Part shown: positions 1 to 64,000 of the stretch, one piece after another | Layout of the letters: every line of letters starts with the position of its first letter | How positions within the stretch are numbered: position 1 is the stretch's first letter | Assembly: GCA_035716045.1 (NCBI GenBank) | Contig: DASTKI010000057.1 | Coordinates: forward strand, 12,677 to 76,676 | Reading direction: 5' to 3' | DNA: 64,000 nucleotides | Source: Ktedonobacterales bacterium | Lineage (GTDB): Bacteria > Chloroflexota > Ktedonobacteria > Ktedonobacterales > JADMIN01 | The notes under the pieces: generated by a model | What the model was told of the DNA's origin: nothing | The model's input: the letters and a program-made list of their open reading frames with translations, nothing else | The model's database searches: none | Translations under genes and position numbers: made by a program

Positions 1-20
1 AGCAGCGTTATCCTTCCGCA

Positions 21-1784
21 GTGACACTAGCGCAGGCGATTGAGAGCACGCTGCGACAGGCGCCAGCCTCGGTAGGGTTGGGACAGCAGGCTGCGCCAGC
101 GCCCATGGGGCTTGGGCAACCGCCTGGTGGGCCAATCCCCTTTGGCCCTGGAGCGGCGGGGCCCATTCCGCTGGGACCTGGAGCGGTGGGGCCCATTCCG
201 CTGGCCGCTCCCATGGGGCCAGGCGCGCCGCTGGCGCCGCTTGATCCGCCATTCCCGCCGCTGCCGCCGATGGCGCCGCCTGGCGCGGCGATGGAGATGG
301 GTGGAGCTGGGCTGGCGGCTCCGCCTGGCGGCGCGCCGCCGTTCGCCGCGCCGCCGACGCAGCGCGTGGACCTGTCCGCGGCAGTGGACGGCCCGACGAT
401 GCAGGTGGTGGCGCCGCAGCCCGGTCCAATGGACATGGCGATGTCGCTGGGCCCTGAGCACGGGCCGCCCACGCCGCGCCGCCTGGCCAGCCCAAGCGGC
501 CGGGTGGACGCGCCGCCTCCACCAGGTGAGGAGATGGGCGCCCAGTCCGGCCAGTTCTCGGCGACAGAGCTTGGCCTGCCCCGGCTGACGAACCCGGCGA
601 TGGGGAACCTGCCGTCAGACTGGCGCGAGCTCATCAATGATGAAAGCGCGCGCAAGCGGCATGACCCATTCGAAGCGAGCGATTCAGCGCTGGCGCCGCT
701 GCCCCCAATGGATCCGTTCGAAGGCTCGCGGGACGACTTTGAGGCCTCGCGAGATGACCGGGACGTCATGGCGCTCTCACGTGGCGGAACGGAGCGCGAC
801 GCCTGGGCGGCGAGCGCCTGGGAAGGAGCGGAGCCGCGGCATCCCTGGGAGCCCTCTGAGGAGGAGTCTGCCCAGTTCGCCGCCGTGCGTGGCGCCCATG
901 CGGACTATGACATCGAGCGGATGGCGGGAGAGCGGCCAGCTTTTCGGCGTGGGGGCCGCGCTGCGGAGCTCGAGGAGGATACGCTCCAGGGTCAGAAGGT
1001 GTGGACGAACAGCCACACCATCGTGCGGGGCAAGCGGCGCCCGAAAGCGCCGTTCATTACGATCCTGGCGCTGCTGGCGCTGGCCGCGCTGGAGCTTGCG
1101 GGGCTGGCGGTGGCGCGCCCAGATGTCTGTGTGACGCACGCCTGCTCACTGGTATCCGGCTATGTGCGCCAGATGGCTCCCGGGCTGCGGATTCCAGGCA
1201 TAACCGCGCCTGTCCAGTTATCGCCGGTGGTTCCACAGATCAGTGTCGCGGCTGAGGGGTCCAGTCAGGCGAAGATTACGCTTCTGAACACCAGCGCCGA
1301 TCCGATTACCTGGAGCGCGACGCCGACGCTGACGTGGATGTCGGTCAACCCGACCAAGGGCGCGCTGAAGGGCGGCGCGAGCCAGCCCTTGACGATCTCA
1401 GTGAAGCCGCACGGCGTCGCGCCTGGAACGTATACAGGGGCGCTGGTGGTGTCTGTAGGCGATGGCGCGTCAGCTGAGCCGGTGGTGGTGACGATCAAAC
1501 CGGGCGCGGAACTGGCGGTGGCGCAGAGCCCGCTGGCCTTTACTCAGTGTGGGGCGCCGCAGACGCTATCGCTGCGCAACACGGGTGGCTCCAAACTGAC
1601 CTTCACGGCCTCGCCATCAGAGGCGACCGCGCTCTCGGTCAGCCCCGAGAGTGGCGCGGTCGCTGCCGGTGGGACCATGACGCTCGCCGTGACCATAACG
1701 TGTGGTGTCGCGACCGGGCGATCCTACGCGATTATCATCGTCAGCAACGGCGGGAGCGCGCAAGTCCCCGTGAGCTACAAGTGA
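21..1784 (+). CDS. Pro/Gly/Ala-rich membrane-anchored protein with two C-terminal Ig-like (BACON-like) repeats; the 5' end may lie upstream of the window
   Basis: 587-aa ORF with no upstream in-frame stop before the window edge. It has a low-complexity GPIP/PPxAP N-terminus and one hydrophobic span (APFITILALLALAALELAGLAVA). Two roughly 90-aa repeats follow (ITLLNTSADPITWSATP...LTISVKP and LSLRNTGGSKLTFTASP...LAVTITC), typical of surface Ig-like modules. Confidence 0.6.
   Translation: MTLAQAIESTLRQAPASVGLGQQAAPAPMGLGQPPGGPIPFGPGAAGPIPLGPGAVGPIPLAAPMGPGAPLAPLDPPFPPLPPMAPPGAAMEMGGAGLAAPPGGAPPFAAPPTQRVDLSAAVDGPTMQVVAPQPGPMDMAMSLGPEHGPPTPRRLASPSGRVDAPPPPGEEMGAQSGQFSATELGLPRLTNPAMGNLPSDWRELINDESARKRHDPFEASDSALAPLPPMDPFEGSRDDFEASRDDRDVMALSRGGTERDAWAASAWEGAEPRHPWEPSEEESAQFAAVRGAHADYDIERMAGERPAFRRGGRAAELEEDTLQGQKVWTNSHTIVRGKRRPKAPFITILALLALAALELAGLAVARPDVCVTHACSLVSGYVRQMAPGLRIPGITAPVQLSPVVPQISVAAEGSSQAKITLLNTSADPITWSATPTLTWMSVNPTKGALKGGASQPLTISVKPHGVAPGTYTGALVVSVGDGASAEPVVVTIKPGAELAVAQSPLAFTQCGAPQTLSLRNTGGSKLTFTASPSEATALSVSPESGAVAAGGTMTLAVTITCGVATGRSYAIIIVSNGGSAQVPVSYK
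126..209. repeat. In-frame 30-nt tandem repeat (about 2.8 copies) encoding G-A-x-G-P-I-P-L-x-x decapeptides
   Basis: Units at 150-179 (ggagcggcggggcccattccgctgggacct) and 180-209 (ggagcggtggggcccattccgctggccgct) are nearly identical. A degenerate unit lies at 126-149. Confidence 0.85.
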
Positions 1785-1950
1785 CCGCGTCTGGCGTGAC
1801 CTATCATATCCAGCCAGCTACGCGCCCACTGACTTCATCGCTGCGGCTGGGCAGGCCTGTCGCAAGCGGGTGGCGCTGCGCCCGGAATTCGGGCGCTTGG
1901 GCGGCATATGCCCTTCTCTCCGTCTTGCGCATCTTCTTCCACCAGGAAAG

Positions 1951-1980
1951 GCTCTCACCTGAGGCGCCTCAGGTGAGAGC
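1951..1980. repeat. Perfect 30-bp palindrome (15+15, no spacer) in an intergenic region
   Basis: gctctcacctgaggc|gcctcaggtgagagc reads identically on both strands. The same peptide, LSPEAPQVRA, therefore appears in both plus- and minus-strand ORF-track entries. It lies 167 nt after the stop at 1784 and 77 nt before the ATG at 2057. Confidence 0.95.
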
Positions 1981-2056
1981 GGGTCGCGGGGAACATCCAT
2001 CCGAGCGAATTTGGTATCATTCTTCCGACGTATTCAGACCGCTTTTGGAGAATGGC

Positions 2057-2680
2057 ATGCGATATATCGTCACGATAGGTGAGCGCGCGATCACGGTAGA
2101 GACCCCTGACCCGGATGGCGCGCCGGAGCGGGTGAGCGTGGATGGCGCCGAGACGGCGGTGGACTGGCGCGCGCTCGGCGCGGCGCTTGGCGCGGGGGAC
2201 GGTGAGACGAGGGCGGGTCACTTTAGCCTGCTGGCGGGCCAGGCGTCGTACGATGTATACGTGCGCGATCTCGGCGATGCGCAGGACGAGGAGGGCGCGC
2301 GCGCCTTCGAGGTGACGGTCGGCGCGCGAACGTTCACCATACGGCTGCGCGATGAGCGGACGCAGGCGCTGGAGCGGCTCACTGGCGGGGCGCGGCATGC
2401 CGGGGACGCGGTGATCCGCGCGCCGATGCCGGGCCTGGTGTCGAACGTGCTGGCCGCCGAAGGGCAGGCGGTGGAGCGCGGACAGGCGGTCGTCGTGCTG
2501 GAAGCGATGAAGATGGAGAATGAGCTGGCGACTCCGCGTCCGGGAGTCGTGAAGAGTGTGCATGTGACGAAGGGCCAGACGGTCAACCAGGGTGATACGC
2601 TGGTGATCGTCGGCGATGCGCCGGGCGACGCTGAGGCCGCCCCAGATGGCGACGAGGCCGAGGAAGAGATCGCTGACTAG
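2057..2680 (+). CDS. Biotin/lipoyl attachment domain protein (biotin carboxyl carrier-like)
   Basis: The C-terminus carries the canonical biotinylation motif VLEAMKMENEL within a lipoyl-like fold (RAPMPGLV...GQTVNQGDTLVIV). I chose the ATG at 2057 (MRYIVTIGERAI), which is in frame with the longer track ORF 1547..2680. That ORF's N-terminal extension looks non-coding. Confidence 0.8.
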   Translation: MRYIVTIGERAITVETPDPDGAPERVSVDGAETAVDWRALGAALGAGDGETRAGHFSLLAGQASYDVYVRDLGDAQDEEGARAFEVTVGARTFTIRLRDERTQALERLTGGARHAGDAVIRAPMPGLVSNVLAAEGQAVERGQAVVVLEAMKMENELATPRPGVVKSVHVTKGQTVNQGDTLVIVGDAPGDAEAAPDGDEAEEEIAD

Positions 2681-2726
2681 CGTGGACGGCGCGCGGCCCA
2701 CAAGGGCTGGCGCACGGCGAGCGGGG

Positions 2727-2802
2727 CGCGGCCATGAATGGCCGGCGTACGGTCAATGCGCCCATTCATGGCCTCCTGTTCCGTGCTCCGGCCGTTCATG
2801 GC
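2727..2802. repeat. Cluster of three REP-like units (core GGCCATGAATGGCC / GGCCATTCATGGCC)
   Basis: Unit 2727-2753 is cgcggccatgaatggccggcgtacggt, unit 2758-2773 is gcgcccattcatggcc, and unit 2788-2802 is ccggccgttcatggc. Units 1 and 2 are mutually complementary and could form a hairpin just after the stop at 2680. The same element occurs at 21.4-21.6 kb. Confidence 0.8.
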
Positions 2803-2856
2803 TGGGACGGCGCGCGCATATAAAGGACCGGCGAGTGAGCTGGCGCTATCGCCGGG

Positions 2857-5508
2857 ATGGGACTGATGATACCTCTCGATCTGCTGCTGGAGACGACGCG
2901 CGGCGAGCTGCTGACGCTAGGCCCGCGCCCAACATTCAGCGGGTTCGCGCACGATTCACGACAGGTGACGCCAGGTGATGTGTTCGTGGCGACGCGTGGA
3001 CTGCACGGCGACGGCCACGATTACATCGAGGAGGCGGCCGAGCAGGGTGCGGCGGCGGCGCTGATCGCGCGGGGACGCCTGGCGGCGCTGGAGGAGATGC
3101 ATCCCGGCGCGCTGGAGCGGCTGGAGCGGGCTGGGGTCGCCGTGATCGCGGTGGAGGAGCCGCGCGAGGCGCTGAAGGCCTACGCGGCGGGCATCATACG
3201 CGCTTGGAATCCGCTGGTGGTGGCGGTGACGGGCGGAGTGGGCAAGACGACGACCAAGGAAGCGATCGCGGACGCGCTGGAGACGCTAGGCCCAACCTTC
3301 CGCTCGTGGCGCAACTATAACGACCTCCTGGGGCTGCCGCTCTCGCTTGGCAGGTTGCGGTCGGGCGATCGCTTCGCGGTGGTGGAGCTGGGCGCCGACC
3401 ATCCCGGTGAGATAGCGGAGTTGTGTGCCATTGCGCGGCCCGCGGTGGGCGTGGTGACGAATGTGACGCCGACCCAGTTGCAGTATTTCGGCTCGCTCGA
3501 TCGGTTGGGAGAAGAGCTGGCGCGCCTGCCAGCGGCCATCCCGGCGGATGGGTTTGTGGCGCTGCCCGCGGATGATGCGGCGGGGGCGGAACTGGCGCGG
3601 ACATCGGGCGCGCCAGTGGCGTGGTTTGGCGCCTGGCGGGCGGACGGGCGCGAGCGCGCCGTTCGTTACGCTCTGGCGCCGCTGGTCCAGACGCCCGAAG
3701 GACTGGGACGCCTGAGCCTGCGTCCGGTAGACACCGATGGCGCGCTTGCTGGCGAGGCGGTGGTCTTCCCACATCTGGTCGGCGCGCATTGGGCGGGCGC
3801 GGTCCTGGCGGCGCTGACGGTGGCAGTTCGGCTAGGGGCCAGCGAGGGCGAGGCGCTGGAGCGGCTGTGCGGGCTGCGCCCGCTGCCAGGCCGGATGCGG
3901 CAGGTGGAGGGCGCGGACGGGCTGACGTTGCTGGATGATTCGCATAATGCGAGCCCAGCCAGCGCGCGCGCCGGGCTGGAGGCGCTGTCGGCTTGCGCGG
4001 GCGAGCGGCGGCGGGTGGTGGCGCTGGGCGACATGCTGCGCCTGGGTGAGGCGGAGGTGGAGGCGCATCGCGAGGTAGGGTGGCTGGCGGCGCGGATGGC
4101 GGACGCGCTGGTGACGCGCGGCGCGCGGGCTGAGCGGATCGCCGACGCGGCGGTCGCCGCGGGACTGCCAGCGGAGCGGGTGGCGCGCACGCTTACAGCG
4201 GAGGACGCCGCTGCCGCGGTACGGGCGCTGGCGGGCGACGGGCCAGCGCTAATCTATCTGAAGGGCTCGGAAGAGGCGCGGATGGAGCAGGTCACCGCGC
4301 TGCTGATGGCCCATCCCGACGAGGCGCCTGCGCTGCTGGACCGGCAGACGGAAGCGTGGCGGCGAGTGGTGGTGACGCGCCCGGAGCGCCCCACCTGGCT
4401 GGAGATTGACCTGACAGCCATCGCGAACAATACGCGCCGCATGATGGAGCTCGTGGGGCCGCAAACGCGGGTGCTGGTGAGCCTGAAGGCCGACGCGTAC
4501 GGCCATGGGGCGCTGCGGGTGGCGCGGGTGGCGTTGCGCAATGGCGCGGAATGGCTGGGCGTGGCGACGGTAACGGAGGCGCGACCGCTGCGGGAGGCTG
4601 GTGTGACGGCGCCCGTTCTGGTCTTTGGCTATACGCCGCCATGGCAGACGCGCGAAGCGGTGCGATTGGACCTGCGAGCGACGGTGTTCGATCTCGGCTC
4701 GGCGCGCGCGCTGGCGCAGGCGGCGCTAGAGCAGGGGCGCGAGGCGCGCGTGCATGTGAAGGTGGATACGGGGATGGGGCGGCTGGGCCTGCGCGCGGAG
4801 GACCCGGCGGGGCTGGTGGCGTTCGTTGGCGAGCTGGGCCGCACGCCGGGGCTGCTGGTCGAGGGGGTCTACACGCACTTCGCCACCGCTGATGGATTGG
4901 ACGCCTTCAGCCGGGAATACGCGCTGCGCCAGCTCGCGCGTTTCCAGGAGGCGCTCGCGGCGCTCGATGCGGCGGGGCTGCGGCCGCCACTCGTCCATGC
5001 GGCCAACAGCGCGGCGACGCTGACGCTGCCTGAGGCGCGCTACGATATGGTCCGGCCAGGCATCGCGATCTACGGCCTGCCACCGTCCGAGGAGGTCGGG
5101 CTGCCGGAGGGGTTCGCGCCCGCCCTGGCGTTCAAGACGCTGGTCGCGCAGGTCAAAGAGGTTCCGGTGGGCGAGGGCATTAGCTATGGCGCGACCTATG
5201 TAACAGATGCGCCCATGCGGGTGGCGACGCTCCCGGTGGGCTATGCGGACGGATTCCGGCGGGCGCCTGCGAACTGGGGCGAGGTGCTGACGCGCGGACG
5301 GCGGGCGCCGCTCTTGGGACGGGTGTGCATGGATCAGTGCATGGTGGACGTGACGCATATCCCCGGTGTGGAGCAGGGAGACGAAGTGACCCTGATCGGG
5401 CGCCAGGGCGAGGATGAGCTGACAGCGCAGGCGGTGGCGGCGCGGCTGGGAACGAGCGCGTATGAGGTGGTCTCGGCGCTGCTGGCGCGCGTGCCGCGAT
5501 TGAGCTGA
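2857..5508 (+). CDS. murF/alr: Fusion protein: UDP-MurNAc-tripeptide--D-alanyl-D-alanine ligase (MurF) N-terminal part plus alanine racemase (Alr) C-terminal part
   Basis: One uninterrupted 883-aa ORF. The N-terminal ~490 aa are MurF-like (FAHDSRQVTPGDVFVATRGLHGDGHDY, P-loop VAVTGGVGKTTTKE, LDDSHNASP). The C-terminal ~378 aa are Alr-like (TWLEIDLTAIANNTRRM, PLP-lysine motif VSLKADAYGHGA, PVGYADGF, RVCMDQCMVDV). Confidence 0.9.
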   Translation: MGLMIPLDLLLETTRGELLTLGPRPTFSGFAHDSRQVTPGDVFVATRGLHGDGHDYIEEAAEQGAAAALIARGRLAALEEMHPGALERLERAGVAVIAVEEPREALKAYAAGIIRAWNPLVVAVTGGVGKTTTKEAIADALETLGPTFRSWRNYNDLLGLPLSLGRLRSGDRFAVVELGADHPGEIAELCAIARPAVGVVTNVTPTQLQYFGSLDRLGEELARLPAAIPADGFVALPADDAAGAELARTSGAPVAWFGAWRADGRERAVRYALAPLVQTPEGLGRLSLRPVDTDGALAGEAVVFPHLVGAHWAGAVLAALTVAVRLGASEGEALERLCGLRPLPGRMRQVEGADGLTLLDDSHNASPASARAGLEALSACAGERRRVVALGDMLRLGEAEVEAHREVGWLAARMADALVTRGARAERIADAAVAAGLPAERVARTLTAEDAAAAVRALAGDGPALIYLKGSEEARMEQVTALLMAHPDEAPALLDRQTEAWRRVVVTRPERPTWLEIDLTAIANNTRRMMELVGPQTRVLVSLKADAYGHGALRVARVALRNGAEWLGVATVTEARPLREAGVTAPVLVFGYTPPWQTREAVRLDLRATVFDLGSARALAQAALEQGREARVHVKVDTGMGRLGLRAEDPAGLVAFVGELGRTPGLLVEGVYTHFATADGLDAFSREYALRQLARFQEALAALDAAGLRPPLVHAANSAATLTLPEARYDMVRPGIAIYGLPPSEEVGLPEGFAPALAFKTLVAQVKEVPVGEGISYGATYVTDAPMRVATLPVGYADGFRRAPANWGEVLTRGRRAPLLGRVCMDQCMVDVTHIPGVEQGDEVTLIGRQGEDELTAQAVAARLGTSAYEVVSALLARVPRLS

Positions 5509-5555
5509 GAACGTGTTTGGCAATCGAGAGCACGTTGGCGCTTATACGAGAGCGA

Positions 5556-7046
5556 TCACTCGAAGGGGCGCTTCCGCAACCGCTTGTCTACGGGGCGCAG
5601 ACCTACTCTGGCGACCAACGCGCTGGCGATGAACAGCACGCCGGCGCCGGCGTAGATAGTGTCAACGGGACCAAAAGTCGTCCCTCCGATGGCAACACGC
5701 AGGCCGCGTAACACCTCGCCGTCGAGATACCCCGCCAATGCCGTGCCAATGAGAATGCTCGCGCTCATTGCTGGACCGATAACCGAGTTGACGCGCCCCA
5801 GCAACTCGCGCGGCGTTGCTCGTAGCAGCAGCGGTCCCACTGCTACATTGACGCCTGTGATCAAGAGGCCGATCAGTGCGAAGAGCGGCAGCGCCAGGCC
5901 AAACGTGGCGACGCGTGACAACACGACCACGACGACGCCCGCCAGTAGCAGGCACAACCAGAACGTGCGTCCCACGCCCACCCGCTCGGCGAATAAGCCT
6001 GCCAGGGTGGCGCCGGCGATGGCGCCGATACCAAAGGCAGCTCCGAGAAATCCGTAAAGGCTGATCGGCGCGTGCAGCGTGTCGGTGGTGAAGAAGACAT
6101 TCAGCGTCTCCAACGCTATTGCGCCCGTCACGGCGACGGACATCGCCCCCAGCAGTGTCATCAGTACGCGGTTGTGGACGAAGAATCGCAATCCCTCCCG
6201 CCATTCGCGAGCGAAATTCGCGCGTTCAGCTGACACGATGTGGGTCGCTGCCCGAGGGGGGCGTACAGCCGCAATGGTCATGAACGAGACAACGAAGGAG
6301 AGCGCATCGATGAGTAGCGCCCACTGCGCACCGAACGCGATGAAGAGCGGCGCCGCCAGCGCCGGCCCGACGATGCTGGCGAAGCTGACCGCCGCCTGTC
6401 GCAGCCCCATCGCCTTCGCCTGCTCCTCCTCTGGAACCAGGTCACTGATGAAAACTAGCAGGGCGGAACTGAAGAACTGGTCTGCAACGTTCACCAAGAA
6501 GACAACGGCATAAATCGCGCCGAGGATCCAGGACAGCGGCAAGCGGCCACTGGGCGCGAGTGACAGGGGAATGGCGCCGGTCACGAGGATGAGCGCGCCG
6601 ACGATGAGAGCGCGCATACTGTCCATCGCCAGCATGAGGCGACGCTTCTCCATGCGGTCGACAAAGACGCCAGCGACAGCGCCGATGACCAGGGCCGGGA
6701 TGGCGGCGGCCAGCACGACGCCGCTGACGGCCAGGGGGGCCCATGGCTGGTTCCTGGCCAACTGCGCCGCAATCCAGACGACCAGCGTTGTGCTAAACAC
6801 TGTGTCGCCCAGGGTGGAGAGCGCCTGCCCGGCCCACAGCACAGCGAAATTGCGATTAATGAAATTGCGATTAATAAAGAGGGCAGATCGGGCGCGCCTC
6901 GTGGAGGCGGCGACCGTGGATACGTCAGCGGAGGGCGCCACCGTCGCGCTAGCAGTGGCTGCTCTCTCCTGCGGCGCCGAGTCGGCGTGGATCGGCAGGG
7001 AGTGCGAGGAGTCAGGCGCAGTTATGCGGGAATGCTGGTGTTCCAT
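5556..7046 (-). CDS. MFS transporter (EntS/MFS_3-like)
   Basis: About 12 hydrophobic spans and the N-terminal signature NRNFAVLWAGQALSTLGDTVF. Convergent with murF/alr. The start is taken as the first Met of the ORF and is uncertain. Confidence 0.85.
   Translation of the reverse strand: MEHQHSRITAPDSSHSLPIHADSAPQERAATASATVAPSADVSTVAASTRRARSALFINRNFINRNFAVLWAGQALSTLGDTVFSTTLVVWIAAQLARNQPWAPLAVSGVVLAAAIPALVIGAVAGVFVDRMEKRRLMLAMDSMRALIVGALILVTGAIPLSLAPSGRLPLSWILGAIYAVVFLVNVADQFFSSALLVFISDLVPEEEQAKAMGLRQAAVSFASIVGPALAAPLFIAFGAQWALLIDALSFVVSFMTIAAVRPPRAATHIVSAERANFAREWREGLRFFVHNRVLMTLLGAMSVAVTGAIALETLNVFFTTDTLHAPISLYGFLGAAFGIGAIAGATLAGLFAERVGVGRTFWLCLLLAGVVVVVLSRVATFGLALPLFALIGLLITGVNVAVGPLLLRATPRELLGRVNSVIGPAMSASILIGTALAGYLDGEVLRGLRVAIGGTTFGPVDTIYAGAGVLFIASALVARVGLRPVDKRLRKRPFE
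6846..6875. repeat. Perfect 15-nt x2 in-frame tandem duplication inside the MFS gene
   Basis: gaaattgcgattaat occurs at 6846-6860 and again at 6861-6875. It duplicates the FINRN motif to give ALFINRNFINRNFAVLW. Confidence 0.95.
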
Positions 7047-7581
7047 CCTAGCAGACTTCCAGGGATGTCAGGCTCACGTGGCAGGACGTCCAGCGCGTTG
7101 GCTCTGGCGGATTGCCACTAGAGACGCCGAGATACAGGATTGCGCAAATATACCAAGTGACCCTATGTGCGGGCCTGAAAACTCTCCGGCGACAGTATCA
7201 GCGAGGTCGCCAGGATAGGTTGTGGTCATACCGAAAAGCATACGATGTTATCTCGCCTATAGGCCATACAAAACATGCTCTGACAGCCCTGAGACAGCCC
7301 GTTTCGCGCCTCCTTGGTGTGACATTGCGGCCATTTCCAGCGATATACTATGTAGAGTGGCCTGACATGTGTCGGCCGCCAGCAGCCGTCTCAGAACAGG
7401 ATATGGCGTCGTGGCGAAGGAAAACGAGGGGGCGTGGCGACGCCTGGGCGCCTGGATCGAAGCGCTCTCGAAGCCGCAGATCCAGACACTGACAAAGGCG
7501 AGCGTTTGGACGGCGCGGGGTGTCGTCTGGCGCTCGCGCCTGCGGCGCTGGAGCCTGAACGCGCAGACGACCTTGCGCCGG

Positions 7582-8634
7582 ATGGAGCCCGCGTTGCGCT
7601 TGCCATTCTATGCCCTGCCCCTCGTGCGTGCGCTCCCAGGGGTAGCGCGGGATGAGGATGGCAGCGAGACGCTGGAATATACGCCGCGGGTCACGGCGCG
7701 CGTGCGGATCATCGTCAATCCGACATCCGGCAGCGCGACAGAGGCCATGCTGCGCGAGCTGCGCGAGACGGCGCGGTGGCTGACAGAGCATGGACTGCCA
7801 GCGGAGCTCCGGCTGACGCGGCGGCCAGGGCATGCGACCGAGTTGGCGCGCGAGGCGACGAACGCCGGGATGGAGATGGTGGTGGCGGCGGGCGGTGATG
7901 GCACGGTGAACGACGTCATTCAGGCGTTAGCGGGGCACACGACGGCGCTCGGTGTACTGCCAGTTGGCACAGTCAACGTCTGGGCGCGCGAGATGGGCAT
8001 CGGGCTGACTATGTCTGAGGCGCGTGAGACGCTACTACATGGCGTGCGCCGGCAGGTGGACCTGGGGCGAGCGGGGCAGCGCTACTTCTTGATGATGGCA
8101 GGCATCGGGTTCGACGCCGAGGTGGCGCGGCGCGTGGAGCGGGGGCCACTCAAGCGCTTTGGACTGAAGATGCTGGACTATATCGCGGCGGTCGGTGTGC
8201 TGGGCTTCACGGCGGAGCCGGCGGACCTGCGCATCCAGATTGGCGGACGGCAGCAGCGCGAGCGGGCGCTGATGATCATCATCGGCAATACGCGGCTCTA
8301 TGGTGGGGCGATGACGTTCACGCAGAAGGCGGTCGCCGATGATGGCGCGCTGGATGTGGTGGTGATCGGCTCTGGCGGGCTGGCGCACCGGATTGGCGTG
8401 CTGGGTCGCGCGTTCCTGCGCCAGCCCAGCGCGGGGCCACGCGTGCGCTATCTACGTGCGCAGGCGATCCGTGTAGAGTCGCGGCGAGCAGAGCCTGTGC
8501 AGGTGGACGGCGACGTGATCGGCCACCTGCCAATGACGTTCACGGTCGTGCCGCGGGCGCTGCGCGTGATCCTGCCTGCCAGCGCGCCAGCCGACCTGTT
8601 CAGTCTGCGGCCGGAGCCATGGCGAGCGCGCTAA
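7582..8634 (+). CDS. Diacylglycerol kinase family lipid kinase (YegS/BmrU-like)
   Basis: RIIVNPTSGS... and the catalytic-domain motif VVAAGGDGTVNDV are present. The start is set at ATG 7582 (MEPALRL). The longer ORF from 7369 adds an Arg/Trp-rich extension that looks non-coding. Confidence 0.85.
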   Translation: MEPALRLPFYALPLVRALPGVARDEDGSETLEYTPRVTARVRIIVNPTSGSATEAMLRELRETARWLTEHGLPAELRLTRRPGHATELAREATNAGMEMVVAAGGDGTVNDVIQALAGHTTALGVLPVGTVNVWAREMGIGLTMSEARETLLHGVRRQVDLGRAGQRYFLMMAGIGFDAEVARRVERGPLKRFGLKMLDYIAAVGVLGFTAEPADLRIQIGGRQQRERALMIIIGNTRLYGGAMTFTQKAVADDGALDVVVIGSGGLAHRIGVLGRAFLRQPSAGPRVRYLRAQAIRVESRRAEPVQVDGDVIGHLPMTFTVVPRALRVILPASAPADLFSLRPEPWRAR

Positions 8635-8788
8635 CGGGCGCGATATAATCACGCCGCGATACTTTCTGGTGGTGAGACTCCCGCCACCCCTGTCCGTTTT
8701 GCACTGTGACGACCGATGCCGTGTCACTGCGCACGGTCGGTGCGGTGTGGGTCTCGCGACCATCTGTGAAGCTGTGTTTCATACCGAA

Positions 8789-9769
8789 ATGGATGTCAGA
8801 GCGATGTCAGGACCCCTGGCGGAAGAACTGCGCGCGCGCGACGACGCGGGCTACCTGATCGTAGATCATGCGTGGCGCGTACTGGCGGCTGATGATCGTG
8901 GGGCGCTGGCGGCGGAGCATCCCGAGGCGCTGATCGGACGGAACGCGCGCGACGTGCTGGGGCCGGATGTGGTCGCGTCGCTAACGAAGTATGGGGCGGC
9001 GTCGTTTTCGTTTGGCGCGATGGCGTATGTGCTGACAGTCAACACGTTTGCGCTACCGTGGGGTGAGATTCGGGTAGTGCGCGCCCAGGAGGAGCAGGCG
9101 ACGCTGGAGCGGATGCTGTCGCTAATCGTCCATGAGGTGCGCAACCCGCTCTCGGCGATGCGGACACTAGCGCAGGGCCTGGAGGAAGCCCTGCCGCTGA
9201 GCGAGACGGGCCGCGACTATATCGTCCGGCTCACGGACGAGATTGACCGTCTTGGCCGGCTATTGAGCTCGATGTCGCAGGTCGCGCGGCTGCGGACGGA
9301 GCCCATGAGCGTGATCTCACCGGCGGCGCCGCTGGAGCGAGTGGCGGCGATGTTTCAACTCGACGCGGCCCAGCGGGATGTGGCGATCAATACGCATATC
9401 ACTCCGCGGGCAGGGGCGATTCGAGCGGACCCAGACCAGGTCCAGCAGATGCTGGTGAATCTGGTGACCAACGCGCTCCAGGCGATGCCAGGTGGTGGGA
9501 CATTGACGCTGCGAGCGCGACTGGACGCGCGCGGGCGCACCGTGATCCAGGTGGAGGATACGGGCGTGGGGATGTCCACGGAGGCGTTGCGGCGGGCGTC
9601 GCAGCCAGGTCAGAGCACGAAGCTGGGCGGCATGGGGTTGGGTCTGATGGTGGTGCGCGGCATCGTGCGGCAGCATCAGGCGCAGATGCGCATTATGAGC
9701 GCGCCTGGGAGGGGATCGGTGGTCTCGATCACGTTCCCTCTCATCGCGGAGCGGCTTGAGAGCGATTGA
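8789..9769 (+). CDS. Cytoplasmic sensor histidine kinase (PAS-like N-terminus, HisKA, HATPase_c)
   Basis: H-box LSLIVHEVRNPLSAMRTL, N-box LVNLVTNALQAMP, G-boxes VEDTGVGM and GGMGLGLMVVRGIV. No obvious transmembrane segments. The start at 8789 (MDVRAMSG) is approximate. Confidence 0.85.
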   Translation: MDVRAMSGPLAEELRARDDAGYLIVDHAWRVLAADDRGALAAEHPEALIGRNARDVLGPDVVASLTKYGAASFSFGAMAYVLTVNTFALPWGEIRVVRAQEEQATLERMLSLIVHEVRNPLSAMRTLAQGLEEALPLSETGRDYIVRLTDEIDRLGRLLSSMSQVARLRTEPMSVISPAAPLERVAAMFQLDAAQRDVAINTHITPRAGAIRADPDQVQQMLVNLVTNALQAMPGGGTLTLRARLDARGRTVIQVEDTGVGMSTEALRRASQPGQSTKLGGMGLGLMVVRGIVRQHQAQMRIMSAPGRGSVVSITFPLIAERLESD

Positions 9770-9806
9770 CGCGCAGCTGTGAGAAGGCGGCGCCTGGAGG
9801 GGGATA

Positions 9807-11000
9807 ATGGAATCAGTGGAACAGCCTGGAGGGGCTTCCCAACGCGCCTGGCGCGTGCTCGTGGTAGATGACGAAGAGAATCTGAACTGGAGCCTGGTGG
9901 CGTCGCTGCGGCGCGAGAATTACGCCGCCGATGGCGCGCTGACGGCCGAGGAGGCGCGGCGGCGGCTGACAGAGACGCCCTATGATTGCGTCATCAGCGA
10001 CGTCAAGATGCCGGGCATTGATGGCTTTCAACTGCTTAGCTGGCTGCGCGATTGGCGCCCGAGCACGCGGGTGATCATGATGACGGCGTTTGGCTCGCCG
10101 AGCGTGCGCCAGGAAGCCCTACGCAATGGCGTAATCGCGTATCTGGAGAAGCCCTTCGACCTGCGGGCGCTCAAACAGGAGCTACGCCGCACGCTGGAGG
10201 GGCGCGTACAGCAGCCCGCGAGCTATGACCTGATTGATATCACGCAGGCGATCAACGTGGGCCGGCGTGACGTCGCGGCGCAGGTCATGGCGGGCGGGCA
10301 GACGGGCCAGTTGGTGTTCGAGCGCGGTGACCTGGTCTCAGCTGAATATGGCGACCTGCGTGGCGATGAGGCGTTCCAGGCGATGTGCGCCGCCCCAGCG
10401 CAGCGTATCCAGCAGGCGCCGCCGCCCGCGACGCCAGAGCGGAATGTGACGCAGCCCGTTTCCGCGCTGATCTTCGATGCGCTGCTGGCGCGCAACTCGC
10501 GGCCTGCCGGAACAGGCTCGCTGACGGCTCCGCCGGTGGCGTCCCCACAGCCTGTTCCGCAGCCCGTACCACACTCCGCACCGCTGGGGACCACCACGGG
10601 GCAGATGCCGCTGGCCCAGGCGAGCGCGCCCGATGTGCAGCGCGCGCTGGCCGGGCTGGCGGCGACGATCGCCCTGCCATGCGCGGTCGCGCTGCTGACG
10701 CCCACAGGAGTGGTGAAAGCGGTAGCGCAGACGGCCCAGCCACCGATGCCCAATGAGATGTTCGCGTATCTGGCGCAGGCGATGCAGGCGACAGCCCGCG
10801 CGGCGCGAGTGGGCCAGTGGGGCGCCATACGCGAGGCGCGGCTCGCGGCGGGCGAGCGGCAGGCGCTGGTGCGGCTGCTCGGCCAGAGCGTGGATACGCT
10901 GGCGCTGGTGGTGGTATCGCCAGCGCAGATGGACGCGCGCCAACTCGACGCGGCGGTGGCTGCGCATGAGGGCGCGCTGCGCGCATCAGCGACGCTGTAG
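9807..11000 (+). CDS. Response regulator with receiver domain, DUF4388-like domain and a Pro-rich linker
   Basis: REC domain (RVLVVDDEENL...DCVISDVKMPGIDGF...IMMTAFG...YLEKPF). A DUF4388-like block follows (LIDITQAINVGRRDVAAQVMAGGQTGQLVFERGDLVSAEYGDLRGDEAFQAM). A GGAGGG RBS lies upstream of the ATG at 9807. Confidence 0.8.
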   Translation: MESVEQPGGASQRAWRVLVVDDEENLNWSLVASLRRENYAADGALTAEEARRRLTETPYDCVISDVKMPGIDGFQLLSWLRDWRPSTRVIMMTAFGSPSVRQEALRNGVIAYLEKPFDLRALKQELRRTLEGRVQQPASYDLIDITQAINVGRRDVAAQVMAGGQTGQLVFERGDLVSAEYGDLRGDEAFQAMCAAPAQRIQQAPPPATPERNVTQPVSALIFDALLARNSRPAGTGSLTAPPVASPQPVPQPVPHSAPLGTTTGQMPLAQASAPDVQRALAGLAATIALPCAVALLTPTGVVKAVAQTAQPPMPNEMFAYLAQAMQATARAARVGQWGAIREARLAAGERQALVRLLGQSVDTLALVVVSPAQMDARQLDAAVAAHEGALRASATL

Positions 11001-11089
11001 TGGCGCACCGTCGAAACTGTGAATGGCTGATGCCGCGCTTTGCCTCACTGGCGAAATCGCGCTCCGACGTTGCCCTGGCCGTGTGGCAG

Positions 11090-11791
11090 CTAGAAGCCGT
11101 AGGGGCCTAGCTGGAAATGGATGCCGGCGAGGTTGACCCCAAGCTGAACAGCGATGGCGATGACGGAGACGGCGAAGGCCAGCCAGTAGGACCATGTAAA
11201 GATGGCGCCGATGCGCTGCTCAGCCCGCGAGAAGCCAAACGGCTCCTTCTTCACTTTAGGGCCATAGAACAGGTCTTCAATCGAGTACGTGCCACGTGTT
11301 CTCATCCATCGTCGCATGGCGCCCGCGCTATTGGGATGTGTGACCTCGACATCGCCGAGGGTGAGCGGCGGAGCCTCGTCCCCTTTGAGTTCCGTATCGA
11401 CGTCTGGAAAATAACCCGAGCCGCGCAGCCAGTCTTCGAGGGCTTTCAGGTAGCGAATACGCAGGTCGATGAGCTTGCGGCTTTGCTCGCTCAGCCGCAG
11501 CCAGGTGTTGTTGAGCAGATGAGTGATGATGGCGATTGCGAGGAACCCCGGCAGGAAGGTGATAGAGAGATCGCCGCTATTGGTCTGGAAGAACTGGAGG
11601 AAGAGGTAGCCAACGCCAGTGAGGAAGAGGGCGTTGATCGTAACGAATAGCGTGTTGACTGTCTGGCGGCGATCGGTGATCTTAGCGGTATCCTCGGCGA
11701 CCGACCTATATTCATCGAACACGAATGCCGTGCGCTTCTCATCAACAGTCGGTGTTCCGCCTGCCGCTGGCATGCCCATGTGTAAACCCAC
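11090..11791 (-). CDS. Integral membrane protein of unknown function (2 N-proximal TM, soluble loop, C-terminal TM)
   Basis: Hydrophobic spans are TLFVTINALFLTGVGYLFLQFF, ITFLPGFLAIAIITHLL and IGAIFTWSYWLAFAVSVIAIAVQLGV. Codon usage is less GC-biased than in the neighbours. I recognise no catalytic motif. Confidence 0.6.
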   Translation of the reverse strand: MGLHMGMPAAGGTPTVDEKRTAFVFDEYRSVAEDTAKITDRRQTVNTLFVTINALFLTGVGYLFLQFFQTNSGDLSITFLPGFLAIAIITHLLNNTWLRLSEQSRKLIDLRIRYLKALEDWLRGSGYFPDVDTELKGDEAPPLTLGDVEVTHPNSAGAMRRWMRTRGTYSIEDLFYGPKVKKEPFGFSRAEQRIGAIFTWSYWLAFAVSVIAIAVQLGVNLAGIHFQLGPYGF

Positions 11792-11931
11792 CCCCCAAAG
11801 CGCTCAGAACCCACACGCGCTGAAGGCCGCTGGCGCCTCGCCTGGGCGCGCTGGCGACAGCATACACCCGGCGTCCCTGCCTGTCTACTGGCAATTGTGG
11901 ACGCCGGGTGGGAGAGTAGAAGTGAGGGAGC

Positions 11932-13278
11932 TCAGGCGTGGGCCTTGGCGATGCGCGTGATTGCCGCGACGCTGCGGTCCACATCCGCTTCGGTGGTGGC
12001 CCAGTTGGAGACGCTGACCCGCATCGCGGTCTGGCCCTGCCAGACAGTGACGCCGCACCAGCAGGTCCCATCCTCTTGGATGGCGGCGATCACACGGCGG
12101 GTGGCTTCGTCGTCGCCAAACGAGAAGAGCGCCTGATTGAAGACGACGTCGTTGAGCGGCGGGTAGCCCGCCGCGCGCATGCCATCTGCGAAGTGGCGGG
12201 CGCAGCGGCAGGCGCGCTCCACCATCTCGGCGACGCCAGCGCGGCCCAGCGCGCGCAGGGCGGCCCATACCTCGACGCCACGCGCGCGGCGCGAGAGCTC
12301 AGGGGTGAAGTCGGATGGGTCGCGGCGGTCAGAGGGCGGCAGGTAGGCGGCGGTGATCGCCATCGCGGCGCGCAGGATGTCGGGCTGGCGCACGAAGGCG
12401 AGCCCGCAGTCGTAGGGCGTATTGAGGAATTTGTGAGCGTCGGTGGCCCAGGAGTCCGCCGCCTCGGCGCTGCGCATGAGGTGCGACAGTTCGGGTGTGG
12501 CGGTAGCCCAGAGGCCGAACGCGCCGTCTACATGGACCCATGCGCCCGCCTCATGGGCCCATGGGATGATCTGCTCGAAGGGATCGAACGCGCCAGTATT
12601 GACATTGCCAGCCTGGAGAATGACGATCGTGGGGCCGGAGATGACTGGGAGCGCGTCCGCGCGCATGCGTCCCTGGTCATCCACTGGGATACGAACGACG
12701 CGGTTGCGCCCGAAGCCGGCCATGCCGAGCGATTTGAAGACCGTGGGGTGCGCCTCTTCACCGATGATGATCGTGACTGGCGGCGCGCCGAACATGCCAT
12801 CAGCCTCTACATCCCAGCCCGCCCGCTGGAGGACATCATGACGCGCGGCGAGCAGGCAGGTGAAGTTGGCGGTGGTCGCGCCAGTGACGAAGCCCGCGCC
12901 TGTCTCAGGTGGGAGGCCGAGCAGGTCAACCAGCCAGCGCAAGGCGACGGCCTCCAGACGCGCGACGGCTGGCGTCGCCAGCATATACGCCGCGTTCTGG
13001 TCCCAGGCGGTCGCCAGCCAGTTGGCGGCGACGGTCACGGGGAGCGCGCCGCCGATGACGAAGCCGAAGAAGCGCGGGCTGCCCATCGCCATCGTCGCGC
13101 CGGAGTGGCTATCGAGGATGGCGATGGCTTCGCTGGGATCGCTGGGTTGGTCGGGCAGCGGAGCGTCGAGTTCCGCCAGGCGCTCGACGCTCGCTGGATC
13201 GGGCGCGACACGCCGGTCGGGCAGCGACTCGATGTACTGTATGGCGCGCTCCGCCGCGCCGTTGAGCAACTCACGCAT
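11932..13278 (-). CDS. Pyridoxal-dependent (group II) amino-acid decarboxylase family protein
   Basis: PLP-lysine motif SWATDAHKFLNTPYDCG and fold-type I features (HVDGAFG). A GGAGG RBS precedes the ATG at 13278. The 456-aa antisense ORF 11938..13308 is a mirror artefact. Confidence 0.85.
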   Translation of the reverse strand: MRELLNGAAERAIQYIESLPDRRVAPDPASVERLAELDAPLPDQPSDPSEAIAILDSHSGATMAMGSPRFFGFVIGGALPVTVAANWLATAWDQNAAYMLATPAVARLEAVALRWLVDLLGLPPETGAGFVTGATTANFTCLLAARHDVLQRAGWDVEADGMFGAPPVTIIIGEEAHPTVFKSLGMAGFGRNRVVRIPVDDQGRMRADALPVISGPTIVILQAGNVNTGAFDPFEQIIPWAHEAGAWVHVDGAFGLWATATPELSHLMRSAEAADSWATDAHKFLNTPYDCGLAFVRQPDILRAAMAITAAYLPPSDRRDPSDFTPELSRRARGVEVWAALRALGRAGVAEMVERACRCARHFADGMRAAGYPPLNDVVFNQALFSFGDDEATRRVIAAIQEDGTCWCGVTVWQGQTAMRVSVSNWATTEADVDRSVAAITRIAKAHA

Positions 13279-13518
13279 GAGAGGGTAACCTCCACGAACG
13301 CTGGATGAGCGCCAGGCCAGATGGGCGCTCGCTCCGGCCCTGCGAGGGGCGCGCAGTCCCTATAGAAGCACGTCCGCGAGCCAGGCGTCAATCAGCAGCG
13401 TTGGGCGCCGGGGCGCCGCGCCATGCGACGCTTGACGGGAGCGGGAGCGCCGGGATACCATGCGGCGGCGCCTGAGGTAAATGATGTTTGCCCGCGCCGG
13501 AGTCATGTTGCTGAAAAG

Positions 13519-13989
13519 ATGAGGCGCGGAGCGCATATGCCCAATCACAGACCGCCAGATGAGCGAAGACGTGATGGCCGGAGTGATGGCCATCCGAAGC
13601 GGCGCGGTCGCTCAGACGCGCGGGGCGCGCGGGATGCGCGTGGGCCGGCGCCGGTGAGCGACACGCCGTTCACCTGCGGGCGCTGCGGGCGGCGGGTAGG
13701 GCCGCTGCCGAGCGGCGGGCGCAATCGCAACCACTGCCCCTATTGTCTGTACTCACGCCACGTGGACGCCGAGCGATCGGGTGACCGCGCCAGCGCGTGC
13801 AAGGGCATGATGGAGCCTGTCGGGGTGTTCGAGCGGCCCAATGGTGAGGAGGTCATCACCCATCACTGCCTGGTGTGCGGCTTCGAGCGCTTCAACCGTG
13901 TAGGCGCCGACGATGATGAGGCGGTGGTGGCGGCGCTGCCGCGCATCACGCCGCGCTCCGCTCCGCGCGGCATTCCTCACGAAGGATAG
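13519..13989 (+). CDS. RNHCP domain-containing zinc-ribbon protein
   Basis: The literal RNHCPYCLYSRHVD motif is present, with flanking Cys pairs (FTCGRCGRRV, HHCLVCGFERFNR). The start is ambiguous between 13519 and 13537. Confidence 0.75.
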   Translation: MRRGAHMPNHRPPDERRRDGRSDGHPKRRGRSDARGARDARGPAPVSDTPFTCGRCGRRVGPLPSGGRNRNHCPYCLYSRHVDAERSGDRASACKGMMEPVGVFERPNGEEVITHHCLVCGFERFNRVGADDDEAVVAALPRITPRSAPRGIPHEG

Positions 13990-14319
13990 CGGGGCGAGCC
14001 AGCCACGTATCGAACAAGGCCGGACTCTCCAGACGCGATCCGTCCCCCATGATGGCTCTGGCTCGTATCCCATGGAGGCTGCAACCGCGCTCGCGCCGTT
14101 GGTTCGTGCAGTATTTATAGAGCGATTGAAATCTCAAGGCGACTTCCACTTCACCCAGCTGCGATATAGAAAGTATACACTCGCGCATGTCGTGCGTTGA
14201 ATAAAGTGAGCGATATCAGCCACTCGATGATATGAGGGCGCGCTCCTCCGCATACATGGGCTGCTATCCGGCGCGTGTCCGTTATGTGGAACTGCTAGGG
14301 TGATTGTGCGAGGTGGGAT

Positions 14320-15330
14320 GTGAAGAAGCGGGTATTTGTGATCGTTGGCGCTGTGGTGGGCATTGCCGTGCTGGGGCTCGCAGCGCTTGGTATCGCCATG
14401 GCGACGCATGCGCCCTCCGCATCGGCGGCGACGGCCTGCACAGCGACGGGCTATGTTCGTGACGGGAAGAACCTGACGGCCGCGCTCATCAATCCGAGCG
14501 GAACGGTGAGCGGGGATCTGGATGCGACGGGCTGCGATATCGGCGTGTTCTATGGCGCGGGCGCGACGGGGATGGTCAGTGGCGCCGACATCCACAACGC
14601 GAAGTACTTCGGTGTGGTGAATGATGGCGGCGCGGTGACGGTCGAGAACTCTCGTATTCACGAGATTGGCGAGTCGCCATTCAACGGCGCCCAGCACGGC
14701 GTGGCCGTCTATTGGGTATTTGGCAGCGCGGCGACGGGCAAAATCGTCAACAACACGATCTGGAACTACCAGAAGGGCGGTATCGCCGTCAATGGCGTCG
14801 GTTCTTCCGCTACCATCAGCGGTAACACAGTAACCGGCCTTGGCCCGGTCAGTTTCATCGCGCAGAACGGCATCCAGGTCGGCTTCGGCGCGACTGGGAC
14901 CGTGATGGGCAATACGGTGTCGGACAATTCGTATACCGGAACCAGCACACAATCTGGCGGCATCCTCGTAGCGGGTGGCGATTGCTACGGCGGCCCGTAT
15001 ACGACGGATACAGAGATCGTGGGCAATACCGTGATCAACAACGACGTTGGCATCTGGATGTCAAACATTCAAGGCGATTGCGTATCGGCTCCCACGACGG
15101 CGACCAACATCAAGGTCGCCAACAACACGATCAGCAACGATGCGGTCAACAACGGGTATGTCTACCAGGCTGGCATCTCGGATCAAGGCTACAACGACAA
15201 GATCGTTCATAACACCATCTCTGGCGCGGGATATGGCCCCGAGATTACCGCGACGGTATATCTCATACCGATTGACGCGAGCGGCAGCTTCACCAACAAG
15301 GTGAAAGTGCACGCCAACGCGGTCAGCTAG
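14320..15330 (+). CDS. Secreted or anchored right-handed parallel beta-helix repeat protein
   Basis: GTG start with a GAGGTGGG RBS and a signal/anchor sequence (MKKRVFVIVGAVVGIAVLGLAALGIAMA). Periodic NNTI/GNTV/NNTIS beta-helix turns are present (IVNNTIWN, ISGNTVTG, VMGNTVSDN, IVGNTVINN, VANNTISN, IVHNTISG). Confidence 0.8.
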   Translation: MKKRVFVIVGAVVGIAVLGLAALGIAMATHAPSASAATACTATGYVRDGKNLTAALINPSGTVSGDLDATGCDIGVFYGAGATGMVSGADIHNAKYFGVVNDGGAVTVENSRIHEIGESPFNGAQHGVAVYWVFGSAATGKIVNNTIWNYQKGGIAVNGVGSSATISGNTVTGLGPVSFIAQNGIQVGFGATGTVMGNTVSDNSYTGTSTQSGGILVAGGDCYGGPYTTDTEIVGNTVINNDVGIWMSNIQGDCVSAPTTATNIKVANNTISNDAVNNGYVYQAGISDQGYNDKIVHNTISGAGYGPEITATVYLIPIDASGSFTNKVKVHANAVS

Positions 15331-15352
15331 CTGGCGCGCCAAGCGCGTATCT

Positions 15353-15384
15353 GAAGGGGAGCGGGCGCTTGCTCGCTCCCCTTC
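15353..15384 (+). terminator. Stem-loop (11-bp stem) downstream of the beta-helix protein gene
   Basis: gaaggggagcg (15353-15363) pairs with cgctccccttc (15374-15384) around a 10-nt loop, 23 nt after the stop. No U-tract follows, so intrinsic termination is only suggested. Confidence 0.55.
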
Positions 15385-15500
15385 GCCATGTCCGCGGAGC
15401 GGGCGGCGACGAGTGGCGCGATGTCTGATACAATAGGTGATGGCCTGTCTGGCCGGGTCGGAGGTGTGACACGGCTGGCCCCTTCACGAGGAGCGAAGCG

Positions 15501-16421
15501 GTGACGGAAGCGTCAGGCGTGCGGGCGCCGTTTATGGAGGCGCTGCGCCGCCGTTGGGAGGCAACGGGCTCGCTGGTATGCGTGGGGCTGGACCCCGAAC
15601 TGGAGCGCATCCCCGCCAGCGCGGACGTGACGCGCATAAGCATGCAAGCGGTCGCAGGGCCGGCTCATGGACCGGATACGGTCATCGAGCGCAAGTTGAT
15701 CGCCTTCACGCAGGCCGTCGTGCGTGCGACGGCGGACCTGGTGTGCGCCTACAAGCCCAACAGCGCGTTCTACGAGCAGTATGGCGTCGCTGGGATACGC
15801 GCGCTAAAGTGGCTGATCAGCTACATCCATGCCCGTCACCCCGACATTCCCGTCATCCTGGACGCCAAGCGCGGCGACATCGGCAGCACGAGCGCGGCCT
15901 ATGCGCGCTACGCCTACGACTATCTGGACGCCGACGCGGCGACGCTGCATCCGTATCTGGGGCGCGACGCGCTAGAGCCGTTCCTGGCGCGGGCGGAGCG
16001 TGGCGCGCTCATCCTCTGCCGCACGTCGAATCCCGGCGGCGGCGAGTTCCAGGACCTGCGGACGGCGAGCGATGGTGGGGAGGCTGAGCCGCTGTACCAA
16101 CGAGTGGCGCGCTCGGTGGCGATGGAGTGGAACGGGCGTGGCAACTGCGCGCTGGTTGTCGGGGCGACGTATCCCGGCGAACTGGGCGTCGTGCGCGGCA
16201 TTGTCGGTGATATGCCGATTCTCGTGCCGGGAGTCGGCGCGCAGGGGGGCGATCTCGAGGGCGTGGTCAAACTGGGGCGCGACTCGCGCGGGCAGGGGCT
16301 GATCATCAGCCTGTCGCGGAGCGTGCTCTACGCCTCCAGCGGGTCGGACTTCGCCGAGGCGGGCCGGCGCGAGGTAGAGCGCGTGGCGGCGGCGATCGAG
16401 CAGGCGCGTGGAGGGTCGTGA
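15501..16421 (+). CDS. pyrF: Orotidine-5'-phosphate decarboxylase (type 2)
   Basis: VCVGLDPE, AYKPNSAFYE and ILDAKRGDIGSTS motifs. GTG start preceded by AGGAG. Confidence 0.9.
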   Translation: MTEASGVRAPFMEALRRRWEATGSLVCVGLDPELERIPASADVTRISMQAVAGPAHGPDTVIERKLIAFTQAVVRATADLVCAYKPNSAFYEQYGVAGIRALKWLISYIHARHPDIPVILDAKRGDIGSTSAAYARYAYDYLDADAATLHPYLGRDALEPFLARAERGALILCRTSNPGGGEFQDLRTASDGGEAEPLYQRVARSVAMEWNGRGNCALVVGATYPGELGVVRGIVGDMPILVPGVGAQGGDLEGVVKLGRDSRGQGLIISLSRSVLYASSGSDFAEAGRREVERVAAAIEQARGGS

Positions 16422-16526
16422 AGGGGCGCGGCCCTGAAGTGCCGGCGCGCGATGGGCTGAGCATAAATGCCCCGCTGTGGTGTGCAGCGATGCGATGCGC
16501 ATGCTACTGATGAAGGGAAGAGAACG

Positions 16527-17183
16527 GTGGTGTCCGGGGAATCAGCCAGCGGGGGGCTTACGCCCGCGCAGCGCGCCTTCGCGGATGGCCTGCTGACGAG
16601 CGGGGCGGTGAAGTTTGGCGCCTTCCGCCTGAAGCTGCATGAGACCAAGCCCGACGCGCCGCTCTCGCCGATGTATGTGGACCTGCGCGTTCTGCGCTCG
16701 TTCCCCGATGCGCTGGACGCGGCGGTGGCGGCGCTGCGCGAGCTGATTGAGGCGCGCGGGCTACGGTTCGACCGCTATGCGGACGTGCCGATGGCGGCGA
16801 CGCCGATGGTCGCCGTGCTCTCGCACCTGACGCGCGTGCCGATGATTACGCCGCGCGAGAGCAAGACCCATGGCGCGGGCGGGAACATCAATGGCGCGTT
16901 CGCGCCCGGCGAGACGGCGCTGGTGATTGATGATGTGGTGACGCACGCCGACAGTAAGCTCGAAGCGATCCGCACGCTGGAGGCGAACGGGCTGGTCGTG
17001 CGCGATGTGGTGGTGCTGGTGGACCGTGAGCAGGGCGGCCCGGAGGCGATCGCCGCCGCGGGCTATACGCTGCATGCCGCTGTCACGATCAGCCAACTGC
17101 TCGACTACTGGCATGCGACAGGCGGCATTGACCAGGAGGCTTACGACCGCGTGAAGGCGTATTTCGCGGAGACGCGAGGGTAA
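16527..17183 (+). CDS. pyrE: Orotate phosphoribosyltransferase
   Basis: SGAVKFGAFRLKLHE and the PRPP-binding loop ALVIDDVVTHADSK. I prefer the GTG at 16527, behind the GAAGGGAAGAG RBS, over the track ATG at 16467. The start is uncertain. Confidence 0.85.
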   Translation: MVSGESASGGLTPAQRAFADGLLTSGAVKFGAFRLKLHETKPDAPLSPMYVDLRVLRSFPDALDAAVAALRELIEARGLRFDRYADVPMAATPMVAVLSHLTRVPMITPRESKTHGAGGNINGAFAPGETALVIDDVVTHADSKLEAIRTLEANGLVVRDVVVLVDREQGGPEAIAAAGYTLHAAVTISQLLDYWHATGGIDQEAYDRVKAYFAETRG

Positions 17184-17255
17184 TATCAGGGCGCTCTCCG
17201 ATGCTCGATGCGCGCAGTGGATGAGCGCCTCTAACATGAGCTGCGGAGTCATGGG

Positions 17256-18116
17256 ATGACGACTGAGCCAGGCGACGACGAGCTTGAAGTCAGCGATCTG
17301 CGCCCGGCGAGCAAGCGTGAGCGCGGCGCTGGCCCGCGCGGTGTTCGGCGCATGCTTCGCCAGCGGATGTGGCGCTGGACGCCGGCGCTGAGCCTCGCGC
17401 TCCTCGTCGCGCTCGCCGTGAGCGCGCTGCCGCGAGCGGGAGTTTTGGTGCGGGCGCTCCAGACGTTTGGCCAGGCGCCGGCGCCGGGCGCGGTATCCAG
17501 CATCCAGGTTGATTCCCCGCCGGGTCAAGTTATCGTGGCGCAGACAACCGTCCTGCGCACGCTGCCCGCGCCCACGCTTGGCCAGGCTCCCGCCAGGTGT
17601 GCCGCCGCTGCATCTGTATTGACACACGTTGGGCCGCCGAGCTTGGGAGCGGCGGTGGGGCAAGCGCCTGTATGGCTTGCGGGGACGAGCGGCGCCTACC
17701 CAACGATGCGACTGGGGCCGGCCGCTACCACGCGCGCCTACAGCTGGAATGCGCCGTATACTCAGTTTGGCTGGCCCGCGCCGATCGGCCTGGTCCTCAA
17801 ACCAGATTTCAACGCGCCAGTGCTGCTCAGCGGTTGGGATGTCCACAGTGATCGTCAATCGGTGGTGAGCTTCGGCTTCGTCGTAGCGGGCGATTGGGGC
17901 GCTCCGAACTATGTGTCGCCATCCTATCAGTTCTATCCGAGCAACCCAGACCTCCCGGCTGGCGGCGCCGACAGCACTGGCGTGTTCTGGTATGGCTACG
18001 CCTTCTTCCCACATGCGGGCTGCTACCAGCTCATAGCCTCCTGGCCGGAATCCTCCGGGCCTGGGTCCATCTGGCCAGCCGGGAGTTGGCAGGCGATTGT
18101 GAGCGTAGGGCGATGA
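17256..18116 (+). CDS. Hypothetical membrane-anchored or secreted protein embedded in the pyr operon
   Basis: N-terminal charged region, then a single TM ([18 protein letters not shown]) and an Ala/Pro/Gly/Trp-rich ectodomain. Its stop TGA (18114-18116) overlaps the pyrD ATG (18113), giving an ATGA junction. Confidence 0.55.
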
Positions 18117-19219
18117 TCTACCGCCGGGCGATACGGCCTCTGTTCTTTGGCGTCGCGGGGCGGGACGCGGAGAACATCCACGAGCGGGTGCTGGGCGGGC
18201 TGGAATGGGTCTCGCGCTCGGCGGCGCTGACGCGGGCGGTGGCGCTGGCGATGAATCTGGCGGCTGGCGAACAGCCGCGCGGGATGGAGCGCGAGGTCTT
18301 CGGACTGCGCTTCCCCAATCCCATTGGGCTGGCGGCTGGCTTCGACAAGAACGCGGTGGCGGTTCCCGCGCTGGCCGCGCTGGGGTTTGGGTTCGTGGAG
18401 GTCGGCACTGTCACGCTGCATGCGCAGCCGGGCAATCCGCGCCCACGCCTGTTCCGGCTGGTATCGGATGAGGCGCTGATCAACCGCATGGGCTTCAACA
18501 ATGAGGGGGCCGAGGCGGTGGCGTGGCGGCTTTCGCGCGCGCGTCTGGGCGGCGTACCGGTGGGGATTAGCTTGGGCAAATCGAAGGTCACGCCGCTGGA
18601 CGAGGCGGTCGAGGACTACCTGGGATCGCTGGACTTGCTCTATCCCCACGGTGACTACTTCGCGGTCAACATCAGCTCGCCAAATACGCCGGGGCTACGC
18701 GCGTTGCAGGAGCGCGAGCGGCTGGACGCGCTGGTGGCGGCGCTGGTGGGACGGCTGCGCCAGCGCGCGGCGAAGGATGGCCGCGCGGCGCCGAAGCCGC
18801 TGCTGGTGAAGGTGGCGCCCGACCTGGAGGATAGCGCTCTGGACGATGTGGTGGAGGTCTGTCTGGACCGGGGGGCGAGCGGATTGATCGCGGTCAACAC
18901 GACCATCGCGCGCGACGCGCTGAGTGCCTGGGTTCCGCGCACGCTCGCGGAGCAGACCGGCGGGCTGAGCGGGCGGCCTCTGCATATGCGGGCGGTGGAG
19001 GTGACGCGGCGGCTGAGTCAGCGCGCGGGCGAGCGATTGCCGATCATCGGCTGCGGCGGCGTCTTCACCGCCGACGACGCGCGCCGTCTCTTCGACGCGG
19101 GCGCGCGCCTGATCCAGCTCTATACCAGCTTCATCTACGAAGGGCCTACCATCGCCCGCCACCTGAATCGCGCGCTGGCGAGCCAGCGGAAGCCCGTGCG
19201 GATCGCGGCTCTGGTGTGA
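18113..19219 (+). CDS. pyrD: Dihydroorotate dehydrogenase (quinone), class 2
   Basis: [13 protein letters not shown]-terminus, [41 protein letters not shown] and IGCGGV motifs. Confidence 0.9.
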
Positions 19220-19254
19220 GGGCGAGACGATTGTGCTGTAAAGGAGCGGCCGGC

Positions 19255-19524
19255 ATGAGCGACGGTGGCACAGTGGATGACAACAGATTGCATGCGGCTG
19301 TGTTTCCTTGCCCCGGCTGTGGCGAGCCGCTGTTTCGCGTTGACCTCTCACCCATGGCTGACGAGTATCACTTCTACTGCGATCAGTGCGCTAACCGCGT
19401 TGATGTCAGCTATTACGACACTGTAACACTGGCTATTGACCATATCCTCGCCGACAGGGGCGATACCGAACCTGGTTGGGAGCGTGGACAAGCCAAACGG
19501 CGGATGATCGAGGAGCGACTGTGA
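19255..19524 (+). CDS. Small zinc-ribbon-like hypothetical protein
   Basis: AAGGAG RBS 8 nt upstream of the ATG. CPGC...CDQC Cys pairs are present. Downstream sequence in two other frames still reads protein-like (see findings). Confidence 0.5.
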   Translation: MSDGGTVDDNRLHAAVFPCPGCGEPLFRVDLSPMADEYHFYCDQCANRVDVSYYDTVTLAIDHILADRGDTEPGWERGQAKRRMIEERL

Positions 19525-19806
19525 CCGTGCTCCTGTGGTGGAAGCTATCGCGACGATGCCCGTTTTGTCTTGCGGTGGCGGTCGCTGACGATCCGGGCGG
19601 CGTGGACCTGTGGCCCGGGTATATGTGGGATGAAGAGGACGCGACCTGACTCCTGAGGACGTCAAGCTCACAGAAGAGTACTTCGCCTTGCATGTTCGAC
19701 AGCGCGACATCTGGCGAGATGGCGTGAGCGGCGGCACGATACAGCTAATATGATGAGCCACCCACCATGTCATCGTGATGCGGTACTTGGCGTAAGGCGC
19801 GGGCGC

Positions 19807-19868
19807 GTCTACAGCACAATCGTCCAGTCGGGGGAGAGCGTGTAGGGGACGAGGCGGATGCTGTGGAA
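19807..19868. repeat. 62-bp direct repeat, copy A (orphan 3'-end fragment of a paralog of gene 20887..21384)
   Basis: 57/62 identical to 20885-20946. On the minus strand it encodes ...FHSIRLVPYTLSPDWTIVL*, versus ...FLSIRLVPYKLSPDWTIVP* at the end of the intact gene. Confidence 0.9.
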
Positions 19869-20208
19869 TCTTGAGCGTCTTTCTACAGAGCCCTTGGTTT
19901 CGAGGAGACATACCGTATGCCCGCCGATGGCGCAGCCGAGCATGCCGACGCACGAGCTCTCGATCTGGCACTCGGCGTCTCCTCTGAACGCGGCGCGAGA
20001 GGTTCACGAGGCGCACGCGCCCAGCGAGGGCAAGGCCGCGCACATACGCCTGTGGTGTGATGACGTAGACAGCGCCTTTGAAAAGGCGCCGCAGGTCGGC
20101 GCTCGCTCCGTCCGAGGGCCGTACGACTTTCAGGGTGGGCGGCTTCGAGACGGATGGGCGCTCGACCTTGCGTGCAACCTAGTCGAGGTCGTGCGGCAGT
20201 TGTGGTGA
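19858..20208 (+). pseudogene. VOC (glyoxalase/bleomycin-resistance fold) family remnant, probably N-terminally truncated
   Basis: The C-terminal half looks VOC-like (AHIRLWCDDVDSAFEKAPQVGARSVRGPYDFQGGRLRDGWALDLACNLVEVV). The N-terminal part does not, and it abuts repeat copy A. Confidence 0.4.
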
Positions 20209-20373
20209 TAGGTGGCGTCAGCCCCACGAAAACCAAATGGCGCGCAAGTTGCGATTTACCTCGCCATGTGGGTCGCACTGGACGCGCGAGCGCTTCGCCC
20301 AGCCTGGGGGTGGCGAAGGAGCCTGCCCGGCCCTGTGGCGATGCGAAGACATGAAAGAGGAGATGGATCCACC

Positions 20374-20622
20374 ATGGACACAGACCGCGACAACGATACT
20401 GACCTGGGCGCCCGGGGAGAAAAGAACCAGGTGAAGGGTAACCTGGAGCAGGCGGCGGGCAAGGTGCAAGAGGGCTTCGGCAAGCTGACCGGCCAGGAGG
20501 ACGAGGAGATGAAAGGCCGCGCCCGGCAGATGAAGGGCAAGGCTCAGAACCTGGGCGGGCGCGTGGAGGAAAGCGCCGACGACATGCTCGACAACGTGCG
20601 GGGCGACGACAGGGACGAGTAG
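20374..20622 (+). CDS. CsbD-family general stress protein
   Basis: GEKNQVKGNLEQAAGKVQEGFGKLTGQEDEEMKGRARQMKGKAQ is a classic CsbD repeat pattern. An AAAGAGGAG RBS lies upstream of the ATG at 20374. Confidence 0.8.
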   Translation: MDTDRDNDTDLGARGEKNQVKGNLEQAAGKVQEGFGKLTGQEDEEMKGRARQMKGKAQNLGGRVEESADDMLDNVRGDDRDE

Positions 20623-20884
20623 CCGCGTCTATCGTGGCATAGCCCAACGCCAGCTCGGAATAGGCGAAATGCCTTCAGTGGGGATACCGATGCGGTTTAT
20701 CACAAGCCATCAATCCCCAACTGGAGGCATTGTAGATGAGGGCGACTCGACCTGTTCTGCTCGGTGGGTACGCTTGGGCAAGTGCTCTCGCGTGAGCGAT
20801 GAGATGTCCCGCAGCCTTGCGGTGGGGCATGACGTAGGTTTCTATGAGCGCCTACATCATGTTGGCGATCAGGCGGCAGCGCAG

Positions 20885-20946
20885 GTCTACGGCACGATCG
20901 TCCAGTCGGGGGAGAGCTTGTAGGGGACGAGACGGATGCTGAGGAA
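20885..20946. repeat. 62-bp direct repeat, copy B (3' end of the intact gene 20887..21384)
   Basis: See copy A. The two copies are 1,078 bp apart in direct orientation. Confidence 0.9.
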
Positions 20947-21384
20947 CTTGCCGTTGTGATAGTTGACCTCGCCGGATGGCGCCAGCGGCTCGTAGGTGTT
21001 CTCGATCTGGACGATGCGGCGCGCGGGGAGGTTGTAGAGCACGACGCCGGAGCGCACCGGGCGCAGGCTGGCCTCGCGCGTGATGGGGTCGAGCACGCGG
21101 AAGACAGGCGTGTTGCGCGGCGCCAGGGATTCTAGCTGCTGATGGATGGCGCTGAGGTCGCTGGGAAGGTTGTGCTCGTCGAAGACCGCCAGGCCGTTGA
21201 GGACCTTGTCTCGTAGCGCCTTGTCGAAGCGGGTGGAGGCGTCGAGTAGCTCGCGCAGGCTCGTGGGGTTGCTGGCGCAGGCTCCGGCGAGCGCCACCGC
21301 GGCGGAGGCGTGCGCGATGAAGCTGACCGTCCCTTCGCTGTCTACAACGGTCAGGCGGATATCATCCAGCTTCACGATGTCCAT
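20887..21384 (-). CDS. Hypothetical protein (165 aa), no recognisable family
   Basis: Clean ORF with balanced composition and an ATG start (MDIVKLDDIRLTVVDSEG). The conserved paralogous C-terminal fragment elsewhere supports a real coding sequence. Confidence 0.6.
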   Translation of the reverse strand: MDIVKLDDIRLTVVDSEGTVSFIAHASAAVALAGACASNPTSLRELLDASTRFDKALRDKVLNGLAVFDEHNLPSDLSAIHQQLESLAPRNTPVFRVLDPITREASLRPVRSGVVLYNLPARRIVQIENTYEPLAPSGEVNYHNGKFLSIRLVPYKLSPDWTIVP

Positions 21385-21414
21385 CGGCGCGCCTCTCTGT
21401 ATTGGCTGACTCGC

Positions 21415-21584
21415 CCGGCCATGAATGATTGGGACACGCGAACGGCGGCATGAATGCCAGGCAGGATAGCGGCCCGCCTGGAGCGAGCGAGGGATTTATC
21501 CCCCTTTGTACCGTGCGCCGGCCATTGCTGGCCGCGCAGCTACTCGTACCGTTCGTACCGTGCGCCGGCCATTCATGGCCGCGC
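21415..21584. repeat. Cluster of four REP-like units, the same family as 2727-2802
   Basis: Unit 21415-21427 is ccggccatgaatg and unit 21447-21458 is ggcatgaatgcc. Units 21508-21537 (gtaccgtgcgccggccattgctggccgcgc) and 21555-21584 (gtaccgtgcgccggccattcatggccgcgc) differ from each other at 2 of 30 positions. The last unit is the reverse complement of 2727-2753 with one mismatch. Confidence 0.85.
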
Positions 21585-21594
21585 TGACGAACGC

Positions 21595-21633
21595 GCCTGA
21601 ACCCGCGCGGGCTAGCCTGAGGCGGGTTCAGGC
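21595..21633 (-). terminator. 12-bp stem-loop immediately downstream of plsX (end of the minus-strand operon)
   Basis: gcctgaacccgc (21595-21606) pairs with gcgggttcaggc (21622-21633) around a 15-nt loop. It lies 24 nt beyond the plsX stop on the minus strand. Confidence 0.6.
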
Positions 21634-21656
21634 GGAGCGACTATGGGAACTGGCCG

Positions 21657-22745
21657 TCAGTTGGCGGGTATCGTGGCCCCCATCTTCTGAATGCTCGCGG
21701 CAATGCTGGCGGGCAAGTCGGTTTGGGCGGCCTGGCGGGCGACGCGAATGGCGTTCTTGATCGCCTTGGCGTGCGAGCTGCCATGGCAGATGACACTGAC
21801 GCCGTTGACGCCTAGTATCGGCACGCCACCATACTCTTCATAGTCGAGCTGCTTGCGCACGCGGTCGAAAGCGGGCTTGGCGAGCAAGGCGCCAACGCTG
21901 GTGAGCGGACCGGCGGTCAGTTCCTTCCTGATCGTCTGGAGCAGCATCTTGCTTAGGCCCTCGGCGAATTTGAGCACCACGTTGCCGACGAAGCCGTCGC
22001 AGACAACGACATCCACGTTTCCGGCGTTGATGTCGCGCCCCTCGACGTTGCCGATGAAGTTGAGCCCCACGTTCGGCGCGGCGGCCTTGATGAGCTGATG
22101 CGCCTCCTGGGTGAGCTGGTCGCCCTTGCTCTCCTCCTCGCCATTGGCCAGCAGGCCCACGCGGGGAGATGTGACGCCGAAGATGGCGGACTGGTGCGCG
22201 GCGCCCATGAGCGCGAACTGGAGCAGCCACTGCGGCTTGCAGTCGGTGTTGGCGCCAATGTCGAGCACCATCACCTGCTTGCTGCCCGCCGCTGGCAGGA
22301 CGGCTCCGAACGCCGGGCGGTCCACGCCCTTGGTGCGGCGGAGAGTGAACATGGCGGCGGCCATCACCGCGCCGCTGTTGCCGGCGGAGACAGCGCCGAT
22401 GGCCTTGCCGTCGCGCACGAGCTCCTGGCAGACGGTGATGCTGTTGCGGCGCTTGGAGCGTACAGCCTCGGCTGGGTGCTCCTCCATGCCGATGACCTCG
22501 TCGGTGTGGACGATGGTCAGATCAAGGCCGGTGACGTCGTATTTGGCCAACTCGGCCTTGATAAGCGGCTCAGGGCCGACCAGAATCACGCCCGCGTTGA
22601 GTTCACCCGCCGCCTCCACCGCGCCCTTGACGATTTCGGCTGGCGCGTGATCGCCACCCATCGCGTCGAGCGCCACACGGTTCGCCGCGTCGCTATCCAG
22701 CGCCCGCCCTGCCGGGGCAGGCTCGCGCTCGCCCATCTCCGCCAC
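21657..22745 (-). CDS. plsX: Phosphate acyltransferase PlsX
   Basis: RVALDAMGGDHAP, GNSGAVMAA, DIGANTDCKP and VICHGSSHAKAIKNAI motifs. Confidence 0.9.
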   Translation of the reverse strand: MAEMGEREPAPAGRALDSDAANRVALDAMGGDHAPAEIVKGAVEAAGELNAGVILVGPEPLIKAELAKYDVTGLDLTIVHTDEVIGMEEHPAEAVRSKRRNSITVCQELVRDGKAIGAVSAGNSGAVMAAAMFTLRRTKGVDRPAFGAVLPAAGSKQVMVLDIGANTDCKPQWLLQFALMGAAHQSAIFGVTSPRVGLLANGEEESKGDQLTQEAHQLIKAAAPNVGLNFIGNVEGRDINAGNVDVVVCDGFVGNVVLKFAEGLSKMLLQTIRKELTAGPLTSVGALLAKPAFDRVRKQLDYEEYGGVPILGVNGVSVICHGSSHAKAIKNAIRVARQAAQTDLPASIAASIQKMGATIPAN

Positions 22746-22793
22746 GCCATGCTCCCTTCGCGACTCTCAACTTGCCCGGCGTCGAGCAAGCGC

Positions 22794-23165
22794 TCAGCGT
22801 TCTCCGATGGCGCCCTTGATGAGCGCCACCAGCTTATCGTAATCGAACGGCTTGGTCACGATCTCGACGACGCCCAGCTTGCGATAGTGCTCCTCCTGCT
22901 GCTTGGCCTCGTGCATTGCTGTGACCACGATCACCGGAATGTCGCGGGTAGCGGGATTCATCTGGAGCAGGCGCAACTCGTCCTCGCCTTCCAGATAGGG
23001 CATCATCAGGTCGAGCAGGATGAGGTCTGGCTGATACTCCATGACCGCGTCATAAAACCGAAGGGCCTGAGTGATCTTGTGAGTCTCATACCCCTCTGAC
23101 TCAAGCGATTGCCGCAGAAGCTCGGCGATGGCGACATCGTCATCCGCGACGAGGATCTTCTTCAT
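22794..23165 (-). CDS. Single-domain CheY-like response regulator
   Basis: MKKILVADDD...PDLILLDLMMP...VIVVTAM...KPFD, 123 aa with no output domain. Confidence 0.85.
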   Translation of the reverse strand: MKKILVADDDVAIAELLRQSLESEGYETHKITQALRFYDAVMEYQPDLILLDLMMPYLEGEDELRLLQMNPATRDIPVIVVTAMHEAKQQEEHYRKLGVVEIVTKPFDYDKLVALIKGAIGER

Positions 23166-23288
23166 CGAGCGCTCTCAATTCCCTTGCGCATGTCTCTATG
23201 GCGCATGTTCGCAGCATATCCCGCATTGTACATCGGGCGCGCGTAGCGCGTCCATGCGCTGGGAATCATGGACTCTTCGGCGGTTGTG

Positions 23289-23945
23289 TCAAGCGAGCGC
23301 CGCTCGGAGGGCGGCGATGCCCGCGGCGACGCCACCAGGAGCGCCGTAAATGGCGGAGCCGGAAACCAGGACATTCGCGCCCGCGCGCACGACATTGGGG
23401 GCGGTCTCTGGCGCGATGCCGCCGTCCACCTCCAGGTCACAGATGGCGCCGCGCTGCTGGATCATGGCGCGCAGGCGCTCGATCTTGGTGAGCGCCTCAG
23501 GGATGAAGCGCTGGCCGCCGAAGCCTGGATTGACTGTCATGCAGAGCGCCAGATCTATGTCGTTGAGGACCTCCTGAAGCGTGACGAGCGGCGTGCCGGG
23601 GTTGATGGCGACGCCAGCCCGCTTGCCCAGCCCGTGGATCTGCTGGACCGTGCGGAGGAGATGGGGCGAGACTTCTTGATGGACGATGATGAGGTCGGCT
23701 CCGGCGTCGGCGAAGTCTTCGAGGTAGCGCTCCGGCTCGATGATCATCAGGTGCGCCTCGATGGGCAGGTTGGTGTGACGGCGCACCGCCTCGACGATGA
23801 GCGGGCCAACGGTGATGTTGGGCACGAAACGCCCATCCATCACATCCACCTGGATGCGGTCAGCCCCGCCTGCCTGCGCCTCCTCGACCTGCTGGCCCAG
23901 GCGGGCGAAGTCGGCGGCGAGGATAGATGGAACGATCAGCGCCAT
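23289..23945 (-). CDS. rpe: Ribulose-phosphate 3-epimerase
   Basis: PSILAADFARLG, IQVDVMDGRFVPN, HLMI, MTVNPGFGGQ and EVDGGI motifs. The start is set at ATG 23945 (MALIVPSIL). Confidence 0.9.
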   Translation of the reverse strand: MALIVPSILAADFARLGQQVEEAQAGGADRIQVDVMDGRFVPNITVGPLIVEAVRRHTNLPIEAHLMIIEPERYLEDFADAGADLIIVHQEVSPHLLRTVQQIHGLGKRAGVAINPGTPLVTLQEVLNDIDLALCMTVNPGFGGQRFIPEALTKIERLRAMIQQRGAICDLEVDGGIAPETAPNVVRAGANVLVSGSAIYGAPGGVAAGIAALRAALA

Positions 23946-23990
23946 GGGGCGATTCTCCTTGTGCGCGCTGGGGCGCGTGATCAACCGGCG

Positions 23991-24764
23991 TCAGGCGGTG
24001 TGGGTCAGCTGCGCGGCGGCGTACTGGTCGAGCAGATAGAGCAGCTCGCCCGAAGGGGCGATGAGCTGCGAAGGATATCGCTCGGGATCGCGCGGGCCTT
24101 CGAGCACCTGGGCCAGCGCGGTGGCCTTGTCGGCGCCGGTGATGACGAAGGCGACGAGGGCGGCGCGGTTGGCCAGGGCGCTCGTGAAGGTGATACGGTT
24201 AGAGTTCAGTTGCGGGACGTGGTTGGCGACCACGAGCCGGTCAGTGGCGCTGAGCGCGGCGGTGTGAGGGAAGAGCGAGAGCGTGTGGCCGTCGGGACCC
24301 ATGCCGGTGTAGATCAGGTCGAAGCGCGGCGCCTCGCCTGGCGCGACGGCGAAGACCGTCCGTAGTTCGTCCTCGTACGCTTGGGCGGCGGCGGCTGGGT
24401 TGTCCTCACCGCGCATGCGGTGGATGTGATCGGGTGGGACGGGAACGGCGTCGAGCAGCGTCGCGCGGGCCATGCGATAGTTGCTGTCGGGGTGATCAGG
24501 CGGCACGCAGCGCTCATCGCCCCAGAAGAACTGGATGCGCGACCAATCTACCTGCTCGCGCAGTGGGCTGGCCGCCAGCATCTGATGGAATAGTCGCGGA
24601 GTGGATCCGCCAGAGAGCGCGACATGGAAGACGCCGCGCTGGGCTTGCGCGTCCGTCGCGCGGGCGACGAAGAGTTCGGCGGCGGCGTGAGCGGCGGCTT
24701 GCGCGTCGGGCAGGACGCGCACTGTGCGGTTGGTGGGCGCTCCCAATGCTCCAGGCGTGTTCAT
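23991..24764 (-). CDS. pgl: 6-phosphogluconolactonase
   Basis: HVALSGGSTP, FFWGDERCVPPDHPDSNY and LIYTGMGPDGHTLSLFP motifs. The ATG overlaps the opcA stop (TGATG). Confidence 0.9.
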   Translation of the reverse strand: MNTPGALGAPTNRTVRVLPDAQAAAHAAAELFVARATDAQAQRGVFHVALSGGSTPRLFHQMLAASPLREQVDWSRIQFFWGDERCVPPDHPDSNYRMARATLLDAVPVPPDHIHRMRGEDNPAAAAQAYEDELRTVFAVAPGEAPRFDLIYTGMGPDGHTLSLFPHTAALSATDRLVVANHVPQLNSNRITFTSALANRAALVAFVITGADKATALAQVLEGPRDPERYPSQLIAPSGELLYLLDQYAAAQLTHTA

Positions 24765-25999
24765 CAGAGCGATCTCCGGGCGGGCGCACCCAAGAGCTGA
24801 GCGGCGAGCGCGAGCGATTCCTCGAAGACCACGTCATGACCGACGCGCTGAAGCTCAGCGCCAAGCGACGCGGACTCACCCAGGGATGGCATGTGGATGG
24901 TGTGGGACGGCATGGAGACCTGCGGCGCTTGGCAGCTCGTCGAGACGTGACGCAGGTCCTGAGTCTCGCGGGCGACGGAGAAGGTTGCCGCGGAGCCATT
25001 GATTTGCGAGCGCAGATAGACGGACATCAGCGCGCCCGGTCCGACCGCCTGGCCATCTGGATCATGCTGGGAGAGGTCGAGCCAGGGGACCAGCGGCGTC
25101 CCGTAGCGCGGGCTGATCTCCAGCGCGATTTTGCGTCCCGATAGGTCGCGCAGCGTATGATCGCGTCCACCCTCTACCAGCTGGCTGGGCGCGCCGCCAA
25201 CGATCGTCCAATCGAGCCGTGAGGCGAGCCAGCCGGCGAACAGGTAGGCCTGCGAGGCGTTGGAATGCTGATTGAACTCGCCCGCCGCGTACTCGATAGA
25301 CAGGCGATCTATGTTGTAGAGGTAGGGGAGCAGCTCGCTGGAGTCGAAGAACTGCGCGACGAGCTCGCGCCAGGGATTGAGCCGCGCGAAGCTGAAGTTG
25401 GTGATGGCGCAGCTGGCTTTCTTGCGGCGCACGACATCATCGAGCGACACGAGCGCCTGGTCTGAGCGCCGCATCTCGCAAGTGTCCACGAGCAGGCGGT
25501 CGAAGCCGTCAATCGTGGCCTCGAAGAGTGGCGTATGCCAGGGCGGCTCACCCTGCCACCAGAGGAAGGCAGGCAGCCCGGAGAGAATCAGCGGCAGAAT
25601 GGCGCCCGCCAGATGCTCTGAAGCGCTTGGCGTGGCGCGCAGGACGATCTCCTCGCCATAGCTCATGTTGCCGCCCATGCCTTCAGCGCGGGTCTGAATG
25701 TAGGCTTCGAGCGGCTTGCTTTTCTCTCCATCCTGGAGTGGAGCGATAACGACGCAGCGGGATGGGGACTGATTGGTCAGCGCGCGCACGGCTGCCAGCG
25801 CGCGCTGCGCCTGCGCGTCGGTGTCGCTGTAGATCACGAGCGTCAGCACGCTCGTGCGGGCGGCCGCCTGACCGCCACCGGCGAGCGCCCGCGCATTGGC
25901 GACGCGCCAGTCGTTGTCGAGTTCTGCCTCTATCGTACTGGGCTCCACCTGCCGCATGGCTGTGGTCAGCCCCTCGGTCTCAGTCATAACCGCCTCCAC
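24764..25999 (-). CDS. opcA: Glucose-6-phosphate dehydrogenase assembly protein OpcA
   Basis: Positioned directly after zwf with a 16-nt overlap. The length and LVIYSD...CVVI...LPAFLWWQGEPPW pattern are typical of OpcA. Confidence 0.8.
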   Translation of the reverse strand: MEAVMTETEGLTTAMRQVEPSTIEAELDNDWRVANARALAGGGQAAARTSVLTLVIYSDTDAQAQRALAAVRALTNQSPSRCVVIAPLQDGEKSKPLEAYIQTRAEGMGGNMSYGEEIVLRATPSASEHLAGAILPLILSGLPAFLWWQGEPPWHTPLFEATIDGFDRLLVDTCEMRRSDQALVSLDDVVRRKKASCAITNFSFARLNPWRELVAQFFDSSELLPYLYNIDRLSIEYAAGEFNQHSNASQAYLFAGWLASRLDWTIVGGAPSQLVEGGRDHTLRDLSGRKIALEISPRYGTPLVPWLDLSQHDPDGQAVGPGALMSVYLRSQINGSAATFSVARETQDLRHVSTSCQAPQVSMPSHTIHMPSLGESASLGAELQRVGHDVVFEESLALAAQLLGAPARRSL

Positions 26000-27537
26000 G
26001 TCCTGCCGTCACGCTCGATCAGCGTGTCGGCTTCTGTCGGTCCCCATGTGCCCGGCTCATAGCGTGCGAGCGGTGTACGGGTTTCGTGCCAGTCATGGAC
26101 AATCGTATCAACGAGCGACCAGGCTACTTCTGTCTCATCAATTCGAGTGAAGAGCGTGGAATCGCCGATCATTGCATCGAGCAGCAGCCGCTCATACGCC
26201 TCTGGCGGCTCGACGCCGAAGGAGCTGCCGTACAGGAAGTCGAGGTTGACTGTGCGCAGCCGCATCTCTTGTCCCGGCACCTTGGCCGTGACCTGAAGCG
26301 AGATGCCCTCGTTCGGCTGAATGCGCATCGAGAGGACATTGGGCGCCAGGCCATCGGCGCCCGAGCCGCGGAAGAGCAGATAGGGCGGTCGCTTGAACTC
26401 AATGGCGATCTCGGTGACGCGCTTGGGTAGCCGCTTGCCGGTGCGCAGGTAGAACGGCACGCCGGCCCAGCGCCAGTTCTCGATCAGCAGCTTGAGCGCG
26501 ACAAAGGTTTCGGTCTGGGAGTGGAGGTCTACACCTTTCTCCTGTCGGTATCCAGGGACACTCTCACCGCCGACCAGACCGGGTCCATACTGGCCGCGCA
26601 CCGTATCGGTCGAAATTTCGGACTCGACCAGCGGCGGGATGGCGCGCAGGACTTTAACCTTCTCATTACGTACCGAGTCGGGGCCGAAGTTGACCGGCGG
26701 CTCCATCGCGGTGAGGGTGAGCAGCTGCATCATGTGGTTCTGCACCATGTCGCGGATCGCGCCGGCCTGCTCGTAGTAATCGGCGCGGCCCTCGATGCCG
26801 ATGGATTCGGCGACGGTGATCTGCACATGGTCTATGTAGCGGCGGTTCCAGATCGGCTCGAAGATGCCATTGCCAAAGCGTAGCACCATGATATTCTGGA
26901 CGGTCTCTTTACCCAGGTAGTGATCAATGCGATAGATCTGGCTCTCGGAGAAGCCGGTATTAAGCTGGTCGTTGAGCGCGCGGGCGGAGGCGAGATCGTG
27001 GCCGAAGGGCTTCTCGACGACGATGCGCGACCAGCCATTGTGGCCGCTCGCCACACCGCGCTTGGCGATGCCGGAGGAGCTAAGCAGTCCGCTGATGTCT
27101 CCATAGAAATTCGGAGGTGTGGCGAGGTAGAAGATGCGATTGCCCTGTGTCCCGCGCTCCTGGTCGAGCTTATCGAGGAGCTCGCCGAGTCTCTTGTAGC
27201 CTTCTGGGTCGTCGAACTGGGATTGGCAATAGTAGAGGCCCTTGGAGAAGGTGTCCCAGACGGACGGGTTGACGGGGCGGCGGCGCGAGAAGGTATTGAC
27301 CGAGTCGAGCGCCTGCTGACGGAACTCGTCATCGGAGAAGGGGCGGCGCGCGACTCCGACGACCGTGAATTGCGGCGGCAGGGGCTGCTCGATGGCGAGG
27401 TTATAGAGCGCGGGCAAGAGCTTGCGGTGGGTGAGGTCGCCGGTGGCGCCGAAGATGACCAGCACGCACGGCGGCACGGCGCGAGTGGAGCTCAGACCCT
27501 GGCGCAGGGGGTTGGAGGCGGGCGCGGTGGTGTCCAT
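25984..27537 (-). CDS. zwf: Glucose-6-phosphate 1-dehydrogenase
   Basis: VIFGATGDLTHRKLLPALY, RIDHYLGKE (active-site motif) and MVQNHMMQLL. The start is set at ATG 27537 (MDTTAPAS). The upstream part of the track ORF is Arg-rich and looks non-coding. Confidence 0.92.
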   Translation of the reverse strand: MDTTAPASNPLRQGLSSTRAVPPCVLVIFGATGDLTHRKLLPALYNLAIEQPLPPQFTVVGVARRPFSDDEFRQQALDSVNTFSRRRPVNPSVWDTFSKGLYYCQSQFDDPEGYKRLGELLDKLDQERGTQGNRIFYLATPPNFYGDISGLLSSSGIAKRGVASGHNGWSRIVVEKPFGHDLASARALNDQLNTGFSESQIYRIDHYLGKETVQNIMVLRFGNGIFEPIWNRRYIDHVQITVAESIGIEGRADYYEQAGAIRDMVQNHMMQLLTLTAMEPPVNFGPDSVRNEKVKVLRAIPPLVESEISTDTVRGQYGPGLVGGESVPGYRQEKGVDLHSQTETFVALKLLIENWRWAGVPFYLRTGKRLPKRVTEIAIEFKRPPYLLFRGSGADGLAPNVLSMRIQPNEGISLQVTAKVPGQEMRLRTVNLDFLYGSSFGVEPPEAYERLLLDAMIGDSTLFTRIDETEVAWSLVDTIVHDWHETRTPLARYEPGTWGPTEADTLIERDGRTWRRL

Positions 27538-27697
27538 AAGCGGAGTTCCTTTCTGAACTGAACGCGTTGGAACGTGAAACGCGGCGCGACCCGCCACAGG
27601 GTCAACGCCCGCATGGCGAGCGCCGACCCAGCTCAGACCGGGACGGCGCTCGAACGCCTGACGCCAGTGTCCGCGTGGGCGCCCGCGGCGGCCCGGC

Positions 27698-28630
27698 TCA
27701 TGCCTCGTGCTTGACGCCGCCGAATTCACCCGTCTCCATCTTGACCGCGTGGCCACCGAACTGGTTGCGCAGCGCGGAGATCACCTTGGCGGAGAACGAT
27801 TCATCCTGGCGCGAGACGAAGCGCTGCAGCAGCGAGAGGGTGATGACCGGGGCCGGCACATCTTCGTCTATCGCCGCCTGCACAGTCCAGCGGCCCTCGC
27901 CCGAGTCCTGCACATAGCCTTTGATGTTTTCCAGCGTTGGGTCTTCGGCGAAGGCTAGCGCGGCGAGATCGAGCAGCCAGGAGCGCACGACGCTGCCGTT
28001 CTGCCACACGCGGGTGACTTCGCGCATATCAAGGCCGAAGCCGGACTTCTCCAGAATCTCGAAGCCCTCGCCGTACGCCTGGAGCATGCCATACTCGACG
28101 CCGTTGTGGACCATCTTGACGAAGTGTCCGGCGCCATGAGTTCCCATGTAGCCGTAGCCGTTTTCCGGGGCGAGCGACTTGAAGATCGGCTCGCAGTGGT
28201 CGAAGATCGCTTTCTCGCCGCCGACCATCAGGCTGTAGCCGACCTTGAGGCCCCAGATGCCGCCGCTGGTGCCGCAGTCCATCATGTGCATGCTCGCGGC
28301 GGTGACCTTCTCGGCGCGACGCTGCGTGTCATGCCAGTTGGAGTTGCCGCCGTCAATGATGATGTCGCCAGGCTTGAGCAGCGACATGACGTGATCGAGC
28401 GCGTCGTCAGTCACCTGGCCAGAGGGGACCATGAGCCAGACGATCCTGGGCGTCGCTTCCAGCTTGCTTACCATCGCCTCGATGGTATAGGCGGGGACGG
28501 CGCCCTCCGCGGCGGCTTCATCCACCGGGCCGGGGCTACGGTTGGAGGCTACGACGCGGTGACCGGCGCGCAGCAGGCGTGTCGCCATATTGGCGCCCAT
28601 GCGGCCCAGACCATAGATTCCGAGTTCCAT
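27698..28630 (-). CDS. gnd: 6-phosphogluconate dehydrogenase, decarboxylating (short form)
   Basis: MELGIYGLGRMGANM Rossmann motif, IIIDGGNS, GTSGGIWG and HFVKMVHNGVEYG motifs. Confidence 0.9.
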   Translation of the reverse strand: MELGIYGLGRMGANMATRLLRAGHRVVASNRSPGPVDEAAAEGAVPAYTIEAMVSKLEATPRIVWLMVPSGQVTDDALDHVMSLLKPGDIIIDGGNSNWHDTQRRAEKVTAASMHMMDCGTSGGIWGLKVGYSLMVGGEKAIFDHCEPIFKSLAPENGYGYMGTHGAGHFVKMVHNGVEYGMLQAYGEGFEILEKSGFGLDMREVTRVWQNGSVVRSWLLDLAALAFAEDPTLENIKGYVQDSGEGRWTVQAAIDEDVPAPVITLSLLQRFVSRQDESFSAKVISALRNQFGGHAVKMETGEFGGVKHEA

Positions 28631-28709
28631 CGCGATTGATCCTCATTTCTCACCAGACGCGCCGTACCCTATCAGGCGGGCTCCAGCGGGCGCGCCGGTA
28701 TGCGGCGGT

Positions 28710-31592
28710 TCATGACTGGATAGCGCTGAGCGCTTGCTCCAGCTCGGCCAGCCCGGCGGCGATGTTATCGCCAAGGTCTATGCGCACGACGCGCCGGCCA
28801 TGCGCCATGAGCGATTGCAGGTCGCCAAGCGCCTGCGCCGCCTTGAGCGTTCCGAAAGTATAGGGCGCGTCCGGGATCGGGACGTCTTCGGCATCGCGGG
28901 CGACGAACTGGAGGAAGACGCCGGTGTTCGGGCCGCCCTTGTGGAACTGCCCGGTGGAGTGCTGGAAGCGCGGGCCGTAGCCGAGCGTCGTGGCGACGCG
29001 GCGCAGATCGCGCAGGCCCAAGCGGATGCGCTGCAAGGCGGCGTCTGTCTCCGGCGCGCGCTGGATGTAAGCCAGCAGGGCGAAGTAGTCGCCAGCGCCA
29101 GCTTCCCCTGCCAACGTCTTCATCGCCGCCTGCAGGGACTGCGCCTGGCGCAGCGCGGCTTCCCGCTCGCCCTGGGCGACCAGCGTAACGTGGCCAGTCT
29201 CGGTGCGCAGGGTGGGCGCGGGCTCGCGCAGCGTCCGCTCCTGGGCGTATGCCGCCAGGATGCGGTCGGTGTTGTCCTTCGACTCCTGGACGTTGGGTTG
29301 GTCGAAGGCGTTGATGCCGATCAGCGCGCCCGCGATGGCGGTGGCGAACTCCCAGCGGAGGAACTCAGCGCCCATGTCGTAGATGTCGCGCAGGGGCAGG
29401 CGCACGACAGGCTGGCCGGCGGCCTCGAGGCGGGCGACGGCGGCGTCCTGGTTGGGATCGAAGCCTTCGTCCGTGCGCAGGTAGACAAAGATGCGGTCCT
29501 GGCCATAGTCGGTGGGATCACCCAGCGTCTCGCCCTCGACGGGCAGGATACCCTTCCCCTCTTTGCCCGTGCTCTCGGCGAGGAGTTGCTCCAGCCAGTA
29601 GCCGAATGTGGCGATGGGCGGCGAGACGATGATCGTCGCCTTGTCGCGGCCCTGGAGCGCGCCCACGCCGAGGATGGCGCCAAGCCAGACGCCAGGGTTC
29701 TGCTCAGCCGAAACGTCCGTCGCGCATGCCTGGCGCATCGCATCGGCGCGGTCGAGCAGCTTCGCCACGTCTATGCCGAGAATCGCCGCCGGAACCATTC
29801 CAAAGAAGGAGAGCGCTGAGTAGCGGCCGCCAATGTCGGGCGGGTTGCGGAACGTGGTGAGGAACTGGTGGTCGTGGGCGAGCGTCTCCAGCTTGGTACC
29901 AGGATCGGTGATGGCGATGAACTGGGCGCCCGCGCCGGCGGCGTTGCCCTCATGCATCGCCAGGATCTTGCCGTAGAAGTATTTATATTGCGAGAGCGTC
30001 TCGAGCGTGCCGCCCGACTTCGAGGCGACGATGAAGACCGTGCGGGCGAGGTCAATGCGGCGCTCGACATCCAGAATCGTGGCGGGGTCGGTGGAGTCGA
30101 GCGTGATGAGATCGGGCTGGCCATCCTGTGCGCCGAACGTCTCGCGCAGCACCTCTGGGGCGAGGCTGCTACCGCCCATACCGAGCAGGACGACGCTGGT
30201 AATGCCGGCGTTGCGCAGACTATCACGCAGGTCATCGAGACGTGGCAGGGCGTCGCGCATGGTGTCGGTGACGGTCAGCCAGCCAAGGCGGTCGGTGATC
30301 TCGCTCTGCTCGGCGGGGTTCGGCTTCCAGAATGCTGGGTCCTTATTCCAGACGCGCTGAGCGAAGCGCTCGCCTCCAGTTCGGCCAAGCGTTTCCTCAA
30401 CCGCCCCCGAGAGCGGGCCGAGGCGGGCAGAACCGACCGACGCGGCGCTCGCGCTCACCTCGGCCGCGAGGACCTTGATCTTCCTTTCGGCGCTGTCCAG
30501 CAGCGACATGAAGGAATCCGTGAACGTCTTGACGCCTTCAATCTCCAGCTGCTTCGTGACCTGGAGCATATTGATCTCGGCGACGGCGAGGTCGCTCATG
30601 GTCGCGCGGGCCTCCTGGAAGGCGTTGGGCGCGCGGCGCGCTTCGCCGTGGTCCTGGAAGGCGCGGATCGTCTGTGGTGGCATGGTGTCCACCGTTTCCG
30701 GGACGAGGAGCTCCTCGACGTAGAGCACATCGCGATAGGCAGGGTTCTTTGTGCTCGTGCTGGCCCAGAGGCAGCGCTGGGGGCGGGCGCCGGCGGCGAG
30801 CAGCGGGGCGAAGCGCTCGCCATGGAAGATGGCCTCGTAGCGCTCGTAGGCGAGGCGGGCGTTGGCGATGGCCGCCTTGCCCTGAAGGCTGCGCAAGTGC
30901 TCACGTTCGGCCTCGCTCGCCGCCATGGCGATCTTCTCCTCAAGCAGCTTGTCCACCAGCGTGTCTACCCGGCTGACGAAGAAGCTTGCGACGCTGGCGA
31001 TGTCCTCGACAGGCTTCCCTTCGGCGATGCGGCGCTCCAGGCCGCGAATGTAGGCCTCGGTGACGCGCTCGTACACCTCGAGGGCGAAGATGAGGGTGAC
31101 GTTGATGTTGACGCCCTCGTAGATCATCTCCTCGATGGCCGGTATGCCTTCCGCCGTGGCGGGAATCTTGATCATCACGTTCGGGCGGTTGACCTGCGCG
31201 AAGAGGCGGCGTGTCTCAGTGATGGTGGTCCTGGTATCGTTCGCCAGGTCAGGCGAGACCTCAAGGCTGATGTAGCCATCGAGATGGCCCGTGCGGTCGT
31301 AGATCGGACGCAGGATGTCAGCCGCCATCTGGATGTCCTCGATGGCGAGCGCGAAGAAGGCCTGGCGTGGGTCCGTGATGCCCTGTTTGACGAGCGCGCG
31401 CAGGGCGTCATCATAGTCGGCGCTGCCGTCAATGGCCTTCTCGAAGATGGTGGGGTTTGAGGTGACGCCTACGACCGCGTCGTCATCAACCAGTCGCTGG
31501 AAGTCGCCTGAGGTGATGAGCCCGCGCCGGATGTTATCGTACCAGACGCTCTGTCCAAGCTCATACACCGCATGGAGACGGCTCTTCGCCAT
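28710..31592 (-). CDS. tal/pgi: Bifunctional transaldolase / glucose-6-phosphate isomerase
   Basis: The N-terminal ~370 aa are transaldolase (QSVWYDNIRR, VTSNPTIF, NVMIKIPAT). The C-terminal ~590 aa are PGI (LLGMGGSSLAPE, IVASKSGGTLET, GGRYSALS). The start is set at ATG 31592 (MAKSRLH), behind a GGAGG RBS. Confidence 0.9.
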   Translation of the reverse strand: MAKSRLHAVYELGQSVWYDNIRRGLITSGDFQRLVDDDAVVGVTSNPTIFEKAIDGSADYDDALRALVKQGITDPRQAFFALAIEDIQMAADILRPIYDRTGHLDGYISLEVSPDLANDTRTTITETRRLFAQVNRPNVMIKIPATAEGIPAIEEMIYEGVNINVTLIFALEVYERVTEAYIRGLERRIAEGKPVEDIASVASFFVSRVDTLVDKLLEEKIAMAASEAEREHLRSLQGKAAIANARLAYERYEAIFHGERFAPLLAAGARPQRCLWASTSTKNPAYRDVLYVEELLVPETVDTMPPQTIRAFQDHGEARRAPNAFQEARATMSDLAVAEINMLQVTKQLEIEGVKTFTDSFMSLLDSAERKIKVLAAEVSASAASVGSARLGPLSGAVEETLGRTGGERFAQRVWNKDPAFWKPNPAEQSEITDRLGWLTVTDTMRDALPRLDDLRDSLRNAGITSVVLLGMGGSSLAPEVLRETFGAQDGQPDLITLDSTDPATILDVERRIDLARTVFIVASKSGGTLETLSQYKYFYGKILAMHEGNAAGAGAQFIAITDPGTKLETLAHDHQFLTTFRNPPDIGGRYSALSFFGMVPAAILGIDVAKLLDRADAMRQACATDVSAEQNPGVWLGAILGVGALQGRDKATIIVSPPIATFGYWLEQLLAESTGKEGKGILPVEGETLGDPTDYGQDRIFVYLRTDEGFDPNQDAAVARLEAAGQPVVRLPLRDIYDMGAEFLRWEFATAIAGALIGINAFDQPNVQESKDNTDRILAAYAQERTLREPAPTLRTETGHVTLVAQGEREAALRQAQSLQAAMKTLAGEAGAGDYFALLAYIQRAPETDAALQRIRLGLRDLRRVATTLGYGPRFQHSTGQFHKGGPNTGVFLQFVARDAEDVPIPDAPYTFGTLKAAQALGDLQSLMAHGRRVVRIDLGDNIAAGLAELEQALSAIQS

Positions 31593-32658
31593 GGAATCAT
31601 GCCTCCGTTGCCTGCGTAGACGCGTTGTGTGACGCGCTGGCTGTGACGCTGGGCGAGACGCGGTCATTCCTGGCGGTCGCGCGCTCGGCGCCGCATGCGC
31701 CGCGTCGCGAGAGTCTGCGCGCGGCTCTCAGCGCGATGATCTGTATCACGAATATTGTAACCCCAAGAGGAACGGTCGCGCCCGCGCCATTGGTCAATGG
31801 CGTTGGCGCGCCGGTGAGATAGCGAACAAAATAGCCGCTCCGTCGCTCCTCCGGATGACTGGCTGACCTCGGGACGCGCCAGTCTGCGGAGGGAGTCTGG
31901 AAGCGGCTTCGTCGAGCCTCAACGCGGGCGCAGCCTCTGCATGAGGGCAGTGTAGCAGCCAGGCGGGCGTGCCCGCAAGGGCTTGCGCGAGGGTATAGAA
32001 GGCGCCAGAGACCGCTGTGTGACCTGTAACCCATGAGAGTTGTGGAAGATGGACATGATACGTCATACTCTAGAGAGATGGGAGCGGGCGGCGTCTCCAC
32101 AGGTCACGGACACCTGTGCGGCAATGTGATATTTCGCTGAATTTTGCGGCACTGCTATCATTTCGTCGTCATTTGCCTTCTGTTCCGCTTTTGTTACAGC
32201 AGGCGTCGCTCCCATTGCCCTGGTCGTCTGCGTTAGAGCGCTATCTAACGCCAGGGTCTGGATTGTAAGGGGAGAGCGTCTTCACCATGCGTAGGCCTCG
32301 TGTCAGTGTTCCCTTGCTATCGTCTGCGTTTTTCCATCTGCCGCGCCTGTCTCCGCGCGCGGCGCTCGCCCATCCCGGCGCCCGCTGGCGCCGGAGGCGG
32401 GAGCGTCCAATGCGCAACCCGCGTGCGCTCGACACGCGTGCGCGGCTGGTTTCGCCGGTGCGGGCGATGCGCCAGCTCGCCTGGCCACCGCCAATCTGGC
32501 GCATCGGTCGAGCGCCTGTGGCCCCTGCCGTCTCGATCGCGCCCGCGGCGGATGTGGCGCTCGAGCTGCCCGCTGGCGGCTCCTCCGCGCGGCTGCCCAT
32601 TCCAGGGCGGAGCGGCGTCAGCCATCAGGTCGCGCGACCCGCGGGCTTGCGAGACGAC

Positions 32659-34026
32659 ATGCCGGACGCCGAGCTGCGCCGCCGCATTTGGGCGCTTTCG
32701 GCCCCAGCGATTGGTGAGCAATTGCTCGCATTGGGCGTAGGTGTCTCCGATACGTTCCTGTCAGGCCATCTCTCGGCCTATGCCAGCGCGCGGCTGGGTT
32801 ACGGGCAGGCGACGGCGGTGGCGGCGGTCGGCGCCGCGGCGATGATGACGTGGGTCGTGCTGACGGCATTCTTCGCGGTAAATGTCGGAGTGACGGCGCT
32901 GGTGGCGCGCGCGACCGGCGCGCGCGACTCGCGGCTGGCGGCGAAGGCGGCGGGGCAGGGCGCGCTCATGGGCGGGATCGCCGGGCTGGTGATGCTGGCG
33001 CTGGCGGCGCCGCTGGCGGACCTGATCGCAATGGCGCTGGGCGTCAATGGGCAGGTCGCCGAGCTTGCGGCCCAGTTCATCCGCGTCTCGAGCGTGGGAC
33101 TGCCCGCGACGGGTATCGCCTCGGCCTGCACGGCGGCGATGCGTGGGGCGGGCGATACGCGCCGCCCGGTAGTGGTCATGCTGGCCGTCAACGGGGTGAA
33201 TGTCGTCGCGTCCTGGCTGCTGCTGAACGGCGAGCCAGCGCTCGGCATCCAGCCGGTTGGCGTGATTGGCTCGGCGATCGGCGCGGCGGCTGGCTGGACG
33301 CTGGGCGCGCTGCTGGCGGTCACGCTGCTGGCGCGGCGGCATCCGCTGGCGCCGCGCCTGAGCCGCGCGGCGCTGACGCCGGATGTGAGCGTGGCGCGGC
33401 GAGCGCTGCGGATCGGGCTACCTTCGGCGGCGGAGCTGACGGTCTTTCAGGCTGGGGTGCTGACCTTCAATCATCAGGTGGTGTCGCTCGGCTCGGTTCC
33501 CTACGCCGCCAATGTGACGATCAACGGAGTGGAGGCCCTGGGCACGCTGCCAGCGTTTGGGTTCAGCGTTGCGGCGACAGCGCTGGTTGGGCAGGCGCTG
33601 GGGGCGAACAGCCCGAAGCTGGCGAAGCGCGCGGCGATGGCCGCGCTCTGGCCCTGCCTGGGGGTGATGGTGGCGTTGGGACTGCTCGCGGCGGCGATCC
33701 CGCAGGTGATGCTGGGCCTGTTTGTGGCGGACCCCGCCGTGCTGCGGGCTGGTGATGTGGCGCAGCGGCTGTCGCTGCTGATCTTGCCCGCCTCGGGCGC
33801 GACGTTCATCTTCAATGGGTCGCTGCGCGGGGCGGGCGATACGAAGTTCCCGGTGCTGGTGCGCGCGGCGGGATCATGGGGACTGCGGGTGCCGCTGGCC
33901 GCCCTGCTGATCCCGATCTTCGGCCTGGCGGGCGGGCGCCTGGCGATGTCCATGGACTTCCTGACGCAGGCCGGGCTGGCCTACTGGCGCTTCCGCGGCG
34001 GCAAGTGGCGCCAGACGCGCGTGTGA
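32659..34026 (+). CDS. MATE family efflux transporter
   Basis: 12-TM profile with the typical N-terminus RRIWALSAPAIGEQLL and internal duplication (RRALRIGLPSAAE). The start is set at ATG 32659. The upstream part of the track ORF is low-complexity. Confidence 0.85.
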   Translation: MPDAELRRRIWALSAPAIGEQLLALGVGVSDTFLSGHLSAYASARLGYGQATAVAAVGAAAMMTWVVLTAFFAVNVGVTALVARATGARDSRLAAKAAGQGALMGGIAGLVMLALAAPLADLIAMALGVNGQVAELAAQFIRVSSVGLPATGIASACTAAMRGAGDTRRPVVVMLAVNGVNVVASWLLLNGEPALGIQPVGVIGSAIGAAAGWTLGALLAVTLLARRHPLAPRLSRAALTPDVSVARRALRIGLPSAAELTVFQAGVLTFNHQVVSLGSVPYAANVTINGVEALGTLPAFGFSVAATALVGQALGANSPKLAKRAAMAALWPCLGVMVALGLLAAAIPQVMLGLFVADPAVLRAGDVAQRLSLLILPASGATFIFNGSLRGAGDTKFPVLVRAAGSWGLRVPLAALLIPIFGLAGGRLAMSMDFLTQAGLAYWRFRGGKWRQTRV

Positions 34027-34424
34027 CGCGGGAGGCTGACAGATGAAGCGATTGACGCGGCCTCGCGGCGCGGGCTATGATGCGCGCATGCACATGGATA
34101 CGAGGTCGCAGACCACCATCCGCTACGCGGCGTAGGCCCGGCGCACGACACGCCTACGCTCGCGAGACCTTCCCACCGTATGGAGCGCCGCGCCGCTGAG
34201 ACGCGGTAGGCGCTCATAACGCTAAGGGGAGCGCCGGACAGACCCCGCCCCGCTCGCGTGAGACGCGCGAGCGGGCGAGCGCGCCATGTCCGCCTGGATT
34301 GATTCTCTTCCCTCTCGCTTCCCTCTCGCGGGTTCAATTCCGCTGATCTCATCGCGTGTCATCCGCCTGGCCTCTTCATGCTCTGGCGCTCGTTTCTCTA
34401 CCCGCATGATGGAGCCGGTTTTCG

Positions 34425-35732
34425 ATGTTCGCACGTGTAGCGCGCGGCCGCTTTGGTGGGCTGTGGCGCCATCCCGATTTTCTGAAGCTCTGGGGCGGGC
34501 AGACCGTGTCGGTCTTTGGCTCGCTGGTGACGAAGGTGATTTTGCCGCTGGTGGCGGTGTTGACGCTCGACGCGTCACAGGCGCAGGTAGCGCTGCTGTA
34601 TATCGCCGACGCGGCGCCCGCGCTGGCGCTCGGACTGGCGGCGGGCGCGCTGGCGGACCGCGTGCGGCGGCGTCCGCTGCTGATCGCGGCGGATGTGGGG
34701 CGGGCGCTGGCGCTGCTGGCGGTTCCGCTGGCGGCGGCGCTTGGCGGCCTGAGTCTGGGGCTGCTGTACGCCGTGTCAGTGGCGACGAGCGCGCTGAGCG
34801 TGCTGTTCGACATCGCCTATCCCGCGTATCTGGCGACGCTGGTGGGCGAGAAGCGGCTGGTGGAGGGGAACGCCAAGCTGGGGGCGAGTCTGTCGGTGGC
34901 GGAGGTGGCGGGCTTTGGGGCGGCGGGCGCGCTGGCGCAGGCGCTGACAGCCCCAGTAGCGGTGTTGGTGGACGCGGCGACGTATGTTGTCTCGGTCATC
35001 TCGCTGGCGCTGATCCGCGCGCCGGAGCCACATCCACAACCAGCGGCGGAGCGTCCCAAGCTGATCCAGCTGGCGCGCGAAGTGGCGGAGGGGTTGCGGC
35101 TGACCTGGGCGCATCCTGCGCGGCGGGCCATAGCCGGGGCGGGAGCGATCAACGCGCTCTGCGGGTCGCTGCTGGAGACGGCGCTGGTGATCTTCATCCT
35201 GCGCGATCTGGACATCTCGCCAGCCCTGATGGGGTTGAGCTTTGGTGTTGGGGGTGTGGCGGCGTTCGTAGGGGCGGTCGCGACGGAGCGGGTGACCGCG
35301 CGGTTGGGGCTGGCGCGGACACTGCGCTGGAGCGCATGGGTGTCACGCGGGCTGGGGCTGCTGATCCCGCTGGCGGGAGGGCCGATATGGCTGGCGTTCG
35401 CGCTGATTACGATCCCGCAACTCGGGGACGCCGCCTATACCATCTATGACATTTCGGCGACGAGCGCCCTCCAGCTTGTGACGCCGTCCCGCGCGCTGGG
35501 CCGGGTGGTCGCGAGTGGGAGCACGCTGCGGAGCGCGGGCTCACTGGTTGGGCTGGCGCTGGGGGCGACGGCTGGCGCGGCGCTGGGTCCGCGCGGGACG
35601 CTAGGCGTCGCGATGGTGGGGATGCTGCTCGGCCCGCTCTTGCTGAGCCTCACACCTATGCGCGACGGGCGGCTCACGGGTAGCGCGCGAGCGCCTCGCA
35701 TCGAGGATGGCGTAACCGTTCCACAACGGTAA
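34425..35732 (+). CDS. MFS transporter
   Basis: LWRHPDFLKLWGGQTVSVFGS N-terminal signature and about 12 hydrophobic spans. Confidence 0.85.
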   Translation: MFARVARGRFGGLWRHPDFLKLWGGQTVSVFGSLVTKVILPLVAVLTLDASQAQVALLYIADAAPALALGLAAGALADRVRRRPLLIAADVGRALALLAVPLAAALGGLSLGLLYAVSVATSALSVLFDIAYPAYLATLVGEKRLVEGNAKLGASLSVAEVAGFGAAGALAQALTAPVAVLVDAATYVVSVISLALIRAPEPHPQPAAERPKLIQLAREVAEGLRLTWAHPARRAIAGAGAINALCGSLLETALVIFILRDLDISPALMGLSFGVGGVAAFVGAVATERVTARLGLARTLRWSAWVSRGLGLLIPLAGGPIWLAFALITIPQLGDAAYTIYDISATSALQLVTPSRALGRVVASGSTLRSAGSLVGLALGATAGAALGPRGTLGVAMVGMLLGPLLLSLTPMRDGRLTGSARAPRIEDGVTVPQR

Positions 35733-36766
35733 TGCTACAAAGCTGGCATGGTTCATGTGAAGGCCTGTATGGGGCGTTTGGCTCTGCGGCGCTCTCCCAG
35801 TGATGGCCTGGAATCGGTATTTATTCCGAATTCCGAAGCCAACGCTGTGATATGTCTCACAAAGCCGTGTAGGCGTGTGACTTTCCGTGCGCGTACCGCG
35901 TTTGCAGTGTATGGAGAAAGCGTCATTGCGCGCTTGCGCTGGTGTTTTCTTCTCTACCCATCCATAACTCAAGCCCCCGCGCCCACCACTCATCGGTCAG
36001 GAACGCCGCGAAAAATACCTGTGAGTGACGTAGCTCTACATACCTCGCACTGTAATGGCGCGACTGCGGCGCCGTTCAGCGCAAAACCCGTCCAATAACG
36101 AGTTGCCCTGGGATGATCGCCCGCCTCTGTTTGACGCGGCGGACCGGCCGGCTGCTTCGTGTGGGAGGCGGAGGGGCATGTGTGAGCGCCGAAAAGCGCT
36201 AAAGGCTTGGCTGCTCACACCTCGTGCGTCCTAACGCGGTCCCGATGACTGGCTTGGTCGGGGATGACGGAGCCAAGGCCGCGGCGGCGCCGACATGACG
36301 CCATCTCGCGCTTGTCGCTGTACTGATGAAGTATGGAATGAGCGGAGATGGACCGAATCGCTTTGGGAGTCGCCCCGAAGGCGGCGCGCGTTATTGTAGT
36401 TCGAGTTCCCAACTCAGATGTGGATGTTGGAGGCGGAGGGGCCACGCACTGTGGCCTAAAACATGCGTGTAGCGTCTGGCCACAAACGGCAGTGATCGCG
36501 CGTCTGGCTCGGAAAACTGAGCAGTTTGCGCGCTCTCTCCTCGCGTCCTCTGTACGTGTCCCCAGTGGTTGAGCGCGTTCGCCGCGCCTGATGGTTGATC
36601 CGTCGTTCTTTTGTCGCTTGGAGAGGATACACCTGACTGTGCAGTGGGTGTGGTGGCGCCCACGAGCGCTCGGCTACACGATCGAGATTCCCGCGGCTGT
36701 AGCAGGGCGTTTGGCATGGTCGGGCTGGGAGGGCGCTTTCGCCACGATTGTGACTGCGGGAATGGC

Positions 36767-37639
36767 ATGCATGCAAGGCATACGCATGGGGGGGACAGAT
36801 TGAACATATTGGTCGTCGATAGCGACCGCGACATGGTCGAGATGGTAACCAGTTGGCTGCGCTCGCGCGGATATACCGTTCACTTCAGCTTCTCGGCGGA
36901 TAAAGCCCGGTCCGTCTGGCTGGAGCGCAAGCCTGACCTGGTGATCGCTGAAGTCAAGCTGGCGGGCGTTGATGTAATGGCGATCTGCCGCGAGCTGCGC
37001 GTGCAGCACGACGCGCTCGTACTAGCAGTGACGGATGAGCCGAGCCCAACTATCGAGGCGCATTGCCTGGAGTCGGGCGCGGATGCGTTCCTGGCGAAAC
37101 CATTCCTGCCCAAGCTGCTGCTGGCGCACCTCCATGCGCTCAGCCGCCGTGTGCGCGCGACGCTGCAGCGGCAGCCCTCAACGGTGATGGAGATTGGGCC
37201 GATTCGGTTCGACGCTTCGCGCAATGAGGTGCGCGTGAATGGGCGCGTGGAGCATTTGACGCCGACGGAGAGCCGGATCTTGCAGATACTGGCGATCAAC
37301 GTCGGTGACGTATGCACGCAGAACCAAATCGTGTCGCATGCCTGGGGGTACGGGGAGGATGGCGACACCTACCTCATCAAGGCGCACATTCGACACCTGC
37401 GGGAGAAGATCGAGCCTGTGCCGAGCAAGCCGCGCTTCATTCGGACCGTGCCGGGGGTGGGGTACACCCTCTCCGTCAGCACGGCGTCGGGGCCAACGGA
37501 TAGAGCCTCCGAGTTCGCCGCTAAGGATGTGGACGACCATGCGGAGCGGCCTGACGGCGCCGACGCTGCCGATGACGGTGAACCATTCCATCGCCTGGAT
37601 GACCGTGTAAGCCATCTGCGCATGGCGAGCACTCACTGA
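36767..37639 (+). CDS. OmpR/PhoB-type winged-helix response regulator with a ~50-aa acidic C-terminal tail
   Basis: REC domain (NILVVDSDRDM...DLVIAEVKLAGVD...LAVTD...FLAKPF) plus a trans_reg_C domain (IRFDASRNEVRVNGRVEHLTPTESRILQ...FIRTVPGVGYTL). The start is uncertain between ATG 36767 and TTG ~36800. Confidence 0.8.
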   Translation: MHARHTHGGDRLNILVVDSDRDMVEMVTSWLRSRGYTVHFSFSADKARSVWLERKPDLVIAEVKLAGVDVMAICRELRVQHDALVLAVTDEPSPTIEAHCLESGADAFLAKPFLPKLLLAHLHALSRRVRATLQRQPSTVMEIGPIRFDASRNEVRVNGRVEHLTPTESRILQILAINVGDVCTQNQIVSHAWGYGEDGDTYLIKAHIRHLREKIEPVPSKPRFIRTVPGVGYTLSVSTASGPTDRASEFAAKDVDDHAERPDGADAADDGEPFHRLDDRVSHLRMASTH

Positions 37640-37724
37640 GAGAGCGTAGGGCAGGACGCCAATTGATGTAGTAGTCGCGCGTATTCGTTTTGATTTATTC
37701 CGTGAATGACACTGACGGCTGACC

Positions 37725-37761
37725 GAGAACCTGCGAGCGCTGAATGCGCCCGCAGGTTCTC
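37725..37761 (+). terminator. 11-bp stem-loop downstream of the response regulator gene
   Basis: gagaacctgcg (37725-37735) pairs with cgcaggttctc (37751-37761), followed by attgtctgttg. Confidence 0.6.
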
Positions 37762-37803
37762 ATTGTCTGTTGCGATTGCAGCCTCTGGGCATCTGGTAAC
37801 GAC

Positions 37804-37836
37804 GTGGCGCTGTGTCGCGCGAGGATCCAGCGCCAC
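37804..37836 (-). terminator. 9-bp stem-loop just downstream of the minus-strand O-antigen-ligase-like gene
   Basis: gtggcgctg (37804-37812) pairs with cagcgccac (37828-37836), 18 nt beyond the stop at 37854. Confidence 0.5.
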
Positions 37837-37853
37837 TCCGCATGGCAAAGCCC

Positions 37854-39638
37854 CTAGCGGCGTGTAGCTGGCTGGCGACTCGTGGTTGGAGCGCGCGCGG
37901 GACGCGCGCCATGCGAGGTGAGGGAGGCGGCTACGCCGCTCAGCGCCTCGCGCTCCCATCCAGTGAGTGTGGTGACGCGTTGGAGCGTCTTGCGCTGTGC
38001 CGCGGCTCCGGCGCCAGCCTCATCGCGGGTCTCAGTGGTCTCGGTCGCCGGAGTGGGAGTATCGAGCTCCCGCAGGCGCATGACCGTGCCCATTAGCAAC
38101 CCGAGATAGAAGATATTGCGATAGAAGAAGAGTTGGTAGTCGCCGTAGGCGAGCGGCACCTCCATCAGCATGGCCCCAATCGCGTAGATCGCTATGAATC
38201 GCAGATCGGGGTCGCGGAGCGTGCGCGCGAGGATGCCTGTGCGAATCACGAACGCGCCTATCAGATACCAGAGCGCGAGGTAGCCGGGAGGGCCGAGGCG
38301 CATCCAGACCCAGAGCAGGGTGTTGTGCGGGATGTAGAGGTAGTAGGGATCAATGGAGACGATGTTGGGGAGCGTGATCGGCTGGAGGAAGGGTTTGCCG
38401 AAGCCATAGCCAATGACCGGATTCTGTTGCTCGGTAAACTTGAGATCATAGTCCTCGACGTAGCGGTAGGCGTTGGAGGCGGCGTCACGGACATCGGCGG
38501 CGCTGGGATGCACGACGGAGATCACGGCTCGGGCAGGTGTGCCGAGCGTGCTCGAAGAGTGCTGGAACGCAAGCACGTAGACGCCAAAGACCACTCCCGA
38601 GATGACAGCCGCCGTGATGAGCGCCTTGCGTCGCTCGGGACGCACGACGACAGCGAAGAGCCACGCTCCCAGCGCGCCAAGCAGGAATGCCGCGTAGTCT
38701 GCGCGGCGGTTATTGGCTACGAGCGCAACCAGCAGGAAGGGGGTTGAGAGCAGGGCTGCCCACATAAGCAGGCGCATACGCCCAAGCATGACGCATAGCA
38801 GAATAATGAGCAGCACGAGGACGAAGAAGAAGGACTGTTCATGTGCCATGATCTCGTTCTGACCTGAGATGTGACCGCCGAGCGGACCGAAGACAATGTA
38901 GGTCCCTTGCAAGGCTTTGATGGATGTGCCGATCACGGTAATCCAGAGCAGCGCTAGCGCGTGACGCTTTTCATTGATGAGGTTATAGGCGAGCAGGTAG
39001 GTAAGGAAGAGATACCAGAAGGGCCGAACCTCAAGGACGATGATGCGCGGGTCTCCGCCGCTGCTGAGGCCGTGCGCCACACCCATGGCGACACAGGCGA
39101 GCATCGCGGCGAAGGGCCAGAAGAGCGGACCGAGCTTGAGAGGCGCGCCCATGCGCTTCGCCAGGCGGCGCGCGATGATGAGCAACAAGGCGAAGAGCGC
39201 CAGGAAACCGATGGGTCGCTCAGGCAATCCTTGCAGATTGACGGGCCAGTAGAAGATGTAGAGGTGGTCAGTGACAATGGGATAGGTCAGTATTTCCTGC
39301 TCGACGACCACGGCGCAGATCGCCAGCGCGTAGACTCCCGCGATGGGCCAGATGAGCATGATGATGATCAGGATGGCGATGATGAGGAGGCCGAGCGCGA
39401 GCGCGAAGCCGATCTGGATCTGGAGGAAGGCCATGAGCGGCGCCAGCCCCACGGTCAGCGCCATCGCCGCGAGATAGAGCCTGCGCTCGCCCTTACGCGC
39501 GTCGCGTATGAGGCGTGACACAGCCAGGGGCGCTTCATCCACGCGCCGGAATACCTGTGATGCGGCTCTCACGATGGACACCTCGTGTGTGAAGCGGGGC
39601 TTCCTGACCTCGCTCAGACTGATCAAGCAGGCGCCCAA
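37854..39638 (-). CDS. O-antigen ligase / Wzy-like polytopic membrane protein (candidate polymerase)
   Basis: More than 10 hydrophobic spans with a large loop before the last TM block, and a hydrophilic C-terminal tail. It lies next to the Wzz and BY-kinase genes. Assignment is by architecture and context, and the start is uncertain. Confidence 0.65.
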   Translation of the reverse strand: MGACLISLSEVRKPRFTHEVSIVRAASQVFRRVDEAPLAVSRLIRDARKGERRLYLAAMALTVGLAPLMAFLQIQIGFALALGLLIIAILIIIMLIWPIAGVYALAICAVVVEQEILTYPIVTDHLYIFYWPVNLQGLPERPIGFLALFALLLIIARRLAKRMGAPLKLGPLFWPFAAMLACVAMGVAHGLSSGGDPRIIVLEVRPFWYLFLTYLLAYNLINEKRHALALLWITVIGTSIKALQGTYIVFGPLGGHISGQNEIMAHEQSFFFVLVLLIILLCVMLGRMRLLMWAALLSTPFLLVALVANNRRADYAAFLLGALGAWLFAVVVRPERRKALITAAVISGVVFGVYVLAFQHSSSTLGTPARAVISVVHPSAADVRDAASNAYRYVEDYDLKFTEQQNPVIGYGFGKPFLQPITLPNIVSIDPYYLYIPHNTLLWVWMRLGPPGYLALWYLIGAFVIRTGILARTLRDPDLRFIAIYAIGAMLMEVPLAYGDYQLFFYRNIFYLGLLMGTVMRLRELDTPTPATETTETRDEAGAGAAAQRKTLQRVTTLTGWEREALSGVAASLTSHGARPARAPTTSRQPATRR

Positions 39639-39664
39639 CAGACGCGACGGGCGCAGCGAGCGGA

Positions 39665-39793
39665 TTAGCGGATGAGAATGATGGCCATGACGGCGAGCAC
39701 AGCGAGAAGGGCCGCTCGCGTGCGCCAGTTGAACTCGCGGGCGAAGAAGGCGATGACAAGGATGCCACCCAGTATGATGCCGATGGTCGTCAT
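39665..39793 (-). CDS. Small (42 aa) two-TM membrane peptide, not in the ORF track
   Basis: My translation is MTTIGIILGGILVIAFFAREFNWRTRAALLAVLAVMAIILIR*. An AAGGGAG RBS lies upstream of the ATG at 39793. It sits between the BY-kinase and Wzy-like genes on the same strand. Confidence 0.5.
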   Translation of the reverse strand: MTTIGIILGGILVIAFFAREFNWRTRAALLAVLAVMAIILIR

Positions 39794-39829
39794 GGCGCTC
39801 CCTTGATTCCCTTGGGCGCCGCAGGCCCG

Positions 39830-40777
39830 CTAGAGCAGGCGCTGGAGCCAGCGTGGGATATAACTGCGTGTCGCATTGAGCACAGCTCCCTCCAGCGGAG
39901 AGTCGGCCAGCTCGCGGTTGGCTTCAGCGATATAGGCTTCTTGGGTCACGCCAGCGCGCACTACAAGCAGAACCGCATCGAGCAGTTGAGGGAGCTGCGC
40001 TCCATAGTCTGTGGTCAGCACCGCGGGCAGGTCAGCGACCAACACCTCATCTGGCGCGGTCAGGATAGCTTGCCCGCCGATGCCGCGGAAGCGATCGGTC
40101 AGCGCGAGCGCGTCGTCGGACGCATCGCCGCTGGGAATCACCGTCAGGTGAGGAGAAATGGTGTGGCGAATGTCAGCCAAATCGCATTCGCGCCGCAGCC
40201 ACTCCGCGAGACCCGGTGAGTGGGGTAGATCAAAGCGCGTGTGGAGCGTGGGATTGTCCCAATTGCAGTCGAGGAGTGTCACGGGCCGGCGCCCGCGCTC
40301 CGCGAGCGCGATGGCGGTGGCGCTGGCAAGGAGGGTCTTCCCCTCGCCGGGGATAGCGCTGGTGAAGCCCAGGCTACGCGTGGGGGGATCCGAGCGATTG
40401 AAGAGGTTCAGGCTGATCTTCACACATTGGTTCTGGATGAGCCGCACACGTGGATCACGAGGGGCGGCCAGCGGTCCACTGGAGGAGGAGCGTCGGTCGC
40501 TCGCTAAGCGGCTTCGGCGCACAACGTTGGGGGATGCGTTGTGCGCGACAGGGGTGAGCGCGACGCCCGCGCGTGTATCCTCACTGATATCGCTGACGGC
40601 GATATCGCTGATGTCATTGTCCGCCTCGCCCGTTCGAAAGTCCGCGATGGCGCCTGTACCCGCTTCCTGCGTAATGCCGCGCGCGAATAGTCCTACGATG
40701 CGCGATACCCGTAGCACTCCGTTCACCCTCTCCCTAACTGGCTGGTCAGGACAGTCTTGATGGTCTGTATGCGCCAT
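39830..40777 (-). CDS. CpsD/CapB-type P-loop ATPase (BY-kinase-like) without a C-terminal Tyr cluster
   Basis: Walker A is SAIPGEGKT, Walker A' is VTLLDCNWDNP and Walker B is VLVADLPAV. The C-terminal 25 residues contain a single Tyr. Confidence 0.75.
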   Translation of the reverse strand: MAHTDHQDCPDQPVRERVNGVLRVSRIVGLFARGITQEAGTGAIADFRTGEADNDISDIAVSDISEDTRAGVALTPVAHNASPNVVRRSRLASDRRSSSSGPLAAPRDPRVRLIQNQCVKISLNLFNRSDPPTRSLGFTSAIPGEGKTLLASATAIALAERGRRPVTLLDCNWDNPTLHTRFDLPHSPGLAEWLRRECDLADIRHTISPHLTVIPSGDASDDALALTDRFRGIGGQAILTAPDEVLVADLPAVLTTDYGAQLPQLLDAVLLVVRAGVTQEAYIAEANRELADSPLEGAVLNATRSYIPRWLQRLL

Positions 40778-40847
40778 TCACTTGCACGTGTGCGCTCTGG
40801 CTGCATCCCATACGTTGGATAGCGTCTTATATGGCTCTGGCCTGGCG

Positions 40848-41867
40848 TCAACGCCGGGCTTGGATGCGCTCCAATAGCGCGGGTTGCGCGGGCGCGGCCA
40901 CCGCCGCTGCGACATCACTCGGAAGCTCCGTCAACTCGAGTGTGATGGGGAGCTGGATAAGGCGTCGCAAGTCCTCAGATGAGTAGATCGAGCGGTCGCG
41001 CCGCATGAGCGCGACCAGCAGGAGCGTGGTCACAAGCAGCCCAACCGCAAGCCCAATGCCGCCGCCAAGCAGAAACCCCTTGGCGCGGGAGACGGGCTTG
41101 CTGTCGACATTGGGCGCGTCCACAATGCTATAGAGGCCGCCAGTACCGTTCCCAACAGTGGCGAGTTGTGATTGGAGCTGGTTGATGTTGGCCTGGAGCG
41201 CATCGGCGTTAGTCTGGGCGGCTTGCGCCTGCTGGAGCAGCTGGCTGTAGGCTGGGTCCGTAAATGCCTGCGCGCCAGGATGGGAGGCCGCGTAGTTGGC
41301 AGCCACGCGCGTCGCCTCGCTCGCGGCCTGTTTGGCCTGGAGCAGCTGGCCCTGATAGGCCTGGATCAACTGCTTGGCCTCAGCGATGGAGAAGCTCGTC
41401 GCTTGCGCTTCGAACTCACCTACGACGGCAGCGACGACTTGCTGGGCTATCTTGGGACTCTTATTGTCATACGTGATCTGGAAGAGGTTATAGCCCACCG
41501 CCGTCGGAATGACCTTGGTGGAGAGCTCATGCTCGATAGCATCGTTCAGCTTGCGGGGATCGGCGCGGGTAGCGGCGTCGAAGGTTGAGGCCAGGTCGGT
41601 CTGTTTCGCGACCGCCAGGTCAAAGGAATGGGCCTGGAGCAACTCAGTGAGCGCGGTCACCTGGGTGCTGGCAGGCGTCGAGTTGAGGTCCGCTTCGGGG
41701 CCGGTGGCGCCAATCACGGAATACCGCTGGAGGGCCCATAGCGTCGCCGTGCCCTCGTACTGGCGCGGCTGCGCCCATACGAAGGCCAGGGCGGTGACAA
41801 TCGGGATGATGAGGAGCGCGGCAATTATCACTCCATGCCGGAAGATCAACTCTAGCGTTCGCCGCAT
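40848..41867 (-). CDS. wzz: Wzz / polysaccharide co-polymerase (chain-length determinant) protein
   Basis: N-terminal TM (VIIAALLIIPIVTALAFVWA) followed by PRQYEGTATLW, a long coiled-coil ectodomain, and a C-terminal TM (GFLLGGGIGLAVGLLVTTLLLVALM). Confidence 0.8.
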   Translation of the reverse strand: MRRTLELIFRHGVIIAALLIIPIVTALAFVWAQPRQYEGTATLWALQRYSVIGATGPEADLNSTPASTQVTALTELLQAHSFDLAVAKQTDLASTFDAATRADPRKLNDAIEHELSTKVIPTAVGYNLFQITYDNKSPKIAQQVVAAVVGEFEAQATSFSIAEAKQLIQAYQGQLLQAKQAASEATRVAANYAASHPGAQAFTDPAYSQLLQQAQAAQTNADALQANINQLQSQLATVGNGTGGLYSIVDAPNVDSKPVSRAKGFLLGGGIGLAVGLLVTTLLLVALMRRDRSIYSSEDLRRLIQLPITLELTELPSDVAAAVAAPAQPALLERIQARR

Positions 41868-42373
41868 ATCAGGTCATCTCCTCTCTATCCCAATATTCCA
41901 TTGGCCCGAGCCTACTCCGCGGGAACGTCTCGTCATGCAGTCCCGCCTGGTCTCCGGTCGGTGTTCCACAAAACAGCGCGTGAAGCCGATCGCTACCATA
42001 CATCGTAGCGCTTGAACGCATATGACGTGGTATCGCCCTATGTGCATGACGTGTATCGTTCATTCCACCCAGGTGCATGCGCGGTAGACGCATGCAAGGA
42101 GCGATGTGGATCGGGTGAGTGGCCATGACGCCTGCCGTATGGCAGTCTCGGCGTCTCTGGCCTCTTGAAAGAACTCTACACATGAGATGGCCGTCGCGAC
42201 GGTATTTCTACCATTCCCACAATCTGCCGTCCACATCAACCTGATAGGCTCGATTGAGAAGCCATGTCCTCTGACCCCAGCGCCTCGTTGGCGTTTCTGT
42301 GGCGCCGCCGTATGGCGGGGAGTGGTTTCACCGCCTCTCGCACTCACACAGTCTAGACGAAGGATAACGACCA

Positions 42374-44251
42374 ATGCGCGCGGATGTGGCTGATCGTGTG
42401 ATCAGTGGCGAGCCGGAGGGCGTCCCAGGCCACAAACGACACGCCGCTGATAGTCACGGTCATCTGCGGATCGTGGTCAGCAATACCGTCATCTCGCTTG
42501 CCGGTCAGGTTGTCACCTGGCTCTCGACGCTGGCGCTGACGATGGCCTACGGACGCTTCCTGGGCCCCGCCGGCTTTGGCGAGTTGTATCTGGCGATCAC
42601 GCTGACCGGGCTCATTGGCTTCCCGTTAGAGTTCGGCTTCAATCAGCAAATCATCCGCGAGGTGGCGAGCGCGCCTCATCGGGCGCAGCGGTATGTCTCC
42701 AGCGCGCTGCTGCTCAAAGTAGCGTTGTGGGCGCCCTTGTGCGCCGCGTTGATGATCGCCGCCGCCCTCCTGCACTATAGCCCAGAAGAGCGTGTGGTGG
42801 TGGCGCTGAGCGGACTGACGCTGCTGGTGACCTCGATCGGCGCGGCGTTCGGGGCGATGCAGATCGCCGTTCACCGCAATATCGTGCCGGTGTCCGGCTT
42901 GATCGTCGAAAAGGTTCTCGATGCCGCCGTAGCGTTCCTCTTGCTGCGCTTCCTGCATGTCGGCGTCATCCCGGTGGCCGTCGTGCTGTTGGTGGGCGCG
43001 TCGCTCAACGCGTCGTGGCAGGCGTTCTGGTTTTACCGGCTGGAGCGTCCAATCTTCGCGCTCGACCTCGCCACCATACGCGAGATCGTGTATACGAGCG
43101 TGCCGTTCCTGCTCTATGGCGCGCTGGGCGTCATCTACTACCGGATTGATACCGTATTGCTCGGCGCGCTCGATGGCGACGCGGTGGTTGGGCGCTACGG
43201 CGCGGGCTACAAGATCTTCGACACCCTGATCTTCCTTCCCGGGCTCATCATGTCCACGGTGATGTACCCGTTGATGGCCCGCCTCTCCACAGATGACCCC
43301 AAGGCATTCCGTGTGGCGATCGAGAAGTCAATGAACTTCCTGCTGATCTGCGGAATGCCACTGGCGACAGGGTTAGGGGTAGCGGCGCCCGCGATCGTCG
43401 GATTCCTCTACCATCATGAGGAATTCGCGCGCACGACGCTGGTGATGGAGGCGCTAGCTCCTGGGCTGATTCTGCTCTATGTCAATTCGGTCATTAGCAA
43501 CATCATCATTACCAGGCATCGGGAGAAGTCGCTGGTCTGGATGGCGGCTGTGGCGATGGTCCTGAATATCAGCCTGAATCTGCTCCTCATTCCGCGCTAT
43601 CACGAGGTGGCGGCGGCGCTCGTAACCTCGATCACCGAGGCGGCGCTGCTGGTCATGGGCCTGTTTGCTGTCCCGCGCGATCTCATCCCGCTCGGCAGCC
43701 TGCCAACCCTGGCGAAGTCGCTGCTTGCGAGTGCGACGATGGCGCTCGTAATTCTGGCGTTGGACCACTTCACGATCCTCGTTATCATCCCCGCCGCCGC
43801 GGCGACCTATATCGCAGTGGGCGCTGTGGCGCGGCTGGTTCCACGCGCGGATGCGCTGGCGCTGGTGGCGGCGGTGCGTCGCAAGGTGGGGCGTGGCGCG
43901 ACGGAGGCGGAAACGGCCAACGTCACGGAAGTGGCGGAGGCGATGGGCTCTGTCGCCGCGGTTGAGTCAGTGGAGATTACCGAACCAGTACCAGCCGTGC
44001 GCGTCGCTGGCGCGTCGGTCATCGCCGCGCGCGCCCACGAGCGCAGGAGCGCGCCGCGCTCGATGCCGCTCGCCGAAATCTATGCCATGAGCCGGCCCGC
44101 GGCGCGCGCCCGACTCGTGACACAAGCAGGCCCGAGATCCACACAGCCGCCGGCGCGCGGCCGGAGTAGCGCGGTAGCGACGCGATTGGCGCGGCGCGCG
44201 GTGGCCAGCCAACCTATCCGTGCGCGGCGTCTGACGGTATCACCCGCGTAA
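42374..44251 (+). CDS. wzx: Oligosaccharide flippase (Wzx/MOP superfamily) with a ~140-aa hydrophilic C-terminal extension
   Basis: NTVISLAGQVVTWLSTLALTMAYGRFLGPAGFGELY and about 12-14 TM spans. The Ala/Arg-rich tail after ~aa 480 may be partly non-coding, and the start is uncertain. Confidence 0.75.
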   Translation: MRADVADRVISGEPEGVPGHKRHAADSHGHLRIVVSNTVISLAGQVVTWLSTLALTMAYGRFLGPAGFGELYLAITLTGLIGFPLEFGFNQQIIREVASAPHRAQRYVSSALLLKVALWAPLCAALMIAAALLHYSPEERVVVALSGLTLLVTSIGAAFGAMQIAVHRNIVPVSGLIVEKVLDAAVAFLLLRFLHVGVIPVAVVLLVGASLNASWQAFWFYRLERPIFALDLATIREIVYTSVPFLLYGALGVIYYRIDTVLLGALDGDAVVGRYGAGYKIFDTLIFLPGLIMSTVMYPLMARLSTDDPKAFRVAIEKSMNFLLICGMPLATGLGVAAPAIVGFLYHHEEFARTTLVMEALAPGLILLYVNSVISNIIITRHREKSLVWMAAVAMVLNISLNLLLIPRYHEVAAALVTSITEAALLVMGLFAVPRDLIPLGSLPTLAKSLLASATMALVILALDHFTILVIIPAAAATYIAVGAVARLVPRADALALVAAVRRKVGRGATEAETANVTEVAEAMGSVAAVESVEITEPVPAVRVAGASVIAARAHERRSAPRSMPLAEIYAMSRPAARARLVTQAGPRSTQPPARGRSSAVATRLARRAVASQPIRARRLTVSPA

Positions 44252-44286
44252 CATGCGCGATAGTCGTTAGCAGGGAGGGCGCGTCC

Positions 44287-44925
44287 ATGGTCACACAGCA
44301 GCACGATATGGCGGCGAGCGCTACGCGGGCGAAGGCTCTCGCGGCGCTCGCGAGCGCCGCATCGTCGCATGCGCGCGACGTTGCACGCGCGGCGATCAAG
44401 TACGCGACGAACCATGTCATCGCGCATATCCCTTCCTATACCGTGCGGCACTGGTGGTACCGTCGCGCGCTGGGCTGGTCGCTCGACCCGACAGCGAGCA
44501 TTCTGCTCAGTCAGCAGATCCAGATGGCGGGCCTGCGGACGAGCGGGGCGCGGGTCTCGATCGGCCCAGGGGCTGTCATCAACGCGGGCTGCCTGCTCTA
44601 TACGACCGGCGGCCTGGCCATCGGGCGGGAGGTCAGCGTATCGGCGGGCGTGTGGCTGGTGACGGGCACGCACGACATGAATCACCCCGACTTCCCGGCG
44701 GAGTTTCATCCGATCGTGATTGGCGACTACGCGTGGATTGGGTCGCGAGCGATCATCCAGGCGGGCGTGACGGTCGGCGAGGGCGCGGTCGTGATGGCGG
44801 GGGCCGTGGTGACACGTGATGTGGCGCCCTATGCGGTGGTGGGGGGCGTGCCGGCGCGGCAGGTGGGTGAGCGCGCGCTACGCTCGCCGCGCTACGAGCA
44901 GCGCTACCGACCGCTGTTCGAGTAG
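44287..44925 (+). CDS. Left-handed beta-helix (hexapeptide) sugar O-acetyltransferase
   Basis: Hexapeptide repeats IGDYAWIGSRAIIQAGVTVGEGAVVMAGAVVTRDVAPYAVVGGVPAR. Confidence 0.8.
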   Translation: MVTQQHDMAASATRAKALAALASAASSHARDVARAAIKYATNHVIAHIPSYTVRHWWYRRALGWSLDPTASILLSQQIQMAGLRTSGARVSIGPGAVINAGCLLYTTGGLAIGREVSVSAGVWLVTGTHDMNHPDFPAEFHPIVIGDYAWIGSRAIIQAGVTVGEGAVVMAGAVVTRDVAPYAVVGGVPARQVGERALRSPRYEQRYRPLFE

Positions 44926-44980
44926 CGCGCGGCTTTCAGCGAATGGCGTCATACGTGATGGTTTGGGGGATTCGGCGGGC

Positions 44981-46342
44981 ATGAATCTGGTAGCGTATTC
45001 GATGAAGACCAAAGGTGGCGCGGCGTTCGGACGGCGGCTGTGGACGGTCTTCACGCGCTTCGGGCTGACGGAGGGGCGCACACGGCGCTCATTTCAGGCG
45101 ATGATCGAGGCGCTACGCCCCTATGACAGCGCGCCGACGTTTTTCGTCCCGGCCACTGTGCTGGAGCGCAGCCCAAGCCTCATCCGCCGCGTGCAGCGCA
45201 TGGGCGCGGAGGTCGGCATCCACGGCTACGTCCACAACGATTATCGCGCGCTGCCAAGCGATGAGCAGGTAGAGCAGATCAACGCGGCGATCGAAGTGTT
45301 TCGCCGGCAGCGCGTCGCCTTTGAAGGATTCCGCAATCCCTATCTCGGCTGGAACGAGGACTCGCTGGAGGCCTTCCGGGAGCTGGGCTTCGTCTACGAC
45401 AGCAATGAGGCGGTCATACACGACGTGATCGAGCCGGCCAAGCTGCCGCCCACGCTGGCGGACAGCTTCCGCCGCTCGCTCGAGTTGTTCCAGGCGATTC
45501 CTTACACCGAGTACAATCTGCGCCCGCATACTGAGGATGGGCTGTTGCGCATCCCCACCAGCATCCCCGATGATGAGATGCTATTCGATCGGCTGCGCAT
45601 GCCCACTGATCAGGTTGGCGAGCTGTGGAGCGAGGTGATGCGGCGGGTGTATGCGGTTGGCGGTGTGTATGTACTGAACCTGCACCCGGAGCGTGGGATG
45701 CTAGCCCGCGGCGCGATGGATCAGTTGCTCGCGACGGCGAGCGGGCTGGCTCTGCCAGTATGGGTGGCGCGGCTGCGCGACATCGCGGCCTGGTGGCGCG
45801 AGCGCGCATCGGCGCGCGTCGAGGTGTCTCCGGCGGGCGCTGGGCGCTGGCAGGTGACGATCACGGGCTCACAGCGAGCGGCGCTGATCGTGCGAAACGC
45901 TGTTACGCAGGGCGCGCAGGCGACGGAGTGGCCGGGCGGCGACCAGCTCGTGTCGGGCCAGCGCTATGTGGTGGAGTCGGCGGTGTTCCCCGGAGTGGCG
46001 ATCTCTCCGCGCACGCCTGCCAGCGTGGAGGAGTTGCTGCGCGAACAAGGCTACCCGGTCATGCGCGCGGTGGCGAGTGAGGCGGCGAACTACGCGGTAT
46101 ATGTGGACCAGCCCGAAGGGCTGGGGAAGACGCGCCGCGAGCGGCAGGAGGCGGCCAGCGCGCTCATTCACAACATCGAGCGCGGCGACGCGCCACTGGC
46201 TCGTATGGGGCTGTGGCCGGAGGGCAAGCGGGCGGCGCTCGCGATCACTGGAGACGTAGACTCCGTGACGATTCAGGACTTCTTCCTGCGCATCGTCGAG
46301 GTGCGGCGGTATACGCCCGCGCGCGGGCGGGCGGCGAGCTAG
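44981..46342 (+). CDS. Polysaccharide deacetylase family protein (long form)
   Basis: NodB-like N-terminal half (PTFFVPATVLERSP...EVGIHGYVHNDY) and a C-terminal block (ALAITGDVDSVTIQDFF). The start is ATG 44981. Its stop TAG overlaps the stop of the convergent hydrolase gene within CTAG (46339-46342). Confidence 0.75.
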   Translation: MNLVAYSMKTKGGAAFGRRLWTVFTRFGLTEGRTRRSFQAMIEALRPYDSAPTFFVPATVLERSPSLIRRVQRMGAEVGIHGYVHNDYRALPSDEQVEQINAAIEVFRRQRVAFEGFRNPYLGWNEDSLEAFRELGFVYDSNEAVIHDVIEPAKLPPTLADSFRRSLELFQAIPYTEYNLRPHTEDGLLRIPTSIPDDEMLFDRLRMPTDQVGELWSEVMRRVYAVGGVYVLNLHPERGMLARGAMDQLLATASGLALPVWVARLRDIAAWWRERASARVEVSPAGAGRWQVTITGSQRAALIVRNAVTQGAQATEWPGGDQLVSGQRYVVESAVFPGVAISPRTPASVEELLREQGYPVMRAVASEAANYAVYVDQPEGLGKTRRERQEAASALIHNIERGDAPLARMGLWPEGKRAALAITGDVDSVTIQDFFLRIVEVRRYTPARGRAAS

Positions 46343-47283
46343 GCGGGCGAGTCGTCGGTATGCCGGTCGAGCCAGGCGTCGAGGTCGCTGAGGACCTGGT
46401 CGGTCATGGTATCACTCAGCAGGTTGACGTAGGCCCCGGGATATTCATGGAACTCTTTATCGGGCAGCTTCATGGCCTCGTAGAAGTCCCGGCTGGCCTG
46501 GCGCGGAGTGACCTGGTCGTCGCCGCCGAGCAGTATCAGCAGCGGGATGGGGAAGCTGGCCGCCTGCGCGCTGACGCGCCGCATAGCCGCGCCGTTCTCC
46601 ATGAGCCAGCGCGGCGTGACTTTGGTGTTGCGCAACGGATCTGTGCGCGCGAACTGGTTGAACGCGGCGTCGTGGGAGATGAGATTCCAGCTCTTGTCCG
46701 CCTGGTGTGTGACATCAAGCGTGAGGCGCGGCGCAATCACTGAGAGCGCGCCCGCGAGCAGTCGCACGCCGAGCGGGAGCGCCGCGACCTTGAGGACGGG
46801 CGAGATACAGCAGACGCCGCGCACCTCACTCGGGCGCCGCATCGCGTATTCCAGCGCGATTGGCCCGCTGCCGGTATGTCCGACAAGGAAAATGGGCCTG
46901 CCCAGCTCCGCTTCGCGTATGGCCTGAAGCAGCGCGGCCAGATCGTCGAGATACTCATCCCGTGCGCTCACATAGCCGCGCTGGCCGGGAGAGCGACCCT
47001 AGCCGCGGCGGTCTGGCGCATAGATCGCGTAACCGCGGAGCGTTTCGTGGATCGGTAGGTTCATGTACCAGCCGCTCTGCGCGAAGTCACCGTGTATCAT
47101 GACGATCACGGCGCGCGACATCCCGGCGTCTGGCAGCCAACGCTGATAGTAGAGCCGCAGGCCATCAGGGGCTGAGAAATAGCTCTCTTCATGCCTCATG
47201 CGCTGTGCCCCTCCCACCTGTCCCACCGCCCGCCGTTGATGCCAGAGGCCGTACGCTTGCCGTTCGGGCAAATCATACCCCAT
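46339..47283 (-). pseudogene. Alpha/beta hydrolase (lysophospholipase/monoacylglycerol-lipase-like) interrupted by one in-frame TAG
   Basis: Track ORFs 46999..47283 and 46339..46971 are in the same frame. They read ...YAPDRRG*GRSPGQRGYVSARDEY... across the TAG at 46999-47001. The nucleophile elbow is GHTGSG (unusual, Thr where Ser is expected). Confidence 0.75.
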
Positions 47284-47343
47284 CGCGTCGCGACGCGATA
47301 GGGCTCCTGGCGCTCGCGCGTGGCAGCGTGTGCGTTGGCAAGC

Positions 47344-48603
47344 TTAGCGCCTGGGCGCGGCCGCCCTGGCAGGCGCTGGCGTGGCGGCATGACTGGCGGC
47401 GCCACGCTTGAGGCCGAGGGCGCGGACGGCGACACTACCAGCGTCCATCAGCGCGGGGATCGGGTCGCGCCAGTCGAAGACGGAGAAGGTCGTCTTGCCG
47501 GCGACGAGCGTGCGCAGGTAGGCCAGCGGCGTGGTGAGGCCAGCCCGCGTCTCCTGAATGCCAGCGGGGATATCGGTGACGGCGCGTAGCCAGCGGTAGT
47601 CATAGTGGGGTGGGGCGGCGGGCAGAGGAAGGCCGAGCGTGTCACAATACTGCATGTACGGGAAGTCGAGGCCGCAGGCGATAGCAAGGGTATGCCAGCC
47701 CCAAGGGCGGACGTTGATGTCGAGCAGCTTGTTGACGCCGTTGCGCGGATCGCGCTTGAACTCGACTTCGACCATGCCCGTCAGCCGCATGTAGGCGAGC
47801 AGCTTGCGCGCGTCATCGAGGATGCCGGGGATCTCGCGCGCTTCGACGAAGCTGCTGCCGAGGCCGTAGTCAATTGGATACTGGCGGGTGCGCTGGGCCG
47901 TCATCGAGGCGACGATCTCGCCCTCGCGCGCGTAGGCGGCGACGGAGAACTGCTGCGAGCCGCCGCCGGGAATGATCTCCTGGATCATGATCTCATCGGG
48001 GGACATGGAGCCGAGCGCCAGCTGGTATTGCGCTCGCATCTCCTCCAGGCTATCCGCAGGCAAGGCTTTGAGGCGCAGTGAGTATTGGAGGCGAGTGGAG
48101 ACGGCGGGCTTGATGATCGCGGGATAGGTGATGTCGAGCGCGGCGAGGTCGTCCTCGTCGCGCGGGCGCCAGGTGGCGGGAATGGCGACGCCCGTCGCGC
48201 GGGCCATCTGATTCATATGGTGCTTGTCGCAGGCCCACTTGAGCGTCTCCCAACCCTGGGTGACGAGGGTGAAGTGGGTGGCGAGGGCGTCGCGATGGCG
48301 CGCGACCAGCTCCACGACCTCGTCCTGGGTGGGTATGAGCAGCCAGCCCATGTAGCTCGGCTCCTGACCGAGGGTGAGTAAGAAATCAACGAAGCGCACG
48401 CCCTCCATCGGGCCATCCCAGCGACGGCGCTCGACGACGTGGCGTGAGAGCCACGCGGCGCGCGGCGTGTTGTCCACTACCACACTGCGCACTCCGCGCC
48501 GCCCCAGGCTGCGGATAACGCCCAACGCCTTGAAGTCGCTGCCCAGCAGCACGACGCCAGGCTTGCTCGCCGCTTGCTTCATCTGCTCGCCCCCAACACT
48601 CAC
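47344..48603 (-). CDS. ATP-grasp carboxylate-amine ligase (COG3919 / D-aspartate-ligase-like)
   Basis: VVLLGSDFKALGVIRSLGRRG pre-ATP-grasp Rossmann-like start, PAIIKPA, IMIQEIIPG and MVEVEFKRD motifs. It starts 10 nt after the upstream flavoprotein stop. Confidence 0.75.
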   Translation of the reverse strand: MSVGGEQMKQAASKPGVVLLGSDFKALGVIRSLGRRGVRSVVVDNTPRAAWLSRHVVERRRWDGPMEGVRFVDFLLTLGQEPSYMGWLLIPTQDEVVELVARHRDALATHFTLVTQGWETLKWACDKHHMNQMARATGVAIPATWRPRDEDDLAALDITYPAIIKPAVSTRLQYSLRLKALPADSLEEMRAQYQLALGSMSPDEIMIQEIIPGGGSQQFSVAAYAREGEIVASMTAQRTRQYPIDYGLGSSFVEAREIPGILDDARKLLAYMRLTGMVEVEFKRDPRNGVNKLLDINVRPWGWHTLAIACGLDFPYMQYCDTLGLPLPAAPPHYDYRWLRAVTDIPAGIQETRAGLTTPLAYLRTLVAGKTTFSVFDWRDPIPALMDAGSVAVRALGLKRGAASHAATPAPARAAAPRR

Positions 48604-48613
48604 GTGCGGTCGC

Positions 48614-49849
48614 TCAGTTCATCGCCACACGGCGGGCGATCTGCCGAGCAGTCGCGCCGGTGCCGGCGATGAAGCGGCAGATCGGGCCGAAGTTGTAGCC
48701 AGCGATGGCGCCGGTGAAGAAGAGGCCGGGCACAGACGACTCGAACCATTCGTTCAGGATGGTGTAGCCATCGTTCGTCGCGATGCGCTGGCGCAGGCCC
48801 TTGTCGAGGAAGGTCAGCTTTTCGACATTGGGCGCGTAGCCGGTGCCGAGGAAGAGGTGATCGAGGTCGCGGGTCGTGCCATCAGTGAGCGCCAGGTGTA
48901 GTCGCTCGCCGCGCTGCTCGGCCCGCCGGACCTCGGTGCGCTCGGTGACGCGCACGACGCCATCCACGCGCGGGCGCAGCCACTGCGCGCCCGAGGCGCG
49001 CACGCAGCGCTGGTCAATCTTCACGCGCGCCTGTTCAGGCAGCAGACGGAAGATGGCGGGGAAGTGGACGAGCCAGGCGACGCCAGCGGGGCCAACATCG
49101 CTGGGGGGATAGAAGATGCGCCGGGTGCGGTCGTTCGCGAGGCGGCGATCAATCCAGATGATCGGGCCGCGCGCGATGACCTCGACATCGGCGCCCGCTT
49201 CGTGCAGCAGCGCCGCCGACTCCAGCGCGCTCTCGCCGCTGCCAATCACGGCGACGCGCTTGCCGCTCCAGGGCGAGAAGTCGGCATGTTCCTGCACGTG
49301 CGTAACCAGCTCGCGCGGCAGGTCACGGGCATAGTCGAGGATGCGCGCGAAGTGGGCCACACCAGTCGCGACGACGACTTTGCTGGCCTTGATCTCGCGC
49401 CCCCCCTCAAGTGTCACACGGTAGCCCGCGCCATCACCGACGACGCTCTGGGCGTAGAGCGGCTGGATGTCGGGCGTGTGACGCTCACGGAACCAATCGG
49501 CGTAGCCCAGCAGAAAGTCCAGCGGTACCGGCTCTTCGATGGGGCGCTTGGAGAACTCCGCGTAGCGCTGCTGAGTGTATTCGCGCTCGGGATCAGAGAT
49601 GGTAATGGAGCTGAAGGTGGATTTGAGATGCATGCTCGGCGGCATGCCCTTCCAGAACTCCATCGGCTTACCAGCGATGATGGTCTCGATACCCTTGCTC
49701 CGCAGATGCGCGGTGACCGCCATACCATAGGGGCCAGCCCCAATCACCATCACAGGATCGCGTCTCGCCACACCCTCGCTCCATTCCAATGTCCTGCTCT
49801 GCGCTGGCGCGCCACATGCCGACGCCGCCGCTTTCACCACGTACCCCAT
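48614..49849 (-). CDS. Two-dinucleotide-binding-domain flavoprotein (FAD/NAD(P)-dependent oxidoreductase, monooxygenase-like)
   Basis: FAD motif VMVIGAGPYGMA, second Rossmann motif RVAVIGSGESALESA and a terminal FFTGAIAGYNFGP. The start is uncertain; I chose ATG 49849 (MGYVV). Confidence 0.7.
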   Translation of the reverse strand: MGYVVKAAASACGAPAQSRTLEWSEGVARRDPVMVIGAGPYGMAVTAHLRSKGIETIIAGKPMEFWKGMPPSMHLKSTFSSITISDPEREYTQQRYAEFSKRPIEEPVPLDFLLGYADWFRERHTPDIQPLYAQSVVGDGAGYRVTLEGGREIKASKVVVATGVAHFARILDYARDLPRELVTHVQEHADFSPWSGKRVAVIGSGESALESAALLHEAGADVEVIARGPIIWIDRRLANDRTRRIFYPPSDVGPAGVAWLVHFPAIFRLLPEQARVKIDQRCVRASGAQWLRPRVDGVVRVTERTEVRRAEQRGERLHLALTDGTTRDLDHLFLGTGYAPNVEKLTFLDKGLRQRIATNDGYTILNEWFESSVPGLFFTGAIAGYNFGPICRFIAGTGATARQIARRVAMN

Positions 49850-50167
49850 GATAGCGGGCCAGCGTACAGAGGCAATGGATGGCGAGGTGAAGACTTGGCG
49901 CCGAAGCCGTTGCGGGTGTGTAGAACGCCGTCCCCGTTCTGGGCGGATACGTTCCGCTTTGCTCCCGCCTCTCTCCCGCATCTCTACCCCACTCTGTACC
50001 TTGCTGCCACCACCCTCATGCTACGCTCGTTACGGCATCCGATATTGAGGCCGATATTAAGGGCGACAGCTCGGCGCGAGCCAACTCGCGAGACGGAGCG
50101 CGGCGCGGCGCGGTTGACCGAGAACACCGCACAACAACATCGCGGATGAAGCGGCGGAGGGACTGAG

Positions 50168-51214
50168 ATGGCGCAGGTGATCGAGCGAGCGGACGAGTTG
50201 GCGCTATTCATCGAGCGCCACACGGAGGAGCCGTTCTATTATCAGCGGCCCTGGCTCGATCTCCTCTCGCGACTCTACGGCTACCCGGTCTACACACTGA
50301 CCTCGCGCGCGCCGGATGGCTCGCTAGCGGGCTTCCTTCCGGCGCTGGCTATCCGCAGCCCGCTGACGGGCCGGCGCGTTGTATCGCTGCCGTTCTCGGA
50401 CTGCTGCCCGCCGCTGGTCACGAGCGAGGCCGCCGCGCGCGACTTGCTCGATCAGGCGCTGGCGCTGGCGCGCGATGAGCGCGCGCGCTACCTGGAGTTA
50501 CGCGCTGGGCAACTGGATGCGCTGGACGGAGCGCCGGGCCTGGCGCGCAACGATCTCTACGCGCGCTGGGTTGTGCCGCTCGATTCGGATACGCAGGCGG
50601 TCTGGAAGCGGGTCAAGTCGCCAGCGCAGCGCCAGGTCAAGAAGGCGGCCAAGCAGGGCGTCAAGGTGCGGGCGGGCGAGAGCGCGAGCGATATGGACAC
50701 CTACCACCAGCTGCACCTGCTCACGCGCTCACGCAAGCATGGGATGCCCACCCAGCCATTGCGCTACTTCCGTGAGTTGTGGGAGACGTTCGGCGCGACT
50801 GGGGGCGTGCGGCTGCTGCTAGCGGAGCATGAGGGCGCGGTGATCGCCGGGATGGTCTTGCTCGTCTCCGGCTCGACCGTTCGCTACGCCTATGGGGCGT
50901 CTGATGAGCGTGCGCTAAGGCTGGGGCCGAATGACGCGCTGATGTGGGAGGCGATCTCGTGGGCCAGCGGCGCCGGCTATACGCGCTTCGACATGGGGCG
51001 CACCGCACGCGATAACCCAGGACTGGCGCAGTTCAAGCGCAACTGGGGCGCGGTGGAAGAGCCGCTGCCCTACTATTACGCGCCAGAGGTGGCGGGCCTG
51101 GCTTCGACCTCTGAGGAGAGCTGGAAGTACCGCGCGCTGACTGCCTGCTGGAGACACCTGCCGCTGCCTGTCTCTGAGCGGCTTGGCGGCGCGCTCTACC
51201 GCCACCTGGGTTGA
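50168..51214 (+). CDS. FemAB-family / GNAT-fold (lipid II:glycine glycyltransferase-like) transferase
   Basis: The length and pattern (YQRPWLDLLSRLYGYPVYTL ... QVKKAAKQGVKV ... YHLHLLTRSRKHGMPTQPLRYF ... YAYGASDE ... FKRNWGA) match FemX/FemAB-like acyl/aminoacyl transferases. Confidence 0.7.
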   Translation: MAQVIERADELALFIERHTEEPFYYQRPWLDLLSRLYGYPVYTLTSRAPDGSLAGFLPALAIRSPLTGRRVVSLPFSDCCPPLVTSEAAARDLLDQALALARDERARYLELRAGQLDALDGAPGLARNDLYARWVVPLDSDTQAVWKRVKSPAQRQVKKAAKQGVKVRAGESASDMDTYHQLHLLTRSRKHGMPTQPLRYFRELWETFGATGGVRLLLAEHEGAVIAGMVLLVSGSTVRYAYGASDERALRLGPNDALMWEAISWASGAGYTRFDMGRTARDNPGLAQFKRNWGAVEEPLPYYYAPEVAGLASTSEESWKYRALTACWRHLPLPVSERLGGALYRHLG

Positions 51215-52572
51215 TGGCGCCGGTGGGGGAAGCGCTGCGACAGACGGGGAAGGATGAGACCATGCGGGAGTGGATCGGACGGTTGGCCGAGGGATTGCTT
51301 GGCCGTCCCCTGGTTCCGCGGGCGCGGCGCGATGGGGGCGGCTTTTTCAGTCGCCAGGCGCGCTGGGTTCTGGCGGGCGCGGGGGCGGTGGTTGTGCTGG
51401 CAGCCGCGCTCTCCGCCATCCATGCGCACGGCGAAACGCGTACGGCCACGACTGTCGCTCATTCTGGTAAGACCGGGAGCGTGGCGGGGACACACGCTCA
51501 GCGCGGCGCGCCTGTCTCACCCTTTGGTCCACTCGTGTCGCGCGGCAAGCCGGTCTTCTGTTCGCCGAGCGATCTCAGCGTGGGTGGCAAGAACGCGATC
51601 ACCAGCGGCAAGTATGGGGACTACTCCTTCTGGCGCGCTGGCGTGAACGACCTGCCGTCGTGGTGCGCGGTTCATCTCGGCGAGGGGCCGAGCCGTCTGC
51701 TGGTGGCGTGGAGCAGTGACTATATCTTCGATTACATCGCCCCCGATGGCATGACGCCGCGCGATTATACGCTCTCCGTTTCGGGCGACAGCACGGATGG
51801 GGCCAACGGTCACTGGCAAACGGCGGTGACTGTGGCGGGCAATGAGACGCGCGTGCGCGAGGCGGTGATTCCATTCGCGGGGATGTCGTGGGTCAAGATG
51901 ACGGTGACGCGCGGGCAGGCGCATGCTACGCAGCCCTACGTGACCATTGACCAGATAGACTGCTACGATGTCTCCGCCGGGCTGAACGAGACGACGCTCT
52001 TCTCCGGTGATTCGATCACGGTGATGGCCTATAACCGCTTCGATGGCTCACACCCAACCTTCGACGAGCTGATGCACCAGATGGACCCCGCGCTCTATCC
52101 GGTCATGCTTGATGAGGGCTTCGGCGGCTGGAGCTCCAGCGGCGCGGCGCAGCAGATATCAACGTGGCTGGCGCTGAATCCCGACATTCATTACTGGCTG
52201 CTCGGCTGGGGGACCAATGACGCGCTGAACATGCTGAATCCCGCGGTCTTCCACGACAACATGCAGTATCTGATTGATGCGATCAAGGCCGCGGGGCATG
52301 TGCCGGTACTGGCGCGCATCCCGGCGATGCATTTGCCGGGCGACCGAGGCGCCGCCACCGACGCGGAGATCCGGGCGCTGAACGCGCAGATAGACGCGCT
52401 GACGCAAGCGAACCACCTCATATCCGGCCCCGACCTGTACACCCTCGTCAGCCAGCGCCCGACCACATACCTGCTCGACGATGGAATCCATCCGGCGCCC
52501 GCTGGGGCCGCGGCGATGAACAACGCCTGGTATCTGGCGATGCGCGGCGCGCTCAAGGCTAGCGCGACGTGA
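51214..52572 (+). CDS. Membrane-anchored discoidin-like (CBM) plus SGNH/GDSL hydrolase
   Basis: TM anchor WVLAGAGAVVVLAAALSAI and a central jelly-roll-like domain. SGNH blocks are FSGDSIT (I), LLGWGTNDA (III) and DDGIHPAPAG (V). The ATG overlaps the upstream stop (TGATG). Confidence 0.75.
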   Translation: MAPVGEALRQTGKDETMREWIGRLAEGLLGRPLVPRARRDGGGFFSRQARWVLAGAGAVVVLAAALSAIHAHGETRTATTVAHSGKTGSVAGTHAQRGAPVSPFGPLVSRGKPVFCSPSDLSVGGKNAITSGKYGDYSFWRAGVNDLPSWCAVHLGEGPSRLLVAWSSDYIFDYIAPDGMTPRDYTLSVSGDSTDGANGHWQTAVTVAGNETRVREAVIPFAGMSWVKMTVTRGQAHATQPYVTIDQIDCYDVSAGLNETTLFSGDSITVMAYNRFDGSHPTFDELMHQMDPALYPVMLDEGFGGWSSSGAAQQISTWLALNPDIHYWLLGWGTNDALNMLNPAVFHDNMQYLIDAIKAAGHVPVLARIPAMHLPGDRGAATDAEIRALNAQIDALTQANHLISGPDLYTLVSQRPTTYLLDDGIHPAPAGAAAMNNAWYLAMRGALKASAT

Positions 52573-52607
52573 ATAGTCACGGAGCAGTGTTTGAGAATGA
52601 CGCGACA

Positions 52608-53834
52608 ATGAAGATTCTGGTTGTGACTCCTGGAGCGCCCACGCTCATGTCAGGCGGGGGCAAGCGCAATTCCTACCTGCTGCGCGCGCTGTGCGAAGCG
52701 CATCAGGTGACGCTGCTGATTGTCTCCGACGATACAGCGTGCACCGTGCGCGATATTGGATCGCTGCAAGCGGATCTGGAAGCGGCGCGCGTCGTAAGGG
52801 CGCCACTTGGCGTCTATAAGCGTGTTTGGCAGCTCGTGGCGGGGATATCGGGCCAGCCGAGTGTCACCCTGCGATTCAGCCCACCAGCGGCGGGGCGGGC
52901 GATTCGCGCGTTGCTGGCGGCTGAGCGATTCGACGCCGTCGTGTATCAGAGCGTGATCGTGGCGAACCACCGGCTGCCGCCGGGCGTGCGCATGGTAATT
53001 GACGAGCACAACCTCGAATACGAGCTGATGGAGCGCTCGGCGGCCAAAGCGCCGTCAACGCTGCGCCGCCTGCACTATACGCTGGAGGCGGCCGCGCTGA
53101 AGCGGGTCGAGCTAGGTCTGCTGGCTCGCGCCGATCTGGTATCGGTGACCAGCGAGCGCGAGCGCGAGCTGCTGGCCGAGATATTGCCGGGCGCCAGAGT
53201 GATCGTCACGCCGAACGGCGTGGATACGGAGGCGTTCGCGCCAGATCTGAAGCGGGCCGAGACGGCGGGACGCGTCATCTTCACGGGCTCAATGGACTAT
53301 CACCCAAACGAGCAGGCGGCGCACTACTTCGCAAGCTCGATCTGGCCCCAGGTGCGCGCCGAGGTTCCCGACGCGACATGGTATCTCGTGGGCGCCCGCC
53401 CGCCCGCCTCGTTCGAGCGGCTGGCCACCCTGCCCGGTGTAACAGTCACGGGCCCTGTGGCGGAGACGCAGCCGTATATGGCGGAGGCGGCAGTGGCAAT
53501 TGCGCCGTTGCTGGTAGGCGGCGGCACGCGGCTGAAGATCCTCGAGGCGCTGGCGATGGGTAAGGCGGTCGTTACGACATCGCTGGGATGTGAGGGGTTG
53601 GATGTGACATCCGGAGAGCATCTGCTGGTGGCGGATGAGCCGGGCGCTTTCGCGGAGGCGGTGGTCAGTCTGTTACACGATGAGGCCCGGCGCAGCCGCC
53701 TGGGTGCGGCGGGTCGCGCGCTGGTGGAGCGCGAGTATAGCTGGACGCGGAGCGGGCGCGCGCTCGTTCAGGCGGTGGAGCGATGCGCCACCGCGCAAGA
53801 GGAGGAGCGCCGTGTGGCTGTGGCTGACGATTAA
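52608..53834 (+). CDS. Glycosyltransferase family 4
   Basis: MKILVVTPGAP..., the GT-B C-terminal domain (VIFTGSMDYHPNEQA, GGTRLKILEALAMGKAVVTT) and the E-x7-E region. Confidence 0.85.
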   Translation: MKILVVTPGAPTLMSGGGKRNSYLLRALCEAHQVTLLIVSDDTACTVRDIGSLQADLEAARVVRAPLGVYKRVWQLVAGISGQPSVTLRFSPPAAGRAIRALLAAERFDAVVYQSVIVANHRLPPGVRMVIDEHNLEYELMERSAAKAPSTLRRLHYTLEAAALKRVELGLLARADLVSVTSERERELLAEILPGARVIVTPNGVDTEAFAPDLKRAETAGRVIFTGSMDYHPNEQAAHYFASSIWPQVRAEVPDATWYLVGARPPASFERLATLPGVTVTGPVAETQPYMAEAAVAIAPLLVGGGTRLKILEALAMGKAVVTTSLGCEGLDVTSGEHLLVADEPGAFAEAVVSLLHDEARRSRLGAAGRALVEREYSWTRSGRALVQAVERCATAQEEERRVAVADD

Positions 53835-55035
53835 GTGGCTGGTGGTGGCCGTCGAGGTTCTGGTGGCCGTCCCGACGCTCTACCTCGCGGCAGTGGCCGC
53901 GGCGGCGATCGCGCGCTCCTTCGGGGCCGGGCGTGAGGCGCCGCGAGGCGTGGATGGCGCGGGGGAGGAGGCGCGTCACCCGCGCTTCGCCCTTGTCATC
54001 CCCGCCCATGATGAAGAAGCCACCATCGGGACGCTGCTCGCGAGCCTGGGCGACGTAGATTACCCGCGCGAGCGCTTCGATATCTATGTCGTGGCCGACA
54101 ACTGCCGGGACGATACGGTGGGTGTGGTCGAGCGGTCAGGCGTGGCGCGCGCGCTCGCGCGGGTGGATACGGAGCGGCGGGGCAAGGGCTACGCGCTGGC
54201 GTGGGCGTTCGAGCGGCTGCGCGGCCATGCGCCAGCGTATGACGCCTACGTCGTCATTGACGCCGATAGCGTCGTGGATTCTCAACTGCTGCTGGCCTAT
54301 GCCCGCGCGCTTCGCAGCCGCGCGGCCGCCATCCAGGCCTCGAACGCTGTGCTGAACGTCGAGGAGAGTCCGGCGACGGCGCTGCGCTGGATCGCGCTCA
54401 CGCTGATGAACCACATCCGCCCGCTGGGCCGCAACCTCCTGGGCGCCAATTCGACGCTGACGGGCAACGGGATGTGTCTGAGCGCGGGGCTGCTGGAGCG
54501 CCAGCCGTGGCGTGCGTTCGGCCTGGCGGAAGACTACCAGTATTACCTGACCATCACGCTGGCGGGTGAGCGCATCCGCTACGCGCCGGACGCGCGCGTG
54601 CGCTCGGTCATGCCCGTGTCCTTCGAGGCGATGCAGACGCAAGACCTGCGCTGGGAGTCGGTCGGCCAGAGGCCGCCAACGTGGTCATGGGTGGCGCGGC
54701 TGCTGCGCGCGGGCGGTTGGCGGCGTATCGAGGCGGTCCTGGAGTTGATCGCGCCGCCGCTCTCGCAGTTGGTGGCGGCGGTCGTGATAGCGGACATCGC
54801 GGCGCCAGCGCTGCGTGATCCGCTGGCGATGGGGTTGGCGGCGCTGCTGACGCTGGGACTGGTGGTGTACGTGGCGTCAGCGTTCATCACGCTGCGGCCA
54901 GCGTGGCCGGTCTATCGCGCGCTGCTCAGCGCGCCGGGGTTCCTGGCCTGGAAGCTGTGGGTCACGCTGGTTTTGCGTAGGCGGCGTAGCCGCGAAGGCG
55001 CCTGGGTGCGCACAGCGCGCGCGCAGCGGTTGTAG
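53812..55035 (+). CDS. Membrane-bound glycosyltransferase family 2
   Basis: FALVIPAHDEEATIGTLLASL, VVADNCRDDT, VIDADS and a QxxRW-like motif (TQDLRWES), flanked by TM segments. GTG 53812 sits behind a GGAGGAG RBS and overlaps the upstream gene by 23 nt. Confidence 0.8.
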   Translation: MWLWLTIKWLVVAVEVLVAVPTLYLAAVAAAAIARSFGAGREAPRGVDGAGEEARHPRFALVIPAHDEEATIGTLLASLGDVDYPRERFDIYVVADNCRDDTVGVVERSGVARALARVDTERRGKGYALAWAFERLRGHAPAYDAYVVIDADSVVDSQLLLAYARALRSRAAAIQASNAVLNVEESPATALRWIALTLMNHIRPLGRNLLGANSTLTGNGMCLSAGLLERQPWRAFGLAEDYQYYLTITLAGERIRYAPDARVRSVMPVSFEAMQTQDLRWESVGQRPPTWSWVARLLRAGGWRRIEAVLELIAPPLSQLVAAVVIADIAAPALRDPLAMGLAALLTLGLVVYVASAFITLRPAWPVYRALLSAPGFLAWKLWVTLVLRRRRSREGAWVRTARAQRL

Positions 55036-55102
55036 GTCTCTGCTGATTCGCGGAGGAGCCGTTCAGCGCGCAGGGGAAGCGTGGGAAAGGGAGCGTAGCA
55101 TC

Positions 55103-56350
55103 GTGGCGGGAACGCGCGTGGTGAGCGTCACCTATGACTATTATCCGTTTGATGTCCGCGTGCGGCGGCTGGCGGAAGCGGCGGTGGACGCTGGCCACGA
55201 GATGGATGTAATCTGTATCCGGCAGGAGGGCGAGGCCGCCCACGAGACGTACAACGGCGTGACTATCCATCGTCTGCCGATTACGCGCGGGTTTGGCCAG
55301 TCGCTGCCGATGACCGCGCTGAATTGGCTGTGGTTCACCCTGTTGGCGGGGATCTATCTGGCCTGGCTGACGCCACGCCGCCGCTATCAGGTCATCCATG
55401 CCCACAACATGCCTGATTTTGTGGTCTTCTCGGCGCTCATCCCGAAGCTGTTTGGCGCGCGCGTGATCCTGGATGTGCAGGACGTCAGCCCGGAGCTGTT
55501 GACCGCCAAGGCGGGTGGGCATGAGCGGAAGCTGACGCGGCGCATCGCCGAGCTTCAGGAGCGTCTCTCGACATCGTTCGCCGATATCGTCGTGACGGTG
55601 GGCTGGCCGTTCGAGCGCAAGCTGCTGGAGCGCGGGACGCCTCACGAGAAGCTGCGCATCATCATCAACAGCGCCGATCCCAAGATCTTTCCAGCGGAGA
55701 AGCGCTTTGTGGCTGATGAGGCGTTGCGGCCCGTGACGCCACCGCATGACGAGACCACGCCGTTCATCATCATGTATTGGGGCACACTCGCGCAGCGCAA
55801 CGGGTTGGCGACGGCGATCCGGGCGCTTGCGCTAGCGCGCCGTGAGGCGCCCGCGCTGCGGCTCGACATTATGGGGCGCGGCGAAGACGTACCGCGACTG
55901 CAAGCGCTGGCCGAAGCGGAAGGCGTCGTGGACGCGGTGAGTTTCACCGGCCCGGCTCCGGCTGAGCGTATCGTGGATTTCATCGTCCATGGCGATGTTG
56001 GGGTCATTCCCTATACGGTGGATGGTTTCGCCGATCTGGTGCTGCCAACCAAGGCATACGAGCTGGCATGGCTGGGGCGGCCGATCATCGCGTCGGACAC
56101 GCCCGCTATTCGCTCGATGTTTCGCCCGGAGTCCATCATGCTCTGCCAGCCTGACCGGCCGGAAGAGTTCGCGCGGGCGTTCGTAGACCTGTACCACCAC
56201 CCTGAGAAGCGACGGGCGATGGTCGCTAACGCGCAAGAAGACTACGAGCCGTACCGCTGGGAGACGATGGCGCGGCAGTATGCCAGCCTGCTGACGTGGC
56301 TGGCGTCGGCGCCGCGCGCGGCGCTGCGGGTGCGGCCAGAAGCGGCATGA
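55103..56350 (+). CDS. Glycosyltransferase family 4
   Basis: GT-B fold pattern (IIMYWGTLAQRNG, DVGVIPY, KAYELAWLGRPIIASD). GTG start. Confidence 0.8.
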   Translation: MAGTRVVSVTYDYYPFDVRVRRLAEAAVDAGHEMDVICIRQEGEAAHETYNGVTIHRLPITRGFGQSLPMTALNWLWFTLLAGIYLAWLTPRRRYQVIHAHNMPDFVVFSALIPKLFGARVILDVQDVSPELLTAKAGGHERKLTRRIAELQERLSTSFADIVVTVGWPFERKLLERGTPHEKLRIIINSADPKIFPAEKRFVADEALRPVTPPHDETTPFIIMYWGTLAQRNGLATAIRALALARREAPALRLDIMGRGEDVPRLQALAEAEGVVDAVSFTGPAPAERIVDFIVHGDVGVIPYTVDGFADLVLPTKAYELAWLGRPIIASDTPAIRSMFRPESIMLCQPDRPEEFARAFVDLYHHPEKRRAMVANAQEDYEPYRWETMARQYASLLTWLASAPRAALRVRPEAA

Positions 56351-56380
56351 CCGCGCCGCGGCGATAGCGGCGATAGCGGC

Positions 56381-56418
56381 GAGCCCGCCCGGCGATCTCG
56401 TATCGCCTGGGCGGGCTC
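56381..56418. terminator. Strong bidirectional stem-loop between convergent genes
   Basis: gagcccgcccggcgat / atcgcc-t-gggcgggctc gives about 16 paired positions around a 5-nt loop. It is preceded by the tandem ggcgatagc x2. Confidence 0.7.
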
Positions 56419-56469
56419 TATCGGTCTCGTGTGTGTCTGATGCTTGTCTGGCGCGGACGCGGGCATGCG

Positions 56470-57189
56470 CTACGCGCCGCCACGTATGGCTGCTGGGGCG
56501 GTGATCGCGATCAGCTTCAGGTCCTGCCAGACCGAGCGCTGTTCCAGATACTCGATATCCATCTCCACCATTCGGTCGAATGTGACCCTGTTGCGCCCGT
56601 AGACTTGCCAGGGGCCGGTGATGCCGGGCTTACCCTTCAGGCGCTCCATCGCGCGCGGGCTGTAGTATTGAAGCTCATAGGGGATTGGAGGACGCGGCCC
56701 AACCATGGACATCTGGCCCATCAGGACATTCCAGAGCTGCGGCAGCTCGTCTATGCTCGTCTTGCGAATGATCTGGCCAACGCGGGTGATGCGGCTGTCG
56801 CCCTTCAGTTTATAGGGTGAGCCAGCGTCGCCATCTTCGTTCAGCTTGCCGCCCGCCATGTAGACTTTGATGGCATCCTGGTGTTTCCTGACGCTCACAT
56901 TGTGGCGCATCGAGCGGAACTTGAGCATGTCGAACTCGACGCCGTCTTCGCCAACGCGGCGCTGGCGGAAGAAGACCGGCCCCGGCGTGTTCAGCGACAC
57001 GGCCAGGGCGGTGAGCAGTATCACGGGGCTCAGCGTCACGAGGAGCGCTGCGGAGACGACGACATCCAAAACGCGCTTCCAGAAGAAGTATCGCGACTCC
57101 AGGGATTCCAGTGACGCGACTGAAGCAACCGCGATCGCGTCAAATGCTCCGTCTGCGGAGCCAGGTGTGACTGGCGCACGGACTGCCAT
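56470..57189 (-). CDS. Polyprenyl-phosphate glycosyl-1-phosphate transferase (small bacterial sugar transferase, priming enzyme)
   Basis: [67 protein letters not shown] and DIEYL motifs. Confidence 0.9.
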
Positions 57190-57667
57190 GTTAGGATACG
57201 CCTCCCCCTCATCACCCCCCGCTTAATCGGGAGCGCACGGCCTCGAACCTATTGGCACATGGTACAGGCCGCCAATTGCGACCGCGTTGAGGCGGACGTT
57301 GTGTTTCTGGTAGAGAGCGGGTCAGCAGGGTTAGAAAAAGCCATACCCACGTGGAGCCGCATGGAGGCTGGATTCTCGCCGCTCGCTTCACGTTGGAGTT
57401 TCTACACCTCGCGAAGGCGAATGCGCCGCTTCTGCACAGGCGGCGCCACAGGCAGAGCACGACTGGCTGATACGCTTGATGGCGTATACCGCCCTTGCGT
57501 TTTGGGGCGGGCGCAGCTATAGCGCGCGTCTGGCCAGTCGCGATCAAGAGCTGGTGGAGCTAGCGCTCTTTATAAAGAGCAGTGGTCGTTGGGCGGCTGG
57601 GATAGTGGAACGTCTGGGACGAGGCGCTCCAGCGCGAGTGGTAGCAGTAATAGACAGAGGGAGCAAC

Positions 57668-58798
57668 ATGGCGCCCATTCCACTTCTTGACCTCCACGCG
57701 CAGTTCCAGAACCACCGTCAGGAATACCTCGACGCGATCGCTCGGGTGCTCGACGGCATGACACTGTTTCTGGGGCCCGAGCAGGCGGCCTTCGAGCGTG
57801 AGTTCGCCGCGTATTGCGAGGCGGAGCACGGGGTGAGCGTGTCCAACGGAACCGACGCGCTCAATCTGGCGTTGCGCGCGGTCGGTGTCGGGCAGGGAGA
57901 CGAGGTTATCACCGTCTCCAACACCTTTATCGCGACGGTGGAGGCGATCAGCCTGGTGGGCGCGCGCCCAGTGTTCGTAGATGTGGACCCTGAAACCTAC
58001 ACGATGGACTGGCGCCAGCTGGAGCAGGCGATGACGCCGCGCACGCGCGCCATCCTGCCGGTGCATCTGTTCGGCCATCCGGCGGATATGGATCCCATTC
58101 TGGCCTTCGCGCGCGAGCATGGCTTGGCCGTGATCGAGGACGCCTCGCAGGCGCATGGCGCGACCTATAAGGGCAGGAAGGTCGGTTCGCTGGGCGACAT
58201 CGGCTGCTTCAGCCTGTATTACAGCAAGAATCTGGGCGCATACGGCGAGGCGGGTATCTGCGTCACCAATAGCGCCGACCAGGCCAGCGCGATGCGTGTC
58301 TTCCGCGACCATGGCTCGCGCAAACGCTACTACCACGAGATCATCGGCACAAACGCCCGTATGGACGAGATTCAGGCGGCCATACTCCGCGTCAAGCTGC
58401 CGCATCTCGATGATTGGAACGCGCTGCGCAACGCGCACGCTTCCGCCTATACCGAGGCGCTGCGCCCGCTCGTGACGGCGACACCGCTGGTCGCGCCCTG
58501 GGCCGGCCACGCTTTCTATGTCTATGTCGTGCGCGTGCTGGAGCGCGATCGGGTGCGCGCGGAGCTCGAGGCGCAAGGAGTGCTGACGGGAGTGCACTAC
58601 CCCATTCCCTGCCATTTGCAGCCCGCCTGCGCTGAGTATGGCTATACCGCTGGCTCCCTGCCAGTGACAGAGGCCTACGCCGATCAGATTCTCTCGCTGC
58701 CGCTCTACCCGGAGCTGACCAGCGAGCAGATTCACACCGTCGTCGCGGCGGTGGAGCGCGCCTGCGCAGTCGCCGCCACGTCCGCCGCTGGCGCCTGA
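57668..58798 (+). CDS. DegT/DnrJ/EryC1/StrS family PLP aminotransferase (WbpE-like)
   Basis: PLLDLHAQF, NGTDALNLAL, EDASQAHGA and the PLP-Lys context FSLYYSKNLGAYGEAG. The ATG at 57668 has an AGAGGGAG RBS. Confidence 0.88.
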   Translation: MAPIPLLDLHAQFQNHRQEYLDAIARVLDGMTLFLGPEQAAFEREFAAYCEAEHGVSVSNGTDALNLALRAVGVGQGDEVITVSNTFIATVEAISLVGARPVFVDVDPETYTMDWRQLEQAMTPRTRAILPVHLFGHPADMDPILAFAREHGLAVIEDASQAHGATYKGRKVGSLGDIGCFSLYYSKNLGAYGEAGICVTNSADQASAMRVFRDHGSRKRYYHEIIGTNARMDEIQAAILRVKLPHLDDWNALRNAHASAYTEALRPLVTATPLVAPWAGHAFYVYVVRVLERDRVRAELEAQGVLTGVHYPIPCHLQPACAEYGYTAGSLPVTEAYADQILSLPLYPELTSEQIHTVVAAVERACAVAATSAAGA

Positions 58799-58871
58799 GC
58801 GCGCCTGCAAGGTCGGACCATCATCAGTCAGTCGTCGTTATCGCGCCATGCGCTTGCGGAGGAGGTGTGAC

Positions 58872-59915
58872 ATGGAGACCGAGCTGCGCTTTGGAGTGAT
58901 CGGATGGGGATATTGGGGCCCCAAGATCGCTCGCAATCTGGAGGGGCTGCCGCGCGCGGCGGTGACGTTCGTCGCGGATATGGATCCGAATCGCGTCGCA
59001 GGGGTATCGTTGGGCCATCCAGGGCTGCGGCTGAGCGTTGACCCTGCCGAGGCGCTGGCCGCCGATGTGGACGCGGTAGTGATCGCGACGCCGGTGCGCA
59101 CGCACTATTCGCTGGCAAAGCAAGCGTTGCTTGCGGGCAAGCACGTGATGGTGGAGAAGCCACTTACCGACAACCTGGCTCAGGCGGAGGAGCTGGCCGA
59201 CCTGGCGGAGCGGATGGGCCTGACGCTGATGGTCGGGCACACCTTTGAATACAGCCCGGCGGTCAATGAGGTGCGCTCACTGGTGCGCGACGGCGAGCTG
59301 GGCCGCATCTATTGTATCGAGATGGAGCGCCTCAATCTGGGCTTGTTCCGCAACGATACCGATGTAATCTGGGATTTGGCGCCACACGATGTCTCCATCC
59401 TGAATTACGCGCTGGGCGAGGAGCCTGTCTGTGTGCGGGTCTCGGCGCACAGCCACCTGCGCTCGGCGATTCCCGACAATGCGCACCTCGACCTGCGCTA
59501 CGCCTCAGGCGCGACGGCTCACATCCATGTCAGCTGGATGCACCCGACGAAAGTGCGACGCGTGACGCTGGTCGGCGATAAGCGCATGGCCGTTTACGAT
59601 GATACCAATCCAGCGGAGATGGTGCGCATTTTCAACAGTGGCGCCGATGTCAGCGCGGATCCAGTCGTGTCGCTTCGGTACGGGGCGATCACTATCCCTC
59701 ATATCGAGTGGGTAGAGCCGTTGCGGTTGGAGTGCGAGGATTTCGCGAATGCGATCCGGCTGGGAACGCAACCACGCGCCAGCGCCCGGGTTGGGGCGGC
59801 AGTGGTCCGCATTCTCGCGGGAGCGCAAGAGTCGATACGCCACAACGGCGCATGGATTGCGCTGGAGCGTTCGATCGCGGCGGCTGGCGCGTTGCAGGCG
59901 ATGGGCGCTCAATGA
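58872..59915 (+). CDS. Gfo/Idh/MocA family NAD-dependent sugar dehydrogenase (WbpB-like)
   Basis: RFGVIGWGYWGPK Rossmann start, EKPL motif (VMVEKPLT), and conserved context between the aminotransferase and the acetyltransferase. Confidence 0.85.
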   Translation: METELRFGVIGWGYWGPKIARNLEGLPRAAVTFVADMDPNRVAGVSLGHPGLRLSVDPAEALAADVDAVVIATPVRTHYSLAKQALLAGKHVMVEKPLTDNLAQAEELADLAERMGLTLMVGHTFEYSPAVNEVRSLVRDGELGRIYCIEMERLNLGLFRNDTDVIWDLAPHDVSILNYALGEEPVCVRVSAHSHLRSAIPDNAHLDLRYASGATAHIHVSWMHPTKVRRVTLVGDKRMAVYDDTNPAEMVRIFNSGADVSADPVVSLRYGAITIPHIEWVEPLRLECEDFANAIRLGTQPRASARVGAAVVRILAGAQESIRHNGAWIALERSIAAAGALQAMGAQ

Positions 59916-60583
59916 ACGTCCGAGCGCGGATTTGTCAACATGGGCGAGATGACTCTAGTCCTGGGGATGACAGCCGGGGGAACGACGACGTGAACATCGG
60001 AGCGCCTGTCATTCATCCTACTGCGGGGATCTCCGAGCAGGCTGAGATTGGCATTGGGACGCGCATCTGGGCCTACGCGCAGGTCCGAGAATACGCGGTG
60101 ATCGGAGATCACTGCAACATCGGCAGAGGCGTGTATATTGACGCGCACGTGCTGGTTGGCTCGAACGTCAAGATACAGAATTATGTCTCGGTCTTCGAGG
60201 GCGTGACGATTGCGGATGGTGTGTTCATCGGGCCGCATGTCTGCTTCACGAATGACTTGTTTCCTCGCGCCATCAATCTGGACGGTACGCTCAAAGGTCA
60301 ACAGGACTGGCAGATCACGCCGACGATAGTCGAATACGGCGCCTCGATCGGGGCAGGCGCGGTCGTGCGCTGCGGCGTGACGATTGGCAGGTTCGCTCTC
60401 ATTGGGGCGGGCTCAGTCGTGACGCGCGACGTTGTGGCGCATTCGCTCGTCGTCGGCTCGCCTGCGCGCCACAAAGGCTATGTTTGCCGTTGCGCCTACC
60501 TGCTGGAGCGCGTGCACGAGGAAGACGGACGGCTGGTAGGCTATTGTCCACGCTGCGACTTGATACGCGACATCACCCCATGA
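59912..60583 (+). CDS. Hexapeptide-repeat N-acetyltransferase (WbpD/WlbB-like)
   Basis: LbH repeats (IGIGTRIWAYAQVREYAVIGDHCNIGRGVYIDAHVLVGSNVKIQNYVSVFEGVTIADGVFIGPHV). ATG 59912 overlaps the upstream stop (ATGA). The alternative GTG ~59990 cannot be excluded. Confidence 0.8.
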   Translation: MNVRARICQHGRDDSSPGDDSRGNDDVNIGAPVIHPTAGISEQAEIGIGTRIWAYAQVREYAVIGDHCNIGRGVYIDAHVLVGSNVKIQNYVSVFEGVTIADGVFIGPHVCFTNDLFPRAINLDGTLKGQQDWQITPTIVEYGASIGAGAVVRCGVTIGRFALIGAGSVVTRDVVAHSLVVGSPARHKGYVCRCAYLLERVHEEDGRLVGYCPRCDLIRDITP

Positions 60584-60877
60584 GCGCGAAATCGCGTGCG
60601 CGTGAGCGAAGGACCGCCATCAACGCGCAGCGCGCAACGTGAGGCATCTGGCGCGATTCTCCCTGACCCGGCCGACGCCGGGTCTTTTTCGTCCTGGGAG
60701 GGACGCCGGCAGCCAGAGAGGGACGGCTGGCCGCGCGCCCACTTCCAGGGCCAGTTATCTGGCGGCATGAGAAGCCGTCGCTTTGGAGTCGGACGCGGCT
60801 GACGATGTGGTGGGGAATTCTGTGAATGTGACGACGCCTATTGCGACGCGTTTTTACGCCACTTGTGCACAAAACGC

Positions 60878-60906
60878 TTGACGTGACCCAAACTGGCTGG
60901 TAGTAT
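60878..60906 (+). promoter_or_regulatory. Sigma70-type promoter candidate
   Basis: -35 TTGACG (60878-60883), exact 17-nt spacer, -10 TAGTAT (60901-60906). It lies in a locally AT-richer stretch about 240 nt upstream of the GTG at 61144. Confidence 0.6.
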
Positions 60907-61143
60907 CTACCTATATTGCGGCGGCCAACCGGCGTGGTAGCGATTCAACCCCTTTATTCAAAGGTTGGCGTCCGCGATACTGCGCTCCCGCTTCTTGTGA
61001 CTCTGGCGCGCATCGAAGCGCGCCTACCCCCGCGCTCCTTCGCAATACGTGATCGTCACCACCGGCGCGCTCGATCTGTCGCTGGTGGTCTGTTGGTGGG
61101 ATCGACGCATTAGGCGCGCTCCCTACCAAGGAGGCATCTCGCG

Positions 61144-62088
61144 GTGAAGCACAAAGCGCTTATTGGCACGCTGGCTGGCGCCGGCATCGTCGCCGCCGCC
61201 CTCGCCCTCGCTCTCGGCCCGCTCGCTCCAGCAGCGGCGGCGGCGAAGACAGATGGTATGGCCACCCATAACATGGGGATCAAGGGCGCTGCCAAGAACA
61301 TCAAGGCGGCGACGGCGCCGCTGACCTATGGCGGCGGCCCGGTCGAGACGACCCCTTCGGTCTACATCGTGTACTGGGGCTCGCAGTGGGTCAGCGGCTT
61401 CTCGACAGGTGGGTACACCAGCGCGCAGGCGCAGACGTATATGCAGGACTTCTTTGGCAACGTCGGCGGCAGCTCGTGGAACAACATTGACGCGCAGTAC
61501 TGTCAGGGTGTCGCGGTCGGCACGATCAACTGCGGCTCCTCGGGCACACATATCACCAACTCCGTCGGCCAGCTCAAGGGCGTCTGGACTGATGGCTCGA
61601 ACTTGCCGAAGCGCATCACTCAGTCCGGCATCGCCAGCGAGGCGGCGAAGGCGGTCTCGCACTTTGGCTTCGATCCCAACGCGACCTACATGGTCTTCAC
61701 GCCCTCTGGTCACTCGATGAGCGGCTTCAAGACCCAGTGGTGCGCGTGGCACTCCTCGACAAGCTCGGGCGGCAACACCATCGCCTACGGCTACATCCCC
61801 TATATCCCCGACGCGGCGGGCAACTGCGGCATGAACTTCGTCAATAGCACGAACAACTCCTACGGCAACGGCTACTTTGACGGCTTCTCGATCGTGGGCG
61901 GCCATGAGTACGCCGAGGCGCAGACCGATCCGCATCCGTCGTCTGGCTGGGTAGACAGCTCGGGCGCTGAGAATGGTGACAAGTGCGCCTGGAGCTCGCT
62001 GTCGACCAACATCACGCTGGGCAGCCACTTCTACGCCGTGCAGCCGATCTGGAGCAACGCCACTGGCGGCTGCGCGACAGCGGCCTAA
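61144..62088 (+). CDS. Secreted protein of unknown function (possibly distantly Phi_1/EXORDIUM-like)
   Basis: GTG start behind an AAGGAGG RBS and a signal peptide (MKHKALIGTLAGAGIVAAALALALGPLAPAAAAA). LTYGGGPVETTPSVYIVYWGSQW and GGHEYAEAQTDP motifs, with several Cys pairs. Confidence 0.7.
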   Translation: MKHKALIGTLAGAGIVAAALALALGPLAPAAAAAKTDGMATHNMGIKGAAKNIKAATAPLTYGGGPVETTPSVYIVYWGSQWVSGFSTGGYTSAQAQTYMQDFFGNVGGSSWNNIDAQYCQGVAVGTINCGSSGTHITNSVGQLKGVWTDGSNLPKRITQSGIASEAAKAVSHFGFDPNATYMVFTPSGHSMSGFKTQWCAWHSSTSSGGNTIAYGYIPYIPDAAGNCGMNFVNSTNNSYGNGYFDGFSIVGGHEYAEAQTDPHPSSGWVDSSGAENGDKCAWSSLSTNITLGSHFYAVQPIWSNATGGCATAA

Positions 62089-62133
62089 CTCGCTAATACA
62101 GCGCGCGCAATCTGATTTTCGCACGGGAGCGCA

Positions 62134-62163
62134 GCGGGGTGGGGCATTATTGCCCCACCCCGC
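62134..62163 (+). terminator. Intrinsic terminator
   Basis: gcggggtggggca (62134-62146), ttat loop, tgccccaccccgc (62151-62163), followed by ttcttgattg. It lies 46 nt after the stop. Confidence 0.85.
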
Positions 62164-62276
62164 TTCTTGATTGCGCTCGACGGGCGTACATGAGCTGCCA
62201 TCCCCGCCCTTGCGCACCTGATGACGAGGGCGCGACAGGTGGAATCGACGCATCCTACTGATCTCGACGCCGTGAC

Positions 62277-63295
62277 CTAAACCGAGTAACCGCAGCGAGT
62301 TGAGCAGCTGCGGATTATGTGGCGTTTGTGGCGCAGGCGCTCCTTGGCCCGGCGCAGTTCCACGCGCAACTCAGCCAGGTCGGCGCAGCAGCGGTTCTTG
62401 AGCTCCACCCGTTTCAGGTAGTTCCAGATCCCCTCGACCGGGTTCAAGTCCGGTGCGTACCCTGGCAACCGCTCCAGGCGCAGCCAGTTGGCTGCCCCAC
62501 GCGCCAAATAGTCCTGGATCGGCTGGCCCTTGTGGATCGGCGACCCATCCCAGATCACCATCACCTTGCCGCGGATCTTGCGCAGCAACACCTGCAAGAA
62601 GCCCACGACCCCCGCGCCATCGAAGGCATCCTGGCGGACCCGCATGGCCAGACGCCCGTCGAGTGTGATTCCCCTGATGGCCGACAGATGATCGTGGGTG
62701 AGCTTTACGCGGAGCATCGGCGTCTCGCCTCGCGGCGCCCACGTCCGCTCGGCGTGCGGCAGCAGATAGAAGGCCGACTCGTCTACCCAGACGATCGTGT
62801 ACCGTGTACCCTTCCTCACTTGCCTTTGTTGATGGCTGGCCAGCGCTCTTCGCGCCAGCGGCGGATGACGGCTTAGTCGCGCTGCGTGGCCCGCTGGATG
62901 GGCCGCTGCACACTCCAGCCCGCTTGGCGCAGCAAACGGCTCACGTGATCGGGGTGGTAGCGAACGCCGAAGGTGCGCCAGATCACGTCCGCGATGCGCT
63001 TAGCCGTCCACACGTCGCCCCCAAAGCCATACGCCTCGGCGCCGCGGGCCAACAGGGCCGGGATCTGCGCCCGCTGCTCCGCCGTGAGCTTGCCGGGGCC
63101 GCTGGGGTGCGGTCGGCTGCGCAGCGCCTCGACCCCGCCTCCCCCACGGGCGCACCTGAGCTACTGGCAGACGGCGGCGCGGCTCACGCCCAACGCGGCG
63201 GCGATGTCCTTCTACCACCAGCCCTGTTCGTGCACCTGCCAGGCGCGCTGGCGCCGCCACTCGCCCGCGTCGGCAGGTCTCTTTGATGTGTTCAT
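62277..63295 (-). mobile_element. IS630-family insertion sequence transposase, decayed (three in-frame stops plus a -1 frame change)
   Basis: The DDE_3 domain ORF 62277..62819 reads YTIVWVDESAF...VMVIWDGSPIHK...LPGYAPDLNPVEGIWNYLK. The upstream HTH part from ATG 63295 carries TAG at 63212-63214, TAG at 63161-63163 and TAA at 62873-62875. It ends at TGA 62816-62818, one nucleotide out of frame with the DDE ORF. Terminal inverted repeats were not identified. Confidence 0.8.
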
Positions 63296-63439
63296 GCGTG
63301 CGTTTCCTAACTCTGAGGCCGGTGGGGGTCGGCCTCCTGGCGGCATACGTGTCGCTTGCCACCGCCAGTGCGCCTCCTTCACCGTGCTGCATCAACGCTC
63401 CTTGCTTCCGTCGCGGCCTACAGATACGCGTGGGCAGGT

Positions 63440-63886
63440 TCAGCCTTCGACGATCGTCTTCATCGCCTGGACGGCATGTTGGCTTTGTGCTTGAGATAGC
63501 CGCTGCAGGAGCGGTTCAAGCGGGCGCAGCCAAGGCACGAGGCGCATGCGATGTGCGAGCGTCACCTGTGTGCCGTCCGCGGTGGCGGCAAAACGCAGGC
63601 TGCCGAGCGAAGAGAGCAGAGGAAACGGCGCTGTGATCGTCTGGAAATCAACCCCGTCATTCACCTGGTAGTTCGTGACCTCCACGACCGAGGTAACGGC
63701 GCGGCCAAAGCGCATCAGGGTCTCTTCAAACCGCGTCCCGTCGCCAAATGGGCCAGTGGAGAGGAGTCTGACCTTCGCTCCCCTGACCCATAGCGCAATG
63801 TTGGAGAGGTCGGCCGCAAAACGAAACACCTCGCCGATCGGCCGGTGGATGACGATAGCAGCAGAGGTTTGGATCACGATGACCAT
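63440..63886 (-). CDS. SRPBCC (START/polyketide-cyclase-like) family protein
   Basis: About 148 aa with the pattern IVIHRPIGEVFRFAADLSNIALW...VEVTNY...TLAHRM, typical of SRPBCC ligand-binding proteins. The start is set at ATG 63886. Confidence 0.65.
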   Translation of the reverse strand: MVIVIQTSAAIVIHRPIGEVFRFAADLSNIALWVRGAKVRLLSTGPFGDGTRFEETLMRFGRAVTSVVEVTNYQVNDGVDFQTITAPFPLLSSLGSLRFAATADGTQVTLAHRMRLVPWLRPLEPLLQRLSQAQSQHAVQAMKTIVEG

Positions 63887-64000
63887 CTCCCTTCTCCTCA
63901 ACGACGCCGCATGGCGCAGAGCGCGGTTCGCCGCCGCCCAGCGGCGTTGCGGCGCCACTCGGGAGTGCGTTTCGACGCCCGCTTAGGCGAGCGCCTGGCG

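Follow-up and report, generated by a model that had tools for sequence, protein, structure and literature searches.

Decoration of surface glycans with amino acids is already known. Capsule sugars are decorated by ATP-grasp amidoligases, such as Cj1438C of Campylobacter (PMC11800379), and TupA-like ATP-grasps are predicted to attach amino acids to surface polymers (PMC13419641). We found no glycan structure for any Ktedonobacterium in the searchable literature. Here, we analyzed a 64,000-nt stretch of DNA (the window) from a Ktedonobacterales bacterium (JADMIN01; assembly GCA_035716045.1, contig DASTKI010000057.1, positions 12,677 to 76,676 of the forward strand). The source genome is Ktedonobacteria-type (Chloroflexota) and comes from soil. 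Profile HMM searches identified five genes in one part of a Wzx/Wzy glycan locus: a hydrolase pseudogene, an ATP-grasp ligase, a flavoprotein, a FemAB/FemX-family transferase and an SGNH esterase (Table 1). All of the genes named in a preliminary description of this DNA were present, and the profiles returned the same families for them. If our reading of this gene set is true, it represents a new version of glycan decoration.

Table 1. Features of the glycan locus and its module, in window coordinates.
Feature	Coordinates	Strand	Remarks
Module region	46339-52572		inside Wzx/Wzy glycan locus at 36.6-60.6 kb
OmpR/MtrA-type response regulator, locus flank	36611..37639	+	PF00072, PF00486
Wzy_C polymerase or O-antigen-ligase-like membrane protein	37854..39638	-	PF04932, 46.7 bits; 10 TM-like segments
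BY-kinase-like P-loop ATPase	39830..40777	-	TIGR03018, 74.8 bits (cut-off 230)
Chain-length-determinant (PCP)-like protein	40848..41867	-	TIGR03007, 39.6 bits, weak
Wzx-type flippase	42374..44251	+	PF01943, 86.5 bits; 12 TM-like segments
Hexapeptide-repeat (WcaF-like) acetyltransferase	44287..44925	+	PF00132, PF14602; NF007797, 83 bits
CE4 polysaccharide-deacetylase-family protein	44816..46342	+	predicted cytoplasmic; probable start M56 at 44981
Alpha/beta hydrolase (Hydrolase_4) pseudogene	46339..47283	-	pieces 46339-46971 and 46999-47283
ATP-grasp ligase, module core	47344..48603	-	419-aa ORF; ATG at 48582 gives 412 aa
Two-Rossmann FAD/NAD(P)H flavoprotein	48614..49789	-	ORF open to 49981; start near 49789 probable
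FemAB/FemX-family (double-GNAT) transferase	50168..51214	+	putative aminoacyl-tRNA-dependent aminoacyl transferase
Membrane-anchored SGNH/GDSL esterase or acyl-transferase	51211..52572	+	catalytic domain predicted extracytoplasmic
GT4 glycosyltransferase, stp1-like	52569..53834	+	PF13692, 97.4 bits; TIGR03087, 244.3 bits (cut-off 316.65)
GT2 glycosyltransferase, EpsU-like, TM segments	53635..55035	+	PF13641, 89.6 bits; NF041865, 215.7 bits, below cut-off
GT4 glycosyltransferase	55103..56350	+	PF13579, PF00534
Small polyprenyl-phosphate glycosyl-phosphotransferase (priming enzyme)	56470..57189	-	PF02397, 211.5 bits
DegT-family sugar aminotransferase	57476..58798	+	PF01041, 414.6 bits
GFO/IDH/MocA sugar oxidoreductase	58848..59915	+	PF01408, PF22725
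NeuD/PglD-like hexapeptide N-acetyltransferase	59708..60583	+	TIGR03570, 87.5 bits, below cut-off; PF00132

The locus had been likened to the EPS loci of the XrtA/PEP-CTERM system. This resemblance was seen in the best NCBIfam matches, which were TIGR03019 (FemAB), TIGR03087 (glycosyltransferase), TIGR03018 (kinase-like) and TIGR03007 (chain length), and in the second match of the deacetylase (TIGR03006). However, every XrtA-family score fell below its curated cut-off, so the locus is related to that system but cannot be classified as a member of it. Profile searches agreed with the earlier observation that the 64-kb window encodes no exosortase.

To describe conservation, we used 65 genomic loci containing the ATP-grasp (from Ktedonobacter, Thermosporothrix, Thermogemmatispora, Dormibacterota and Acidobacteriota), of which the 38 with full flanks gave percentages, and 7 contexts with precomputed Pfam labels. 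In 56 of 56 loci, the gene immediately upstream of the ATP-grasp was the flavoprotein, in the same orientation; this also held for Acidobacteriota at 35-37% identity. In the window, just 10-31 nt separate the flavoprotein stop from the ATP-grasp start, bearing out the tight linkage described previously. The pair usually lay inside Wzx/Wzy loci, a setting with which the Pfam-labelled contexts agreed, and in 19 of 28 loci the ATP-grasp was immediately followed by Wzx, with overlapping genes in L070 and L072. Of the full-flank loci (n = 38), 74% had a FemAB-like gene no more than 10 kb from the ATP-grasp, 66% had Wzy, 61% had GT4, and 68% each had PCP-like and kinase-like genes; 37% of related loci had a response-regulator homologue inside the same distance. 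The trio of flavoprotein, ATP-grasp and FemAB-like protein recurs in Wzx/Wzy glycan loci, a point that had been put forward for checking. A CE4 gene lay inside the 10-kb distance in just 34% of loci; this figure and that for the FemAB-like gene indicate that the pair can work without them, and that the order of steps proposed below cannot be universal. In Dormibacterota-type loci, FemAB and CE4 are missing, and the pair adjoins amino-sugar genes (GFO, hexapeptide-transferase and DegT). The module had been viewed as embedded in a locus of otherwise conventional type. Instead, Ktedonobacteria share the complete locus with the module in it, Ktedonobacter racemifer, Thermosporothrix hazakensis and Thermogemmatispora among them; the gene set is real and occurs widely, rather than being an isolated insertion.

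The ATP-grasp ligase matched PF15632 (33.9 bits; cut-off, 29.1). Its AF2 model (pLDDT 79.5) gave a Foldseek probability of 1.0 to ATP-grasp ligases, matching the L-amino-acid ligases RizA, BL00235 and YwfE as well as PurK and CPS (E values of 1e-16 to 1e-13); these matches are generic, all ATP-grasp ligases scoring about equally. The invariant residues K165, E279/E281 and D295/N297/R299 fit nucleotide and Mg sites, and no TM segment was predicted. The family, which comprises 2005 representative clusters at an E value of ≤1e-30, includes tandem ATP-grasps and natural fusions to the flavoprotein (P0376 and P0378), to a FemAB-like GNAT domain (P0427, P0455, P0491 and P0464), to a CE4 deacetylase (P0402, P0414 and P0441) and to GT4 (P0445, P0406, P0450, P0377 and P0441). 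The GT4 domains of P0445, P0406 and P0450 are related to the second GT4 of the window. Some fusions are metagenomic gene calls with possible missed stop codons, although several unrelated clusters share each architecture. Since the ATP-grasp is fused to each of these partners, they are therefore enzymes of one pathway. The fusions strengthen the earlier proposal that the polymer may carry amino-acid or peptide decorations, perhaps oxidatively modified.

Taking together the enzyme families and folds, catalytic-type motifs, predicted locations, co-occurrence in glycan loci and mutual fusions observed, we propose, with a probability of about 0.5, that these genes form the tailoring core of a locus for a Wzx/Wzy-dependent cell-surface glycan, in which an amino sugar would be aminoacylated and then oxygenated before flipping by Wzx. 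Ahead of polymer export, the cytoplasmic enzyme set would most likely put an amino-acid-derived side group on the amino sugar. We infer the substrates, step order, direction of the amide bond and type of oxygenation as follows. The GFO oxidoreductase, DegT aminotransferase and N-acetyltransferase would generate a 3-amino/acetamido sugar, and the small phosphotransferase and the GT4, GT2 and GT4 enzymes would assemble the repeat unit. Four cytoplasmic enzymes would then act on the amino sugar while the repeat unit is nucleotide-activated or undecaprenyl-linked, before flipping. CE4 would take off an N-acetyl group to leave a bare sugar amine, and the ATP-grasp would use ATP, via an acyl-phosphate, to join this amine to an amino-acid carboxyl as an amide; the side-chain carboxyl of Asp or Glu is an option, by comparison with D-aspartate ligase on peptidoglycan. 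The FemAB-like enzyme would transfer a further aminoacyl residue from aminoacyl-tRNA to a free amine, and the FMO/N-hydroxylase-like flavoprotein would oxygenate an amine on either substrate or product with NAD(P)H and O2, N-hydroxylation being the most plausible outcome. After export, the membrane-anchored SGNH protein would edit O-acyl groups outside the cell.

The amide could run in the opposite direction, with the ATP-grasp activating a sugar carboxylate (uronic or nonulosonic acid) and amidating it with an amino-acid alpha-amine or another amine, and we regard this as unlikely. Surface glycans often carry uronic acids with amide-linked amino acids. In some variants, PS-decarboxylase-like partners would convert the attached amino acid to an amine; P0362 and P0366 join pyruvoyl PS-decarboxylase-like domains to this ATP-grasp family, and in L069 one is adjacent. 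Cj1438C also provides a precedent, making an amide from the C6-carboxylate of GlcA (PMC11800379). Against this, UDP-sugar 6-dehydrogenase and nonulosonic-acid synthase are absent from the window locus and its typical relatives, and a Pfam profile search did not assign the ATP-grasp to the TupA-like family (PF14305). The CE4 fusions would expose an amine, which better fits a sugar-amine acceptor. The assigned genes of the locus include neither a uronic-acid dehydrogenase nor an amino-acid racemase, either of which would help to settle which way the amide runs or which amino acid is used; this counts against our main proposal.

The flavoprotein matched Pyr_redox_2 (84.5 bits), Pyr_redox_3 (82.5 bits) and Lys_Orn_oxgnase (24.4 bits) and is predicted to be of the class-B monooxygenase (FMO/N-hydroxylase)/YpdA-like type. 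The motifs GAGPYG, GSGQSA and DxxxLGTGY are retained, CxxC is absent, and no TM segment was predicted. The start previously placed at 49849 is unlikely, as is 49981, because homologues are 378-391 aa long. In structure, it resembles a disulfide reductase as well as monooxygenases, with Foldseek matches to YpdA/Bdr, SMFMO, PvdA, KtzI and DesB. This bears on a further reading, in our view quite improbable, in which the ATP-grasp, flavoprotein, CE4, FemAB-like and GT4 enzymes would make a soluble amino-acyl glycoside (a thiol-like cofactor or hydroxamate metabolite) and merely be co-located with glycan genes. Its model is mycothiol/bacillithiol synthesis, which uses a GT4, a deacetylase, an ATP-dependent ligase, a GNAT and a flavoprotein disulfide reductase; we take the module's enzyme set to approximate MshA/B/C/D plus Mtr in function. 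The flavoprotein's best matches in NCBIfam and Foldseek include bacillithiol-disulfide reductase YpdA/Bdr, and variant loci carry genes of metabolite-pathway types, namely an NRPS C-A-T module and thioesterase in L069 and two PCP-TE proteins with a class IV (D-amino-acid type) aminotransferase in L061. These variant-locus genes equally speak for our main proposal, as examples of amino-acid chemistry. However, the YpdA profile (TIGR04018) scored 63.7 bits against a cut-off of 339.9, and the FATGY-like motif and N-hydroxylase matches favor a monooxygenase. MshB/BshB (LmbE) and MshC/BshC belong to deacetylase and ligase families different from those of the module. The position of the ATP-grasp against Wzx also argues against a soluble product, as does the embedding of the pair, in most lineages, in a set of Wzy, PCP and GT genes.

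The FemAB-like protein matched PF13480 (75.9 bits) and PF02388 (53.8 bits), with no TM segment predicted and an invariant K290 in FKRxWG. FemX is its closest solved relative and best PDB sequence match (E value of 2.5e-13). It is very improbable, nonetheless, that this protein and the ATP-grasp modify peptidoglycan stem peptides (a cross-bridge or D-Asp-type branch) with the glycan genes as mere neighbors. Ktedonobacteria peptidoglycan has been described with Orn, Gly and Ser, and many ATP-grasp homologues carry the JGI label "D-aspartate ligase"; this automatic label is the sole basis for the D-aspartate-ligase type assigned previously. Among named families, the EPS-locus TIGR03019 outscores FemX by 177.6 (cut-off, 260.35) to 55.9 bits, and an invariant Gln occupies the position of the substrate-binding R211 of FemX. 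Linkage to mur/pbp genes had been raised as a test. Similarity to the one cell-wall query, the window's Mur-ligase/alanine-racemase protein, was found in 0 of 65 loci, and mur/pbp and transpeptidase families were absent from all 7 Pfam-labelled contexts; the neighbors in both sets were Wzx, Wzy, PCP, GT and amino-sugar genes. Within this coverage, the outcome favors the earlier interpretation. The window's Mur-ligase gene lies 40 kb from the module.

Also very improbable is a RimK-like or tubulin-tyrosine-ligase-like addition of amino acids by the ATP-grasp to an export-machinery component or secreted protein, with the flavoprotein oxidizing a residue: protein-modifying ligases exist among ATP-grasp enzymes, and oxidative modification of fimbrial FimA is reported for Klebsiella CfmP, an ATP-grasp resembling glycan amidoligases (PMC13419641), but CfmP is from another (TupA-like) family, no conserved candidate substrate protein was found beside the pair, and the fusion partners are the sugar-acting GT4 and CE4, with no protein-binding domains.

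CE4 matched PF01522 with 51.6 bits and TIGR03006 with 43.6 bits (cut-off, 276), and neither a TM nor a signal-like segment was predicted. It retains HGYVHxD, RNPY, IPDDEM, LNLHPE and a C-terminal ITGDVDS; its lack of the canonical N-terminal TFDD motif counts against our main proposal. The SGNH protein matched PF13472 (58.8 bits, residues 266-434) and contains the GDS, GTND and DGIHP blocks; a single N-terminal TM segment (residues 52-70) upholds the proposed membrane anchor. The "CBM" reported for its middle domain (~170 aa, residues ~85-260) found no Pfam match even at an E value of ≤1. As described, the FemAB stop overlaps an ATG in the sequence TGATG, and GT4, GT2 and GT4 genes follow; the SGNH start may be the ATG at 51263, preceded by a GGAAGGA Shine-Dalgarno sequence. 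An SGNH counterpart occurs in 26% of related loci.

Elsewhere in the locus, the Walker A motif of the BY-kinase-like ATPase reads GEGKT, and the tail of this protein holds one Tyr in place of a C-terminal tyrosine cluster. The PCP-like protein has two TM regions (residues 12-30 and ~262-290), and the true start of the GT2 is probably downstream of its overlap with the GT4. The GFO oxidoreductase is UDP-GlcNAc 3-dehydrogenase-like (NF040723, 145.9 bits, below cut-off).

The alpha/beta hydrolase, previously counted with the module, is a decaying pseudogene of this lineage only and therefore falls outside it. A counterpart was absent from all other loci compared, the nearest relative retains residues 153-308 only, and the nucleophile elbow reads GHTGSG rather than GxSxG. 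Its two pieces share one reading frame, split by a single in-frame TAG at 46999-47001. This nonsense interruption is real, as contigs from four soil-metagenome runs (two studies) matched positions 46200-47500 with zero differences.

ORFs were called mechanically across the window (G+C content, ~66%), overlapping frames were resolved by third-position G+C, and the products were scanned against Pfam and NCBIfam. The scans agreed with the gene list of the preliminary description, and they placed a priming phosphotransferase, Wzx, a Wzy-type polymerase, and a PCP-type protein together in the locus, the set by which Wzx/Wzy-dependent assembly was recognized. This confirmed the module noted previously, in which a minus-strand flavoprotein and ATP-grasp enzyme (here referred to as the pair) accompany a FemAB-like transferase and an SGNH protein, with small corrections. 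The TGATG overlap of the FemAB stop codon with an ATG is present in the sequence, and the ATG at 51263, which has a GGAAGGA Shine-Dalgarno sequence, is a start candidate of equal quality for the SGNH protein. Between the stop codon of the flavoprotein and the ATP-grasp start are 10 to 31 nt; since the homologues of the flavoprotein are 378 to 391 aa long, the flavoprotein start was placed near 49789. An Rfam scan of the whole window returned no match, and promoter and terminator scans of 46.0 to 52.8 kb gave counts no higher than the chance level.

Features of the glycan locus and of the module within it
Feature	Coordinates	Strand	Match or remark
Wzy_C	37854-39638		PF04932, 46.7 bits
BY-kinase-like ATPase	39830-40777	-	TIGR03018, 74.8 bits (below cut-off)
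PCP-like protein	40848-41867		TIGR03007, 39.6 bits (weak); two-TM topology as expected
Wzx	42374-44251		PF01943, 86.5 bits
WcaF-like acetyltransferase	44287-44925
CE4 deacetylase	44816-46342	+	PF01522, 51.6 bits (cut-off, 23.1)
Alpha/beta hydrolase (Hydrolase_4), split	46339-46971 and 46999-47283	-	Pfam
ATP-grasp	47344-48603	-	PF15632, 33.9 bits (cut-off, 29.1)
Two-Rossmann flavoprotein	ORF 48614-49981	-	Pyr_redox_2, 84.5 bits; Pyr_redox_3 (PF13738), 82.5 bits; Lys_Orn_oxgnase (PF13434), 24.4 bits (cut-off, 21.3)
FemAB-family protein	50168-51214	+	PF13480, 75.9 bits (cut-off, 22); PF02388, 53.8 bits (cut-off, 24)
SGNH/GDSL protein	51211-52572	+	PF13472, 58.8 bits (cut-off, 32.9)
GT4, GT2, and GT4 glycosyltransferases	downstream of SGNH gene	+
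Small priming phosphotransferase	56470-57189		PF02397, 211.5 bits
Amino-sugar trio	57476-60583		DegT aminotransferase; GFO/IDH/MocA oxidoreductase (UDP-GlcNAc 3-dehydrogenase-like); NeuD/PglD-like N-acetyltransferase

The ATP-grasp enzyme belongs to its superfamily by profile score (PF15632, above the cut-off), by fold, and by its nucleotide- and Mg-site residues, invariant K165, E279/E281, and D295/N297/R299 fitting these sites. An AF2 model (pLDDT, 79.5) matched many ATP-grasp ligases with a Foldseek probability of 1.0, among them the L-amino-acid ligases RizA, BL00235, and YwfE/BacD as well as 2pn1, PurK, and carbamoyl-phosphate synthetase (E values of 1e-16 to 1e-13). The predicted fold is certain, and Foldseek does not single out one ATP-grasp subfamily. 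Likewise, a sequence search of the PDB gave generic matches only (2pn1, E value of 8e-4). Membership of the TupA-like family was rejected, there being no PF14305 match and PF15632 being the sole Pfam family at an E value of ≤0.01. The name D-aspartate ligase (EC 6.3.1.12) carried by homologues of the enzyme is an automatic JGI label only.

The flavoprotein model (pLDDT, 79.5) matched YpdA/Bdr (with Bdr at the top), type II FMOs (SMFMO), and the N-hydroxylases PvdA, KtzI (TM score, 0.73), and DesB, with which it shares a two-Rossmann fold and the FAD and NADPH glycine motifs (Foldseek E values of 1e-19 to 1e-17; TM scores of ≤0.73). Further inspection of the family revealed conserved GAGPYG, GSGQSA, and FATGY-like DxxxLGTGY (DHLFLGTGY) motifs and no CxxC motif. 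The two dinucleotide-binding motifs, the FATGY-type motif, and the fold similarity are those of class B monooxygenases, and this assignment is favoured on sequence and model because the FATGY-like motif is conserved and CxxC is absent. The YpdA family itself (TIGR04018) scored 63.7 bits, far short of its cut-off (339.9), and was rejected as a family assignment, and it is kept as a rival function. Unlike characterized class B monooxygenases, to which it is only 15 to 21% identical in sequence, the window flavoprotein carries an insertion of approximately 50 residues (214 to 266) that is specific to its family and modelled at low confidence, and proteins of its type are always coupled to an ATP-grasp enzyme.

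Both PF02388 and PF13480 exceeded their gathering thresholds for the FemAB-like transferase, which makes it a member of the FemAB family. Its best solved relative is FemX (E value of 2.5e-13, second domain only), and with the Weissella enzyme (PDB 1xe4/4ii9) it shares the Pfam family, the double-GNAT architecture, and a Lys in a C-terminal FK motif. K290 in AQFKRNWG (FKRxWG), invariant in 17 homologues, is presumably the counterpart of FemX K305; this rests on the motif, as the HMMER alignment ends at residue 282. An invariant Gln occupies the position aligned to FemX R211, in keeping with another acceptor substrate, and in contrast to FemX the gene lies in a glycan rather than a peptidoglycan context. 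The CE4 protein has neither a signal peptide nor a TM segment. It conserves HGYVHxD, RNPY, IPDDEM, and LNLHPE (equivalents of HxxxH, RxPY, and LxH), the N-terminal TFDD motif is missing and reads TFFVPA, and a conserved ITGDVDS lies ~30 residues from the C terminus (ORF residues ~478 to 486); the active site may be circularly permuted or otherwise atypical. By hydropathy, the ATP-grasp enzyme, flavoprotein, FemAB-like, and CE4 proteins are predicted to be cytoplasmic, and a single N-terminal TM segment anchors the SGNH protein, whose domain faces outside. The SGNH protein is a PF13472 member with intact FSGDSIT (GDS), GTND, and DGIHP (DxxH) blocks. The region between its TM anchor and the SGNH domain (residues ~85 to 260), previously labelled a CBM, had no Pfam match at an E value of ≤1. 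By eye, a W...PSWCAVHLG stretch in this region resembles discoidin/CBM32-type motifs.

In order to determine how widely the enzyme is distributed, relatives of the ATP-grasp protein were collected; there were 1672 scored relatives in a 90%-clustered collection. A profile search of 1.84 billion representatives gave 14395 matches at an E value of ≤1e-3 and 2005 at ≤1e-30, the latter defining a family of ~2000 clusters (50% identity). When one genome was scanned for each species, 65 loci were obtained, mostly from Ktedonobacteria, and cultured carriers included Ktedonobacter racemifer (DSM 44963), K. robiniae, Ktedonospora formicarum, Thermosporothrix hazakensis, and four Thermogemmatispora. The presence of the locus in cultured K. 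racemifer, T. hazakensis, and Thermogemmatispora makes it directly testable. Other carriers belong to Dormibacterota, Eisenbacteria, and, at 35 to 37% identity, Acidobacteriota; the window region itself was found in soil metagenomes.

All 20 locus proteins were compared by tblastn with all fetched loci. A flavoprotein homologue lay directly upstream of the ATP-grasp gene and on the same strand in each of the 56 loci in which both were seen, including those of Acidobacteriota (median gap between the tblastn matches, 56 nt). Among 38 nonredundant loci with full 10-kb flanks, the flavoprotein was found within 10 kb in 95%, the FemAB-like protein in 74%, the PCP and kinase-like proteins in 68% each, Wzy in 66%, GT4a (the stp1-like GT4 glycosyltransferase at 52569..53834) and the WcaF-like acetyltransferase in 61% each, Wzx in 53%, and CE4 in 34%. 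In 19 of 28 loci, the ATP-grasp gene is followed directly by Wzx, and the two genes overlap in L070 and L072. The module had been described as an insert in an otherwise conventional locus; instead, the entire locus, module included, is conserved in Ktedonobacteria, and its gene order is rearranged in the lineage of the window.

Several variant loci were examined individually. The order in a Dormibacterota-type locus (L052) is DegT, GT2, Wzy, Wzx, Wzz, the pair, GFO, and a hexapeptide transferase; the pair thus adjoins 3-amino-sugar genes, and the FemAB-like gene and CE4 are absent from this locus. Around the pair in an Acidobacteriaceae locus (L061) are a TPP enzyme, an acyl-CoA-dehydrogenase-like protein, two PCP-thioesterase proteins, an aldehyde dehydrogenase, a class IV (D-amino-acid type) aminotransferase, a FemAB-like protein, and a GT4. 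L069 encodes an NRPS C-A-T module, a thioesterase, a GT4, the pair (with an ATP-grasp of 663 aa), a PS-decarboxylase-like protein, a carbamoyltransferase, and methyltransferases. Together with L003, on a contig of a Chloroflexia MAG shared with L019, these contexts suggest a chemistry of amino acids or carboxylic acids on sugars. L003 also carries, 9 kb downstream of the first pair and in the same glycan locus, a second pair in reversed order (19838-21203), a divergent ATP-grasp (26% identical; PF15632) coming first and a flavoprotein second; a methyltransferase separates the first ATP-grasp from the FemAB-like gene. In another Wzx/Wzy locus (L071, 1-2778 and 3803-6685; FemAB-like protein 54% identical), the genes of ComA and ComB (phosphosulfolactate synthase and phosphatase, respectively) precede that of a distinct ATP-grasp-like protein, and this set hints at a sulfolactate-type decoration. 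L071 also encodes a 960-aa Wzy/Wzx fusion.

Natural fusions were sought among the long proteins in the best 150 of the ~2000 family clusters and were checked by Pfam and by BLASTP against the window proteins. The flavoprotein is fused to ATP-grasp in P0376 (42 and 36% identical, respectively, to the window proteins) and P0378. ATP-grasp is joined to a FemAB-like GNAT domain in P0427, P0455, P0464, and P0491 (FemAB part 36% identical over residues 14 to 300), to CE4 in P0402, P0414, and P0441, and to GT4 in P0445, P0406, P0450, P0377, and P0441. Further architectures were PS-decarboxylase-like plus ATP-grasp (P0362 and P0366) and tandem ATP-grasps (P0379, P0477, and P0485). Lone metagenomic fusions could be missed-stop artefacts, but every architecture was found in more than one 50%-identity cluster. 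This recurrence suggests that the ATP-grasp, flavoprotein, FemAB-like, CE4, and GT4 proteins share one pathway, and it is the strongest evidence that they work together.

The likeness to XrtA/PEP-CTERM EPS loci proposed in the preliminary description holds as kinship. XrtA-type families were the best NCBIfam matches of the FemAB-like protein (TIGR03019), GT4a (TIGR03087, stp1), the kinase-like protein (TIGR03018), and the chain-length protein (TIGR03007), and TIGR03006 was the second best of the deacetylase. The equivalog TIGR03019 aligned end to end with the FemAB-like protein (residues 11 to 348 to profile positions 3 to 330 of 330), scoring 177.6 bits, below its curated cut-off of 260.35. 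The corresponding scores and curated cut-offs were 43.6 and 276.2 bits for TIGR03006, 244.3 and 316.65 for TIGR03087, 74.8 and 230.65 for TIGR03018, and 39.6 and 278.85 for TIGR03007. Homologues bear the JGI label "FemAB-related protein (PEP-CTERM system-associated)." No exosortase (EpsH/XrtA) was found among the Pfam and NCBIfam matches of coding-like ORFs in the 64-kb window or in seven Pfam-annotated homologous contexts. Unlike XrtA/PEP-CTERM loci, the window also has no PEP-CTERM protein or Wza-type outer-membrane exporter, and it adds the pair of ATP-grasp and FMO-like flavoprotein. The profile matches indicate that the locus is a relative of the XrtA/PEP-CTERM system; it cannot be classed as a member because all five scores fall below their cut-offs, the window has no exosortase, and the hosts are Chloroflexota (Ktedonobacteria).

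Thus far, glycan tailoring and XrtA-type kinship stood; the CBM and D-aspartate ligase labels did not, and neither did the alpha/beta hydrolase, which had been counted as a component parallel to the exosortase-A "hydrolase 1/2." Translation of 46339-47343 (minus strand) gave one frame with a single TAG within a conserved D-R-R-G-x-G-R-S motif, and the nucleophile elbow reads GHTGSG, with loss of G-x-S-x-G. The region 46200-47500 is identical in contigs of four soil-metagenome runs from two studies, so the stop codon is not an assembly error. In the nearest relative, a Chloroflexia MAG (ATP-grasp 85% identical), the gene is 5'-truncated and hydrolase residues 153 to 308 alone remain; tblastn of the fetched loci detected no hydrolase gene in the other related loci. 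The hydrolase is a decayed, lineage-only pseudogene and lies outside the module.

The most likely mechanism is a stepwise tailoring of the glycan. GFO, DegT, and the N-acetyltransferase would make a 3-amino/acetamido hexose, a product suggested because this trio is present and a 4,6-dehydratase is absent, and the repeat unit would be assembled on undecaprenyl phosphate. The cytoplasmic CE4 enzyme would then expose an amine on the sugar, to which ATP-grasp would join the carboxyl of an amino acid; the FemAB-like enzyme could transfer an aminoacyl residue from aminoacyl-tRNA to a free amine, and the flavoprotein would oxygenate an amine of the substrate or product. Flipping of the decorated unit by Wzx after tailoring would explain why Wzx so often follows ATP-grasp. 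Wzy would polymerize the units, and the SGNH enzyme would edit O-acyl groups extracellularly. For the ligation step, Aslfm of Enterococcus faecium, an ATP-grasp D-aspartate ligase that joins the beta-carboxyl of D-Asp to a Lys amine of the peptidoglycan precursor, may serve by analogy as a mechanistic model in which the side-chain carboxyl is activated and the alpha-amine is left free. Activation of the side-chain carboxyl of Asp or Glu, leaving both the alpha-amine and alpha-carboxyl free, would account together for partners of the PS-decarboxylase type (both groups free), the FemAB type (free amine), and the N-hydroxylase type; we consider it a rather unlikely refinement.

The main rival is the same module with the amide reversed, ATP-grasp activating a sugar carboxylate. 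There is precedent for this in the C-terminal domain of Campylobacter jejuni Cj1438, a glycan-locus ATP-grasp amidoligase that activates a sugar carboxylate (PMC11800379), and the TupA-like ATP-grasp amidoligases, among them Cj1438 and Proteus WemR, make, or are predicted to make, amide-linked sugar decorations from glycan loci (PMC11800379; PMC13419641). The window enzyme shares with the latter its type of locus and differs in being PF15632-like, in its obligate flavoprotein partner, and in its natural fusions to CE4, FemAB-like, and GT4 domains. Against a reversed amide, the locus contains no uronic-acid gene, and the CE4 fusions fit an amine acceptor better.

A soluble mycothiol-like or hydroxamate metabolite is less likely. 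Mycothiol and bacillithiol synthesis employs a GT4, a deacetylase, an ATP-dependent ligase, a GNAT enzyme, and a flavoprotein reductase, and the shared logic runs from glycosyl transfer and de-N-acetylation to ATP-dependent amino-acid ligation and GNAT-fold acyl transfer on a GlcNAc-derived amine. The analogy is one of logic only, with CE4 here in place of LmbE and ATP-grasp in place of the CysRS-like enzyme or BshC, and the window genes lie within a locus for Wzx/Wzy export. Modification of peptidoglycan, which kinship to Aslfm within the ATP-grasp superfamily would allow, is also less likely: the genomic context is not one of peptidoglycan genes, the Mur-ligase/alanine-racemase protein of the window had no tblastn match in any of 68 loci, and no mur/pbp Pfam family occurred in seven contexts with precomputed Pfam labels. 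As judged by this one query over all loci and the seven contexts, there is no consistent mur/pbp linkage, and the glycan reading, which the preliminary description had preferred, stands. Modification of a protein is a less likely reading as well.

Within the preferred scheme of glycan tailoring, we put at roughly one in eight the probability of a more specific proposal: that the pair is a two-enzyme cassette that N-hydroxylates an amine and ligates a carboxylate, in either order, to place a hydroxamate or N-oxygenated aminoacyl group on an amino sugar, so that Ktedonobacteria, Dormibacterota, and Acidobacteriota gain a metal-binding or redox-active surface polysaccharide. To our knowledge, no glycan pathway has such chemistry, and if the flavoprotein does N-oxygenate an amine or amino acid bound to a sugar, this would be new for glycans. 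Full-text literature searches turned up no account of the ATP-grasp/flavoprotein pair, of PF15632 proteins in glycan loci, or of glycan structures from Ktedonobacteria.

Bacterial surface glycans often carry amino-acid and amide decorations, but few of the enzymes that install them are known. ATP-grasp amidoligases in glycan loci are already known; what is new here is a different family with an obligatory flavoprotein partner. The analysis defines a large family of ATP-grasp ligases locked to an FMO-like flavoprotein in the glycan export loci of abundant soil phyla, and connected by gene order and natural fusions with FemAB-like transferases, CE4 deacetylases, and GT4 glycosyltransferases. This also bears on the role of the FemAB-like/deacetylase pair in exosortase-type EPS loci, whose function is not known to have been tested.

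Some minor features of the window were also noted. A Walker A motif (GEGKT) and ~110 N-terminal residues of low complexity were noted in the BY-kinase-like ATPase, which lacks a C-terminal tyrosine cluster and may be a nonphosphorylated ParA/MinD-like partner of the PCP protein. Past the locus, two long opposite-strand ORFs without a Pfam match overlap (61123-62253, minus; 61144-62088, plus) and are followed by a DDE_3 transposase fragment (62277-62819, minus); these may represent a rearrangement scar at the edge of a locus whose genes are ordered differently in other Ktedonobacteria. Outside the locus, the window carries housekeeping genes, including pyrimidine genes. In an 883-aa fusion (2857-5508, plus), a Mur ligase (Mur_ligase, M, and C domains; residues 29 to 471) and an alanine racemase (517 to 882) are both complete, which would put D-Ala supply and a stem-peptide ligase in a single polypeptide. 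A 985-aa transaldolase/phosphoglucose-isomerase fusion (28710-31667, minus) is the first member of a minus-strand pentose-phosphate block with 6PGDH, G6PD, OpcA, 6PGL, and Rpe; PlsX lies further along. Finally, at 9807-11000 (plus) and 11090-11791 (minus), a response-regulator receiver domain with ~270 C-terminal residues without domain assignment adjoins a sensor kinase, and beside it is a member of the "8xMP" octameric membrane-protein family.
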